Of a stretch of DNA of 64,000 bases, positions 1 through 64,000 are shown piece by piece (the stretch's first letter is position 1; the number at the start of each line of letters is the position of its first letter). The notes below the pieces were generated by a model. It was not told the origin of the DNA. It worked only from the letters and a program-made list of their open reading frames with translations, and searched no databases. Where the stretch lies: NCBI GenBank assembly GCA_965197905.1, contig CBDAOB010000005.1, positions 1,344,001 through 1,408,000 of the forward strand, in the 5' to 3' direction. The DNA comes from Candidatus Latescibacterota bacterium. Its GTDB lineage: Bacteria > Latescibacterota > UBA2968 > UBA8231. The translations under genes were made by a program, and so were the position numbers.

Positions 1-195
1 GCTTGATTGCGGTTGAAGGCCGGGTGTTCGGAAAGATGTCCATGTAGACGTCGTGGCATTCTGTTGCGTATATGGGAGTATAGGACAGATAAGCGGTCTT
101 ATCGAGTACAGATAAGCGGTCTTGGGGGTATCCATTTAACCGGACTGCGTGATGGTGATGTTCCCCCATAAGAGTGGACACCTCGAAGCGTCAAA

Positions 196-305
196 TGGAA
201 TTGACCCGACAAAGTAGACACTTAGAGGCCGGCTGTTGAGGCGGTTTCGAAAGTTTCCGGACTGACACCGCCGAGGTGGCTATAGACGACTCATCGATTA
301 GCACT
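196..305 (-). mobile_element. IS3-family transposase 3' remnant with terminal inverted repeat
   Basis: Minus strand gives a degenerate NR..SHLGGVSP(E)TFE..stop, typical of the IS3 OrfB C-terminus, followed by GTGTCTACTTTGTCGGGTCAATTCCA. Confidence 0.6.
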
Positions 306-357
306 ACAAGGCGCACCTCACCCTACGGCTAAAATCGAGGTTGCGCTTTCGTGCGAA

Positions 358-436
358 CGAAAATTGGACGAAACTGGCAAAAAAAGAGGGTTACGAGATG
401 TGGAATAAATCTCGTAACCCCTTGTTTTTATTGGAG
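358..436. other. att-like end of an integrative element (direct repeats, hairpin, tRNA 3'-end core)
   Basis: CGAAAATTGG/CGAAACTGG repeats, then GGGTTACGAGAT..ATCTCGTAACCC and TTGTTTTTATTGGAG; homologous to 52504-52559 beside tRNA-Thr. Confidence 0.65.
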
Positions 437-457
437 TCGCCAGAAGCAGCGGCAGCG

Positions 458-632
458 CCTGCGCCGCCGCGAACCCAACATCTAGGGCCCGTCAGGAACC
501 GAAATCCACGCCACACTAGGCGCCGAGCCGCTTCGGCCGCGTCGCGAGCCGCCAAACGAACCGATACATCGCCCAGTTCACGCACCCGCTGGCTTGCCGC
601 GACTACCGATAATGCCATATTTCTTCCTATAC
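458..632 (+). mobile_element. IS91/ISCR 3' non-coding end with oriIS-like terminus
   Basis: Repeated at 22361-22520 and 51615-51700 (the latter directly after an ISCR transposase stop); ends in CTTCCTATAC, like the ISCR oriIS. Confidence 0.7.
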
Positions 633-859
633 TTTGGTCAGCGTCAGGACCGAGATGGCGATGGTGCCCTTGGGCTTCTTGGGCGGTTTGCCGGCCGTGC
701 CGCTCGTGTCATCCCCCTTGCCGCAACCGCCGGAGCGAGGATCATTCCCGCGAGGAGCGCCAGAGTCATCCGTTTCATCGAGGGTCTCCGGTAAAAATCG
801 TTTCGTGCAGAGCGCGATATAGTGACATATAAAGCCGTTTCAAAGATCGAGACACGAAC

Positions 860-1723
860 ATGAACTTCCTTTCCAACCTGACGGGGTCGTTCGCGAAGCC
901 GGCGAGGGAGAACCCGACCGTCGCGATGGTCGAGGCGGCGTATCGACACCACGGCCTGGACTGCCGCTACCTCAACATGGAAGTGGCGCCTGAACAGCTG
1001 GCCGACGCCGTCCGGGGTGCGCGGGCGATGGGATTCGCGGGCTTCAACTGCTCGATCCCGCACAAGGTCGCGGTGATCGAACACCTGGACGGACTGGGCG
1101 AGTCCGCCTCGCTGATGGGCGCGGTGAACTGTGTCGTCCGGCGTGACGGGAAGTACATCGGCGAGAACACCGACGGCAAGGGGTTCGTGAAGTCGTTGCG
1201 CGAGATCGTGGATCCGAAGGGCAGGTCGATCGTGATGTTCGGCGCGGGTGGCGCGGCGCGGGCGATCGGCGTCGAGACGGCGCTCGCGGGGGCCCGGAAG
1301 ATCACGGTCGTCAACCGGTCCGAGGGCCGCGGCCAGGAGCTGGCCGGGCTGTTGGGGGGGAAGGTGAAGGAGGTGACGGGCGGGTCGCTCGAGACGGCGT
1401 TCGAGCCGTGGAAGGGTGATTACGCGGTGCCGACGGGCACGGACATGGTCATCAATGCCACGTCCATCGGGCTCTACCCCGATGTCGACGCCCGCGTGCC
1501 CGTGAAGGTCGACACGCTGACGAAGAAAATGGTCGTCGCCGACGTGATTCCCAACCCGCCCCGCACGAGGCTCGTGCGTGACGCGGAGGCTCGCGGATGC
1601 CGCGTGATCGACGGGCTCGGGATGCTCGTCAACCAGGGCGTCGTCGGGATCAAGTACTGGACCGGCGTCGACGCCGAGCCTTCGGTGATGCAGGCGAAGT
1701 TGAAGGAGATCTTCGGATCATGA
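860..1723 (+). CDS. aroE: Shikimate dehydrogenase
   Basis: GFNCSIPHK, GAVNC, NTDG, GAGGAAR, NATSIG and GLGMLVNQG motifs. Confidence 0.93.
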   Translation: MNFLSNLTGSFAKPARENPTVAMVEAAYRHHGLDCRYLNMEVAPEQLADAVRGARAMGFAGFNCSIPHKVAVIEHLDGLGESASLMGAVNCVVRRDGKYIGENTDGKGFVKSLREIVDPKGRSIVMFGAGGAARAIGVETALAGARKITVVNRSEGRGQELAGLLGGKVKEVTGGSLETAFEPWKGDYAVPTGTDMVINATSIGLYPDVDARVPVKVDTLTKKMVVADVIPNPPRTRLVRDAEARGCRVIDGLGMLVNQGVVGIKYWTGVDAEPSVMQAKLKEIFGS

Positions 1724-1863
1724 GATCCTTGATGCGGGCGGTGCTGCTCCCGGCGCTTCTCCTCGCGGGCGCCGCGCCCGAAGCAGGAGGTGCCTTCCCT
1801 GTAGCATTCAGCGCCGGGTGACAATACCTGCGGCAGGCTGCCGCGGCCCGGCGAGCCCTCAGA

Positions 1864-2661
1864 TCAACCGGTCCAGCCAAGCTGGCTGACGCTTTTCCCC
1901 TCGTGGACCAGTTCGACGATGCTGGCGACCATCCTCGCTGGGTCTGAGCTCTGCCAGATGTTCCTGCCCAGGGCGATGCCGAGGGCACCGCAAGCCATCG
2001 CTTCGGCAATCATTTCCAGGATCTCGAGCTCAGTGTCCGCTTTCGGTCCCCCCGCAACGACGACCGGGACCGGGCAGCAGTCGACGAGCCGCTGGAAGGA
2101 TTCGCGATCCCCTGTGTACGAGGATTTCACAATGTCCGCTCCCAGTTCCGCGCCGGCCCGAGCGGCTCGCACCACCGCTTCGGTGCCTATCTTCGAAAAC
2201 ATCTCTTCGGTCGGATACATCATCATCAGCAGCGGCAGACCCCAGCGTGAGCAGGATTCCACCACAGAGCCGGCTTGTTCCAGCATTCGCGTCTCCTGTT
2301 CCGAGCCGATGATGACCTGGATCGAAACCGCGTCGGCGCCCTGGCGCAGGGCCTGCTCCACGGTGGCTATCTGGGTGAGATCGAAGTCGTCGGTGATGGC
2401 GTTGGTCAACTGGAACACGGTTCCGCAGCGATTGACGTAACGTTCATACAGACTCGACGCCATACCGGCGTTGAAGGCGATGGCGTCCGCGCCTCCTTCG
2501 ATGACCTTATCAACGGTACCCGCGATATCATCCATGCCTTCGATCGGCCCCAGGATCACGCCGTGATCCATAGGCACCATCACTATATTGCCCGTGGCCG
2601 GATTCGCGATGCGGGACAACCGGACCTGCTTGCCGACGTCAACCATCGTTCTATGTGCCAT
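1864..2661 (-). CDS. DhnA-type class I aldolase (FbaB/LsrF/AroA'-like)
   Basis: VPMDHG, RAGAELGADIVK, VVVAGGPK, GRNIWQ. Confidence 0.88.
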   Translation of the reverse strand: MAHRTMVDVGKQVRLSRIANPATGNIVMVPMDHGVILGPIEGMDDIAGTVDKVIEGGADAIAFNAGMASSLYERYVNRCGTVFQLTNAITDDFDLTQIATVEQALRQGADAVSIQVIIGSEQETRMLEQAGSVVESCSRWGLPLLMMMYPTEEMFSKIGTEAVVRAARAGAELGADIVKSSYTGDRESFQRLVDCCPVPVVVAGGPKADTELEILEMIAEAMACGALGIALGRNIWQSSDPARMVASIVELVHEGKSVSQLGWTG

Positions 2662-2689
2662 TTGAGTCTCTCCGTTTGGTGCTTCTGCA

Positions 2690-3619
2690 CTACAGGCGCG
2701 TGAACTGAAACTCATCGTGCCGCTCTTCCAAAAAAGCCTTCACTGTCGCCATCTCAGGAATTCCCGCTCGGCCCCCGAGCTTCGTGCACTTGATGGCTGC
2801 GACGGCAGCAGCGAACTCCACGATCCTGTCGATAGGCCAGCCCGCCAGCAGGCCCCGGATGAAGCCTCCGTGAAAAACGTCGCCGGCCCCGGTCGTGTCT
2901 ACGGTGTCGACTTGAAAGGCGGTGAAGCGGAACGGTCCCTCGACATTCAGGCCGACGCCGCCTTTTTCGCCCTGGGTAATGATGACGGTCTGCGGCCCCT
3001 TTTCCCGCAGTGATTCGACCGCCGGCCCGGCATCCTCGAAGCCGGTATGTTCGTGCGAAAAGGCCGTGGATGCGACGACAATGTCGGTGCAGCCGATCAG
3101 TTCGTCCGCGTCGTGACCGAGCGCTGAGACATCGGCGTCGAGCAGGACCGTCGTATTCGCCTGGCGGGCCCTTTTCGCGGCCGCCATGGCGGCCTCCGCT
3201 TCGGTGCCGTCGAGGTGCAGGATCCTCGCATCTTCGATGAGTTCTGGGGGTACCTCCTCGGCCGACAAAGCTGAGACAGTTGCCTCGCCAACCAGGATCG
3301 AGCGTTTTCCAGATTCCTTGTGGACCAATACGATGGCGGAAAGGGAGCGCTCGTCCGGTTCGATCAGGAGGTGGCTCGTATCGACGCCGAAGCGCTCGAA
3401 GTCGTGGCGAATCATCACCCCGATGAGATCATCGGACACACGACCCAGATAGGCCGCCGAAGCGCCCAACCGGGCCGCCGCCGCCAGCGCTGTTGCGACC
3501 TCGCCTCCGCCTTGCTGCAAGGAGTCGAGCAGGTCGAACTCTTCGTCGAGTTCAGGGAGCCGTGGAATGATGCCCAGAAAGTCGATGCAACAACAGCCGA
3601 TGCCGACGACGTCGACCAT
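2690..3619 (-). CDS. PfkB family carbohydrate kinase
   Basis: GGG..ATA..AAARLG and VDTTGAGDVFHGGF signatures. Confidence 0.92.
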   Translation of the reverse strand: MVDVVGIGCCCIDFLGIIPRLPELDEEFDLLDSLQQGGGEVATALAAAARLGASAAYLGRVSDDLIGVMIRHDFERFGVDTSHLLIEPDERSLSAIVLVHKESGKRSILVGEATVSALSAEEVPPELIEDARILHLDGTEAEAAMAAAKRARQANTTVLLDADVSALGHDADELIGCTDIVVASTAFSHEHTGFEDAGPAVESLREKGPQTVIITQGEKGGVGLNVEGPFRFTAFQVDTVDTTGAGDVFHGGFIRGLLAGWPIDRIVEFAAAVAAIKCTKLGGRAGIPEMATVKAFLEERHDEFQFTRL

Positions 3620-3622
3620 AAC

Positions 3623-3898
3623 CTAGAGTCGGAAGTGGGTCCCGGCGATGAAGCGCGTGCCGGCGGGATTGCTCACCACCAGCGGTACGATATCGGCACG
3701 GACTTCGCCGTTGACGATAAACCGCACGTCCTGCACGTGGGCGCCACCGATACCGTCGTCGGGCGAATCGTCGGAAAAACGCACGATCACCCAGTCCTTA
3801 GGCGGCTGGTCGGGACGCAACACTCCCTTGAGGCTGTTGTTGCCCTGGGTGCTGCGATAGACATGGGAGTTGACGGCGTTGAAGCCCACGTGGCCCAC
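3623..3898 (-). pseudogene. Internal fragment of a paralog of the 1000-aa protein at 35132-38134
   Basis: HVYRSTQGNNSLKGVLRPDQP..VRFSDDSPDDGIGGA aligns with HIYRSTEPGNSLKGRLRPGQP..VRFSDDSPEDGIAGA. Confidence 0.85.
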
Positions 3899-4102
3899 GC
3901 GATCTGCTGCTTATTCAATTCTCGGTCCACGCCGACGCACCTTTCTCCTGAGTATGCAATTTCCCGCGCGTCGAACCGTTGCCAGGGGCGCGACGACTGC
4001 AAGAACCTAATGTCAGGAGGTAGGTAATATAGAGACGAAAATACTCAGATACCAATATCCTCGAGCTTCAAAGGGATATGCTTTTCGGTTTTCCTGCCGG
4101 GA

Positions 4103-4314
4103 CGGTGCAGCTGTTACCTGCGCACAGCGGTCATGCAGGCCGCTGAGGTGGCATTCTTTCGCCAGCATGACCCGCTCTTCACCGCCATCTATAAACGCCA
4201 GAAGGATCGCGGCAGGCACCACATGGTCGCACTCATACACGTTGCCACAGAATGCTACATGTGATCTTCTCGGTCTTAAAGATTGACAGACCTTACACGC
4301 CGATACTCACGTAA
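4103..4314 (+). mobile_element. IS110-family transposase C-terminal remnant (frameshifted)
   Basis: YLRTAVMQAAEVA..DPLFTAIYKRQKDRGRHHMVALIHVA / RMLHVIFSVLK..RPY. Confidence 0.75.
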
Positions 4315-4567
4315 CGAGAACCATAGACAAATGCCCATGATTGATGTTGACTCTTTACCGCTTGTCTATCCTCCACAATAGCATATGGCTGATAAGGTGA
4401 CCGATGTGAGCGAAGGGGTGCTCACCGGCGCCATGGATGTGGCCGAAGCAGAAGCGGGAGCCGTCATGCTATTGGACTCCCGCTGGGATGGACGCAATGC
4501 CCGTGCCACCTTAATGCATCCGAAAAGCCAATCTTCATCTACGCCGAACCCCGACGGGAGAAAAATC

Positions 4568-5360
4568 ATGAAATCAGAAAACGCAGTCCCTGAACCCTTT
4601 CTGGACTGGTTCGGAATATGGCCCGGAGCCTCCGGGTACGAAACGGATGGACGCGGCTACCTTCACGCCTCACCTCAGGGAGTGCGCCTGGTGGTGCAGC
4701 CGCCGTCGCAAAAGCAGGACCTGAATCTGCGGCAGGACCGGGACTGGGAGGATGACGGGCCACGGGTGGAGACGCTGCTGCAGGAGGACGGGCTCTCTAC
4801 CACCGGGGCACCGACGACCTGGATGTGCAGATCGCAGTCAGCCGCAACGGCCACACCTGGTCCAGACACAAGACTCCGCTCCTCACCAGAGGTCCGGAGG
4901 GCAGTAACGAGGAAGGCATGATGTGGGTCAGGCACGGCGTCTTTACCTTCGCCGAAGATCGATGGGGGTTGCTTTACAATGGCATGGACGCGCGCCACAA
5001 CGAGAGCTACTACTATGACGCCCACCGGGTCGATTCAAACGGTTTCGCGCTGTGGAAACGGGATCGATTCGTCGGCCTCGAAGCGGAGGTAGATGGCCGC
5101 GTGACCCTCCTGCCGAGGGCCTGCGGCGGGGAACGGCTGCTGCTCAACCTGAAGACCGAAAGAGGAGGGTGGGTGCGCGCCGCCTTCATGGAGCCGATGT
5201 TGTGGCCTCCGGCAAAGATCGATCCGATCGAGGGGTTTCGGCTTCGATGACTGCGAGCCACTGCGCTCTCGACAAGATCAAACTGCATGGTGGGGGACAT
5301 GCAACAGCTCAGGGATCAGTACGGAGACATCGTCGTCCAACAGGTCAAACAGCTCGTAGG
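4568..5360 (+). pseudogene. Fragmented beta-propeller glycoside-hydrolase-like gene
   Basis: Pieces in shifting frames: QIAVSRNGHTWSR, WKRDRFVGLEAE..G..TL, LLLNLKT..GGWVR. Confidence 0.5.
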
Positions 5361-5391
5361 TCAGTGCATGAGCTAATTCCGGAGAAATATC

Positions 5392-6234
5392 ATGATTATC
5401 GACACGCACATCCATATCTACGACCCTTCTCGACCCGAAGGTGTACCCTATCCCGATCCGGACAACAAACTCCTGTATCGCACTGTACTGCCCGCGCACG
5501 CCAAGGCTCAAGCCATGCCCGCAGGTGTTACCGGCACAGTTATCGTAGAAGCCACTGATTGGTTGGAGGACAACAAGTGGGTGCTGGATCTGGCAGCCGA
5601 CGAACCGTTTATCGTGGGTCTGGTGGGCCGTATAGACCCGTGCACCCCTGATTTTGCGGAGAATGTAGCGCGTTTTGCGGAGCATCCGTTGTTCAAGGGT
5701 ATCCGTTTCCGAGGCAAGCGATATTTCGATGATATCGATCGTGGCAGTTTTATGGCGGATATGGAGACACTGGCAAACCATAGTCTTGCCCTCGACGTGG
5801 GTTTCAGTAAAGAGGACGCCAGTGGACTGTTTACGCTGCTCGAACGCCTACCCGAACTACGCGTCATGATCGACCACATCGCCGGGGTGTCGGTTGACGG
5901 AAATAAGCCGGACCATCAGTGGATTGAGCATATGGCTCAGGCGGCGACTCACCCACAGGTTTGGCTGAAAGTCTCGGCCCTTATGGAGAACAGCACCATT
6001 CAGCCGGCGCCCGCAGATGTCGCCTATTATTCGCCGACGCTGGACGCTCTGTGGGATATCTTCGGTGAAGACCATCTGGCGTACGGCAGCAACTGGCCTG
6101 TCTGCGAAAGGGCTGGAACGTATGCACGGTGTATGGATATCGTCCGGGGGTATTTTTCCGGTAAAAGCGAAGAAGCCCGGGAGAAGTTTTTCTGGAAGAA
6201 TTCTCAGCTCGTGTACAGGTGGGAAAAGCGATGA
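5392..6234 (+). CDS. Amidohydrolase_2 family protein (L-fuconolactonase-like)
   Basis: IIDTHIH, IDHI, WLKVS, YGSNWPV. Confidence 0.88.
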   Translation: MIIDTHIHIYDPSRPEGVPYPDPDNKLLYRTVLPAHAKAQAMPAGVTGTVIVEATDWLEDNKWVLDLAADEPFIVGLVGRIDPCTPDFAENVARFAEHPLFKGIRFRGKRYFDDIDRGSFMADMETLANHSLALDVGFSKEDASGLFTLLERLPELRVMIDHIAGVSVDGNKPDHQWIEHMAQAATHPQVWLKVSALMENSTIQPAPADVAYYSPTLDALWDIFGEDHLAYGSNWPVCERAGTYARCMDIVRGYFSGKSEEAREKFFWKNSQLVYRWEKR

Positions 6235-6570
6235 GTGAACCAGGACGGGCGGCCACGGCAGAGAATCGCGGGGATCGCTACCATCGAGCGCATCGAAGCG
6301 TGGATGGAAAACGCCGATTCAGCGTGCCCGCACCTGTTGTGGGTGCACTTCATTGACCCGCATTTCCCCGGACAACTGCCCGGAAGCAAGCCGATCTCAT
6401 TTGATGACGTGGTGGAGGATAGAGTGAACGCCTACCAGGAAGAGATAAACCATGATGCGGAGTTGGCATCTGTCTAGGATGAGCTGTGTCGTAATACTGT
6501 TGACAGGTGCTCTCGGGCAGGGTGCGGGCATACCAGGAAGAGATCGACGCAGCGCTGGGATTGGACTGAG
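6235..6570 (+). pseudogene. Sulfatase-like fragments
   Basis: LWVHFIDPH and two AYQEEI segments; no intact ORF. Confidence 0.35.
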
Positions 6571-6619
6571 GGCCTCGAATTCTTTGACACATTATTCATA
6601 AGAAGCAAGGAGAGCCAAC

Positions 6620-7779
6620 ATGAAGCGCAGTACGGATCGCATTCTGGGACTACCCACGTCGGCAGCTTGGCACGGCCTAAGGACCTGCTTGATCTGATGC
6701 AGGCCAAAGTCAACGGCGAGCCGTACGACCACGATGTCTATGCCCAGCGGATCCCGACCGCCGTGGCCGAGATCGTCCGCAAACAGGCCGAGAGCGGCAT
6801 CGACATTGTGACCGACGGCGAGCAGGGGAAGCTTGGTTTCTCCGCCTACGTGAGTGAGCGGTTGAGCGGTTATGAAGCGCGGCCGGGCGCTATCGACTCC
6901 GCTGAATTCGCGGAGGAAGTGGCCGCTTTTCCGGAGTATTACGAGCGCTACTTCGGCGCGGCCATGCATGGGGGTGCGGTCGCGCGGATAGACCCTGTAG
7001 TGTGCATCGGACCCGTCAGCTATAAGGGGATCGATGCCCTGAACCGGGACATCGAAAACCTCAAAGCCGCGGTGCAGGACGTGGAGGCGGTGGAAGTCTT
7101 CATGCCCGCCGTGGCACCGGGCGGCGTGGGCGGGAACGAATACTACCCGACGGCAGAGGAGTACCTATACGCGGTCGGCGAGGCCATGCGCACGGAGTAC
7201 CGCGCGATCGTCGACGCCGGCTTCATCTTGCAGATCGACGATCCGTGGCTCACCGTGGTCCATGGCGACGGTTCTTTGAGCGCCGCCGAGCGATTGAAGA
7301 AGATCGAGATGTTTGTCGAGGTGCTCAACTACAGCCTGCGGGATATTCCCCCGGAGAAGGTGCGCCTGCATACCTGCTACGGGATCAACGAAGGGCCGCG
7401 CATTCACGACGCGTCGCTGCAGGACATCGTGGGGATCATGCTGAACGTGAACGCGGGCGCCTATTCGTTCGAGGCCGCCAACCCGCGTCACGAGCACGAG
7501 TACCACGTCTGGGAAGATGTGAAGCTGCCGGAGGGCAAGTTGATCATCCCGGGGATGGTCGCACACGCCAACAATATTGTCGAACACCCCGAACTCATCT
7601 GCGAGCGCATCCTCCGCTACGCCAGGCTGGTGGGCCGGGAGAACGTGATCGCCGGGACCGATTGCGGCTTTTCCACCCAGGCCACCTACACCCCGGAGGT
7701 TCATCCGACCGTCGTATGGGCTAAATTCCAGGCCATGGCCGAAGGCGCACGGCGGGCAACGGAGCAGCTCTGGCGGTGA
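6620..7779 (+). CDS. Cobalamin-independent methionine synthase II family protein, frameshifted near 6647
   Basis: MKRSTDRIL + TTHVGSLARP interrupted by two extra G; DGE, LHTCYG and AGTDCGF motifs. Confidence 0.85.
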
Positions 7780-7874
7780 GACTCTAGCCGCCACGCCACC
7801 CTTTCCGTTCGCTCATTTAATCAGGAGCGTGGCTATAAGTAAACCAGTTGCTGACTTAGGGCGAGGAGGCAGAG

Positions 7875-8654
7875 ATGCGCATTGGCACCTACAACGTCTA
7901 TGGTTTTAGAGGGTACCCGAAAGAGGAGTCGGCGAAGAGAATCGGCCCTGCAGGCAGTGACGACAACGCCGCGCACTACACACGAGTGTTGGCCGAATTG
8001 TCGTGTGATATCCTGGGACTGCAAGAGGGTGTGTTTGCAGGTGACATGAAGAAGATTGCGCGCCCAATGCAATGCTACCTGGCGACGTTCCCGTCGCCGA
8101 CCGCTTGCCCAGGGCACGTGGTGTCACGCTATCCGATCCTCGAGTCGCGTGTATTCAGTCACTTCGATCCAACCGAATCGTTTCCGCCATTCAGCCGTAC
8201 CGCTGGTGCCGCCCTACTCGAGGTCGGCGAGGCTGATGCCACGCTCTGGTTCGTGGTCCTCCACCTATATCACAGGACCAGAGAAATGCGCGACCGTGAG
8301 GCAGATATCCTGCGCGACCGTCTGAACGATCTGCTTCAGACTACCGACAAAGCCGTAGTCCTTGGCGATTTCAACTGCGAGGTCGATGAGAGAGTTCATC
8401 AGCACTTACGGGAAATGGCGTTCGTCAACGCCATGGAGAGCGCGGGCGGCGGGCTCCAGGTTACCATAGACACCGTCGGTACCACCAACAGGCGTGCCAT
8501 TGACCACATATACGTCAGTCCAAGCCTCGCTCCACGTCTCAAACGCGCCGAGGTCGTCCGCAGCGACGGCTTTCGTCATGACGGTCCCCAGGTCGACGGT
8601 GTGTGGGTCCATTCGGACCACCTGCCGGTTGTCGCCGAACTCGATTGGCCGTGA
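7875..8654 (+). CDS. Endonuclease/exonuclease/phosphatase family protein
   Basis: TYNV, LGLQE, LGDFN, IDHIY, SDHLPV. Confidence 0.92.
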   Translation: MRIGTYNVYGFRGYPKEESAKRIGPAGSDDNAAHYTRVLAELSCDILGLQEGVFAGDMKKIARPMQCYLATFPSPTACPGHVVSRYPILESRVFSHFDPTESFPPFSRTAGAALLEVGEADATLWFVVLHLYHRTREMRDREADILRDRLNDLLQTTDKAVVLGDFNCEVDERVHQHLREMAFVNAMESAGGGLQVTIDTVGTTNRRAIDHIYVSPSLAPRLKRAEVVRSDGFRHDGPQVDGVWVHSDHLPVVAELDWP

Positions 8655-8688
8655 GCGACGCTACCGCTACGGCCGCCTGGAAGTGGTA

Positions 8689-9098
8689 CTAATGTTTTTC
8701 TTGTGATACCACGGTCAACGGCAGCGTCACGTCGCTGCTCGAAAACTGTTCCAGGGTTTCCATCGCGTTCCGCAGGTCATCCGGCACGTCGGCGTAGCGC
8801 AACACCATCTCGTAGGAATCCCACCCACCCAGCTCCTTGATGCGGTCCAGTTCCACGCCGGCTCGCCGCAGCCGCGTCGCCCAGGTATGCCGCATCATGT
8901 GCAGCGTGACCAGTCGATCAAGCCCGAGCTTGGCATCTTCGGATGCTTTGTAGAGCGATTTTTTGATGTCTACTTCGGGGATCACTTTTGCCGATGGGTC
9001 ACTATCATCGGGCCACTGTATGAGCTTGTGGTTGTTTTTGCCGATACGGCGCTTGAAGGAGCGGCCTGGGCGCAGCGAGTCGATGCCATCAAGTGCTA
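8689..9098 (-). pseudogene. Phage-type tyrosine recombinase C-terminal remnant
   Basis: HMMRHTWATRL..LGGW..MVLRY; N-terminal part absent. Confidence 0.85.
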
Positions 9099-9301
9099 GG
9101 AGTGTGGGGTTGGCAGTGCAGCGTCGGCAGGGCGCCGACGCTCAGTGTTTCGCAGACTAACTTGATGACCCGGTGTGTATATAGGGTAGATTGATGATCA
9201 GAGATGTGCCCAATTCTCAATCTTCCGCGTTCACGGACTCTCTCAGTTCCTTCCGTATTCACGCTGCGGCATCGACCTCCATTTACCCAATAGGTTTATC
9301 C

Positions 9302-9427
9302 GCCCAACGCAGCATTCACCTGCGGCCAGATTCGCGGTCTTCTTTGAGCAACCGATCCGATCTGTCGAACCATCGTGTTGGTCTGGTGAACTTGTGCAAG
9401 GCCCGTCAGGTGCAATGCATGTTATGC
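9302..9427 (-). other. attC site (126 bp)
   Basis: Minus: GCATAAC ATGCATTGCACCTGACGG ... CCGCAGGTGAATGCTGC GTTGGGC; 1 bp after the kinase stop codon. Confidence 0.9.
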
Positions 9428-9428
9428 T

Positions 9429-11531
9429 TCATTTCTGTGTCCTCTGTCTATCTGTTGGCTCTTTGACATCCCCGCCGGCCATCACATTCAGGTCACTCAA
9501 CAGTCGTGGATACTCCTCCAGCGTTGCCGGCAGTTTCGCCATATCAAACATGCTGGCCTGGGTCGCCAGCTTCTCTGCCCACGTCGACAGTGGGACATAC
9601 CCAGACCTGTGTGCCTCTTCCTGCATCCGACTCGCGAACAGCTCGATGTCGTTGATCGTCAGTGTGGCACTGATCTCTGTCCACGTCTCCCTCTGCGATT
9701 CTACGAAACGAAGGAACTGGGGTAACTCAGCGCGTTCGGATACCGACAATTGGTCGGCAGACCAACTCGGTCCTGTCTCCGCGACTGTCGTCGCCATCTC
9801 GGCAGCTTGCTCGTGCGGCAGGAACTTCATCAGGGCAGCCACCAATCCGGCCCGGCTGACGGGCTTCGTGAGGAAGTCGTCACATATCTCCCGCAACTGT
9901 TCTTCCTCCTCCTTCATGGCCGAAGCTGTCACAGCAATAACAGGAACATGGGAAGATGCCGGGTCATCCTTCAGGTGCCGTGTCAATTTCATTCCGTCCA
10001 TCGCAGGCATCCGTAAATCCGTGAGGACTACGCTGGGAGCCTGGGCACGGACCGCATCGAGTGCCTCGTTCCCATCACCGGCCTCGACAACTTCGAACTC
10101 ATAATCGGAGAGATAGGTCTTAATCAGCAGCCGGTTATTTGGCACGTCGTCGACCACAAGAATCCTGGCCGGATCAAAGGATACCTCCGGTACGCTCTCG
10201 TCCGCACTGCAAGCGGCAACATCCGCCTCCGAAGCCACGGCGATTCCGTCGAGCACAATGGAGAAGGTGCTACCGACGCCCAACTGGCTGCTGAGAGTGA
10301 TGTCTCCCCCCATCATCTGGCACAAACGCTTCGAGATGGACAGCCCCAGCCCCGTGCCACCGAACTTTGCCGCGCTCTGGCCTTTGGTCTGTTCGAAGGC
10401 GCCAAAGACTTTACCCAGTTGATCGTCGGGGATTCCTATGCCGGTGTCGGTTACGTCGAAACGAAGATCGACCGCGTCATCACCCGAGGGTGATCCTGAG
10501 GCGATCAGTTTAACGTGTCCCTTGTCGGTGAACTTGATGGCATTGCCGATCAGATTGATCACGGACTGTCGCAGACGCAGCTCATCGAGCACAACACCAG
10601 CAGGGAAATCGTCGGTAACCTCAACGAGAAACTCGATCCCCTTCTCTTCGGCCTTCTGCACAAAGATCTGTGCCATATCCCGCGCGATCGCGGCCGCGTC
10701 ACACGGTCCGAACTCCAGTTCCAGTTTTCCGGCTTCCACCTTGGACAGATCGAGGATGTCGTTGATGAGTCCAAGAAGAGACTTACCGCTGGTTCTGATC
10801 GCATCGAGGAATTCTCGTTGCTGTCCCTCCCTTATGGAACTCGTAAGGATCTCCGAGAAACCGAGAATCGCGTTCATGGGTGTACGGATCTCGTGGGACA
10901 TGCTGGCGAGGAATACGCTCTTTGCCTGGTTCGCTTCTTCGGCAGCTGCTTTGGCTGTGGCCAGTTCATCCATCGTCTTCGTCAAGGCACCGATCAATTT
11001 CCCCAACGTGAACACTACAATGGTGCACAGAACCGCGAAGCCCAATACGGTCACGATCCATGCGAGGCTGGATCTGACATAGGTACTGGGTTCGACGACG
11101 AACGACATGTCACCCGCAACGACAAGGAAGGCGACGACGGCGATCGAAAGACCCCCCGTCACGGCGATAGCGATGCCGAGCCTCAGCCCGAAGAAGATCG
11201 TGGCAAGTATGGTGGTAAGGGCGATGGCACTGATGCCGACCGGGCCAAAGGAGGCCAGACCGCCGATGCCCAGAACGAGAAAGAGTGATGTCAGGAACAC
11301 GGTCTTGAGGGTGTGAGGCACCCGCTTGCGTAGGACAGCGATCGCTACAACGAACAGATAGGCGATCACATGCAGATACATGACTGGCTGCCAGCCGATC
11401 TCCGTCGACCGAGCCAGAGAAGCAACGACCGCAGGCAATGAAGAAACAGAAAGCACGATGTAGGCTACGTTGACGATCTTTTCCTGAATCGCCTGCAATC
11501 CACGATCACTCGGGATCATGCGGACCTCCAT
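9429..11531 (-). CDS. Membrane hybrid sensor histidine kinase/response regulator (cassette-borne)
   Basis: N-terminal TM helices, FLASMSHEIRTPMN, NAIKFT, GGTGLGL, REC domain (VVDD, TDLRMP, KP). Confidence 0.93.
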   Translation of the reverse strand: MEVRMIPSDRGLQAIQEKIVNVAYIVLSVSSLPAVVASLARSTEIGWQPVMYLHVIAYLFVVAIAVLRKRVPHTLKTVFLTSLFLVLGIGGLASFGPVGISAIALTTILATIFFGLRLGIAIAVTGGLSIAVVAFLVVAGDMSFVVEPSTYVRSSLAWIVTVLGFAVLCTIVVFTLGKLIGALTKTMDELATAKAAAEEANQAKSVFLASMSHEIRTPMNAILGFSEILTSSIREGQQREFLDAIRTSGKSLLGLINDILDLSKVEAGKLELEFGPCDAAAIARDMAQIFVQKAEEKGIEFLVEVTDDFPAGVVLDELRLRQSVINLIGNAIKFTDKGHVKLIASGSPSGDDAVDLRFDVTDTGIGIPDDQLGKVFGAFEQTKGQSAAKFGGTGLGLSISKRLCQMMGGDITLSSQLGVGSTFSIVLDGIAVASEADVAACSADESVPEVSFDPARILVVDDVPNNRLLIKTYLSDYEFEVVEAGDGNEALDAVRAQAPSVVLTDLRMPAMDGMKLTRHLKDDPASSHVPVIAVTASAMKEEEEQLREICDDFLTKPVSRAGLVAALMKFLPHEQAAEMATTVAETGPSWSADQLSVSERAELPQFLRFVESQRETWTEISATLTINDIELFASRMQEEAHRSGYVPLSTWAEKLATQASMFDMAKLPATLEEYPRLLSDLNVMAGGDVKEPTDRQRTQK

Positions 11532-11722
11532 TCATCGATTAAAACGTGCAAGGCCCGCTCATTTGCCCATTCTTCCTCCCAATTGGCCCCAACACTGGCA
11601 GCCGGTGGGCGTATCCGACGTCAGGTACTGCTTCGAGCATGTCCACACCCTGATTGCTTTTCAGTGGTCGCTATGACCATTTCCGGTATCTGCATAGAGA
11701 CAGTAAGGCGGTGCCTGTGACC

Positions 11723-11848
11723 GCATAACACAGGGCTGACCTGCGGGCGGAGCTGGCGGCACTCAGTCACGCCAATCCAGCCCGGCGAATAGGCAATCCA
11801 ACTAGCTGGGCCAGCAGTGAAGTCCGTCAGGTCCAGCGCATGTTATAC
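11723..11848 (-). other. attC site (126 bp)
   Basis: Minus: GTATAAC ATGCGCTGGACCTGACGG ... CCGCAGGTCAGCCCTGT GTTATGC; the higA TAA lies inside R''. Confidence 0.92.
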
Positions 11849-12136
11849 AGTGGTAACATCCACCTTCTTGACCTTCTTGAGATTTACGCTTCTACGTGCG
11901 TGCCAAAGATCGTACTGGTCCTGCATACTCAGCCAACTCTCGGGTGAACGACCTAAGCCCTTCGATAATCGCAGTGCCATCTCTGGTGACACGTTGCTCT
12001 GCCCGTTCAACAGGCGATTCAGTGTAGACGGCGATACGCCCAGGCTATTTGCAACCTTCCGTACACTAATGTCATAAGGGGTTAGGTAGATCTCTCGAAT
12101 AAACTCACCCGGATGCGGCGGATTGTGCATTCTCAT
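11843..12136 (-). CDS. higA: HigA antitoxin
   Basis: MHNPPHPGEFI..SPEMALRLSK..SPESWL.MQ..YDLW. Confidence 0.93.
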   Translation of the reverse strand: MRMHNPPHPGEFIREIYLTPYDISVRKVANSLGVSPSTLNRLLNGQSNVSPEMALRLSKGLGRSPESWLSMQDQYDLWHARRSVNLKKVKKVDVTTV

Positions 12137-12414
12137 CAGTGATAATCCTCGTAGTTGACTACGTAAGCATTGCCTTCGCGAAACTCGAACGTGAGGCGCC
12201 AATTTCCGCTCACAGTGATTGCCCAGAGGCCCTTGCGGGCTCCTCTAAGCCTATGGAGACGAAACCCTGGAATATCCATGTCATCAATCCGTGCAGCTGT
12301 ATCCAGCGCCACCAGTTGTAGTCGCAGACGCTTTCGATGAGCGGATTGAATCCCCGCCGCGTTCCCAGTTTCGTAGAAGCGTCGTAATCCCCTATGCCTA
12401 AAGGAGTTGATCAT
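12136..12414 (-). CDS. higB: HigB (RelE-like) toxin
   Basis: MINSFRHRGLRRFYETG..FRLH.L.G..WAITVSGNWRLTF..YEDYH; stop overlaps the higA start. Confidence 0.93.
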   Translation of the reverse strand: MINSFRHRGLRRFYETGNAAGIQSAHRKRLRLQLVALDTAARIDDMDIPGFRLHRLRGARKGLWAITVSGNWRLTFEFREGNAYVVNYEDYH

Positions 12415-12421
12415 TTCATGA

Positions 12422-12450
12422 AATATAGCATGTTGCGCATCGCGCTACAA
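12422..12450 (-). promoter_or_regulatory. higBA sigma70 promoter with overlapping operator palindrome
   Basis: TTGTAG-17 nt-TATATT, overlapped by TGTAGCGC-GAT-GCGCAACA. Confidence 0.7.
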
Positions 12451-12466
12451 GACTCCGCCCTCGCCC

Positions 12467-12593
12467 GTATAACGAAAGAATCACCTGCGGGGAGCGTCAC
12501 CGATCGCTCTTCCACTCGCTGATCCAACCCGGCGAAACAGCCACTCGGTCAAGTACCATTACAAGATGCCGTCAAGTAAATTCTCTGTTATAG
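12467..12593 (-). other. attC site (127 bp)
   Basis: Minus: CTATAAC AGAGAATTTACTTGACGG ... CCGCAGGTGATTCTTTC GTTATAC. Confidence 0.85.
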
Positions 12594-12651
12594 GTAACTC
12601 TTTTGCTCAGTTTGTCCTCGCGTCCAGCATCACTGCGGAGGCCAAGCGTAT

Positions 12652-13209
12652 TTATAAGCCTTGGACAACCCGCTGTTCCCAGGGCCTCCTGATGAGCGTG
12701 TACCAAAGCCGATCTTCTGACCGTCGCTCTAGAAGGAAACCGCACTTTTCCATGACTCGCATGGATGTCACGTTGTCCGATTTACAGGAAGCTGAAAACG
12801 CCGCTATGTTTTTGCTCAGAAAAGCGGCCTCAATCATCGCCCTGACGGCCTCGGTTGCGTAACCGTTGCCCCAGAACTTTCTCCGCAGAAACCAACCACA
12901 GCCCCCATGTTGTGGACGTGTAATTGTGTACCCTACGTCACCAATCATCTCCTGCGTATCGTTTAGTACGACTGCGAAGAAATACCGAACCCGCGGTTCA
13001 GAATTCTGTTGGTCGATAGCATCCCGCAAGCTAGCTTCTGCCTCTGGACGGGTTCTAGGCAGCCAAGACACGTGCTTAGCCACATCAGGGTCAGTTTGCC
13101 AATCAACGTAGGAACCGATATCGTTGGCTGTGTGCTCGCGGATGTGGACTCGTTCGCCTATCATTGGCTCCGGATCGCGTTGCGAGCGCTCATTCTGTCG
13201 ATGTTTCAA
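12652..13209 (-). CDS. RimJ/RimL-type GNAT acetyltransferase (cassette-borne)
   Basis: GWFL..FWGNGYATEA..N..S.RVMEKCGF. Confidence 0.9.
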   Translation of the reverse strand: MKHRQNERSQRDPEPMIGERVHIREHTANDIGSYVDWQTDPDVAKHVSWLPRTRPEAEASLRDAIDQQNSEPRVRYFFAVVLNDTQEMIGDVGYTITRPQHGGCGWFLRRKFWGNGYATEAVRAMIEAAFLSKNIAAFSASCKSDNVTSMRVMEKCGFLLERRSEDRLWYTLIRRPWEQRVVQGL

Positions 13210-13216
13210 TTCCTAC

Positions 13217-13343
13217 GTATAACACAGGCATCACCCGCGGGCGGCATAATTGACCAGCTCAGCAGACACGATTAATCCCGGCGAAATACTAATCCGGTAA
13301 AGATTCACCGGTAAGAGTCCGTCAGGTGCATGCCATGTTAGGC
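13217..13343 (-). other. attC site (127 bp)
   Basis: Minus: GCCTAAC ATGGCATGCACCTGACGG ... CCGCGGGTGATGCCTGT GTTATAC. Confidence 0.92.
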
Positions 13344-13351
13344 TACAGGCT

Positions 13352-14595
13352 CTATCCTATCTTCTTAAGGAGATCGTTGAGCCCCGGATCAGAGTGCCGC
13401 ACCCGAAAGTGCTCCTGTCCCTCCGCGGGAACTGTCTCGATGACGACATCTCTCATTCCTCGCACTCCGTGGCCATCGCGGTAGACATCAGCAGAGTCAA
13501 ATGGCTGCTCCTTGACGATGAACGCGAGCCTGGTCAAATCCGCGGTTTGAAAATCGATGTACTCCGACTTCGCGTCGAGCCACTTGATCGGAAGACAGTC
13601 GTGACGATGTCCCTTCTCTATGACCAACCAGTCTCCCTCTGGCATCCCCGGAGCTGGAGGCACCGGCGATGAAGTCATCGAGTACAGAGACCGGACCTCC
13701 TTCACTTCAGGTCTCTGGGCGAGGATAGCCTTTGCCAGCGCGAAGTCATTACCAGATGCGTACAAGAACCTGCTGGAGCGTAACGTCTGGAGCTCATTAA
13801 GAGCCCTGCAGTAGTTCTCGTCGACAAGAAGAGGCGTGCCATCGTGGATACTCTGGTGTAGGCGGCACATGAAGGGATCTGACGGCGCCGGTCTCGGATG
13901 GGCGTCATCGATAGCCTCCGCCAAGATCTCTCGCACACTTGGGCAGTACAGGGCCAGACAGAGCCGCGGGGATATCGGGTAGTAGATCTCTGTTCCCGGG
14001 GCATCCAGGCCCAATCTCCCATATGGAAACGTATTGTGCATCACCACTGGGTTGTCCGAAACCCACAAGCTGGCTGACTCGAAATGAGGAGGACGGGATC
14101 CTTGCGCCGCATTATCTCGGCAAACCTGTCCAACTCGAAGAGCTGACCGAGGGAGATTCGCCGAGCGTCGGCGTCATCAATCACACGCGTCGGCTCGAAC
14201 TCAAGAGACTCCATCCACTCAGAGAGTTGCTTGGAGAACTCTATGGGCGAAGTTCTGATGATTCTAGTCCTAACCAGCTGGCACGCCAGGAGGACTGGGA
14301 GGTCTCGAAGGACATCTTCACTTACGCCGAGGAGTGTCCGGGTTTCGGTAAGTGCTCTGATTGCGGCGGCGAGTCGGCTGTCGATCTCCTGAAAGAGAAA
14401 TTCGTAGTTGATCTCCCGCTGTCCGATGATTACCCGATTGAAGTCGCGTTCAGCTGCCGCATCGCCGACGGCCACTTTGAACTGCTGGGCTGTCTTCTTG
14501 TCAAAGGCGAATACCTGATCCCCCCCGGGAACGAGGGCAAAGTTCCGGAGTACTGCCCGCGGAACGTAGTGGTGTTTTCTAGCCTCCTGAGGCAC
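13352..14595 (-). pseudogene. DUF4238-like protein, frameshifted near 14065 (cassette-borne)
   Basis: KHHYVPR..LRNF in one frame; SDNPVV and YYPISPRLCL in the overlapping frame. Confidence 0.75.
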
Positions 14596-14608
14596 TATCT
14601 CTCACGTC

Positions 14609-14728
14609 GCCTAACACAGTGATGAGCCGCGCAGACTCACCGCAAGCCCAGAAACACAGAATGGGCAGGTGAACGCGCTCAAGATCTCAAGATCACTGTC
14701 CGATCGTCGGCTCGATCACATGTTATGC
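14609..14728 (-). other. attC site (120 bp)
   Basis: Minus: GCATAAC ATGTGATCGAGCCGACG ... CGCGGCTCATCACTGT GTTAGGC. Confidence 0.9.
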
Positions 14729-14856
14729 ATTTCCAATGGTACAATCCGTTTCAGGAAATTTTCACTTACCGATCAGTATCCGGACACAACGAGTAGCTGT
14801 GGCCACCTATGCTGCTGCATCGGCCATACCTTCACCAGGGGCCGGACGCGCGGCCG

Positions 14857-16923
14857 CTACCTTCCGAGCACTCCTTCCAGCGTCGGCACCTGACCTGCGC
14901 CTACCGGCACCGTGATGCTCGAGCCTTCGAAGTCATCCCCGATCGGCTCATATCGACCGCCGAGGTGCTCGGCCAGGAAGATCTCCGTCACCGCGTTGAA
15001 AGACAAGCGGTTCTCGGGCCTTGCGAAGCCGTGGCCCTCATCCGGGTAGATGACGTACGTAACTGGAATTCCTTTCTCCTGCATGGCGTCGACGATCTGG
15101 TCTGATTCGCTCTGCTTGACGCGCGGATCATTCGCTCCCTGACCGATCAGCAGGGGCTTCTGTATTCTCTCGACATAGGTCAGTGGCGAACGGGCCCTGA
15201 GGAACTCCCGCCCCTCCTCGGTGCGATGGTCCCCTACGCGAGTAGTGAAAAGGTTGATCATCGGCTCCCAGTAGGGAGGGATCGTCTCGAGGAGCGTCCG
15301 AAGATTGGACGGCCCCACGATATCAACGCCGCAGGCGAAGACGTCGGGTGTGAAGGTGACACCCACTAGGGTGGCGTACCCTCCGTAACTTCCCCCCATG
15401 ATCGCGATTCGCTCTACGTCAGCGATCTTCTCATCGATCAACCACTGCACGGCGTCGATCAGGTCGTCGTGCATCTTTCCCGCCCACTCGAGGTTGCTGG
15501 CGTTGATGAATTGTTTACCGAGGCCCGTGGAGCCGCGGTAGTTGACACTCAGCACCGCGTAACCGCGGCTGGCAAGCCACTGATGACGCGAGTGATAGCC
15601 CCATGAGTCTCGTCCCCAAGGGCCTCCGTGGACGAAGAGGACGGTGGGTAGTGGCGTCTGGGAGCGGCCGTCACGCTCCGGATCGGTCCAGGACGGGAGC
15701 GTCAGATAGCTGACCAGATCGAGTCCGTCGCGGGATTTGATGACGACCGGGTGCATGCTCGAGAGTGCCACCCCGACCAGTTCCTCCCGGTTAGTGAATA
15801 GAAACACCGCCTGCCGCTTGGCGCGATCGTAGAGGAAATAGCGAACTGGACCATCGTCGACGACGAACGAGATCGTCCAGGCATCGTCGTCGAGCGACCG
15901 GCTCGTCACTTTCATGTCTCCGTCAGCTAGGGTCTCCAGATAGTCGATATCGCTACGAATGGACTCGTCGAGGAGCGTCCACTCGATGCGTGTATAGTTG
16001 CTCGAAGCGGCCTGGATCGTCTTTTCTGTCGGATGTATCATGATGCCGTCTATATCTGCCCGGGGATCGGTGAAGACCACTTCCTTGTCCCCGGTCCGTA
16101 GATCGACCGCCGTCAGCGCGGCCGTGTTCCGTCCGCGGCTGTCGATCATGTAGAGCACCTGCCCACTCTTGTCGAAGGCGACCGGCCACGTCGTGAGCAC
16201 ATCCTCCATCGGAATCTTGTCGAACGAAACCCATCCGTCGCTGCCATCCGGCGTGAAGATCTCGTTGCCTCCCTCTGGCGTCATCTGCAGGGCATAGCGG
16301 ATGTTGTAGTCATCGTCGGTCTGGAAGCCGAGGAAGCGATCGTTCTGCTGGATCAGCTCCATGTCGCCGGTCAAGATGTTCAGGCGGTAGAGATCATGAA
16401 AACGCGGATTGCGTTTGTTCAATCCGATCAAGATCTCGTCGGCAAACTTGTGACTGACCTCCTGGATCTGAGCCGTCGGCCTCATCTTGTCGCCGCTCGG
16501 GAGGGTCATAGTCTCGCCATCTGGCCCGATGATCTCCTCGAACGGGGTCAGGTTTCGGTCTACCTTCGACTTGACATCGACTGCGTGCACCTGCCAGTTC
16601 TCATCCCCTCCCAGATCCTGCAAATAGAGGATGTGGTCGTTGGTGTGCGCCCAGAAGTATGTGCGAATGCCCCGCAATGTATCCTTCGTCACTGAGACGG
16701 CTTCCCCTGGATTGTTGGCATTTGCCACCCATACGTTCATCACACCGTCCAGCGGCGCCAGATAGCTGACCCTGATGCCGTCCGGGCTGATCTTCAGCGA
16801 AGTCCGGTCCGGGTTACCGAAGAGAATCTGGCGGCTGATCAGCGGCGTGCTCTCGTCAGCTGTGGCTCCACGCAGAGCGGTCCCAAGGACGAAGAGAAGG
16901 AAAGTGGAGATAGCTATGCGCAT
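14857..16923 (-). CDS. Secreted S9 family peptidase (cassette-borne)
   Basis: Signal peptide, VHGGPW, GGSYGG, GANDPRV, DEGHG. Confidence 0.93.
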
Positions 16924-17045
16924 TGCATCCTCCGGTGGAAAAGAGTGTATGAGCCCGAGCACTCGGCTGACCTGCTGTGCACGGAGTCTCCCTGTTGTGG
17001 ATATGGCCCCAGGCGCTATCTGAAGTCGGCCTCCGTAATCTCAAC

Positions 17046-17170
17046 GGATAACGCGGGCATGACCTGAGGCCAGGGCCGTGTACCCCTGAACAGCATCCAA
17101 TGGCCCGGCAAATCACTATCGGGGCGCCCGTTCTACCGCTAGAGTCCATCAGGTCAATGCCTTGTTATAC
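17046..17170 (-). other. attC site (125 bp)
   Basis: Minus: GTATAAC AAGGCATTGACCTGATGG ... CCTCAGGTCATGCCCGC GTTATCC. Confidence 0.88.
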
Positions 17171-17308
17171 GAATCCTGAGCTAATTTATCCGTCCGAAGT
17201 ACTGTTCAGGTACGGTCTAGCGATGAACACAAGTCAATCAAGACCCGTTCAACCAAGACAGAAATGTCCAAAACCAAGTGACTTCCAGTATAGGGCACCA
17301 TTCATCCG

Positions 17309-18271
17309 TCAGTTCGCAATGGATCTTTGAATCTCGCCCTCTATGATGTCACGGTGATTGTAGAACCAATCCATGTGTTCCAAGACAGGGACTTCGTCTT
17401 TGATCTCCCTCTCGTCAGGAAAGCAGGAGGCCAACATACATAACCAGAGATGATCTCGCTCAAGTGAAGAGAATGGGTTCGCCAAGTGGTATTCCCCCAG
17501 GAATCTCCCAAAGTGAGAAAGCCAATATCGGCGTTGGTCATCTTGATCGCCTCCGATTGGGAGTCCATTGCGCCCTTTGTATCGGACCATCGACGTCAGC
17601 GCTGTGACAACATCCAATAGTCTCTGTCCGTGGCAAATGTGATCGCAATCGATGAACCCTCGGAACTGATCGCCTACCAATCTGACATTGCCTCTGTGAA
17701 CGTCCAGAAAGATGACCTGAACGGGCAGTTGATCCGAAAGACGTTGCAATGGGCTTTCAAGCAACTGAAGAGTCCTCTCAACCTTAGACAGATCACCATC
17801 CGACAGGTACGGCAACCATTGCGGCGCATACTCCTCAAACACCATCGTGTGCATGTCTTCTTTCCATGTATTTACCGGTCCGTCAAACCCACGTAGGCAA
17901 GCGTGTAACCTGGCGTAGGCTCTCCCGAGGCTTCGGTAGGCTCCTGCTGACTCTGGTGCATAGAAGTCAGTCTCATCCCCTTCGATGTAGGGCATCAGAA
18001 CGAATACGCTCTCGCTAGATTGTGTGTAGAAGGAACCTTCAATTGTTGCCAGAAGATACGCGATGGGAAGCCCGGCCTCGTGCACATGTCGGGTCACCCT
18101 GAACTGCGCTTCAGTTCGCGCCAGCACCTCTGGCGTACCGACGTTCTTGAGAACGTAATGCTCTCCGTCACGGGTGTGAACGTGATAAATATCCGGCACT
18201 CCATCCAGCTCGACTGAAGAGGCTTCTAACGCCCATGCAGACAGGGATTCCTCAACCTCTTTTGTCACCAT
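17309..18271 (-). CDS. APH / type II homoserine kinase-like phosphotransferase (cassette-borne)
   Basis: YVLK, LGRAYARLH, DVHRGNV and FIDCD motifs. Confidence 0.8.
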   Translation of the reverse strand: MVTKEVEESLSAWALEASSVELDGVPDIYHVHTRDGEHYVLKNVGTPEVLARTEAQFRVTRHVHEAGLPIAYLLATIEGSFYTQSSESVFVLMPYIEGDETDFYAPESAGAYRSLGRAYARLHACLRGFDGPVNTWKEDMHTMVFEEYAPQWLPYLSDGDLSKVERTLQLLESPLQRLSDQLPVQVIFLDVHRGNVRLVGDQFRGFIDCDHICHGQRLLDVVTALTSMVRYKGRNGLPIGGDQDDQRRYWLSHFGRFLGEYHLANPFSSLERDHLWLCMLASCFPDEREIKDEVPVLEHMDWFYNHRDIIEGEIQRSIAN

Positions 18272-18305
18272 CTTTCACCTGACCAGCGAATCCTTCGCAT
18301 TTGGC

Positions 18306-18425
18306 GTATAACGCAGTGTTCAGCTGCGGACAGTCGCACCGATTGCCTCGGTCATCCGATGGGAAAGGCGAAACACCGTCAACTCAGAGTCACCGATCCT
18401 CCGCCAGCTGCAACACATGTTATCG
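18306..18425 (-). other. attC site (120 bp)
   Basis: Minus: CGATAAC ATGTGTTGCAGCTGGCGG ... CCGCAGCTGAACACTGC GTTATAC. Confidence 0.9.
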
Positions 18426-18478
18426 AATCGACCAGCCCTTCTTGTCATCGCCGGGCCATTGGTTCGGCGATGACAGGC

Positions 18479-19378
18479 CTACTTGAGCAGTGCCCGGAGA
18501 CGAACCGTAGCTGCCTTGTTCAGTCCTTTGCCCCGCTTGGTCTGATGTAGCGGTTTGGGTCTAGAGCCATCCTCATCATCAAAATCGTACTCTTTGGCCA
18601 ACTCACCGACAAACAGGATCTGGCCGCTCTTCTTTTTCACCTTGGCATCTGATGCAAGAGCTACAACAGCGCGGCCAACATACCACGGTGACTCTGTGTC
18701 TGTCATGGGTGAGTTGAACCGCATGACCCCCTCGGTGCGCACATAGCCGGGCCACAGGGACACACAACTCACGTCGCTGCTGCGCAGGTCTCGAGCCATG
18801 TCATTCGTCATTTTGTCCACACACAGCTTGGCCGACTGGTAGGCTACACCACCTTGACCGTGGCTGAAACTGTAGAAGGAAATGTTCACGATCAGTCCGT
18901 CTTGGGCTCTCAGCATCAAGGGAACGGCCAGAGAAGTCGCGATGTAACAAGAACGAACTCCCACCTCGAAGACCTCATCCCACTCGCGAACCGGCCTCTC
19001 CCAGAATCGGCCTTGGTAGAACTCGTTTCGGTGAAGGGGCTCATATCCGCCCCACGCATTGTTGACCATGACATCAAGTCGGCCGTACTCGCGGTCGATC
19101 CGATCAAAAACCCTTCGGACTTGGGTGTCACGACGATGGTCGCATCTGCAAACGATGGCCTTGCCGCCGAGAGCCTCGATCTCAGAGGCTGTCGACTGCA
19201 GCGAGCCCCGGAGCGCGACGGGGCCGCTTCCTTCCTTCAACGTTCGTCCCGTCAGATAGACCACGGCTCCAGCTTGGCCGAGAGCCAAGGCGATGCCACG
19301 ACCTACGCCTCTACTGGCGCCGGTTACCAGAGCAATCATACGAGATAGAGATGGGTCCGAGTCGGTCAACATTGCCAC
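18479..19378 (-). CDS. SDR oxidoreductase, DHRS1-like (cassette-borne)
   Basis: VTGASRGVGRG, NNAWGG, YQSAK, SLWPG. Confidence 0.92.
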   Translation of the reverse strand: MAMLTDSDPSLSRMIALVTGASRGVGRGIALALGQAGAVVYLTGRTLKEGSGPVALRGSLQSTASEIEALGGKAIVCRCDHRRDTQVRRVFDRIDREYGRLDVMVNNAWGGYEPLHRNEFYQGRFWERPVREWDEVFEVGVRSCYIATSLAVPLMLRAQDGLIVNISFYSFSHGQGGVAYQSAKLCVDKMTNDMARDLRSSDVSCVSLWPGYVRTEGVMRFNSPMTDTESPWYVGRAVVALASDAKVKKKSGQILFVGELAKEYDFDDEDGSRPKPLHQTKRGKGLNKAATVRLRALLK

Positions 19379-19414
19379 GATCTTGATTCGTCAGGTCTTC
19401 CTACGCGTTCTCAT

Positions 19415-19536
19415 CGATAACGCAAAGATGAGCCGCGACCAGACTCGCCGTTTGCGTTGATTAACCTAATCAGATTTGCGAATCACAGTCCACCGAGATC
19501 CACCGTTGGAATCGTCGGTTCCATCTTATGTTATCA
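19415..19536 (-). other. attC site (122 bp)
   Basis: Minus: TGATAAC ATAAGATGGAACCGACG ... CGCGGCTCATCTTTGC GTTATCG. Confidence 0.87.
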
Positions 19537-19565
19537 CTCACGATCCGATTTTCGGGCATCTCTGA

Positions 19566-20360
19566 CTAACCAGAGATATCACGCTTGTCGTCAGAAAACT
19601 TGAATGCCTTGCCTCCAACGAGTTGGTCGCTGGTGATAGTTGAGCACCAGTGTGTCTCGATGTGCTGCACAACCAAATCTGTACCTTCAAAGTGATCCAT
19701 CTCATATCTATGGAAGGAATCAGTCAAGTCACGGCAGAGTAGTGGTTTCCTACCCAAGTAGACAAGCTGGCGAATTCCAAAGGGACGACCTAGTACACAG
19801 GCGTTTGTATGGACGCCCATGACGATGACATCCTCAATGTCTCGGTGTTCAAGCATATTGAATACCTCTTGGCCGTTATCGCTGATTGCGTCCTCCTCAG
19901 CAATCTTGATCGTATCAATCTGACGGGTCCAGGGGTAATGGTCGGCTGGACAGGCGGGTTCGGATAAGTCGCATGAGCACTCCCCTGGATCAGATGGGAA
20001 GGGCGGCTCCCGTTCCTGATTCCAGTATCTCCCAGTGAACTCCATCGCAGCACTTGCATGCGGTGTCTGCTGGGCCTGCGTGCGTTGTGGTGTATCGGCA
20101 TAAAATGCCATGCAATCACTGGGAGCGTGGATGATCAACACTCCTTCCTCTCGAATGCTATTTATCACCTCGTTCATGCGCGGCGCCATTTCGTCTACAC
20201 GCTTGGCGGCCGAGGTACACCAATGTGTGTCCCACATATCGCAGACGATCGCAGCAGTCTTGCCTGGTTTCCACTCGACCTCATCTATGACAACCTGAGA
20301 GGCTGTGCTATCTTCCTCCAATTGGAGACGATAACGCTTGCGTAAGCTATACCCATTCAT
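19566..20360 (-). CDS. Isochorismatase-family hydrolase (cassette-borne)
   Basis: TAAIVCDMW, IIHAPS, MGVHTNACV, RDLTD. Confidence 0.85.
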   Translation of the reverse strand: MNGYSLRKRYRLQLEEDSTASQVVIDEVEWKPGKTAAIVCDMWDTHWCTSAAKRVDEMAPRMNEVINSIREEGVLIIHAPSDCMAFYADTPQRTQAQQTPHASAAMEFTGRYWNQEREPPFPSDPGECSCDLSEPACPADHYPWTRQIDTIKIAEEDAISDNGQEVFNMLEHRDIEDVIVMGVHTNACVLGRPFGIRQLVYLGRKPLLCRDLTDSFHRYEMDHFEGTDLVVQHIETHWCSTITSDQLVGGKAFKFSDDKRDISG

Positions 20361-20552
20361 TTGAGGAGATCCCCTTGTGATCCAGTGTCTCTAAGTTGGA
20401 TGTGAGACGTCTCCGGTTCAGCACTCAGGTTCATTGTTTTTGATGGTTCGGGGAAACTGCGAATTGAGATGATGGGAGAGCGTCGTCCCGGCACCTCGCT
20501 TTGGTTCCTTGAAGGATGTTCAGTTTCACCAGTCCTGGAGCTCATTCTTGTG

Positions 20553-20625
20553 TGATAACGCCACGCATCAGCGGCGCACAGCGAGCGCAACGAGTAGTGC
20601 GTCCGACTGCATGCGCTTGTTAGAC
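20553..20625 (-). other. attC site (73 bp, canonical geometry)
   Basis: Minus: GTCTAAC AAGCGCATGCAGTCGGACGCAC ... GTGCGCCGCTGATGCGTGGC GTTATCA. Confidence 0.9.
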
Positions 20626-20631
20626 TGTATA

Positions 20632-21654
20632 TCAACCTCCAGCGGTACTCAGCATCGCCCTGGTCTCGTCCGTCAGCCGTATGTGCGGCGGGGACATGCC
20701 CGGCAGCAACACACTCGGGTCGCTCTCCACATGCGCCAGTGGATGGAGCTTTGTGAGCGCCGGGTTCGCAGAGTACTCTTTTTCCTCCCGGGGCTCGTTA
20801 AACCAGCACGGCGAAAACTCCAGAATGCGTTTCTGCCGCTCAGTGAGTTCGGGGTCGTTGGTGTCGTACGCGACGTCGCCGTGATGCATGCCAAAAGGAA
20901 CATACTTGTAGAAGAGCGTGCGACGCTCGCCGCTCGCCGCCCACGGAATTGTACCATGTTTGAGCTTCTCAGTGAACAGAATGCAGTCCCCAGCCTTGGC
21001 CTCGACCCGGTGCACCGGCACATCTTCACCCCAGTTTGGCAGCTGCGATGTCCACTCCGTGTCGCACCAGTTCGGCTTCCAGTCGCCGTCAATGTCCAGC
21101 AGTTTCTGCTCGTTGGCCGGCTTGTGTGTGCCCACAACACACCCAAAGCCCCCGTCATCTGGTCCGACGGTCTTGAGTTCATACACACAGGTGATATGAA
21201 AGCTGCCCGGGCCTCCGTGGAGCGTCCCGCCTTTGTCCTCGCCGTCTGTCGGTTTCCGGCCAGGCTTGTAGTGTATATTGTCGTGATCTAGCCGGAACAA
21301 GGTGCGAAGCTCTGCCGGCATGTGTGCAGGGGCATGGCCCCACGACGGGTCACCGAGAATCTCTTCCAAGATGGGCAGCATGGTCTCGTTGTCGATCAGG
21401 TCCCTGTAGGCTTTGCTCCAGAGCCTTCTTCCCACGTACGTGTTGCCATGCCGATCCGTTGTCTGGTGAGTGTCGCGCCCCCGGATGGAGAAGCGGATCT
21501 TTTTATCGGTGCCGCCCTTAGACCGGATCTCCTCCCGCTCAAGGATGTGCTGATCATATACTTCATTGAGCTCGTCGAGCTGCTGTTGATTGAGCACGTC
21601 GGGCACGACGACATAGCCTTGTCGTGCGAATGTGTCGCGCATCGCGTCGTCCAT
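20632..21654 (-). CDS. Phytanoyl-CoA dioxygenase (PhyH) family protein (cassette-borne)
   Basis: F..QGYVVVPDVL, GTHK, AGDCILF..HG..W..ERRT. Confidence 0.82.
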   Translation of the reverse strand: MDDAMRDTFARQGYVVVPDVLNQQQLDELNEVYDQHILEREEIRSKGGTDKKIRFSIRGRDTHQTTDRHGNTYVGRRLWSKAYRDLIDNETMLPILEEILGDPSWGHAPAHMPAELRTLFRLDHDNIHYKPGRKPTDGEDKGGTLHGGPGSFHITCVYELKTVGPDDGGFGCVVGTHKPANEQKLLDIDGDWKPNWCDTEWTSQLPNWGEDVPVHRVEAKAGDCILFTEKLKHGTIPWAASGERRTLFYKYVPFGMHHGDVAYDTNDPELTERQKRILEFSPCWFNEPREEKEYSANPALTKLHPLAHVESDPSVLLPGMSPPHIRLTDETRAMLSTAGG

Positions 21655-21681
21655 CTTCTAATCTCCTCGACGTGTAAGAAG

Positions 21682-21860
21682 TAAGTACGTGTTCATAAGT
21701 TTGGGTTGATTTTAAGTGATTTGAAAATCGATGCGATATTGCTGACCGTAATGTCTGAGGATGTGCTGTATCGAATCGAGTAAGGCTTTGAAATCCGTGT
21801 ACGCCGCAAAAGGCAACCACTTATACTTTATCCGCCGCCACAGAATCTCAATCTTCTTAG
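21682..21860 (-). mobile_element. IS630-family transposase 3' remnant
   Basis: IEILWRRIKYKWLPF..YGQQYRIDF followed by a terminus ending GTACTTA. Confidence 0.7.
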
Positions 21861-22012
21861 CTTGGGCGGATTGGTTGCTTGTGGTCCCACTGGTAATTTC
21901 GGGAAGCATTCGTGTGATTCTTGGGCATGCTTGGGGTTATGTCCTTTGGGTACCCACGTAACAATTGTTGGTTGCAGAGTTCTGCCTCCAATCTTAATGT
22001 TGCATGCAAGCA

Positions 22013-22235
22013 GTCTAACAATACAGTACGTGGACGTCCTCATTATCTGGCCTTACTTTTCGCCTGCCCCCACTGCGCCGACACCTTCGCCACACCAACT
22101 AAACAGCGTTAACTCCTGCAACGCAAACGAAGTTCGGCGAGGTGAGCCCTGCCAAGCTGCCCACCTCGTCGGCCCCTTTCGCGGCATATCTGATTATTAC
22201 GTGGCAAATTGGGACATTCACATTTAGTCGACGGC
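22013..22235 (-). other. Degenerate long attC (or attI) heading the array
   Basis: R' GTTAGACTG matches the PhyH cassette inverse core at 20619; ATGTGAATGTCC pairs with GGACGTCCACGT, but no intact R''. Confidence 0.55.
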
Positions 22236-22360
22236 GTACACCCTACACCGTCGTTGCCTCCAAATATCAAGGCGATCCGGAAAGCACGATAGCGGCATAA
22301 TGGGGGCGGCACCGCTGCCATCAGGGCTCTCGATGTTACTCACGTCCCGTAGTGCACAGG

Positions 22361-22520
22361 TGAAGTGTACCTGGGCCGCCGTGAACCCAACATCTAGAGC
22401 CCGTCAGGAACCGAAATCCACGCCACACTAGGCGCCGCGCCGCTTCGGCCGCGTCGCGAGCCGCCAAACGAACCGATACATCGCCCAGTTCACGCACCCG
22501 CTGGCTTGCCGCGACTACCA
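22361..22520 (+). mobile_element. IS91/ISCR 3' non-coding remnant
   Basis: Near-identical to 458-608. Confidence 0.75.
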
Positions 22521-22645
22521 ATGGCACGAGGTGAAATTGAGCTTTTGAGATGGCGATTGACAACATTAAGGGGTGGTCGTATAGTCGGTGCGATCCGAGA
22601 ATAATGCGTTTAAGAAAGCACTGAATTCCATCTGGGAAATGTCTT

Positions 22646-24775
22646 TTGGAGGTAACGCAGATGTCGCAACAGAAGCGTCTTGAACACCCCGAGACACCGT
22701 TTCCCGTGGGGGTGGAATACTATAGGGCACCGATCCCCAAGCAGGAGTGCTGGGACGAGGATCTTGCCAGGCTGCGTGCGGCGGGTTTTGGCGTTATACG
22801 CAGCGCTTCCTACTGGAACTGGATGGAGCCTCGACCAGGCCAATACGAGCTTGACGATTTCGATAGGCTGTTCGACTTGGCGAAGAAACACGGATTGTAT
22901 GTATGGTTGGACATCATGCTAAACACTCATGGTGCATGTCCGGAATGGTTGATGAGGGAGTATCCTGACATGCGTATTGTAAACTATCGGGGAGAACCGG
23001 CCCATTCTTATGCTGGTGGGGCAATCCCTCAGGGCGGCATGACGCATTGCTACGACCATCCAGCATGGCGGGAGTACGGGGGAGCTTTGCTCCGGCACAT
23101 TGTGCATCGGTACAAGGATCGGCCCAATCTGCTCATCTGGGGGCTGTGGGATGGCATCCAGCCAGCATCGGCCAAGAACTCGGAGCATTACCCTTGCTAC
23201 TGCGATTACACCATCGCCAAATATAAGGCCTGGCTGAGGGAGCGGTTCACGCTAGATGAGCTAAATGCACGGTTGCTCCGTCGCTACCGCCGCTGGGAGG
23301 ATGTGGAGCCGCCGCGATCCAACCATGCCATAGTAGAGATGCTGCCCTACCGACAGTTCCACTACGAAAATCTGGTAGAGCAGCTCAAGTGGATGGTTAA
23401 GGAGGTGGAGAGTATCGACCCTCATCATGAGATGCGGGCACATTCAACCTCGAGACCCCGGCCCTTTGATGAGCAATGCGCCCGCCACATAGACAGTTGG
23501 GGCATGTCCATGAGTTCCAATGACCTGCTTGCCTCTGAAGACCCTTATAAGATTGCGGAGCGGGTCTTTGCTTTCGATTGGTCGCGCAGCGTGGGGCGCA
23601 ACGGGCGCTGGTGGATCGAGGAGATCTACGCCGGCATGAGTCCCGCCGGAGTGGGCTGGAAGACCAAGCAGTCCGACCCTCGTGAGCTGACCACTTTGCT
23701 TTGGATGTCCCTGGCCGGTGGGGCGGCGGGTGCCATGTTCTGGCAGTACCGGCCCGAATACCTCAGCTTCGAGTCGCCGGGCTTTAACCTGGTGGCCCTG
23801 GACGGTGAGCCAACGCCTCGCTTTGAGGGTGTGGCCCATGCAATCCAGCAGATCAAGGGCCTGAAGGACCACTTGCCCCTGGAGTGCCCTAAGGCAGAGG
23901 TGGGCATTGTTTACCACCCCCAGTCACAGGAGTTGTTTGGCTTCGACGACCAGTGGGGATGGGATGGCGTTAAACGCTATCTGGCCGACTTGCGCGGGGT
24001 GTACCGTACCTTGTGGACCCATGGTATACCTGCTGACGTGGTGACACCTCAGATGGACTGGTCGGGCTACCGGCTGCTGTTCCTACCCAATGTGGCATTG
24101 ATGACAGAGGAGGTGCAGCAACGGATTATGCGTACGCTGAAGGATAGCCCTGAGACCCATCTGGTTGCGGAGGGTAGCTTTGGCATGTACTCCGGCGATG
24201 GACAGTCCAGCTACCACCCGCCCGAAGGGTTTGCACAGCACTTTGGCGTGCGTGTGGCGGACGTCAACCGCGTGACCGAACTTGACATCCAGCAAGGGCA
24301 GAACACGATGGAGACCCCCTACGGCACAGTCACCATTACGACACCCTGTGGATACGCGGTCCTTGAGCCGAGAGGTGGAACCAAGGCCATTGCATCCCTG
24401 GGTACCGACACCGTGGCGGTGCGTACGGCGGACGGCCGTTTCACCTGTTATGGGTTGACCTTCTCCGCGGGATTTGGGGATGTGGGGCTGCCCAAGCTGG
24501 TGCTAGGCCAGGCTAAAGAGTTTGGTATTCAGCCACCCGTGATTGTAGAGGGAGACAGAGTGGTGCCGGTGGTGAGACGCTCTCAGCAGGGTGGCTGGTT
24601 ACTATTCTTGTTCAACATCGAGGACAAAAAGGCTCGGGTGACACTCCGTCCACAGTGGAAGACGAAGAAGGCGCAAGAGTTGCTCAAGGGCTCCACACTC
24701 TCTCTCGCTGATGGTACTTTCAGTCTTACGGTAGAGTCCTGGAGTGTGAGCGTGATTCACTGTGCCGTGGGATGA
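22646..24775 (+). CDS. GH42-like (beta-galactosidase family) protein, copy 1
   Basis: GVEYY, W..MEPRPGQY, CYC, FWQYR and C-terminal trimerisation domain; start may be 22661. Confidence 0.87.
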   Translation: MEVTQMSQQKRLEHPETPFPVGVEYYRAPIPKQECWDEDLARLRAAGFGVIRSASYWNWMEPRPGQYELDDFDRLFDLAKKHGLYVWLDIMLNTHGACPEWLMREYPDMRIVNYRGEPAHSYAGGAIPQGGMTHCYDHPAWREYGGALLRHIVHRYKDRPNLLIWGLWDGIQPASAKNSEHYPCYCDYTIAKYKAWLRERFTLDELNARLLRRYRRWEDVEPPRSNHAIVEMLPYRQFHYENLVEQLKWMVKEVESIDPHHEMRAHSTSRPRPFDEQCARHIDSWGMSMSSNDLLASEDPYKIAERVFAFDWSRSVGRNGRWWIEEIYAGMSPAGVGWKTKQSDPRELTTLLWMSLAGGAAGAMFWQYRPEYLSFESPGFNLVALDGEPTPRFEGVAHAIQQIKGLKDHLPLECPKAEVGIVYHPQSQELFGFDDQWGWDGVKRYLADLRGVYRTLWTHGIPADVVTPQMDWSGYRLLFLPNVALMTEEVQQRIMRTLKDSPETHLVAEGSFGMYSGDGQSSYHPPEGFAQHFGVRVADVNRVTELDIQQGQNTMETPYGTVTITTPCGYAVLEPRGGTKAIASLGTDTVAVRTADGRFTCYGLTFSAGFGDVGLPKLVLGQAKEFGIQPPVIVEGDRVVPVVRRSQQGGWLLFLFNIEDKKARVTLRPQWKTKKAQELLKGSTLSLADGTFSLTVESWSVSVIHCAVG

Positions 24776-24784
24776 CGACATACA

Positions 24785-25199
24785 GGGCAGGATCAGACGC
24801 CCGCAGCTACCTATCGCCGCTCCTGGGCCACATTGTTGGCACGGGTTTTTCGCCTCGAGGTGACAAGGTGTCCGGAATGCGGCGGCCCGATGAGGATCAT
24901 CGCCGCCTTCACCGACCCAACATCGATCCGCCGCTATCTGCACGGCATGGGCCTGCCAGCGCGGGCGCCGCCGATCGCACCCGCACGACCCCAACCGCAG
25001 ACTGAATTCGACTACGCCTGATCCTCTGCGGGCGAGGTATGTCTACAGGCTGCGCAAAAGCGGCGTGCAGGCGCCCGAAGTGGAAGCGATAGCCTACAAG
25101 GAATGAGTAGCAGGCGAAATTTTCCTCCGGGGACTGGGAAGTAACAAAATCATTCAGAGTGTGCTTGCAGGCAGAGGCTGGTAAGGCTTTTCTTTTATT
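24785..25199 (+). mobile_element. IS91/ISCR transposase C-terminal remnant plus downstream end
   Basis: SWATLLARVFRLEVTRCPECGGPMRIIAAFTDP..RAPPIAPAR..FDYA stop at 25021. Confidence 0.85.
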
Positions 25200-25241
25200 G
25201 TTTTGTAGAACGCCCAAATGGGCCGCAGAGGAGGTGTATGG

Positions 25242-27360
25242 ATGGACAAAGCGAAGCGTCTTGAGCATCCCGAGACTCCGTTCCCCATAGGTGTCGAGTA
25301 CTATAGAGCGCCCATCCCCAAGCAGGAGTGCTGGGACGAGGACTTTGCCCGGCTGCGTGCGGCCGGTTTTCGCGTTGTACGTAGCGCTTCCTACTGGAAT
25401 TGGATGGAGCCTCGACCAGGCCAATATGAGCTGGAAGATTTTGACCAGCTGTTCGACTTGGCGGAGAAACATGGATTGTATGTATGGCTAGACATCATGC
25501 TAAGCACTCATGGTGCATGTCCGGAATGGTTGATGAGGGAGTATCCCGACATTCGTATTGTAAACTATCGGGGCGAACCAGCCCTTGATTATCGCGCTGG
25601 GGCGTTCCCTCAAGGCGGCATAAGACATTGCTATGACCACCCGGCCTGGCGTGAGTACGGGGGGGCTCTGCTACGCCATGTGGTGAACCGGTATAAAGAC
25701 CGTCCTAACCTGCTCATCTGGGGGCTGTGGGATGGCGTCGCTCCAGCATCGTCCGGGCACTCGGAAAAATACCCTTGCTACTGCGACTGCACCGTCGCTA
25801 AATATATGGCCTGGCTGCGAGAGCGGTTCACGCTGGAGGAACTGAACAGGCGGCTGCTCCGTCGATACCGCCGCTGGGAGGATCCCCGTGGAGCCGCCGC
25901 GATCCAACCAAGCCATAGTAGAGATGCTGCCCTACCGACAGTTCCACTATGAAAATCTAGTGGATCACCTAAAATGGATGGTAAACGAGGTGGAGCAGAT
26001 AGACCCGAAACACGAGATGCGGGCACATTCACTCTCGAGACCCCGACCCTGGGATGAGCAATGCGCCTGCCAGGTGGACAGTTGGGGCATGTCCATGAGC
26101 TCCAATGATCTGCTCACCTCTGAGGATCCTTATAAGATTGCGGAGCGGGCCTTTGCTTTCGATTGGACACGCAGCGTGGGGCGCAATGGGCGCTGGTGGA
26201 ACGAGGAAATCTACGCCGGCATGAGTCCCGCCGGAGTGGGCTGGGAGACCAAGCAGTCCGACCCTCGGGAACTGACGATGTTGTTGTGGATGACCCTGGC
26301 CGGAGGAGCGGCGGGCGCTATGTTCTGGCAGTACCGACCCGAGTATCTCAGCTTCGAGTCGCCGGGCTTCAACCTGGTGGCCCTGGACGGTGAGCCGACT
26401 CCTCGCTTTGAGGGCGTGGCCCATGCAATTCAGCAGATCGAGGGCCTTAAGGACCACTTGCCCCTGGAGTGCCCCAAGGCAGATGTAGCAATCGTTTATC
26501 ACTCCCAGTCCCACGAAGTCTTTGGCTTCAGCGACCGGTCGCTGAAGGCATACGACGCAAGATACATGGCCGACCTGCGTGGGGTATATAGAACGTTGTG
26601 GACCCATGGCATACCCGCTGATGTGGTGACGCCTCGGATGGACTGGTCGGGCTACCGGTTGCTGTTTCTACCCAATGTGGCATTGATGACAGAGGAGATG
26701 CAGCAACGGATTATGCGTACGCTGAAGGAAAGCCCGGAGACGCGTCTGGTTGCGGAGGGCAGCTTCGGCATGTACTCCAGCGACGGCCAGTCCAGCTATC
26801 TTCCACCCGAAGGGTTTGCAGAGCTTTTTGGCATGCGCGTGTCGGACCTCAGCCGTGTGACCGAACGTGACATCCAGCAGGGGCAGAACAGGATGGAGAC
26901 TCCCTACAGCCCGGTCACCATTACGACACCGTGCGGATACGCGGTCCTTGAGCCAAGAGGTGGAACCAAGGCCATCGCATCCCTGGGTACCGACACCGTG
27001 GCAGTGCGAACGGAGGATGGACGCTTTACCTGGTACGGGTTGACCTTCTCCGCTGGATTTGGGGATGTGGGGCAGCCCACGCTGGTGCTGGGCCTGGCCA
27101 AGGAGTTTGGTGTTCAGCCGCCCGTGACTGTAGAAGGAGACAGGGTGGTGCCGGTGGTGAGACGCTCACGGCAAGGTGGCTGTTTGCTGTTCCTGTTCAA
27201 CGTCGAGGACAAAGAAGCTCAGGTGACACTATGTCCACAGTGGAAGACGAGGGAGGCGCAAGACTTGCTCAAGGGCTCCACGCTCTCTCTCACTGATGGT
27301 GCTTTTAGTCTTACAGTAGAGCCCTGGAGTGTGGATGTGATTCACTGTGCCGATGAATGA
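25242..27360 (+). pseudogene. GH42-like protein, copy 2, frameshifted by a CCCC insertion near 25884
   Basis: Collinear with copy 1; GAGGATccccGTGGAG versus GAGGATGTGGAG. Confidence 0.85.
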
Positions 27361-27422
27361 TACATTACAATAAGCCGGGACTTCCAAATCTTGATTGTTG
27401 TCGAGTAAACTACACATGGTGG

Positions 27423-29648
27423 TTACTCGTCAGCCAACTCCACCAGCACAACCTCCTCGATATGCACCTTTGGCACCAGAATCGTAGTCGGATCGTTCGT
27501 TACTTCCAACGGCCGGTTTTGAAAAGGAAGGGAAGCAGACTTTGCTTTGAAGTCGTTCAACTTGATGACGACATCATGCACAGGTAGCAATTCATCAATA
27601 TGAAAGTACTTTGCTCTGTCTGCCCGTGAGGTCCTCCAGGGGACAAAGGGCAACGGATTGTTGAGGAGATGAATCATCAACTGGCCTGGCTTGCGGTTAA
27701 AAGCCGACAGCTCTATTACTCGCGGCGCCTCTAACTCTATAGATGGCTCGGCCATTCGTGCTAGATGAGAGATAAATCGCTTCAACTGTGGGAGAGGGCT
27801 ACGGTTGTAACCATCTCCGATGTCTCCACAAACGTATATGGCTTTCCCTTTTCCGAAGGTGTTAGTAGTAACGGCAGGCAATCCTGAGTCGTAGTTTGCA
27901 TAGGCATAGAACTTTGCAAGGGGCGGCTCATGTCCCTTCCACCTAAGGTTGCTTTTTGTGAAAAGGACTTCGGGTTCGTTGCCCCGCCTTGTAGAGATGC
28001 TCGATTGTTTTGCTCCGAAGGCGACAGCGTGACCAAATTCGTCTCTTAGAGCTTCGGATTGGGGTACGTAGATGTTACTTTCGGTGGGGTCGATTTCGCC
28101 AAGTTTAGTGTCGATCTTTACTGGCTCTTGGACTTCAGAAGCTTGATAGTCAACGCCCAAAACGTCGGCCAGCCCGAAGTTATCTCTCTTCTGGCCGAGT
28201 TCATCACAGAGAGATGTCTCATGTGTGGCGATGAGACCCCCCCCCTCCGAGACGAACCGCCTTATTTCATCAACCTGACGGTCTGAGAGACAGGCACTGT
28301 TGGAAAGAAAGAGAACCTTGTAAGGTGAGAGTTTCTCGTATGTGAGTTGCTGATCGAAGAGGACTTCCGTGAGTATGTGAGATCGTTTAAGCATCTCGTG
28401 GCTTCCTCTGAGCAGGGTCCAGAAACCATCGGGATTATCATGGTACCGGAAGTCCCTCGTCTGCTGAGAAACGTGGAGGGCCAGGTGCTTGACCGATTCT
28501 CCACCCACATATGACTGAAGCTTTTTCACTTCGGAGAATACGGATTTAAGCGCATCCCCATATATAGTATGGTCTCCTGCATCAAGACCGACCGTGTTGG
28601 ATGCTCCTCCTTTGACGACGGCGGATAGGGCATGGATGGTGGCAGAGATAGGCACAGGATAAGGTACCGTCCCTACCTCGGGAGCACTCTGGTCTCCATG
28701 ATAGAAGAATCCGAAGGTCGGGCCTGCCGCTCTCAGCAGCTTAGCTAGAAAACTCGCTCCCAGATTTTCAATGCCTGCCTCCAGAAAGAAGTGGGTAGTA
28801 TCTGGCAGTGGATTGAGCGGGTGGGCTGTTTGCCAGCCTGTGTCGTGTGTCTTGTGATATTGGCGTCCGTAATAGTATGGGCGTCCGTAATAGTTCCAAT
28901 CTATGATTACGTCGGGGTGTCTGGCGTATATGCCCTTCGCCACATGTTCAACACCCTCATTAAACTTTTCATAGCGCCAGTTGATATAACGTTTGAAGTC
29001 AAGGGAGGCCATATCTACCTTCGTGGGAAGCTCTTTACCGCTCTCTTTAAGATAGAACTCCCGGCAATACGAACATATGCAACCGACAGTTCGCCTCTGG
29101 CCGGCATCAGAGTGTGAGCCCCAGTTCATATCGTCGAAGTAGATGCCATCGAAATCAAAGTAGTCGAGCATCTCGTTCAGGTATTTAGGTAGCCAGTCCC
29201 GATAGGGGGAGTTCCAGCAAAACCAGCCCTCGTTCCACACCTCCTCTCCACCATCGTCCAGCATCTGGATCATCCATTCAGGTTTTACTTTCAATAACTG
29301 TGTGGTGAAGATGAACGGATAGTAGGTCAGTACTAGTATGCCCTTTTTGTGCGCCAGATCGAGGAACCTGGAGATGCGCTCCGGGTCTGCGTCTGGAGGT
29401 GTCTCCAGCATCTTGGAGGGCCATAGCGGTATGCCCCGGCTCCCGCTCTTGGTGGCGTGGACGACCCAGACCTCGGTGCCCGCATCGGCGATGGCGTTGA
29501 TCTCCTGCTCCATAGTGGCACGTGCGACGGAGCTGCTACCGGCTGCTGGAGGATTCAGACAGGTAGGATATTTCTCAATCCTGCAAACCCTCTTTTCGTA
29601 GGGGAGTTCACTTAGTCTTTGCGCTGTTGAACCTAGCCGCTCAGTCAT
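27423..29648 (-). CDS. Putative glycoside hydrolase (GHL6-like TIM barrel plus trimerisation domain)
   Basis: CWNSPYR, DGIYFD, CICSYC, LFLSNSACLSD, FV..GGGLIAT. Confidence 0.75.
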   Translation of the reverse strand: MTERLGSTAQRLSELPYEKRVCRIEKYPTCLNPPAAGSSSVARATMEQEINAIADAGTEVWVVHATKSGSRGIPLWPSKMLETPPDADPERISRFLDLAHKKGILVLTYYPFIFTTQLLKVKPEWMIQMLDDGGEEVWNEGWFCWNSPYRDWLPKYLNEMLDYFDFDGIYFDDMNWGSHSDAGQRRTVGCICSYCREFYLKESGKELPTKVDMASLDFKRYINWRYEKFNEGVEHVAKGIYARHPDVIIDWNYYGRPYYYGRQYHKTHDTGWQTAHPLNPLPDTTHFFLEAGIENLGASFLAKLLRAAGPTFGFFYHGDQSAPEVGTVPYPVPISATIHALSAVVKGGASNTVGLDAGDHTIYGDALKSVFSEVKKLQSYVGGESVKHLALHVSQQTRDFRYHDNPDGFWTLLRGSHEMLKRSHILTEVLFDQQLTYEKLSPYKVLFLSNSACLSDRQVDEIRRFVSEGGGLIATHETSLCDELGQKRDNFGLADVLGVDYQASEVQEPVKIDTKLGEIDPTESNIYVPQSEALRDEFGHAVAFGAKQSSISTRRGNEPEVLFTKSNLRWKGHEPPLAKFYAYANYDSGLPAVTTNTFGKGKAIYVCGDIGDGYNRSPLPQLKRFISHLARMAEPSIELEAPRVIELSAFNRKPGQLMIHLLNNPLPFVPWRTSRADRAKYFHIDELLPVHDVVIKLNDFKAKSASLPFQNRPLEVTNDPTTILVPKVHIEEVVLVELADE

Positions 29649-29708
29649 GTTTTTTCTCCTTGTTGTTCGCTTGCCGTAATAATTACTTTCACGATATGCA
29701 CCAGTCAG

Positions 29709-30446
29709 CTACACCCCGGAAGCCAGCATTTGATACCGCTTTTGAATCCACCAGTCAGCGTGTGGCATGCCACTGCCAAGCGCTGCTTGTATCACCAAGT
29801 TGACATCCACGGGCACACGACGTAACTCGATTCGAAGGCTGCTCTTCTCCCAACCGATAACCCCATATTCTGCCCATGCAGGATGGCGATCTTGATCTGT
29901 CTGTGGAACAGGAGCACCAACACTTCCTGGATTGAAAAGGGTGATATCTCCATAAAGACGAACCATCTGTGTGTGCTTATGTCCTCCAGCCAATACCGTG
30001 GCGTGATAGCCAAACAGCATCCGTTCGAGGTCTTCGTCAGGAGTGGTCGAAGAGATTCCTTCTACATTAGACTGTGGGGAACCGTGATAACAAAGAAGAC
30101 CTGTGGTAACATCAAGAGGCATTTCGACCGTTGCTTGGAATGTACGCAGATAATCGAGATCGTCAGGTGAAAGCTGACTGACACCCCAGAATTGAATGTC
30201 GGCGGTGAACCGATGAATCTTCTCGTTGCGCCGGGGTGGATTCAGGAACAAAGCATCCATGTTGCCCATGACGACAGAACTGTTTAGAGTTTTCAATTGG
30301 GCAATGACCTCACGTGGCTGGGGGCCATCAGCGGCGATATCACCCAGGCACACGACGTGATCAATGTGTTCTGTTTTGAGATCGCTCAAGACAGATTCCA
30401 AAGCCACTAAATTTCCATGGATATCAGAGATGATGGCGATTCGCAT
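29709..30446 (-). CDS. Metallophosphoesterase
   Basis: ISDIHGN, LGD, GNMD, HGSP, GHKH, NPGSVG. Confidence 0.92.
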   Translation of the reverse strand: MRIAIISDIHGNLVALESVLSDLKTEHIDHVVCLGDIAADGPQPREVIAQLKTLNSSVVMGNMDALFLNPPRRNEKIHRFTADIQFWGVSQLSPDDLDYLRTFQATVEMPLDVTTGLLCYHGSPQSNVEGISSTTPDEDLERMLFGYHATVLAGGHKHTQMVRLYGDITLFNPGSVGAPVPQTDQDRHPAWAEYGVIGWEKSSLRIELRRVPVDVNLVIQAALGSGMPHADWWIQKRYQMLASGV

Positions 30447-30485
30447 GTGGCTCCTCTTTTTTAGTTGCCATTCATTCGAACATGT

Positions 30486-31079
30486 TTATGTAATCTGCTG
30501 TGGCAACAGATGGTGTACATCATTCGTCCGACAAAGCCACAAAAACCTTCCATTTTGAATTATTACCTCGTGAATAGAGGTGTTGCTTGTCTTAAAAAGA
30601 ACAGCCGTCTTTGGATTGACGCCGGCTAGAGTAGATACAAGGAAACGAATCAGAGTTCCATGGGCGGCAATGAGAATCTGATCATCCCAGGTATGTTCAG
30701 AAAGAATTTGACGAGCAAATTCCTTTATTTCTGCACGACGCTTGCGGATGTCCTCCTGAACTGCTTTTCCACCGGGCGCACGACCTGGCTTGATCATGAA
30801 TCCACTGATCTCCCGCAAGGAGGCCGTGACTGTGAAAGGCGTGCTTGGATGAAAATGTCGGATAGCAAGGCCTGTGTAATATGCCCTAGATAAATCGCTT
30901 GTGTATATGTGGGTAAAATGTTCTTTGGCTAACCGTTTCGCTACCCGAGCGGCTTGTTTCTCTCCTAAAGAAGTAAGGGGTGCTCCTAACTCTCCTGGCC
31001 TCTCTTCACCACTGGCCTGTCCATGACGAACAAGTACAATCTTGAAATCGTGAAATTCTGATCGTGTAGTTTTAGACAT
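30486..31079 (-). CDS. Histidine phosphatase (phosphoglycerate mutase family)
   Basis: LVRHGQ, TSDLSRA, AAHG. Confidence 0.9.
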   Translation of the reverse strand: MSKTTRSEFHDFKIVLVRHGQASGEERPGELGAPLTSLGEKQAARVAKRLAKEHFTHIYTSDLSRAYYTGLAIRHFHPSTPFTVTASLREISGFMIKPGRAPGGKAVQEDIRKRRAEIKEFARQILSEHTWDDQILIAAHGTLIRFLVSTLAGVNPKTAVLFKTSNTSIHEVIIQNGRFLWLCRTNDVHHLLPQQIT

Positions 31080-31124
31080 TCACTTGCTCCTATAGACACC
31101 AATTTTCTCAATTAAACAATTTCG

Positions 31125-31208
31125 GTTCAACGTTTAATGGGTCACGAACCCACGAAGTGGGTTGGGCGAAGGCCCGCATGGGCCGAAGCCGGGACCCAGG
31201 TGTTATGT
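31125..31208 (-). other. Isolated attC-like site (84 bp)
   Basis: Minus: ACATAAC ACCTGGGTC ... GACCCATTAAAC GTTGAAC with internal hairpins. Confidence 0.5.
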
Positions 31209-31314
31209 GGCGTGTGGCGAAATGCTCTATCACTCTGGTTTCGCCGGCATCTCAACCTCGTATTGTACGCCGGCACGTCAACGCCTTGAACTTCAGCTTG
31301 TCCCGCCCGACTCC

Positions 31315-31746
31315 TTATTCGTTGAGCTCCATCAACTCCAGCCAGTTACCGTCCGGGTCCTGGAGGTAGCAGGCGATCCGGCCCGGGGCGATCTGGGCAG
31401 GCGGATTCATGCTCTTCGCGCCGCCCGCTGACATTTTTGCGAACGTCGCTGAGATGTCTTCCACCTCGAACGCCAGGTGCGCCGCCCCAACCACTTTGCG
31501 CTCCTCGGTCGGACACTCGTCTGACGGCGGATTGACGTACTCAATGAGCTCCAGGATGTGGCCACCCCCCAGGTCGAGTAAGGCCAACTTCAGGTGGGCA
31601 TCCTCGTACCCGACGACCTGGTCAATTTCCGGGCCGACGCGCTCGTACTCGCTGATGACGTTGAGGCCAACGATGTCGCGGTAGAAGGCGACGGCCGTGG
31701 CTCGGTTCCGAACAACGAATCCTGTGTGGTGTAATCGCTGTATCAT
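31315..31746 (-). CDS. VOC/glyoxalase family protein
   Basis: HHTGFVV, LELIEY, HLAFEV, DPDGNWLEL. Confidence 0.92.
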   Translation of the reverse strand: MIQRLHHTGFVVRNRATAVAFYRDIVGLNVISEYERVGPEIDQVVGYEDAHLKLALLDLGGGHILELIEYVNPPSDECPTEERKVVGAAHLAFEVEDISATFAKMSAGGAKSMNPPAQIAPGRIACYLQDPDGNWLELMELNE

Positions 31747-31808
31747 GGTTTCTTCCTTATGTTCTGGCTTTCCCTCCCTTGAGAACTAATCGTTACCCAC
31801 ATCTTTTT

Positions 31809-31926
31809 GCTCGGTGATAAAGTCGCCGAGCTACAGAAAACGGCGCCCGATGAATCGGCTGTCAAGCGATCCTTTCAGTCCGATTTATCGGACGCCGCCC
31901 GATAGCCCGCTGATTCATCGGCGGGC
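31809..31926. repeat. Cluster of REP-like palindromes
   Basis: GTAG+CTCGGCGACTTTATCACCGAG (minus), CCGATGAATCGG, GTCCGATTTATCGGAC, GCCCGCTGATTCATCGGCGGGC. Confidence 0.65.
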
Positions 31927-32020
31927 GGGAGCCGCATGCCACAAGGGCCGCAGACTTGTGGGTAAGGATTAGCCCTTGAGAAAGAGGGTCCGGTTGTAAG
32001 GGTAAAAGGCTTGCCCGGCA

Positions 32021-32962
32021 CTAGCCCGGAAACTGATCGATGCTTGCCAGGGCGCGCGAGATGCGCCGACGGAGTGCTGCCACCTTTTCGTCGTTCCATT
32101 CGTAGAACCCCTGTCCCGACTTTATGCCGAGGTTTCCTCGCTCGACCATCTTACTCACCAGCCCCGGGGTCTCTCTTCCAGTCTCCAGGTCGGGAAAGAG
32201 TTGGTCGATGATCGCCGAAATCGTGTCCCAGCCCGCGATGTCGAAGACCTCCAGGGGGCCCGCCACCGCGAGCCGTCTCCCGAAGCTGGTCTTGACCACC
32301 GTGTCCACATCTTCGGCTGAGGCAATCCCCTGCTGCACGATGGACAGTGCCTCGCGCAGGAGGGCGAACTGCATCCGGTTGCCGATGAACCCCAGCGACT
32401 CCTTCTGGAGCACGACGGGCTTCTTGCCCAGCTTGGAAAACACCCCTGTCGTGATGTTGATGGTCATGTCGCTGGTTTCCGGCCCACGGACGACCTCAAT
32501 GAGGGGCAGCAAGTAGGGCGGATTCCACCAGTTCGCAACGACGACTTTGTCCGGTCGATTCGTTGATGGCGCGAGCTGGCTGGTCATGAAGGACGACGTG
32601 TTGCTGGTCAAGACGGCGTGCTCCGGGGCGAAGCGGTCGAGGTCAGTGACGACGCTCTGCTTGAGCGGCAGGTCCTCGAACACGGCCTCCACCAGAAAGT
32701 CCACGTCGGCAACCGCGTTGGCGAGGGAGGTACTGGTGTGGATGCGGTCGGGCGCCGACGCTGCTGTTTGCTGGTCAACAAGCCCCAGCTCCGCCAGCAC
32801 ATCGAGAGAGTTCCGGACGTTGTCCATGGCCCGCCGGAGATTGTCGTCGGTGGTGTCGACCACCGCAACATCGTAGCCGCCAATCGCAAATTGCAGAGCG
32901 ATGCCGTGGCCCATGAGGCCCGCGCCGATAACACCGATTCGTCGTACGTCTTCAGCGTTCAT
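32021..32962 (-). CDS. 3-hydroxyacyl-CoA dehydrogenase family protein
   Basis: GAGLMG, EAVFE, SNTSS, GFIGNR. Confidence 0.92.
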   Translation of the reverse strand: MNAEDVRRIGVIGAGLMGHGIALQFAIGGYDVAVVDTTDDNLRRAMDNVRNSLDVLAELGLVDQQTAASAPDRIHTSTSLANAVADVDFLVEAVFEDLPLKQSVVTDLDRFAPEHAVLTSNTSSFMTSQLAPSTNRPDKVVVANWWNPPYLLPLIEVVRGPETSDMTINITTGVFSKLGKKPVVLQKESLGFIGNRMQFALLREALSIVQQGIASAEDVDTVVKTSFGRRLAVAGPLEVFDIAGWDTISAIIDQLFPDLETGRETPGLVSKMVERGNLGIKSGQGFYEWNDEKVAALRRRISRALASIDQFPG

Positions 32963-33279
32963 ATTCGTGGAGTCCCTCCAAGGTGTTCCCGGTTGCTGCC
33001 AAGCATTTCAATTTGTTGAGCTAACCATTTGTTGTGTGACCGAGTCCAAAGGCAACCAATTAGGCAAAACGTGATAGCGCCCGCAATTATACCCGAAACG
33101 CAAGCCTCAACCGAGAAATTACTAACGCACCAATGAAAAAAAGTGGGTAGTCCAAAAAGAATTGGTGTTGCCGAACAGCCAACATAGAACAATACGACCT
33201 GTTTGGTTGTTCCCTGTCCCTCAACGCTAATCGTGTTGCCAAAGTCTGCAAGGTAGACCCAAAATAAATGGGGGACCAC
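32959..33279 (-). CDS. Small membrane protein or fragment
   Basis: Two hydrophobic segments; AT-richer than neighbours; start uncertain. Confidence 0.35.
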   Translation of the reverse strand: MVPHLFWVYLADFGNTISVEGQGTTKQVVLFYVGCSATPILFGLPTFFHWCVSNFSVEACVSGIIAGAITFCLIGCLWTRSHNKWLAQQIEMLGSNREHLGGTPRI

Positions 33280-33392
33280 ATGAAGCGGGTGCTTATCGCG
33301 GCGTTGTTGTTGGCGACAGTGGTAGAGTCTGATGGTAAAGAGGAATGGGAAATCGCAAGTCTAAAGCGGGATCAGGGCGGCTAGCCTTTCAA

Positions 33393-34553
33393 TCAACGCT
33401 TGCTCCTGGCGCGGCTGCTCTCCCATTCCTCCATGCTCATCGCGCCGGCGACCACGTGGCTGTTGTCGCCGATGCGATCCGGCTCGCGCAGCGCCGGCTG
33501 GTCGACGAACCGGGAGCGGGCCGCCTTGTGCTGGTTCTCGGGCTGCAGGACGTCCTCCTCGCCTTCGGCGATGTGCCGGTACAGCAGCTTCAGCTCCGGG
33601 GAAAACCTTGAGTACACCTCCCGCGGCACGTACGTCCTGAGCGCGTGGCCGCCCGAGTGCACGTTGACGAACTCGTTACCCGACAGCCACCACGGCGCGT
33701 AACGGCACACAACCGTCGTGCGCTCGTGCTCGCTCTGGTTGACAGCGCGCGAGTGCCAGAGCCGCGTGTCCTGCATAAAGACCGAGCCCGCGGGCGCCGA
33801 GATTTGGAACTCGCCCGGGATCGGCGCTCGTTCGTCGATCCCGTCATCGGGGCCGCGCGGGTTGCGCGGGTCTTTGTGCGACCCAGGAACAACCCACGTG
33901 CCGCCATTATACGGGGTCACCTCCTCCGGACCGAGGTACCAAATCGCGGTCAGCGCCATGCAGACATCGGGGAATGGCTGGGCGACCGCGCCGGCGAGAT
34001 TCCACTCCTCACCGGTCGTCCGGTACGCAGCCAGATCATGCGGCCAGTCGGAATGCCAGCGGCGACGCAGCAGTTGCTCCTCGGAGAACGCCTCCCCCGT
34101 CGGCTTCGAGACGCCGAGGCTAGCGGTGACCTCCGTCTGCAAAATGCGGACGTGCGTATCGAGCATCGCCTTGGCTACCCGGAGCACGCGCGGCTCCACG
34201 AGGTGCTCGGCGAAGGTCTCGTTCCGCGCGATGTCGCAGAGCTCGGCGTGGGGCGCCATCGGCGACCGCACAGGACCGCTGCCAGGCTGGAAGTCGGGAT
34301 TTCTGCGGCGTTCCAGCTCTATGCGTTTGCTCTGCTCCGCCTCGCGGTCCTGCTGCAACAGCCGGCGTCCCCGGTACACGCTCTCGCACACCGTGCTGAC
34401 TTGGTCCTCGGGGATCACCCTCTCGACGACGCAGAAACCCTGGACTCGCAGCGATTGCAGGTACCCCTCGATCTCCGCATCACCACCTTTGGGGATACCC
34501 GTAGCGATGGAGTAGGGGAGTCGAAGTCGATCATCAAGATTTAACCCTGTCAT
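33393..34553 (-). CDS. Phytanoyl-CoA dioxygenase (PhyH) family protein
   Basis: WHSDWP, NGGTWVVPGSH, DTRLWH. Confidence 0.88.
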   Translation of the reverse strand: MTGLNLDDRLRLPYSIATGIPKGGDAEIEGYLQSLRVQGFCVVERVIPEDQVSTVCESVYRGRRLLQQDREAEQSKRIELERRRNPDFQPGSGPVRSPMAPHAELCDIARNETFAEHLVEPRVLRVAKAMLDTHVRILQTEVTASLGVSKPTGEAFSEEQLLRRRWHSDWPHDLAAYRTTGEEWNLAGAVAQPFPDVCMALTAIWYLGPEEVTPYNGGTWVVPGSHKDPRNPRGPDDGIDERAPIPGEFQISAPAGSVFMQDTRLWHSRAVNQSEHERTTVVCRYAPWWLSGNEFVNVHSGGHALRTYVPREVYSRFSPELKLLYRHIAEGEEDVLQPENQHKAARSRFVDQPALREPDRIGDNSHVVAGAMSMEEWESSRARSKR

Positions 34554-35131
34554 CTCAATTTACCTTTGTCACGCCGCCGGCCGCGGCGGTCGGATTTTAG
34601 TCGGCATGGTTTAGATAATATAGCAGCTGGTTTGATCCTGGTCACGGTACGGACGCCGCTGCTGGCTCTTGGAGCAGGCGCTGGCCTGCCATCTCCGCCC
34701 CGCCAGAACCGCTTGTAGCGCCACAATTTCGGCCGCCAGCATCTCCTTGACTTCATCCAGTGCTCGGGGGTATTGCGGTACCAGACTTCGTAGGTCAGTC
34801 ATGGTGCACAGGTTCGACGGTCGGTCGCCTGCCTTTGTCAGCGTGCTCTGGCAAAGTTCGTGCTTTTATCATGATTTCCCGTGCCAGGTCTTCGGCTTCA
34901 ATCAACGTGATGTCGCCGTAGCAATAGTCGGCCTCGATCTTCGGGCAAAGTTTTCGATCGGGCACTGCTGCCCGTCGCCAGTCTGCGGTTGAAGGCTCAG
35001 AGCGTGTGCCATTGCATCGCGCCATACGATTGACACGCGACCAATGAAATAATTGATTGTTGTGAAAACGAGAAATGCGACGAGAGGCGTCTTTTTAGGG
35101 AACTCGCGTCCTTACGAAAGGAGAGCCAACG

Positions 35132-38100
35132 GTGGGCTTTTCTCATTTGCTTCGGGGGTGCTTGCCACGTCGGTCGCTGTGCGCCCTGGTTCTTGCTACA
35201 ACAGCCTGGGCCCCAAGTGGGGAGGCGCAGGAATACCCCTGGAAACATGTAAACGACGCCCAGTCGGCGCGGCCATTGCTGCGTTGGGAGCGGCCCACCT
35301 ACTCGAACTACGCTCACCAGAATTTCAACAACTACCAAGACCACTCCGCCCCCTACGAAGATTCGCCGCGGGCGTACTACGGATCGATGGGGAATTATCT
35401 CATTTCGGGGTATCCATTGTACGAATGGAGGGAAGAACGCACTCCTGGTCATGAGTGGACCAGTACCATTTTCAAACATTCCGGACAGGGTTTGGGACCC
35501 AATGGCCCCTGGGTGACCATTTTCGACAGCATGGTCATGGCCCGGGACGGCTACGGGGACTGGGGCTACTCCCTGGTCGCCGGGGACGGGCTGATAGCGC
35601 GTTTCTCACCATTGGTGCTGTCCATGGTCGACCTGAACGGGGTGCGCATGGATGTGGCGGTTCCGAATCTGCGTTTTACCGGTATCGCGTCGCGCATCGA
35701 ACGCCCCAAGATCTACACCGAGACCCCGGAGCCATGGGCGTTCGAGAAGTTCCACCTCGCCGACGATTCCACCCTCTTGCTGGGGGGGCGCGCCCTGTTC
35801 GACCTGAGCCGTCTACAGCTGGGTTTCAGTGGCGCCAACATTCATATCTATCGCAGCACCGAACCGGGCAACAGCCTCAAGGGTCGATTGCGCCCGGGAC
35901 AGCCCGCGATCGAATGGCTGCTGGTCCGGTTCTCCGATGACTCCCCTGAGGACGGTATCGCGGGGGCGCTGGTGCAGGAAGTACAACTGGTGGTGAACGG
36001 GGAGGCGCGCCCCGACCTGGTGCCCCGCGTCGTGTCTCATCAGGAAGGAATAACACCGCAGGTGGGTCGTTTTTCTTCCGCCACAGGCCTTTTTCAGCCG
36101 GTCGACTACACCAACACCGGCGGTTCCAAACTCTTCTACCGCGGACGCCGGGACCTTCCCCTCTACTCGGACTACCTGTATCGTCTCGACCACGACGCCG
36201 ACATCGACATAAGCGATGTCGCCAACATACCCGGGTTGGTGAGCGGAATCTCCGTACTCCGACCAGGCGACCTCGTGCGCGCCGACGGTGACGGCCAGGT
36301 GATTTACCTCTTCGACATGACCGGGGAACAGACGATAGAGTCGGTGAAGGTGGAGGCCCTGGTCGGCAACGACTTCCGAGTCGACGTGGCGCACCTGAAT
36401 ACCGTCAATACTCGCGGGCGCACCTACCATCAGCAGTTCCAGAGCACCTTCTATCGCACCGTAGCGCGGTCGAAGGGAAATGTCCAGGATGTGGGCAATC
36501 TGAAACGGCGGCGCTTCAGTGTGAGCGAAGACACCGGGCTGTTCACCTATGGCAGCGATCTGCGTCTGGCGATTCCGGGCATGGAGATCACCGCCGAGTA
36601 CGCCGGCTCAGCCCGGTATGGCCGCTATCCCGCACTCATGGAAGGGGAGAACGACTTTCGCGCCGGACCGCGTTCGGTGGAGCGGGGCTCGGCCTTCTTC
36701 GTCAACGCCAGCCACTGGTTGTCCCGCGGCCGGATCGGGGGCGAGTACTTCCGCATCGGTCCGAGCTTCCGCACTGAGATGCGCAACTACCTAAGCGAAG
36801 CCGGCCTCGGCAATACCAACCTGCAGCATATAACCAACAGGACCGTCTACTGGGACCTGGTGCAAGACAACGACGATGGCGATCGCTTTCCCGACAAGCG
36901 GGCGGGCAATCTCGCCGGGTTTCCCAACGATGCGTCCCCGCGACGAGACGATCGAGGCGCTAACCGAGACGACGACGATCTGGATGGCGTCACCCTGGGT
37001 CAGGACGCCGACAACGACGGCTTTCCCGACGTCAATCGGAACGGCGACCTGGTTCCCGATTTCGAAGAGCCGTTCCTCATGTACGAGGTGGAGCCGAACA
37101 AGTATGTCTACGGCCCGGATCGGAACAACAACAACGAACCAGACCTGCGGGAGGACGATATCGATCCAGATTATCCGTACGACCTCGATAACAAAGGGTT
37201 TCACCTCTTCGGGCAGGTGGATCTGAGTCGGCACTGGTCACTCGCCGTGGGACACTACGACGTGGAGCAGATCGCCGGCGCCGGCCGCAACCGATCCACT
37301 TATTCGCTGCTCACCTACCAGCGGTTGGGTAGGAATTGGCTGCCCCAACTGCTCTTCGAAAATAATCTCCGGCGCGTGCGGGACGATATTCCGGACGAAT
37401 ACCTCGCCCTGGATGAGATTCCGGCGCGGAACTTCACATTCAACGCTAGAGGACTCAGGATAGAACAAAGCGTAGCCGGCAAGCAGGACGGCCCCCCGAT
37501 CTTCGGAACTCGCTTCGTGCCCGACCTGGTGGAATACCAGGACAGCTTCGTGAACGAGGCGTACCTGGAAGCCCGTGTGACGCCGGTACCGGGGTTGAAC
37601 CTGCACCAGAAGATGCGCTGGCGCTTGAATTGGCAGCAAGGTGGGCAGTTGCGCCCGGGTATTTTCCAGCTCGAGCGCCGGGTCGATCTGTGGACTTGGG
37701 TGAGCCGCATCGACTACGCCCTGCAGCTGGGACGCGTGACCGTTATACCCCAGTACAAATACATGCTCTTCCGGCTGCACGACCAGGAAAGGGACCGGGG
37801 CATCGAGTTCGAGACCCGATCTATTCCGATCCTGCGCGTCGAATATCCCTTCTTGCCCCGCACCGTCCTCCGGGCCGGCTTCCAGGGAGTCGGTCCGTTG
37901 CCGTACCGATCAAAGGACCGCCTCGCCGGCCGGAAGAGCTTCGAGCAGCGGACCGCCTTCCTGACCGCGACGAACCGGTCGAAATACTTCGGCTACGACC
38001 TGGTCACTGTCGTCGGTCTCAATAGAGACCGACGCACCTTCGACGACCCGGCTCAGGAGCTCAACGAGTTCGATGTCTGGTCCTTCTTCGTTCGTGGGTT

Positions 38101-38134
38101 AATCGGATTTACCGAATACGGCCGGCCGATATAG
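35132..38134 (+). CDS. Large exported protein with Dx[DN]xDG-type loops, probably outer membrane; function unknown
   Basis: 1000-aa ORF with signal-like N-terminus, DNDDGDRFPD/DADNDGFPD/DRNNNNEPD and an amphipathic beta-rich C-terminus. Confidence 0.8.
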   Translation: MGFSHLLRGCLPRRSLCALVLATTAWAPSGEAQEYPWKHVNDAQSARPLLRWERPTYSNYAHQNFNNYQDHSAPYEDSPRAYYGSMGNYLISGYPLYEWREERTPGHEWTSTIFKHSGQGLGPNGPWVTIFDSMVMARDGYGDWGYSLVAGDGLIARFSPLVLSMVDLNGVRMDVAVPNLRFTGIASRIERPKIYTETPEPWAFEKFHLADDSTLLLGGRALFDLSRLQLGFSGANIHIYRSTEPGNSLKGRLRPGQPAIEWLLVRFSDDSPEDGIAGALVQEVQLVVNGEARPDLVPRVVSHQEGITPQVGRFSSATGLFQPVDYTNTGGSKLFYRGRRDLPLYSDYLYRLDHDADIDISDVANIPGLVSGISVLRPGDLVRADGDGQVIYLFDMTGEQTIESVKVEALVGNDFRVDVAHLNTVNTRGRTYHQQFQSTFYRTVARSKGNVQDVGNLKRRRFSVSEDTGLFTYGSDLRLAIPGMEITAEYAGSARYGRYPALMEGENDFRAGPRSVERGSAFFVNASHWLSRGRIGGEYFRIGPSFRTEMRNYLSEAGLGNTNLQHITNRTVYWDLVQDNDDGDRFPDKRAGNLAGFPNDASPRRDDRGANRDDDDLDGVTLGQDADNDGFPDVNRNGDLVPDFEEPFLMYEVEPNKYVYGPDRNNNNEPDLREDDIDPDYPYDLDNKGFHLFGQVDLSRHWSLAVGHYDVEQIAGAGRNRSTYSLLTYQRLGRNWLPQLLFENNLRRVRDDIPDEYLALDEIPARNFTFNARGLRIEQSVAGKQDGPPIFGTRFVPDLVEYQDSFVNEAYLEARVTPVPGLNLHQKMRWRLNWQQGGQLRPGIFQLERRVDLWTWVSRIDYALQLGRVTVIPQYKYMLFRLHDQERDRGIEFETRSIPILRVEYPFLPRTVLRAGFQGVGPLPYRSKDRLAGRKSFEQRTAFLTATNRSKYFGYDLVTVVGLNRDRRTFDDPAQELNEFDVWSFFVRGLIGFTEYGRPI

Positions 38135-38154
38135 TTCGATACGAGAGGAACAGG

Positions 38155-38418
38155 ATGAATCAGTTCAAGGGTGTGTTCCCGGCGACCATTACGCCGATGC
38201 AGGCGGATGGCCGTTTCGACGAACAGGCGTTTCGCCAAGTCCTCGAGTACAACGTCGCCGCCGGCGTCCACGGCTTCTGGCTGGCCGGCGGCACCGGTGA
38301 AAGCGTGTACCTCGACGATGACGAAAACAGGCGCATCGCCGAAACGCGGCAGCCTAAAGAGCAGACGTACGAAGAGTGGCTACAGGAGAGCTTCGAGATC
38401 GAGAAAAGCCGCTTCTAA
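38155..38418 (+). pseudogene. Dihydrodipicolinate synthase family N-terminal fragment fused to unrelated sequence
   Basis: GVFPATITP, GVHG..AGGTGE; similarity stops near 38343. Confidence 0.85.
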
Positions 38419-38800
38419 GCGGCCTTCTGAGCCCTTACACACCCCCATTTGGAGCACCTCCTCCCACTACGAGCCACCCTTTTATCTAACCGATCCCATA
38501 CCCTCATATCGGCCTATACCACTACCGATAAGCGTTATTATCAATAGTCTGATCGGAGGGTCTAAGCTATGGGCCCAGGGGACTGGATGGCCTCAACTGG
38601 TACCTGGGCCCTGAACCTGGGGAGGTGAACCCGAAACCGGGGTAGGGTCCCCTGGGGTAGGCGCACATATCCCCGCCCATACCGACGCCAAATACAGCCC
38701 TTCAGCTTCACAGGTGTCCAATCGGTTCCTTGGTGGAGCCGTCAAATCACCGTACCATAGCGGCACCACGCAGAGTACGTCCTGTTCACAAGAGAACCAA

Positions 38801-40828
38801 ATGAGTGAAGCGAATAAAAAAGCCTCGACCAACCGTCTGACTCGCCTGCGGGCTGTAGCGTGGGCGTGGTATGGGTTGGCAGCATTCGTTGTGTGGCTCG
38901 TCATCGACTTGACCGTCAAGCAGGCGCAGAAGGACAGCTTTCCAGAAGACCTTGGCCAGTTCGTCTTCCTCTCTATTCTGTTCCTTTTTAACAGTGGCCT
39001 GCTTTGCGTTGTTGCACGGGGTATACAGCGCTACAGCAAGTTCGCGTGGAGTCTGATCGTCGGTCTAAGCGCACAGGGCGCGCTTGCTTGCGTTGTCCTG
39101 CCGTTCACCGACGTTCCACCCCCGAATTGGCTGCACGTCTTTGCTATAGGTTTGGTGTTTTCTGTCTTCTCGCTGGTCGTGCTACTCACTAAGGAAGTGC
39201 GTTCGCGAGTTTGGCAACCGGCTGCATCCGAATCGACCGATTCTTCGGAGAAGGCTTCTCTCTCGGGCGGCTCACCAGAAGATATGGTGATCAAGCTTGT
39301 CTCGATGATTCTGGTCGGCGCCGTGTTTTTGTTCGCCCGCAGCCATGAACTTCCTCCGCACTGGATGCGCGGAATTCTCCTTGGGCTATTGGCCATAGCC
39401 GCAGTTGCGGCGTTGCCGTTCCTATACATAAGAAAAGACCTGGCGACCCGCCTGCTGGGAATGCTGGCGGCAGCGTGCGCGATCGCCTACTTCCGACTCA
39501 AGGTGCAAGCGATGGTGGAGCTGAACTCTTGGGTCTCGCTGCTCGACAACCGACTTTTCGTGTACACTGCGGGCGTGGTGATGGCCCTGGCTGTCTTTCA
39601 CATGGCCATCCACCTGTTTGGCCGGAACAAAACTGACACGGGCAACGCGTCTTATACGATGACGGTTCTGCTGGCGGCGATGCTGTGTTCGATGTTCTCG
39701 GTCGCGGGCGCGACGAGCTTGGCTGTTGTGGTGCTGACCGGCTTCGGGGCTGCCTTCCTCTATGGCTTGTACGCTGGCTTCGTTCAGACTGGGCGCCGCT
39801 GGCTTCGAGTCGGCCACGGTGTGGCAGTTGGTGCCCTCCTGTTATGGGAACTGTCTCTGACCCTTTACCTGGCCCCCTTTACCCTTATCGCTCTGGCGAC
39901 GGTGCAGGTATGGGGGGTGAGCCGTAAGGTGGACGGGTCCGGTATCCTGTCCATCGGGGTGATCGGTTACGTCCTGGCGGGCATCTGGTCGCTCCTACCG
40001 GTAGAGTTTCTCGGGGATCTCGGTTTTCTCTACGGCACGGTCGTGTTTACGGGATCTATGTCTGTCTTCATGGCCCGCACATTTGTCCGCACATTGTCGG
40101 ACAACGCACGGAAGACACAGGAGTTGGAGGAGGCACGCAGATTGCAGCTGTCCCTGCTTCCTGACGCGGTACCAACTACGCCAGGCGTCGAAATTGCCTG
40201 GCACATGGAAACAGCAACCGAAGTAGGCGGCGACTACTACGACTATTCCATTTCCGATGATGGCACGCTAACTCGTTGTGTTGGCGATGCTACCGGCCAC
40301 GGGATGGATTCGGGAGTGATCGTGACCGGAACCAAGTCTCTCTTTCAGACTTTTGCTGACGCACCATCTATTACGGACTCACTGACAGTTATGTCGCGGT
40401 CCCTGAAGGGAATGGATCTCCCCCGTATGGGTATGGCGATGACGCTTCTCAGGATGAAGGAATCGACTTGCAGGGTGTCATCAGCCGGGATGCCTCCCGT
40501 CCTGATCTATCGCGCAAGCAGTAGGGAAGTGGAGGAGATTGATGTCTCTGGATACCCACTTGGCATGTCGGATAAGGCAACATACCAAGAGGAGACCTTC
40601 GAGGTTTCGTCTGGCGATGTGATCCTGATGATGAGCGACGGGTTACCGGAGCGTCTGAACCCGCAGGACGAATACTTCGACTACGACCGCACGAAGGCTG
40701 TGTTTGCCGAAGCAGCAACCGGCACCCCAGAGGAGTTGTGCGACGGGATGCTACAGAGTGCGGAAGAATGGGCAGACGGCAGGCCTCAAGACGACGACAT
40801 CACCTTGGTGGCATTGAAGGCGAAGTAA
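38801..40828 (+). CDS. Multi-TM PP2C/SpoIIE (RsbU-like) phosphatase
   Basis: ARRLQLSLLP, VGGDYYD, GDATGHG, SDGL.E, DDIT. Confidence 0.9.
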   Translation: MSEANKKASTNRLTRLRAVAWAWYGLAAFVVWLVIDLTVKQAQKDSFPEDLGQFVFLSILFLFNSGLLCVVARGIQRYSKFAWSLIVGLSAQGALACVVLPFTDVPPPNWLHVFAIGLVFSVFSLVVLLTKEVRSRVWQPAASESTDSSEKASLSGGSPEDMVIKLVSMILVGAVFLFARSHELPPHWMRGILLGLLAIAAVAALPFLYIRKDLATRLLGMLAAACAIAYFRLKVQAMVELNSWVSLLDNRLFVYTAGVVMALAVFHMAIHLFGRNKTDTGNASYTMTVLLAAMLCSMFSVAGATSLAVVVLTGFGAAFLYGLYAGFVQTGRRWLRVGHGVAVGALLLWELSLTLYLAPFTLIALATVQVWGVSRKVDGSGILSIGVIGYVLAGIWSLLPVEFLGDLGFLYGTVVFTGSMSVFMARTFVRTLSDNARKTQELEEARRLQLSLLPDAVPTTPGVEIAWHMETATEVGGDYYDYSISDDGTLTRCVGDATGHGMDSGVIVTGTKSLFQTFADAPSITDSLTVMSRSLKGMDLPRMGMAMTLLRMKESTCRVSSAGMPPVLIYRASSREVEEIDVSGYPLGMSDKATYQEETFEVSSGDVILMMSDGLPERLNPQDEYFDYDRTKAVFAEAATGTPEELCDGMLQSAEEWADGRPQDDDITLVALKAK

Positions 40829-41485
40829 CAAATGGGACTCCTCATACTACTGCTCGTTCTCGTTGGCGGTCTCTGCCACTGGTGGATTTACGAGAACCTC
40901 CATACCCCCCGTTGGAATAGCACCCTCTGGCCTGTGCTCCTGATAGGCGGCCTACTTTGCGGCATCCCTCTCGCTCTATTCTACCAGTAGGCTCGCTGGG
41001 CTGAGTCACCGCACGTACCAGTACCAGGTGGTTCCCAAACCTTGGTCAGTTTTGGCGCCATTTCGTCATTCGCTGAGCAGCAACAAGACGCCTTAGCCAC
41101 GTCCAACGTCGAGGTGCACTGGGTCGTTGAGATCGAACGCGCAGAAACACCACCGACCATCGACGCGGAAGGTTCTCACGATACTTCAACGGTATGAGGA
41201 TGCACTGAATGCACTTAGCAAGTGCCTTGCGCTCGACCCGAACCATGCTGACGCTTGGCGTCTCAAGGGATCCACTCTTTTTTGATTTAGGTCGTCGCGA
41301 GGAAGCCAGGGAAGCGTATGACCTTTGAACAGTGTCCACCACCACTCATAACTTCGGAATCTTTGATAAGTGAGGCGCGGATGGTTTCGATTTGCTCGTC
41401 TGAAAGACGGTGACTTTCCGACCACGCCGTCAATATCGCATCCAATGCTTGAGCCGCATTTTGTGGGATAGCTGAATTCGTCATG

Positions 41486-41955
41486 TCAAACCTGTCGACT
41501 ATTCTCCATCGTCTCATGTAATCGAAGTTTTTCTACCAGTGTCCTTCGAGCCAATGATAGTTTGTAGCGAACGGTGCCGGCGGGAATTTCTAAAAGTTGG
41601 GCAATCTTTGTGCTCGACATTTCCCCTACAACAGTCATAAGCAGGACCGTACGTTGGTCCTCCGGAAGGTCTCTTATGGCAGTATCTGCCAGGGCTAGTT
41701 GTTCCTTAGCTGGCAATACGGTTTGTGCGTCACTTAAGGGTAGGGGCATCTCACGCGCACGTTGTCCCAGCGCTCTTTTTGCGACTGATTCCCTGGCTTG
41801 ATTCCGGTAGTAGTCAATTAGAATATTTCGTGCAATAGAAAACACCCACGGTCCCAATTGCTCTGTCTTTAGATCTGCGATCCTATGAATACTGCGCCAG
41901 ACGCGAAGAAACGTATCCTGGAGAAGATCCAGAGCGACTTGAGGATTTCCCGTGG
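41486..41955 (-). pseudogene. ECF sigma factor, 5'-truncated
   Basis: DLLQDTFLRVW, WVFSIARN, GTVRYKLSLARR; start replaced by an opposite-strand fragment. Confidence 0.8.
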
Positions 41956-42098
41956 GTGCTCTGATGGATCCGCAGGCAACGCAGGCCACGGGGTCGGGAT
42001 GCTGCTCAGTGGGGGAGGCGGGACCGTGGGGGGCACTGCGGGAACGTTACTGTTGATCCCGTACCTTGGGAACCGGGGCGAGCGCAACGGTGGCAGAG

Positions 42099-42208
42099 AC
42101 CGCCTGCGGGCGTTGGAAGAAGATGGACGAGATCATTCACCGCAGCAGGAGACCAATCAGCTGCTTTCTAAATTGGCGGGGTATCTCGAAGGTGTCATGT
42201 CAAGGGCT
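42099..42208 (+). repeat. Direct repeat copy 1 (phage-like coiled-coil gene fragment)
   Basis: RLRALE.KMDEIIH..QETNQLLSKLAGYLEGVMS; homologous to 43178-43290. Confidence 0.8.
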
Positions 42209-42335
42209 TAGGAGGGGACGCAAGTTTAGGACATGGCCGTCGCGAGGTATGCGGATCTGAGGACGTTGACAATTTCCCATTACCGATACGTTCTCCCCAA
42301 TTCATTCTTCTTAGCGAAGACGCTGAGGCGCGCTG

Positions 42336-43166
42336 TTAAGCGTCCCCACTATCCTTTGGTTCGCGGATTCTGTAGGTGTTGTACTTCCTCTCTACACTGA
42401 ATCCTGCTCTCTCTGCGGTGCGCTGAGACGCGACGTTCTCTTCCGGACAATGCCAACCCACGTGCCGCAAACCACTGGAGAACGCGTGCTGAACTGCGCC
42501 GTTGGCAGTGAACGATCCCATACCCCGCCGCCTCCACTCCGGCGCTGTCCGAATGCCGATCTCGCAGGTGTCTCCGGCTCTACAGTCTGCAACTGACCAC
42601 GAGACAATCTCCCCTCCGCAAATCGCTACCACGCCAAAGCCCGCACTCAGGAAATGGGAACGTGAGCCCCAGTTGTTGCCGATCCATGAGACGATATGGT
42701 TGGGCAGCGAGAATGTCCCGCTGTCCAGTAGAGCTTGGTCAATTGGCCTGATCGTCACTCCCTCTTCCGGACGCGGAAGTGGCCGCACGTCGTCGACATT
42801 GCTGCACAGGTAGTGCCGTCGGGAAGTAGATACAACCTCGCCCGCCCTCGCAATCTCATCCAACCGGTGCCTCCAGCGGTCGGAAGACACTACAAATTCC
42901 AGATGCCAAATAGCCACGCCCAAGTTCTTTAGGTCGCGGAGATACGACCCGAGGCTGCGGCAGAAAGCCATGTTGTCCGCGTCGCCCGATAGATAGGCGG
43001 CTTCGGGCGACAACACGAACCCAGCGGTTGCGTCAAGCGGATCGTCCACAAGTATCCTCCCCGGATTCGTTCCGTTCAGCACAGCGGCGCAAGAGGCGTG
43101 GAACGAGAAGGGCGCAAACAACGGCTGCGTTTCCTGGCTCTCCGGCGATTTTAGCTCATGGATCAT
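42336..43166 (-). CDS. GNAT acetyltransferase
   Basis: CEIGIRT..WRRRGMG, N.ASQRTAERAGF; stop lies within GCTTAAC. Confidence 0.87.
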   Translation of the reverse strand: MIHELKSPESQETQPLFAPFSFHASCAAVLNGTNPGRILVDDPLDATAGFVLSPEAAYLSGDADNMAFCRSLGSYLRDLKNLGVAIWHLEFVVSSDRWRHRLDEIARAGEVVSTSRRHYLCSNVDDVRPLPRPEEGVTIRPIDQALLDSGTFSLPNHIVSWIGNNWGSRSHFLSAGFGVVAICGGEIVSWSVADCRAGDTCEIGIRTAPEWRRRGMGSFTANGAVQHAFSSGLRHVGWHCPEENVASQRTAERAGFSVERKYNTYRIREPKDSGDA

Positions 43167-43177
43167 CAGGCACGTGA

Positions 43178-43290
43178 CATCGGTTGCGGACGTTGGAAGC
43201 GAAGATGGACGAGATGATTCATCAGCAGCAAGAGACCAATCAGCTGCTATCAAAACTGGCGGGGTATCTGGAAGGGGTCATGAGCCAGGG
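43178..43290 (+). repeat. Direct repeat copy 2
   Basis: RLRTLEAKMDEMIHQQQETNQLLSKLAGYLEGVMS. Confidence 0.8.
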
Positions 43291-43371
43291 GCGTCACTGA
43301 CCTCGAGGCCAAGGGGCGTTACGCGGCGTAGCTCAACGCGCTGTGTCATGAGAAGCGCCGGTGCGTGGCGC

Positions 43372-45041
43372 TCATTGCTTGTTAGATGAGTTGTCGATCT
43401 CGTCTGCCCGCAGTAGGCTAATCAAGTTTATCCCAACCTCCCGCAGGTTCTCGAATCCGCCTGTTTGTCGATCGAGGACACAAATAGCTGTCTCCGTAAC
43501 TATGCCGTCACTTTTCAACATGTTGGCCGCATCGATGATCGCGCCGCCGCTGGAAACAACGTCCTCCACCAATACAATCCTCTTCCCAGCTAGATCTGGG
43601 CCCTCAGCGTACTTGCATGTCCCATACTCCTTACGTGTCTTGCGAATAAAAGCCGCTGGAATTTTGGTGTAGTGGCTAAGCAATCAAGTCCCCGGAATTC
43701 GGACAGTGTGTTAAGTTGGACCCAGACCTGACGCGAAAGGATATTTGCCATGGGTACCCGACGTAACTTCTCAGCCGAATTCAAGGCCAAGGTGGCCCTG
43801 GAGGCACTGGTTGGCGACAAGACGCTGGCGGAGCTGGCGGCCAAGCATGACGTGCATCCCAATGTGATCGTACAATGGAAGCGGCAGGCTAAGGAGAGCC
43901 TTCCCGAGGTGTTCGCCAAGAAGACCTCTCGTGGCGCTGCGGACCGTGAGGCGGAGGTGAAGACGCTGCACGCCAAGATCGGCCAGCTTACCGTGGAGAA
44001 CGATTTTTTGTCGAAAGCCTTTGCTCGTTGAGCCGCGGCCGAAGGGCAGAGATGGTCGAGGAGGATCATCCCCGGCTCAGCATTGTGCGTCAGTGTGAGT
44101 TGGTCAGCATCTCGCGCTCCTCGCACTACTACACGGGCAAGGGTGAGAGCACCCTGAATCTGAAGCTGATGCGTCTACTCGACGCGCAGTTTTTGTCCAC
44201 GCCTTGGTACGGATCGCGGCAGATGGCGCGTCACCTGCGGCGGCAGGGCTTCGGTGTTGGCCGCAAGCGGATTCGCCGATTGATGCGGCAGATGGGTCTG
44301 ACGGCCATCTACCGCAAGCCGCGAACGTCGAATGATCCGGCACATCGGATCTATCCGTATCTGCTCCGGAATGTGCGGATCGATCGGCCGAACCAGGTGT
44401 GGTGCGCCGACATCACCTACATCCCGATGCAACGAGGATTCCAGTATCTGGTGGCAATCATGGACTGGGCGACGCGTACGGTGCTGTCTTGGCGCCTGTC
44501 GAACACGCTGGACAGCGACTTCTGTTGGCGGAGGCTCTGGCCCAGTCGAAGATCCAATACCGACCAGGGGTGCCAATTCACCAGCCAGGACTTCACCCAG
44601 GTACTCGAACAAGCCCCGGTACGGATATCGATGGACGGCAAGGGCCGGTGGATGGACAACGTCTTCATCGAGCGCCTCCGCTCGCTCAAGTACGAGTGTG
44701 TCTACCTGCACGACTTGACCATCGGAACCTGGCTCAGGCTACAACGAGGAAAGACCTCACTCGAGCCACCTCCATGACAGAACTCCGATGGAGGAATACA
44801 CGCGGCGAAGGGCAGCCTACCAAAGGATGGGGTCCACTTCTATTCCGCCAAGCTCCAAGCCACAAAGCGCCTCGGTAGCCTCCGGGATAAGCGCTACCAT
44901 CGCCCTTGTTATATCGGAGAGCAAAGCAGGATCAGACTCGAAAAGGTATTTATCGAAGTACCGATTGCTCGTTTTGCCGCTCCGCAAGACGAATTCCCCA
45001 TGAATCTCCGAGGCGTCCTTTATTCTCCAGGCAAGAGTCAC
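43372..45041 (-). pseudogene. pyrE: Orotate phosphoribosyltransferase interrupted by an IS3 element
   Basis: N-part GEFVLRSGKTSNRYFDKY..GLELGGI (to 44843); C-part IRK..KEYGT..VEDVVSSGG (from 43683). Confidence 0.88.
43685..44842 (+). mobile_element. IS3-family element, degenerate
   Basis: OrfA 43750-44031 (FKAKVALEAL) and OrfB 44028-44777 (WCADITY, TDQG.QF, DNVFIERL) with deletions; IR-like ends. Confidence 0.92.
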
Positions 45042-45134
45042 TTGTAGTCTCTGTGGTATGCGTTCGTATTTCGACGAAACAACCTGTCGTTGCCGAGGGC
45101 CAAGTCTCTCAGCGCCGCAGCGGAAAGCCGGTAT

Positions 45135-45701
45135 TTATCCGACGCTATCAGTACGTTCAAGTTTCCACTCATGTTCCAGAATCGCGTAGTAGTAGTAGTC
45201 TAGCCACTGTCCGTGTACTAATCTATGTTCTCGAAAAAGCCCCTCTCTTTTCATCCCCAGTTTTTCCATAACATTGGCAGATGCTCCATTTGCTGTCACA
45301 CATTTCGCATAAATCCTGTGTAGGTTTAGTTGATGAAACCCAAGAGTTACAATGGTTTTTGCTGACTCGGTTCCGTAACCGTTGCCCCAGAAGCGAGGAT
45401 TAAAAACATATGCAAGTTCTGCTTCTCGACTTTCGCGGCTACTTCTAGTAAGACTACAGGTTCCAATGAGACCTGAACCCTTTAGGTCGATTGCGAACTG
45501 GTAGCGACTCCGGGGGGTTGCGTCCTGTTCGGCAAGGACCCACTCGATGAAGCGTCGTGTATCCTCTGGTCGGTTGGGACCCCATTCCACATAGCGTACC
45601 ACCCGAGGATCTGAGCTGAACCTGTGAGTCAACTCGAAATCGCCCGCTTCATACTCGCGGAGGATCAGTCGATCGGTCTCAATGGGTTGAATTCCCGCCA
45701 A
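45135..45701 (-). CDS. RimJ/RimL-type GNAT acetyltransferase
   Basis: IETDRLILR, FWGNGYGTE, MEKLGM.REG. Confidence 0.9.
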   Translation of the reverse strand: MAGIQPIETDRLILREYEAGDFELTHRFSSDPRVVRYVEWGPNRPEDTRRFIEWVLAEQDATPRSRYQFAIDLKGSGLIGTCSLTRSSRESREAELAYVFNPRFWGNGYGTESAKTIVTLGFHQLNLHRIYAKCVTANGASANVMEKLGMKREGLFREHRLVHGQWLDYYYYAILEHEWKLERTDSVG

Positions 45702-45750
45702 AGGTACTCTCCAAAGCGGTGTCGGTGCGGACCGGTGTCAACCTGATGTT

Positions 45751-46314
45751 TTAAATGCCCGAAGTTTTTAGACTCCAGACACGTAGGGCTTGATCGTGCC
45801 CGGCCCCAGCAAGACCACTCGGGAGCTGATGAGGTGCAAAGTACGTCGGAGTAAGGCCTTCGGCTGTTTCTATTAGGAACCCACCCACTACGCCGCAGGT
45901 GTACACGATCAAAACACCATTCCCTCTCGGATCATCATCGAAGAAGTAGACACCATGCAAATTCGCAACCTGTACGTCTAAGCCTGATTCCTCCTGAACT
46001 TCGCGGCGTACTGCTGTCGTGGGTAACTCATCTACCTCCACATACCCCGCGGGCAGATTCCAGAGACCTTGAAACGGCTCAGTCGTACGTCTAATTAGGA
46101 GGATCTCGTCTGCTTTCTGGACGAGAGCTGCCACTCCAACCTTGAGTTGCTCGTAGTGTATGGTTTCGCAATTGGGACAGTATGCGCGGGATCTGTTTTC
46201 GAAGACCTTAATCTCGACCGCGAACAACTGGGGCAGTAACGGATCATTTGACGGTTTGCGACTGACCAGGAGCAAAGCGACGCCGCGAAAACTGAGCTGT
46301 CTCTCGAGAAGCAA
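45751..46314 (-). CDS. NUDIX hydrolase with Zn ribbon (start uncertain)
   Basis: CPNC, LPAGYVE..E....AVRREVQEESG. Confidence 0.85.
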   Translation of the reverse strand: MLLERQLSFRGVALLLVSRKPSNDPLLPQLFAVEIKVFENRSRAYCPNCETIHYEQLKVGVAALVQKADEILLIRRTTEPFQGLWNLPAGYVEVDELPTTAVRREVQEESGLDVQVANLHGVYFFDDDPRGNGVLIVYTCGVVGGFLIETAEGLTPTYFAPHQLPSGLAGAGHDQALRVWSLKTSGI

Positions 46315-46502
46315 TGTAGTTCAAGAAGCGATATCGTTCTTGGGGTCAGGCGCTCGATTCCAAGGACGACAAAGTCCAGTTGCAGAATTCCATAGTGAAA
46401 TATCTGTCTCACACAGGAATCTTAGGATTGGAAATGCGTCTCCTGAGAGATTGGGAAGACGACCCACCCAGTACCATTGCACGGCACTAGAAACAAGGTG
46501 AC

Positions 46503-47393
46503 TTACATCTCGTGAATCTTGCGCGGAATGTGCGGCATCGGCTCCGCCGACGGTCGCACCAGGGTTTCCCCGTCGTCCTCGATGAGGGCCCTGCTGTTCA
46601 TGTACGGGGGCTCGAGGACGGCCTGTTGGACCTCGGTCAGCTCCTTGGTCCATTCGGGCATCTTGTGCTCGCCGTAGTGGTTTGACCCGTATTGCATGTG
46701 TCTGGGACAGTACCGGTATAACAGAGAACGGCGTTCATGATCCGCGGTCCACGGCAGGCCGCCGTGGATAGTGGCCTCCATGAAGATCACCAGGGCGCCC
46801 GCCTTGCAGGCGACGTTGTAGACGCACTCCTTGTCCGAGTTGTGAAGCATGATGTCTTCGGGGCATTTGAAGTTCGCCTTGTGGCTGCCCGGAATAACCG
46901 TGATGCCGCCGTCCCCTGGATTGATGTCGGCCAGCTGATACTGAAACACGGTCAACCCGGAACGAAACTGGCCGTTGGCAAAATTGAAGTTCTGGGCCCC
47001 GTCGACGACTCGGGCGGTGTTGCCATGGAGCCCGTGTCCGCCCTTGCCCTTGCGCGCCCGGATACAGCCGGGCCGGCCTTCCAGCTTCCATCCTCGTCCG
47101 AAGATCGAATTCAAATATGGGATCGCCTTCGGGTGCGCGAGCAGGTCGCGGAATGGCTGGCAGTACGGCTGCGGCCACTCGAGGACCCCGCCGGCGCCGA
47201 ACTCGCTATCCTTGCCGGCCATGCCGCCGCCGTACGGGTTAGGACCGGTCCACATATCTTCGCTCCAGGTCTCGGCATTGATGTCGATGGCTTCGTTCAT
47301 CGCCTTCACCTCCGCGGGCGACAGGATCTGCTTGACGACGAGAAAACCTTGGAGATCGAAGAGAAACTTTTCGCGATCGCTCATTTCCAGCAT
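46503..47393 (-). CDS. Phytanoyl-CoA dioxygenase (PhyH) family protein
   Basis: FDLQGFLVV, LHG, IPGSHK, HGGLPW..ERR. Confidence 0.88.
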   Translation of the reverse strand: MLEMSDREKFLFDLQGFLVVKQILSPAEVKAMNEAIDINAETWSEDMWTGPNPYGGGMAGKDSEFGAGGVLEWPQPYCQPFRDLLAHPKAIPYLNSIFGRGWKLEGRPGCIRARKGKGGHGLHGNTARVVDGAQNFNFANGQFRSGLTVFQYQLADINPGDGGITVIPGSHKANFKCPEDIMLHNSDKECVYNVACKAGALVIFMEATIHGGLPWTADHERRSLLYRYCPRHMQYGSNHYGEHKMPEWTKELTEVQQAVLEPPYMNSRALIEDDGETLVRPSAEPMPHIPRKIHEM

Positions 47394-47694
47394 GAGATTT
47401 CCTTTGTTCGGTGTGTTAGTCTGGCAGATAGATTCAAACAAGGTGCCCCAGTCCGTGCACTAAAGATGTCTCCGATGCAGCACAGTTGCAATTGTGGTCA
47501 GTGCTAGGTTGAGAATCAGGAAACTACGACTCTAGCCGTGGTGGCAAATAGGAGCACAGATTCGAGAGCTCTGGGGCAAATGGCGGCACTTTTGGACACG
47601 CGGCCTCACTCCAAGTAACCCGCAATAACCCGCACCTGTTCAGAGGTTTAACGAAACCCTATATTTTTACTCCAATTTGCGAAAACGCCCGGAT

Positions 47695-47741
47695 CAGACT
47701 TTTAATCTGTTTCCCGCAAGTTCGATTCCCGCCCAACTTCA
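47695..47741 (+). other. Degenerate tRNA-Lys(TTT) 3' half (att remnant)
   Basis: CAGA-CTTTTAA-TCTG anticodon arm and GTTCGATTC T-loop; no 5' half. Confidence 0.65.
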
Positions 47742-47874
47742 GACTCAAATCTAACAGACGACTCGCGATTTACTGATTCGAGGATGTCCCGCACTTTCCA
47801 ACGGAAGTTGCAGTGGATTTGTTTTTCCTTCCACGGTTAGTGTCGGCTCCTGTATATGAAAAGAGACTGAATCG

Positions 47875-48630
47875 ATGACGAGTGGTAGGGGGGACCGAAC
47901 ACGGCAGGCGGCCCTGATCAAGCGAGCAACTGAAGGCGACCTCGATGCCTTCAGTCGATTGGTACGAGAGTACCAGGATATGGCGTTAGGCTACGCTGTC
48001 TCGCTGCTGGGCGATTTCCACGTGGCCGAAGACGCAGCTCAGGAAACATTTGTCACGCTATCTGAAAAACTACAAGAGCTACGAGATCCCGTGGCCTTTC
48101 CGGCCTGGTTTCGCACTATCGTGCGGACGGCATGTACGAGACTGACCCGGGGCAAGCGTCTACAGACGATCTCACCAAACGACGCACACAACTGGGTAAT
48201 GGAAGTACCAGTGGAAGCACGAGAAAACATCGAGTCTGACGATGAGGTGATGGCCACAGTCCGATCATTGCCAGAGGCGGAGCGAGCTGTGATCACGTTG
48301 CATTACATAAGCAGCTATTCGCGCCGCGAGATTTCCAGGTTTCTCGGTGGAGGCCCGTATTACACCCGTACCCGGCGCGTGAATGGCCGCCAGATCCGGG
48401 AATACATCGGTGGCGGGATACTGGGCCAGGAGGCCGCTAGAATCGATGCTGAGGCGCGTCAGCAGCGCGAGGAAGAGCGCAGGGCGTGGAAGCAGATGAA
48501 GGCCGATCTTGCGCAGATCGAGCGCGAAATGCGGGCTCACGAAGCCATGTGCAAGACCGCGGTAGCCTGGGTACTGGAAGGTTCGGGCTTCTTCAATCAC
48601 CGAGGGGAATGGAGAAAGCGGAGTGGATGA
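47875..48630 (+). pseudogene. ECF sigma factor fragment fused in frame to a small-element hypothetical gene
   Basis: AEDAAQETF..FPAWFR..EISRFLG, then YYTRTRRVNGRQIREYIG..HRGEWRKR. Confidence 0.75.
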
Positions 48631-48966
48631 GAACGGCCTCCAGAAGTCGATAAACGAGCTCACCAAGGCCGAAAAGAAGCTTTATGATAAGGCCAAGAAG
48701 GGCGATAAGGACGCTCTCCGAGCATTCGAGACAGCTTTGCCGAAGCTCCGAAAGCTCTGGAGTCGCACCTGGTGGACAAGCTGTGCCTCGACAAGTTAGA
48801 GTTCCAAGTCGCACTTATTGACAGACACGCATTCTATCAGAAATGGCAGGAACGCTGTCATCGGCGGTTCCTGTCAGCCTGTAAGACATTGGCTCAGGTG
48901 CGGAAGCTGCTGGGCGTGAATGTGCAGATCAATATTGCTGAGCAGCAGGTGAATGTAGCTGGATGA
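48623..48966 (+). pseudogene. Internally deleted hypothetical gene of small integrative elements
   Basis: C-terminus HRRFLSACKTLAQVRKLL..VQINIAEQQVNV; broken frame. Confidence 0.5.
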
Positions 48967-49059
48967 GCTATCTGAAAGCCGCCATAGCGGCATTAAATGC
49001 GTTGGGAGGGGAGTAAGGCGTGGAATACTTCGAATAGTAGTAGTATCATTAGCTCCGTC

Positions 49060-51412
49060 ATGTTACGCGTTCCCTCCATTCTGGTTGCTCTTGCAACAAT
49101 CATCCTTTCTGCTGGTACCTGTCTGGCCCTTGAAGGTGTTGAAGGTACCGTATTCGACCGCGATAGCGGGGAACCGCTAGGATTTGCCGTCGTGCGGGTA
49201 GTAGGCGAATCGATCGGGACCGTTGCTGACAAGGAGGGTAGCTACGTCATCGCGGGAGTGCCGCCCGGGATCTACACGCTCCAGGCCTCCTTGTTGGGGT
49301 ACGAGTTGCAACGTATCGAAGGGGTGCAGGTTGCAGGAGACGCCCAGGCTCAAGTCGACTTCGCGTTGGAACCAGCTCCCATCACCTTGAGCGAGATCGT
49401 GGTGACGCCGGGCCGATTCGCCATTATGCACGAAGATCCGGTGCGCAAGCAGACCCTCACCAAAGATGATATCCACACCCTGCCTCAGTTGGGCGAGGAT
49501 ATCTACCGCGCCATTAAACGGCTGCCTGGAGTTTCGGGCAACGATTTCTCTGCCAAGTTCACCGTGCGTGGAGGCGAGCACGAGGAAGTTCTGGTCATGC
49601 TGGACGGACTCGAGATGTACGAGCCGTTTCATTTGAAAGACATCTACGGGGGGGCACTCAGCATCGTCGACGTCGTGGCAATCGGCGGGATCGATATGAT
49701 GACCGGGGGGTTCCCGGCCCGGTACGGCAATCACATGAGCGGGGTCTTTGACATTTCGTCCGTAAGACCAAATCCGACGGGCCGCACCGCGGTCGGCATC
49801 AGTTTGATGAACGCCCGTTTTCTCACCGAAGGACAGTACGACAAAGGTCGCGGAAGCTATTTCCTTTCCATGCGCCGCGGCTATCTCGACATCGTTCTGT
49901 CGCTCATGAACGAGGAGGACTTTTCGCCGCAGTACTACGATCTCATGGCCAAGACGGAGTACCGGCTGAACGACCGGCATCTCCTGTCTGCTCATATTCT
50001 GCGTGCCGACGACGATCTCAATGCCGTGGAAAGCGAGGACGGCGACATCGCCAACACCGACTATGCCAACACCTACGGGTGGCTGCGGCTTAGGTCAGCC
50101 ATCGGCGCGAAACTGAGTGCACAGACGGTACTGTCTTTGGGCCAGGTAACTGACGGACGTCGGGGTACCGACTTCAGAAGCTTTTTTTATCGTGACGCCA
50201 CAGATTCGTGGCGAGATCAACTTCACTGGATACGAGATACGCGAGGATCGAACCTTCAACCTCGTCGGCCTGCGGCAGGATTGGAACTGGGAGGCATCCG
50301 CTCGCCAGCATTTCAACTTTGGAGTGGATGCGAAGCGCCTGACCTCCGACTTCGATTATTTCAACTGGGACGTGAAGCAGGTCACCGGATATGTCGCGGG
50401 GGAGATACAGGCGGTCACCGATACCATCGACGTGGAGTTGAAGCCGGATGGCTACGATCTGGGGTTCTACGCTGGGACCCGGTACCGGGTCAGCACCCCC
50501 CTCACCCTAGAGGTCGGCGGCCGCTACGACCATGTTACCTACACCGATGACACCGACTTAAGTCCGCGGGTGAACTTCGTTTACAGTTTGGGAAAGCGAA
50601 CCGCCATCCGCGCCGGATGGGGACAGTTTCATCAGGCCCAAAGCATCAGCGATCTGGATGTGGCGTATGGAGACGCGACGTTTTACCGCAGCCAGCGAGC
50701 TGAGCACCGGGTTGTCGGGCTCGAACACAGTTTCAAAAACGGCGTCGATCTTCGTCTCGAGGGGTATCAGAAGAAGCTCACCCGCATAAGACCTCGCTTC
50801 GAGAATTTTTCCAAGGAGGTTCTATTCTTTCCCGAGCTGGAAGAAGAAAGTGTTTTTCTCGAACCGCACCGCGGCGATGCCCGGGGTCTCGAGCTCTACC
50901 TGAAGAGAGACGTGGGTGGCAGATTCAGCTGGTGGGCGAGCTATGGTATCGCTCGTGCCGAGGAAGGAATTGATGGGACCGATGTGCCGAAGAACCAGGA
51001 TCAGCGTCACACGATCTACTTCGATTGCTATTACCGGTCCAGCCCCCGGTGGCAGATCAACCTTGCCTGGCAGTATCGCTCCGGTTGGCCGTACAGCGAA
51101 CAGATCTACGTTCCGATCGAGGTTCAGGAGGGTGCGTTCCCGTACGACGAGACCTTCGGACCACGCAACGCGCTTCGCCTGCCGCCCTACCATCGGCTGG
51201 ACTTGCGGATCAGCCGCTACTTCAAGCTTCGCGGCGGCCGGCTGGCCCTGTTTGTCGAGGTCATCAACCTCTACGATCGGGGCAACGTTCAAGCTCGCTT
51301 TCCCGGTAATGTCAGCTATCTTGGGCCTGGAACAGATCTGATCGTGGAGGGCACCTCCGACGAAGAATGGTTCCCTCTGCTGCCTTCAGTCGGGGCCAGC
51401 TGGGAGTTCTGA
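49060..51412 (+). CDS. TonB-dependent receptor, frameshifted at a T7 tract near 50182
   Basis: Signal peptide, carboxypeptidase-like domain, plug (LPGV, VRGG, GGFPARYG), barrel ending SWEF. Confidence 0.88.
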
Positions 51413-51508
51413 CGGCCACAAGACCATCAACCTGCGCGTGGGACCTCGGCGTCGGCGTCTCCTTCGTCGTCGACGTCATCCGGTTCCCGGGACAGGGTCA
51501 CTCCTGAG

Positions 51509-51700
51509 CCTACCTCGGTATGGGCTTGCGCGCGCGGGCGCCGCCCATCGCACCGGCGCGACCACATCTCCAAGCGAAATTCGACTACGCCTGATTCTGT
51601 CACGGGTACGTGGATGAAGTGTACCTGTGCCGCCGTGACCCTAGCGTCTGCATCCCGTTCGGGAACCGAAATCCACCTCGCACTGCGCTGCTTCGCCGGC
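51509..51700 (+). mobile_element. IS91/ISCR transposase last codons plus 3' non-coding remnant
   Basis: GMGLRARAPPIAPARPHLQAKFDYA stop, then the repeat also found at 458 and 22361. Confidence 0.8.
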
Positions 51701-51911
51701 ATTAACTCCACCATCTCCACCTCATCCCTCGCACAGTGAACGATCGCTCCATTCTGCTGCAATAGGTTGGTAACCCCTCTTCTGAGCTCCAGCAAAGCTC
51801 CCCTCAACCTAGTAAGAACCCTAATAGGTTTGTGTTCGATTCTTAAGTAGATTCCTAGTCGGAAAGACAAAAATCGAGTAGACCCCACCCGATTAATCGG
51901 GAGGTACTGAC

Positions 51912-52110
51912 ATGTAACCCGCGGATTGATACGAATCTGCCGTGGGTTTTCGCGCGTCGGCGAAGCCGCCGCAGCTCAATCTCGCGCAGCAAGATGGCCG
52001 GACTGATCAAAGCACGGAAGGTACGCGCAGTCCTCGTCGGTGATGTGATGCGAGTGCGAGTCTGCGATTTGGAAGCGTATCTTGAAGAAAAATATTTCAA
52101 AAAATCGGCT
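51912..52110 (+). pseudogene. Excisionase-like HTH pseudogene
   Basis: RVGEAAA / SISRSKMAGLIKARKVRAVLVGDVMRVRVCDLEAYL with a frameshift. Confidence 0.6.
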
Positions 52111-52146
52111 GATTGGGTCACGATTGGGTTCCGGGCATGAAAAAAA

Positions 52147-52193
52147 GTGGGGGGAGCAGGACTCGAACCTGCGAAGGCATAAGTCAGTAGATT
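52147..52193 (-). other. tRNA-Tyr-like 3' half (att remnant)
   Basis: Minus: AATCTACTGACTTATGCCTTCGCAGGTTCGAGTCCTGCTCCCCCCAC (long variable arm, T arm); no anticodon or 5' half. Confidence 0.7.
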
Positions 52194-52266
52194 CTGGCGA
52201 GGAGAACAAAATAGGGCTTGAGAAACGTGAAGAAGACCAAAGACAGACTGACTGTGCTAACTGGTA

Positions 52267-52476
52267 ATGAATGAGGCAAACGAAAAAGTGGGAGGAAGTC
52301 GTTTGTTGACCTACCAACAAGCGGCCGACTACCTGGCGGTTGGCCGGACGACGATATTCAAGCTCGTTGGGCGCGGGGACCTGCCGGTTGTTCCAATCGG
52401 TAGGTCGAAACGGATCCGTCCTGAAGATCTAGAGGATTACATTTCCGCACGATTAACTAGGCGGAATAAACGCTAG
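52267..52476 (+). CDS. Excisionase-family HTH protein
   Basis: LLTYQQAADYLAVGRTTIFKLV..G.LP.V.IGRSKRI...DLEDYI. Confidence 0.88.
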   Translation: MNEANEKVGGSRLLTYQQAADYLAVGRTTIFKLVGRGDLPVVPIGRSKRIRPEDLEDYISARLTRRNKR

Positions 52477-52554
52477 TTTGGGCGCCATTTGGGCGCCAAA
52501 CACAAAACAAGAGTTACGAGCGATATTTAAGATCTCGTAACTCTTTGTTTTTAT
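52477..52554. other. Island end: tandem direct repeat plus hairpin
   Basis: TTTGGGCGCCA x2, then AAAACAAGAGTTACGAG..CTCGTAACTCTTTGTTTT abutting the tRNA CCA; may also act as terminator. Confidence 0.75.
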
Positions 52555-52630
52555 TGGAGCCACCCGCCAGAGTCGAACTGGCGACCTACTCATTACGAGT
52601 GAGTTGCTCTACCAACTGAGCTAGGGTGGC
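52555..52630 (-). tRNA. tRNA-Thr(CGT)
   Basis: GCCACCC..ACTCA CTCGTAA TGAGT..GTTCGAC..GGGTGGC TCCA; 76-nt cloverleaf. Confidence 0.97.
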
Positions 52631-52667
52631 TTATGTTGTTGCAGCCCAGCGAGTTCCACAGTGCGAC

Positions 52668-52696
52668 AAGATAGCGGGCGCTGGGCACCGTGTCAA
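52668..52696 (-). promoter_or_regulatory. sigma70 promoter of tRNA-Thr
   Basis: TTGACA-17 nt-TATCTT. Confidence 0.75.
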
Positions 52697-52703
52697 GCCT
52701 ACC

Positions 52704-53918
52704 CTATGGGAAACTGAACAGTTTCGTCAGTTTCTCGAGGATTCGCGAGCCTGCCGGCCCCCGCGACAACAGGTGTCCCTCACGGGCGCGTTCGTCCGCG
52801 GCAAAACGTAGCAGGCCGGTCGCCGTGGCGTAACTGGGATCCTGCATCGACTCGGCGGCAATGATCTTTTGTGGTGCGCCAATGCGCACCGGTAGTCCAA
52901 GCACCTCCTCGCCCAAATCGGCTACGTTGCCCAGCAAGGCGCCTCCACCCGTGAAGATGAAACCCGCCGCCAACATCTGGCTCGAAGGCTGGTCCTCGAC
53001 TTCCGCTTTGACGAATTCGAATATCTCGTGTTGCCGGGCTTCGATGATTTCGCTGAGCTGATGCATCGTCAAGGTATGAACCTTGCCTGCGGTGGTTCGA
53101 AATGAGATCGTTTCGTCGTCTTCGTCTTCGCGATAACACACCGAACCGTACTGACGTTTGAGCTGCTCGGCTTCTCTGGGAGACATGTTTAGTACCACCG
53201 ACAGATCCTTGGTGATATCGTCCCCGCCAAACGGAATCTCCTTCACGTGCCGCAAGGGACCGTTGAATATCGCCAGGTCGGTGGTGCCGGCGCCCATGTC
53301 GAGAATGCCGACCCCCATCTCGCGTTCGTCCAGGGTCAGCACAGAAGAGGAGGCGGCCACGGTTTCGAGGATGTAATCGACAATCTCGATCCCCGCCTCT
53401 TCGGTAGCACGCTGCAATGTTGTGCATGCATGACTCGACGCGGTGATGCTCAAGGTTTCCAACTCCAGGCGATTGCCGTGAAGCCACAGTGGATTCTGCA
53501 CGTGCTCGCCGTCGACAGCGTAACTCTGGACAAAGCGGTGAAGTACGGTAACTGCGCCCGGAGGATCAACCTGCTCGGCGGCAACAAGGGCTCGGTCTAC
53601 GTCGTTCTCGTCGATCGGTTTCGAAGTCCCCGAAATCGCCACCGTACTACGACTGCTGCGGGTCGATATGTCCTCGCCTGCCATACCGAGGTAGGCCCCG
53701 GTGATTTTCAATCCGGCAGATCTCTCCGTATCTCGTATGGCAGCCCGAATCGAATCGACAATGCGGGGCATATCGATCACGACGCTTCTTCGAAGTCCCA
53801 GACTCGGGCGACTGCCCACGCCCAGTACCTTGATTCTGTCCTCATCCTGAAGCTCGCCCACCAGGCAAACGACCTTAGAGGCACCGATATCCAATACAAC
53901 GATGGGTGAACCAGCCAT
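52704..53918 (-). CDS. ftsA: Cell division protein FtsA
   Basis: LDIGASKVVCLVGE, DMGAGTTD, GGDDITKD, AEQLK, TGGGA, PSYATATGL and amphipathic C-terminal tail. Confidence 0.93.
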   Translation of the reverse strand: MAGSPIVVLDIGASKVVCLVGELQDEDRIKVLGVGSRPSLGLRRSVVIDMPRIVDSIRAAIRDTERSAGLKITGAYLGMAGEDISTRSSRSTVAISGTSKPIDENDVDRALVAAEQVDPPGAVTVLHRFVQSYAVDGEHVQNPLWLHGNRLELETLSITASSHACTTLQRATEEAGIEIVDYILETVAASSSVLTLDEREMGVGILDMGAGTTDLAIFNGPLRHVKEIPFGGDDITKDLSVVLNMSPREAEQLKRQYGSVCYREDEDDETISFRTTAGKVHTLTMHQLSEIIEARQHEIFEFVKAEVEDQPSSQMLAAGFIFTGGGALLGNVADLGEEVLGLPVRIGAPQKIIAAESMQDPSYATATGLLRFAADERAREGHLLSRGPAGSRILEKLTKLFSFP

Positions 53919-54157
53919 AGCTGAAAACATTCCGCTGTTAGGGTGTTTCGGATTCCTGTCGCGATCGCCATTCGTAAAGGCAGCAGTCGCGATGGGAGGG
54001 GAGATCTTGCAGCTAAGGTGGGGGAGGTAAAGCGGTGAAAACCGGGGGTCTGCGGCGCCCCGACCAACCACGGTGTCGCGACCTGCCAGGGGCCGTCAAA
54101 AAGCGATAGGCAAGTGGGAGAACTTGGCCTAAATAAAGAAGTTACATAACCTCACTT

Positions 54158-54186
54158 AGGATAACGCGGCCTCTTCAGAATGTCAA
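54158..54186 (-). promoter_or_regulatory. sigma70 promoter upstream of ftsA
   Basis: TTGACA-17 nt-TATCCT. Confidence 0.65.
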
Positions 54187-54217
54187 GAACTATTCGGTTT
54201 TTCGAGGGGTCGACGGC

Positions 54218-54613
54218 TTAATTGAGTTCGTGAAGGGTTTGCAGCCGCTTCACTGTTTCCAGCAGCTGGACAAGGTCGACCGGCTTCTGGAAAAAGTCGC
54301 AAGCCCCCTTCTGCAGCAGGTCTTTGGCCAGTTCCTCAGATGCATATCCGGAAACCACAACCACCAGGATCCGGTCGTCGATTTCGCTGATCAGACGGAG
54401 GGTTTCCGTGCCATCCATTTGGGGCATCGAGATGTCTAGGAACACGGCGTTGGGACGAAACTCCTTGATCTTGAACAGGGCGTCCTGCCCGTTGTGCGCC
54501 GTGTAGACCTCGAAGCCAAGTTCATCGAAGAATTCCTGGATGGTGGAAAGGAACTCAAGCTCGTCATCGACGAACAGAAGCTTGAAGGATTCGGATTGCG
54601 TGGGTTCGGTCAT
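54218..54613 (-). CDS. Single-domain response regulator
   Basis: VDDE, LDISMPQMDG, SGY, KPV. Confidence 0.92.
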   Translation of the reverse strand: MTEPTQSESFKLLFVDDELEFLSTIQEFFDELGFEVYTAHNGQDALFKIKEFRPNAVFLDISMPQMDGTETLRLISEIDDRILVVVVSGYASEELAKDLLQKGACDFFQKPVDLVQLLETVKRLQTLHELN

Positions 54614-54664
54614 GCTGGGACACCCTCCGTTGCAACCTGGTGACGAACCAGAAGCACTTCCGTC

Positions 54665-55792
54665 TCAGTCGTCGAAATAATAGGTGAGGCTGAGCTCCGA
54701 GAAAATGTCTCCGCCGCGGCGGCTTCCACCGATGAAGTGAGGTCCGTCGCGGAGAAAATTACGCTCGATCAAACCGTCGAGCATGACCGATCCGAACTTA
54801 AACCCCAAACCGAAGTCGGTGCGGAATGAAGCCTCGAAGTCCTCGTTCTTCGAGGCTGGTTGGGCTTTCGATTTCTCGCGGATCGACCTGTTTGCATGTC
54901 GCGCGCCAACGCGGAATAACAACGAGCCGACTTGCATTTCGCCGCCAAACAGGACGATCGGCAATACGAGCTCGGTCTGTTCACGATCAGGATTTATCGG
55001 ATGCAGCCGTTCAGCCGAAAGATACTGCGCGCCGACGCCGGCGACGATCTTCACCTTCCGCGCCGGTGACAGGTTCAAGCCGAGCACAACGTCGAGGTTG
55101 ACGAATTCGCTTTCAGCGGGCTCCAGGTCGTAGGCAGAGACGCGAATCCCAGCCGCCGGCAAGAAGGTCGCATGGGGGGCAAGCGGAATGTGGCCTCGCA
55201 CTTCGACCGAATAGCCGTTGCCGTCGGTGTTACCCAGCGGCGCTGCGCCTGCGGTCCGGTCCTTCAGGTCCTGTCGCGACATGCCGACGGTCGCTTGCAG
55301 GTGGGAGCGCTTGGTGTGTCCGGCTTGAATGCCAACGTGCACATTCCAGTGAGTAGCAGACGCCAGGTTTTGGCCGCGGCGCTGTTCGTCGAAGGAATAG
55401 GTTGTGGCGAATGCCACCCGCAGTCGGTCGCTAAGCTGCACAGCATAGATGACGTCGGCTAAAGGGTTGAGCTCGAGCTCTCCAAACAGGGCGCTCCCGC
55501 GGTCTTCAAGTCGCTCGTTGAAGGTGTCCAATTCGGGAGACGTGCGGTTGAGGAACAGACCGATCGCGTGACGGGATCCCAGATTGTAGATGCCGCTGCC
55601 CCAGTCTTCAAAGACTTCGACGGCGAAATGGGGAAAGTCACGGGCTGTCGCAGGGTAGAGACGGATGGCGCTGGTGCCGGTCAACAACCGGCGTTCCCCC
55701 CCAAGGGCTCGCAAGCGGTTCTCGGACCCGAAAGCGTATACCGGTGCAACCACCAGCGCAGCCAGCACCCAGATTCTACAGTAGCTTTTCAT
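54665..55792 (-). CDS. Putative outer-membrane beta-barrel protein
   Basis: Signal peptide, alternating beta-strand pattern, C-terminal LSLTYYF. Confidence 0.7.
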   Translation of the reverse strand: MKSYCRIWVLAALVVAPVYAFGSENRLRALGGERRLLTGTSAIRLYPATARDFPHFAVEVFEDWGSGIYNLGSRHAIGLFLNRTSPELDTFNERLEDRGSALFGELELNPLADVIYAVQLSDRLRVAFATTYSFDEQRRGQNLASATHWNVHVGIQAGHTKRSHLQATVGMSRQDLKDRTAGAAPLGNTDGNGYSVEVRGHIPLAPHATFLPAAGIRVSAYDLEPAESEFVNLDVVLGLNLSPARKVKIVAGVGAQYLSAERLHPINPDREQTELVLPIVLFGGEMQVGSLLFRVGARHANRSIREKSKAQPASKNEDFEASFRTDFGLGFKFGSVMLDGLIERNFLRDGPHFIGGSRRGGDIFSELSLTYYFDD

Positions 55793-55834
55793 TGCAACAC
55801 GGTGATGCGGGTGATAAAAAGGGAGGCGATACGG

Positions 55835-57684
55835 TCAGCGGAGAGATCCGGTATCGAGCGGTAGGTCCTGGAGATCCTCGTCTTCCTCGAAATCCATGGG
55901 CACTTCCTCGTCGTCTTCGACATCCTCTACCACGGGATGAATCTTCCACTCGGTCTCCAGCGCTTCCAAATCCTGGTCGAGGATCTGCTCGGTCATCTGG
56001 GGGCGGAAGCCGAGCTCCTCATTGACGCGATAGAGCCGGCCGTGCCAGTGGAACAGGGTGTTGTCTAGAACGAAGACGACGCGCTCCTTGCCGAGCTCGT
56101 TGTTGATCAAAGCGCGAAGGTCAGCCAGTGGCTCGCCGGAGGCGCCGAGATCCTCATCGTGGGGGTCTTCCTGCGGTCCGATGAGCGTCGAAGTCTTTTC
56201 GGCCCGGTGGTCGAAGGCCAGATTCTCGGGAATGAACTCCTCCAGGTATGGTCGGGTAAAGGTATCGTAGGGTAAAACAGGTTCGTCGTCACCCGATAGA
56301 TCCAATCGCCCTCCCGTTCATCTCGAATGCGTAGATGGCTGCCGATCTTGATCAGGATTCTACCCGTCGGCTGGAGGTGTTTGCGCATGGCTTGGATGTC
56401 GAGGTGGGTGATCTCCATTGCATTCCCCGCCGACTTGCCTCCCATCTCCACACTGAAGGTTCCCTTGCGAAAGCTGTTGAGGATAATGACGCCGCCGGTT
56501 GCCAGATACGAGCGGAACTTGCCCGTCTGGGCGTAGGGCATGTCGATGAGGAACTTGTAGAACAGGTTGCGATCCAGGAGCAAGGACTGCTTGCGGATGT
56601 TGGTTGTGCCGGCCTGCCGAAACACGTCGCGCAGATAGTTGATCTCGTCCTGGGTGATTACCTCTCCGGGGCCGCCAATCTCGTTTCCCTTGATCAGCGA
56701 AACCAGCAGCATGCTCGGCTCGTTGATCTGGGACTGCTTGGACCAGACGATAAGCTGCTGCTCCGATGCCTTGAGTCCCTCGCGCCAGACGAAATAAACC
56801 TTGCCGTGAGGACTGAAGAGGAAGGTGCCGCGTTCGATCTCGACGTCATCGCCGGCCTGAGCTGCGCGTTGAATGAGGGTATCGATCGGCAACCGATTGT
56901 AAGAAGTACGCAGTTGAAAGAGCTCTTCCAGATCGTTCACCGGACCTTTGATCGGAAGGTTGATGTCGTCGAGCATCAGTCCGGTCAACGCACCGTTGCG
57001 ACTTATTACCAGCGTGCCCTTTTCAATCAAGCCCGTACTCTGTCCGGACTCGTCGAAAAAGACATCTTCCTTCACAACGGCGAAGCTCGCCGGAATATCA
57101 ACCAGATTTTGCAGGTACCGCTCTGCTATCTGTTCGGTCACCATGAGAAACTGGTGGTTCTGTGAAAGCTCCTTGCGCAGCGGCAGCTGCAGCGGCTCGA
57201 GCAGATAGCCGTTCGGATGCCCTCCCGGGCTGAGAAACAAGGTGCCCTTACGGAGTTTGATGGTGAAGCGCTTGCCCTGGTGGAGAGCCTCGTCGCGCAG
57301 AATCTGGGTCCCCATGGGCATAAAGATTGCCTCTTCCTCAGAGAGCTTGCGCGCGCAAATTGATCGCAACTTCTGGATTCCAACCTTCTCCAGATCCGCG
57401 AGCAAAAGGCACTTAACCCCATGTTGCTGGCTGACCAAGACGCGTCCGGAAGGCAGCTCGTTTGGAATCGGTCGGGCGCGGCCTGGCAGCGGGTTTATCA
57501 GGGGGTCGAGGTCAATCGTCGCAACTACAAACGGACTCAAGAGGTCGCGCCGCTGCAGCTTGGCAGCGTTGTCGGCCTTTGCCCTTGCCTTTGCAGAGCG
57601 GCCCGCTTTGGAGCCGGGCGATTTTCCGCTGACGACGATCCCCTTCAGGGAATCCATCAGGGTTTTCTTGCCGCGCTTGGCCAC
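55835..57684 (-). CDS. Unknown repeat-containing protein, frameshifted near 56271
   Basis: Two overlapping ORFs join if one C is added at TACCCTAC; repeated IxKGTL..Y units. Confidence 0.7.
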
Positions 57685-57919
57685 CGCCTACGATCCGTTC
57701 ATTTAGGTGGAAGTGTCGGTGTAGAAACGAAATAGCTAACTAGTGAAATGTATACAAGAGGCTCCAAATATTCAACATTTATGTCATCGGCATAGGTTGT
57801 GTGTCCTGGCCGCATGCGAATCTTGACCTCGGGAATGGGCAGTGGTTAAGATATAATCCTCCCGGTCCGAGGCCCGGGCACGTTCTCAGAGCGAAAGATT
57901 TGACGAAAGGGATGCGATC

Positions 57920-58354
57920 ATGTCTCGCGGTGGTGTCAACAAGGTAATTTTGATCGGGAATCTTGGTGCTGATCCCGAATTGAAATATACACCGAGTGGT
58001 GTGCCGGTGGTTAACTTCAGCCTGGCAACATCCGAATCGTGGACCGACAAGGGTGGGGAACGCCAGGAGCGCACGGAGTGGCACCGGATAGTGCTCTGGC
58101 GCAAATTGGCGGAAATCGCCGGCCAATATCTACGAAAGGGAAGCAAGATCTACGTCGAGGGGAAGCTGCAGACGCGATCCTGGGACGACCAGAGCGGGCA
58201 AAAGCGGTACACCACCGAGGTCGTGGTCAACGATATGCAGATGCTCGATCAGCGCGGCGAAACCTCAGGCGGCGGTGGTGAAGGAGTGCCACCGACGCCC
58301 CCTGAGCCGCCGGCGGGCAACGACATGGGTGGAGACGACGACCTGCCATTCTAA
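57920..58354 (+). CDS. ssb: Single-stranded DNA-binding protein
   Basis: [28 protein letters not shown]. Confidence 0.97.
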
Positions 58355-58381
58355 CCGATTGACGTCTCATCGGGCGGTTGT

Positions 58382-62838
<4,457 letters not shown>

Positions 62839-62847
62839 TCATTCCCC

Positions 62848-63975
62848 GTGACCACGTTTCAGATCGTCTTGCTGGCCACGGCCGCCTTTTACCTGGGGGC
62901 CGTTTTGTGGTTGAGACGCGGGCTTTCCCGAACGACCGCCGGCAGCGCGCCGGAGACGCCAGCCGTTAGCATTCTGGTGGCGGCGCGCAACGAGGAAACA
63001 CATATCCAGGCATGCCTGGACGCCCTGCGGCGGCAGGAGTACGCAGGCGAGCTGGAAGTGATTGTTGTCAATGATCGGTCCCAAGACCGAACCGCGGCGT
63101 TGATTTCCGCAGCGGCCCGGAATTGGCCCCAGCTCCAGCTGGTGGAAGCCCCCTCAGAGCCGCGGTTTAGCTGCCCGAAGAAAAGCGCCTTGGCTGCGGG
63201 CATAGAGCGGAGTTCCGGGGACCTGCTGCTTTTCACCGATGCCGATTGTCAGCCGCCCCCTGGCTGGGTCCGTAGTACGGTGGCCCAGTTCGAGCCGGTG
63301 GTCGGATTGGTAGCCGGCTACGCCTACTTCCCGCGACCGCACCTGCTAAGGCACAAGCTCTTGGCGCTCGACAACCTTGCAGTAGGCGCGTTGGGCGCCG
63401 GAAGCCTGGGGATGGGTGCGGCGCTGTCGGCAACCGGCCGCAATCTGGCTTACCGCCGCGAGGTGTATGACGAACTCGGCGGCTTCGCGAAGATCGGACA
63501 TCTGACAGGGGGAGATGATGTCTACTTCGCCAGACTGGTTGGCCACTGGACCGAGTGGCAGATGCGATTCAACCGCTCCGGGGAGGCCGCCATTCCGAAT
63601 GCGTTGCCCTCCCGCAGATGGAGTGAAATTCTTCAGCAGAAGCTACGGCATGCGGGCAAGGCCGGGCACTACCGGGGTGGGGCCAGGGTGTTGGGATCGG
63701 TGATCTACCTGTTTCACGTCTGTCTCGCCATCGGCATGATACAGTGGGCGTTCTATGGTGATGCAACCGCCGCGGTGGTCTGGTGTTGCCGAACCTCGGC
63801 CCATTTCGCCCTACTTTGGCGGTTTGCGGAACGAGCCGAACGTCGCCTCCTGTTTCACCTGCCGTTGTTGGAATTGTTGTACATTCCATACATTCTAATC
63901 TTCACCCTGCTCGGTTGGGCGGGGCGGTACAGCTGGAAACCACCCGCCGAACTTCAACAGCTTGCAGAGGTTTAA
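62848..63975 (+). CDS. Glycosyltransferase family 2
   Basis: VSILVAARNEE, VNDRSQD, FTDADC, GDD, QKLRH. Confidence 0.92.
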   Translation: MTTFQIVLLATAAFYLGAVLWLRRGLSRTTAGSAPETPAVSILVAARNEETHIQACLDALRRQEYAGELEVIVVNDRSQDRTAALISAAARNWPQLQLVEAPSEPRFSCPKKSALAAGIERSSGDLLLFTDADCQPPPGWVRSTVAQFEPVVGLVAGYAYFPRPHLLRHKLLALDNLAVGALGAGSLGMGAALSATGRNLAYRREVYDELGGFAKIGHLTGGDDVYFARLVGHWTEWQMRFNRSGEAAIPNALPSRRWSEILQQKLRHAGKAGHYRGGARVLGSVIYLFHVCLAIGMIQWAFYGDATAAVVWCCRTSAHFALLWRFAERAERRLLFHLPLLELLYIPYILIFTLLGWAGRYSWKPPAELQQLAEV

Positions 63976-64000
63976 TGGCCTTTCTCTTTTCGCCCTCTTC

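Follow-up and report, generated by a model that had tools for sequence, protein, structure and literature searches.

A nine-site integron cassette array with a diverged attI-like head in a tRNA-Thr island of a Latescibacterota genome

The window (the whole stretch of Latescibacterota DNA that was analysed, 64,000 nucleotides) carries a run of genes separated by imperfect hairpins. A preliminary description took these hairpins for nine attC sites of an integron cassette array with no integrase in view, which raises the questions of whether the array is genuine, where its integrase could be, and how its cassettes arose. All nine sites were recovered at the proposed starts, spanning 9302–20625:

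20553..20625, minus strand, attC 1, short type, 73 bp
19415..19536, minus strand, attC 2
18306..18425, minus strand, attC 3
17046..17170, minus strand, attC 4
14609..14728, minus strand, attC 5
13217..13343, minus strand, attC 6
12467..12593, minus strand, attC 7
11723..11848, minus strand, attC 8
9302..9427, minus strand, attC 9

The bottom strand of these sites is the plus strand, and they do fold as bottom-strand attC hairpins. Each is laid out as R'' (7 nt), a 5-nt spacer and L'' (8 nt, the fourth base extrahelical) on one arm, and L' (7 nt), a 6-nt spacer and R' (GTT) on the other; the 5- and 6-nt spacers and the AAC/GTT cores are found in 9/9 sites, as is pairing of the AAC:GTT (R) box in the minimum-energy fold, while five to seven of the seven L-box positions are paired. 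The unpaired bases proposed for the R''/L'' arm were present, with the fourth L'' base extrahelical in all sites; this first extrahelical base is C or G in eight of the nine and A in one, and a second extrahelical T occurs at a constant position in seven. The site type inferred from the letters was thus correct, but a strict RYYYAAC motif occurs in only two of the nine sites. The probability of the recombinogenic fold (pfold) ranged from 0.0045 to 0.43 per site.

Leave-one-out arm scores of the eight long sites, which are fairly alike (arm identity 0.66), were 42–65, whereas two shuffled genomes reached 23.3 at best. The 73-bp attC 1 failed this test (−6.8) because it belongs to a different sequence type; it scored 40 bits in model R2, the training set of which included it. 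The folding energies are unremarkable (z from −0.3 to −3.0, the first site having been clipped short in that computation), and a structure-only scan gave 11 matches in the genome versus 14 in a shuffled genome, recovering 3/9 sites. Since such a scan does not discriminate, the proof lies in the in-register architecture and the chain of cores rather than in stability. Covariation was counted over 67 sites of the attC family, giving 156 cells changed on both sides versus 57 after shuffling, in an alignment fitted to the structure model, so that these counts lean towards structure. A covariance-model search of the array with filters off found no tenth attC, and a candidate at 21956–22138 was rejected on account of its unpaired spacer, poor core and lack of a covariance-model score. 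The Rfam search returned no family for the attC sites, tRNA being the only match.

The order of the cores provides a record of how the array was built. The inverse core is complementary to the core upstream of it at six of the eight junctions, versus 0/8 for the cassette's own core (permutation P = 0.00085), and the count rises to 7/9 when the site at 22013–22019 is added; the same test in other arrays gave 22/36 versus 1/36. This core chain is the footprint of earlier integration as circles, and the nine-site array is a genuine integron cassette array.

Every Pfam-identified ORF between the sites lies on the minus strand, as had been described. Cassettes 2–9 carry the following genes:

19566..20360, minus strand, cassette 2, isochorismatase-like (PF00857, 26.6 bits, just below the Pfam cut-off)
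18479..19378, minus strand, cassette 3, SDR oxidoreductase (PF00106)
17309..18271, minus strand, cassette 4, APH/homoserine-kinase-like phosphotransferase (PF01636)
14857..16962, minus strand, cassette 5, S9 peptidase of about 690–700 aa (PF00326)
13352..14595, minus strand, cassette 6, DUF4238 in two overlapping frames, 14041–14595 and 13352–14068 (PF14022 on both)
12652..13209, minus strand, cassette 7, GNAT acetyltransferase (PF13302)
11843..12414, minus strand, cassette 8, toxin–antitoxin pair higB (12136–12414) and higA (11843–12139) (PF05015; TIGR02607 above cut-off)
9429..11531, minus strand, cassette 9, MASE11 hybrid histidine kinase/receiver of 700 aa

The kinase, peptidase, SDR, isochorismatase and dioxygenase named in the preliminary description are therefore all present, but that list lacked HigBA, the GNAT acetyltransferase, the split DUF4238 gene and the APH/homoserine-kinase-like phosphotransferase, the best NCBIfam match of which is a sub-cut-off homoserine kinase. 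The letters of cassette 6 recur identically and gap-free in runs X1 and X2, so its frame split is not an assembly error. The cassettes have a mean size of 1,412 bp, two being near 2.4 kb, and their genes are large and host-like, with a GC content of 50–59%. PADLOC gave only weak matches (DUF4238, E 1e-6). By analogy with known toxin–antitoxin cassettes, the higBA cassette would make it costly to lose the distal part of the array.

No counterparts of cassettes 2–9 above about 76% nucleotide identity were found among two scored candidates from each of 167 other genomes of the phylum, nor in a second comparison that covered 30 genomes with nine candidates each. Gene order is not fixed across relatives, shared cassettes differing in order between them. 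In runs X1 and X2, which come from two studies, the array order is unchanged, and their contigs, from which rare forms drop out, contain no clean cassette-skipping joint; joints at 9309 and 9312 in X1 were set aside, their sides being just 21–30 nt long. In one contig of run X6 (depth about 2), the higBA cassette follows another attC than in the window.

With two or more attC sites and no intI in the window, the array qualifies as a CALIN, as had been suggested. The two proposed explanations, an intI cut off or one located elsewhere, both appear to hold. A genome-wide search identified a single intI above cut-off, on contig C3, and the array head, discussed below, carries an attI-like site severed by an IS91-type end. 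The C3 IntI (366.7 bits) is intact, contains the IntI insertion and catalytic residues, and adjoins its own array; its ORF has about 105 additional N-terminal codons, and its nearest solved structure is V. cholerae IntI4. The attC type of the window adjoins a bona fide intI in two genomes. Cassettes of the C3 integron recur in a CALIN of the sister genome G002 in a different order, and in G002 they lie 2 Mb away from intI. A truncated integrase on contig C2 was rejected as the source of the array, having no attC nearby and no link visible by eye. Beyond the last site, the window contains two remnants:

9264..9307, minus strand, stub comprising the initial 44 bp of an aldo-keto reductase cassette, which is complete in the C3 integron and also occurs in G002
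8689..8985, minus strand, scrap of a tyrosine recombinase of phage type, C-terminal part (PF00589; 42% identity to a tRNA-island integrase on contig C4)

The latter was rejected as a broken intI, since it scores 21 bits versus a TIGR02249 cut-off of 265 and has neither the IntI insertion nor its motifs.

The opposite end of the array is organised as follows:

22013..22019, minus strand, core heptamer GTTAGAC, the exact complement of the R'' of cassette 1, without a second copy on the window's top strand
22019..22348, minus strand, diverged attI/promoter region, with the crossover after the G at 22019
22349..22522, plus strand, IS91/ISCR-type element reduced to its 3' end and lacking its transposase, at the expected intI start; a repeat with copies at 458–610 of the window and elsewhere

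Other copies of the 22349..22522 repeat lie directly after an ISCR-like C-terminal tail, near Y2_Tnp matches. The site at 22019 matches the lineage attI, a motif derived from three copies, at 13 of the 22 bases before the crossover, in register, and at 7/7 bases of R''. In the genome background, 42 of 188,049 GTT sites reach 13, while heads without attI reach 9–12 of 22 as the best of about 55 sites. The region upstream of 22019 aligns with two attI–intI spacers at a level matched by 0/300 and 7/300 shuffles; alignment of the 330-bp head with that of C3 was matched by 9/300 shuffles, and with the C4 site by 135/300, no better than shuffles. One contig of run X6 (depth about 2) matches 22015–22378 and departs exactly at the core. 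No sigma-70 consensus was found upstream of cassette 1 on the minus strand, and no intI remnant survives at the array head. Copies of attI without intI recur in the genus, two in G002 and one on C4, which amounts to two such sites per genome in two genomes when the window head is included. The likeness to attI is modest, and the array head is taken as a putative, diverged attI severed by an IS91-type end. The preliminary description had mentioned neither this head nor the stub at the far end, nor where cassette 1 came from.

The array lies in an island of about 55 kb (C5:1341477-1396531), the right anchor of which is in the window:

52555..52630, minus strand, tRNA-Thr(CGT)

The tRNA island of the preliminary description was borne out by G002, which is nearly empty there, its flanks lying 88 bp apart at tRNA-Thr. 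The island showed no direct repeat matching the 3' end of the tRNA; all that was found is a partial (78%) att-like hairpin at 378–436, which was rejected as the island attL because it resembles the end of another tRNA and sits within the island. No intact integrase, only the scrap, occurs inside the island.

Altogether, we consider it probable, at roughly three chances in four, that the array represents the head of a formerly complete chromosomal integron, now a CALIN that has a diverged attI and lies in a tRNA-Thr island, that the array and the C3 integron draw on a common cassette pool, and that cassette 1 was recently derived from a PhyH gene. The C3 IntI could excise the array cassettes and use the array attI in trans.

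Two other origins appear improbable. The array may have grown at a secondary, attG-type site through repeated insertions by the C3 IntI, with intI never adjacent and the attI likeness at 22019 due to chance or to a hot spot. An IntI is available in trans, insertion at attG has been shown experimentally (10.1101/2022.09.11.507474), and the attI match is just 13/22; however, after a clean secondary insertion the array would run out into host DNA, whereas it stops at a cassette stub, and the alignment with attI–intI spacers and the recurrence of attI copies without intI in the genus also argue against this origin. Slightly less probable still is a piece of the C3 array split away by rearrangement. 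The attC family and the stub are common to both arrays, and the distance between C3 cassettes and intI in G002 shows that splitting occurs, but the head of the window array carries a distinct, diverged attI-like site, C3 retains its own attI and first cassette, and the C3 array contains 0/9 of the cassette genes described here. A reading of the hairpins as terminators, or as REP-like repeats lying among the genes of ordinary operons, to which the modest folding energies and the large genes of host-like GC content might point, is hardly credible, being refuted by the core chain and opposed by the strand-specific extrahelical bases, the fixed spacers, the covariation and the identical site type beside bona fide intI.

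In its cargo, which is not of the resistance type, its insertion sequences at the edge, its attC sites without nearby intI and an IntI elsewhere in the genome, the array resembles CALINs as described in PMC4889954, half of which are in replicons encoding IntI and 83% of which carry fewer than six attC sites; it differs in its nine sites, its attI-like head and the likeness of its eight long sites. Vibrio-type sedentary chromosomal integrons, as presented in PMC5371416 and 10.1101/2024.07.02.601686, are alike in attC sites of ~120–127 bp, a toxin–antitoxin cassette and mostly promoterless single-gene cassettes, whereas the window cassettes are large compared with a median CDS of 362 bp given for such integrons (PMC5371416), and the arrays here are short and spread across several loci. 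Isolated attC sites on C1 and C4 of this genome recall the SALIN/attG insertions described in 10.1101/2022.09.11.507474, from which the window array differs in starting at an attI-like site and ending in a truncated cassette rather than host DNA. The list of integron-bearing phyla in PMC8618304 includes Gemmatimonadetes, and the host phylum is missing from it. As a separate observation, NCBI labels some of these Latescibacterota MAGs Gemmatimonadetes. Comparison of enolase with that of named genomes gave no placement of the lineage.

The first cassette has an unusual composition:

21856..22012, minus strand, cassette 1 leader, no match in 167 other genomes or in plasmids
21684..21855, minus strand, IS630-family element within cassette 1, represented by its 3' tail and right end; the 47-aa tail matches IS630 transposases
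20632..21654, minus strand, cassette 1 gene, PhyH-family dioxygenase of 340 aa (PF05721)

The PhyH gene has 98% nucleotide identity to promoter-bearing non-cassette genes in marine contigs (L204–L206); identity to these donor-like genes stops at the stop codon, and the cassette ends at most 6 nt past it. No attC was detected at PhyH homologue loci (0 of 78 metagenomic and 29 genomic), and no source of the 164 bp at the 5' end of the cassette was found in the 167 other genomes or in plasmids. The genome itself has no second copy of the IS630 tail. The tail stands next to PhyH on high-depth contigs of four runs; it was found neither by exact search of JGI metagenomes nor at the 78 PhyH loci, which leaves the run contigs as the sole source of the IS630::PhyH arrangement. 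Searches for further donor-like genes with two G002 arrays were swamped by IS copies.

Cassette 1 is a candidate for a freshly formed cassette on the basis of these comparisons. Given this sequence relation, a free-standing marine PhyH gene would first have taken an IS630 insertion upstream and later have become cassette 1. One could go further and see here a snapshot of de novo formation, in which the widespread marine PhyH gene lost its promoter to IS630, and a fragment from inside the transposase to the stop codon joined an attC and entered position one of an attI served in trans by a distant IntI; we put this forward tentatively, as a scenario with the odds against it. Another possible route is insertion into an older cassette. 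The genome contains 13 matches to group II intron reverse transcriptases. Cassette formation by group IIC-attC introns is a model reportedly put forward by Leon and Roy in 2009. The 13 matches and the end of cassette 1 within 6 nt of the stop codon are points of likeness to it, but the array has no reverse transcriptase gene and cassette 1 has a transposon tail upstream of its gene, an arrangement consistent with captured DNA or a captured read-through transcript.

Taken as a whole, the array is a CALIN of an ordinary kind. Full-text literature searches found no paper centred on the integrons of this phylum, and no donor–cassette pair was found in the literature covered, subscription journals and bioRxiv supplements being outside that coverage. 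The conversion of genes to cassettes is stated to be largely unknown in PMC5371416, and cassette genesis is listed among open questions in PMC8618304. Cassette 1, its near-identical free-standing counterpart and the transposon tail provide junctions that allow models of DNA capture and of reverse transcription to be tested, and the attI sites lacking intI offer a direct test of a single integrase serving several platforms. If the de novo reading is true, cassette 1 and its source would form a donor–cassette pair that differs by about 2%, and marine Latescibacterota, whose genomes carry several attI satellites each along with large host-like cassettes, would be a place to study cassette making.

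The nine hairpins that the preliminary description reported were all found at the starts given there; they are attC sites (9302–20625), and the genes that they separate lie on the minus strand.

Sites of the array, from tail to head
9302–9427, minus strand, attC 9, box architecture
11723–11848, minus strand, attC 8, box architecture
12467–12593, minus strand, attC 7, box architecture
13217–13343, minus strand, attC 6, box architecture
14609–14728, minus strand, attC 5, box architecture
17046–17170, minus strand, attC 4, box architecture
18306–18425, minus strand, attC 3, box architecture
19415–19536, minus strand, attC 2, box architecture
20553–20625, minus strand, attC 1, a 73-bp site of a type unlike the eight long ones

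On the minus strand every site reads R'', 5 nt and L'', then L', 6 nt and R'. In minimum-energy folds of the plus strand, which is the bottom strand, the AAC:GTT box is paired at all nine sites, and the L boxes are paired at 5–7 of 7 positions and have a single extrahelical base, which is C or G at eight of nine sites; further on, a second extrahelical T follows at seven of nine. Strict RYYYAAC boxes are present at only two sites. Folding stability is unremarkable (z from −0.3 to −3.0), and a structure-only attC scan performed no better on the genome than on shuffled DNA. A leave-one-out arm profile scored the eight long sites at 42–65 and two shuffled genomes at no more than 23.3; the 73-bp site, being of another type, failed it, and a search of the array for a tenth site found none. 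In an alignment of 67 sites, itself fitted to the model, 156 cells changed on both sides of a pair, versus 57 in shuffles.

The array has no neighbouring intI, and an intact IntI is encoded elsewhere in the genome, both as anticipated. No integrase lies within the window; a scrap at 8689–8985 was considered as a broken intI and rejected as a phage-type recombinase. An IntI profile search of the genome returned a single above-cut-off match, at 366.7 bits on contig C3, which carries the IntI insertion and catalytic motifs, has V. cholerae IntI4 as its nearest PDB entry, and stands at the head of its own array with the same attC families as in the window. Its ORF (L024:13961-15223) has about 105 additional N-terminal codons ahead of the TIGR02249 match, and the open frame of the orthologue in the sister genome, G002, is equally long. 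Among 31 genomes, own genome counted, intI over the cut-off was found in four and matches to the attC model in five. The single contig of G002 carries this orthologous intI (88% nucleotide identity) and 21 attC-model matches; these form several clusters and mostly lie far from intI. In the two-contig genome G015 (L041–L045), attC sites of the same family form several clusters, and no intI exceeds the cut-off.

The attC sites of the nine-site array have recombined, demonstrating past integration. When a cassette has integrated as a circle, its R'' complements the core upstream and not its own core. In the window, the four variable R'' bases complement the upstream core at six of eight junctions and their own core at none of eight (permutation P = 0.00085); in related arrays, where 78 of 82 attC matches were taken in and 12 of 48 junctions left out (more than 3 kb or non-canonical core), the counts were 22/36 and 1/36. 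Cassette order, which had been proposed for comparison, varies among relatives. The C3 array has five cassette blocks that recur in G002 at 89–98% nucleotide identity; four of these lie in CALIN clusters situated 2 Mb away from intI, with two in swapped order, and a further relative, G004, shows a third order. For the eight downstream window cassettes, no match above about 76% was found among the best few candidates per genome in the other genomes searched. Contigs from sequencing runs X1 (possibly the source sample of the genome) and X2, belonging to two studies, have the same letters in the same order wherever they cover the array. The window array shares a cassette pool with the complete C3 integron.

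The lineage attI and its crossover were defined from three copies: those of the C3 integron, the G002 integron and one G002 CALIN. At the array head, 22013–22019 is the sole top-strand heptamer in the window complementing R'' of cassette 1, and the preceding 22 bases match the lineage attI in register at 13 of 22 positions (42 of 188,049 genomic GTT sites are as good). The upstream 330–380 bp resemble attI–intI spacers to a degree equalled by only 0, 7 and 9 of 300 shuffles, and give no signal against the site on contig C4 (135 of 300). Since heads without attI reach 9–12 of 22 matches, the sequence case for attI is only moderate. Independent support comes from one contig of run X6 (n = 1, depth ~2), which matches 22015–22378 with 9 differences and then continues with 770 different letters, leaving at the core in the way that the same attI followed by a different first cassette would. 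A second X6 contig (n = 1, depth ~2) has the start of the higBA cassette behind a different attC. By the C3 layout intI would start near 22349, the position at which an IS91-type end begins. One G002 CALIN has a similar end 1.3 kb from its head, but ends like these are frequent in these genomes. At the tail, the last attC gives way to a 44-bp stub, the start of an aldo-keto reductase cassette; the C3 integron carries this cassette whole, and it is also present in G002.

Copies of attI without intI occur elsewhere, one on C4 (16/22) and two in G002. At C4:473710-477400 (L030), a tRNA-anchored island has an intact phage-type integrase, then this attI-like site (16/22) and one attC cassette, without intI. 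In G002, an insertion sequence (L034:10300-11410), presumably IS1595-like, splits attI exactly at the core with a short duplication, and copies of it also lie at the head of another CALIN. An 83-bp element (9181–9263) follows the cassette stub, with a 98% copy in G002 and a partial one on C3.

From the head, the array encodes a PhyH dioxygenase, an isochorismatase-like protein, an SDR, an APH/homoserine-kinase-like phosphotransferase, an S9 peptidase, DUF4238 in two frames (a break also present in the X1 and X2 contigs), GNAT, higBA and a MASE11 hybrid kinase. None of the resistance families scores above its NCBIfam cut-off, in agreement with the earlier reading of the cargo. Mean cassette length is 1,412 bp; PMC5371416 gives a median of 362 bp for SCI coding sequences. 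Outside the array, 22646–27360 holds two tandem GH42 beta-galactosidase genes separated by an ISCR-like tail (24860–25021); the second gene lies in two frames.

The tRNA island noted previously is borne out by G002, in which the left and right flanks are only 88 bp apart at tRNA-Thr(CGT); about 55 kb (C5:1341477-1396531), array included, is therefore island. Many of its non-cassette modules are found elsewhere in G002, in another order and at 93–99% identity. Between window 542–38134 and G002:C1:3446726-3485317 (L057–L060), about 12 gene-sized modules of 93–99% identity differ in order, orientation and chromosomal site, and their ends show no attC and, by eye, no common junction motif. Remnants resembling 3' ends of other tRNAs at 378–445 and ~52150–52200, one with an att-type hairpin like that beside tRNA-Thr, suggest nested island relics. 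Thirteen matches to group II intron RTs are present in the genome; ten share an identical score, and one is located some 6 kb to the left of the island edge. Named FtsA homologues are labelled Latescibacterota, Handelsmanbacteria or Gemmatimonadetes, and because of these labels the host is probably a member of Latescibacterota.

The array is thus a real CALIN, as proposed, and of an already known kind. Its intI would have been lost from the head by an IS91-type event; the array may be served in trans by the distant IntI and stabilised by the higBA cassette, and cassette 1 may have entered by the route considered below. This best explanation lies within known biology, because Cury et al. (PMC4889954) list intI loss, secondary insertion and rearrangement as CALIN origins and suggest exchange with integrons of the same genome. 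The literature listings yielded no paper centred on integrons of this lineage; Latescibacterota integrons may already be in survey tables of PMC4889954, PMC8618304, PMC8352920, PMC5371416, PMC8876359, PMC8946536, 10.1101/2022.02.06.479319, 10.1101/2022.09.11.507474 and 10.1101/2024.07.02.601686.

Cassette 1, now in the first and newest position, carries a PhyH gene. Of the 167 other genomes searched in the phylum, 38 have homologues of it (69–91% nucleotide identity). Three marine metagenome contigs (L204–L206) match it at 97.6–98.0% over 1,052 bp, with 18–22 coding-sequence differences and flanks of 44–47% GC. No attC turned up at 78 metagenomic PhyH loci, 64 of which had 300 nt or more of downstream sequence, or at 29 genomic ones, where the same search did detect the window's own; 14 wider loci, including 9 PhyH loci that overlap with the 29, likewise had none. 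Most free copies have a conserved upstream region including, by eye, a TTGACA box. Cassette 1 retains the ribosome-binding site, and its promoter position is taken by the 3' tail of an IS630 element with no other copy in the genome; identity to free copies stops exactly at the stop codon, with R'' 6 nt on. Gene and IS630 tail stay together up to 21855 in high-depth contigs of all four runs examined, with 14 differences from the window in 481 nt in X1 and 1 in 255 nt in X6, and by our own reading of a loose contig end the X2 letters beyond 21855 carry on the transposase frame. The likely order of events is a free gene, IS630 insertion, and capture of the fragment into a cassette.

Against de novo formation, the 164 bp at the 5' end of cassette 1, without a source in the 167 other genomes or plasmids, may be left over from an older cassette, and the donor locus was not recovered in full. 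The stop-codon junction is also a hot spot in any case, since free copies vary there: by eye, the 98% copies pass into an att remnant resembling a tRNA, in which ARAGORN detected no whole tRNA. Beside L206, the contig codes for a LamG-like protein whose C-terminal motif we take to be one known from Poribacteria. In genomes of genus g18 (L148–L152), the promoter-bearing PhyH gene often occurs twice within 1–3 kb with neighbours differing by genome, a pattern suggestive of movement as a unit of gene size.

PMC5371416 describes the de novo formation of cassettes as largely unknown, and the literature searches found no described donor–cassette pair. The interest of the array rests on cassette 1, which may bear on how cassettes form de novo.
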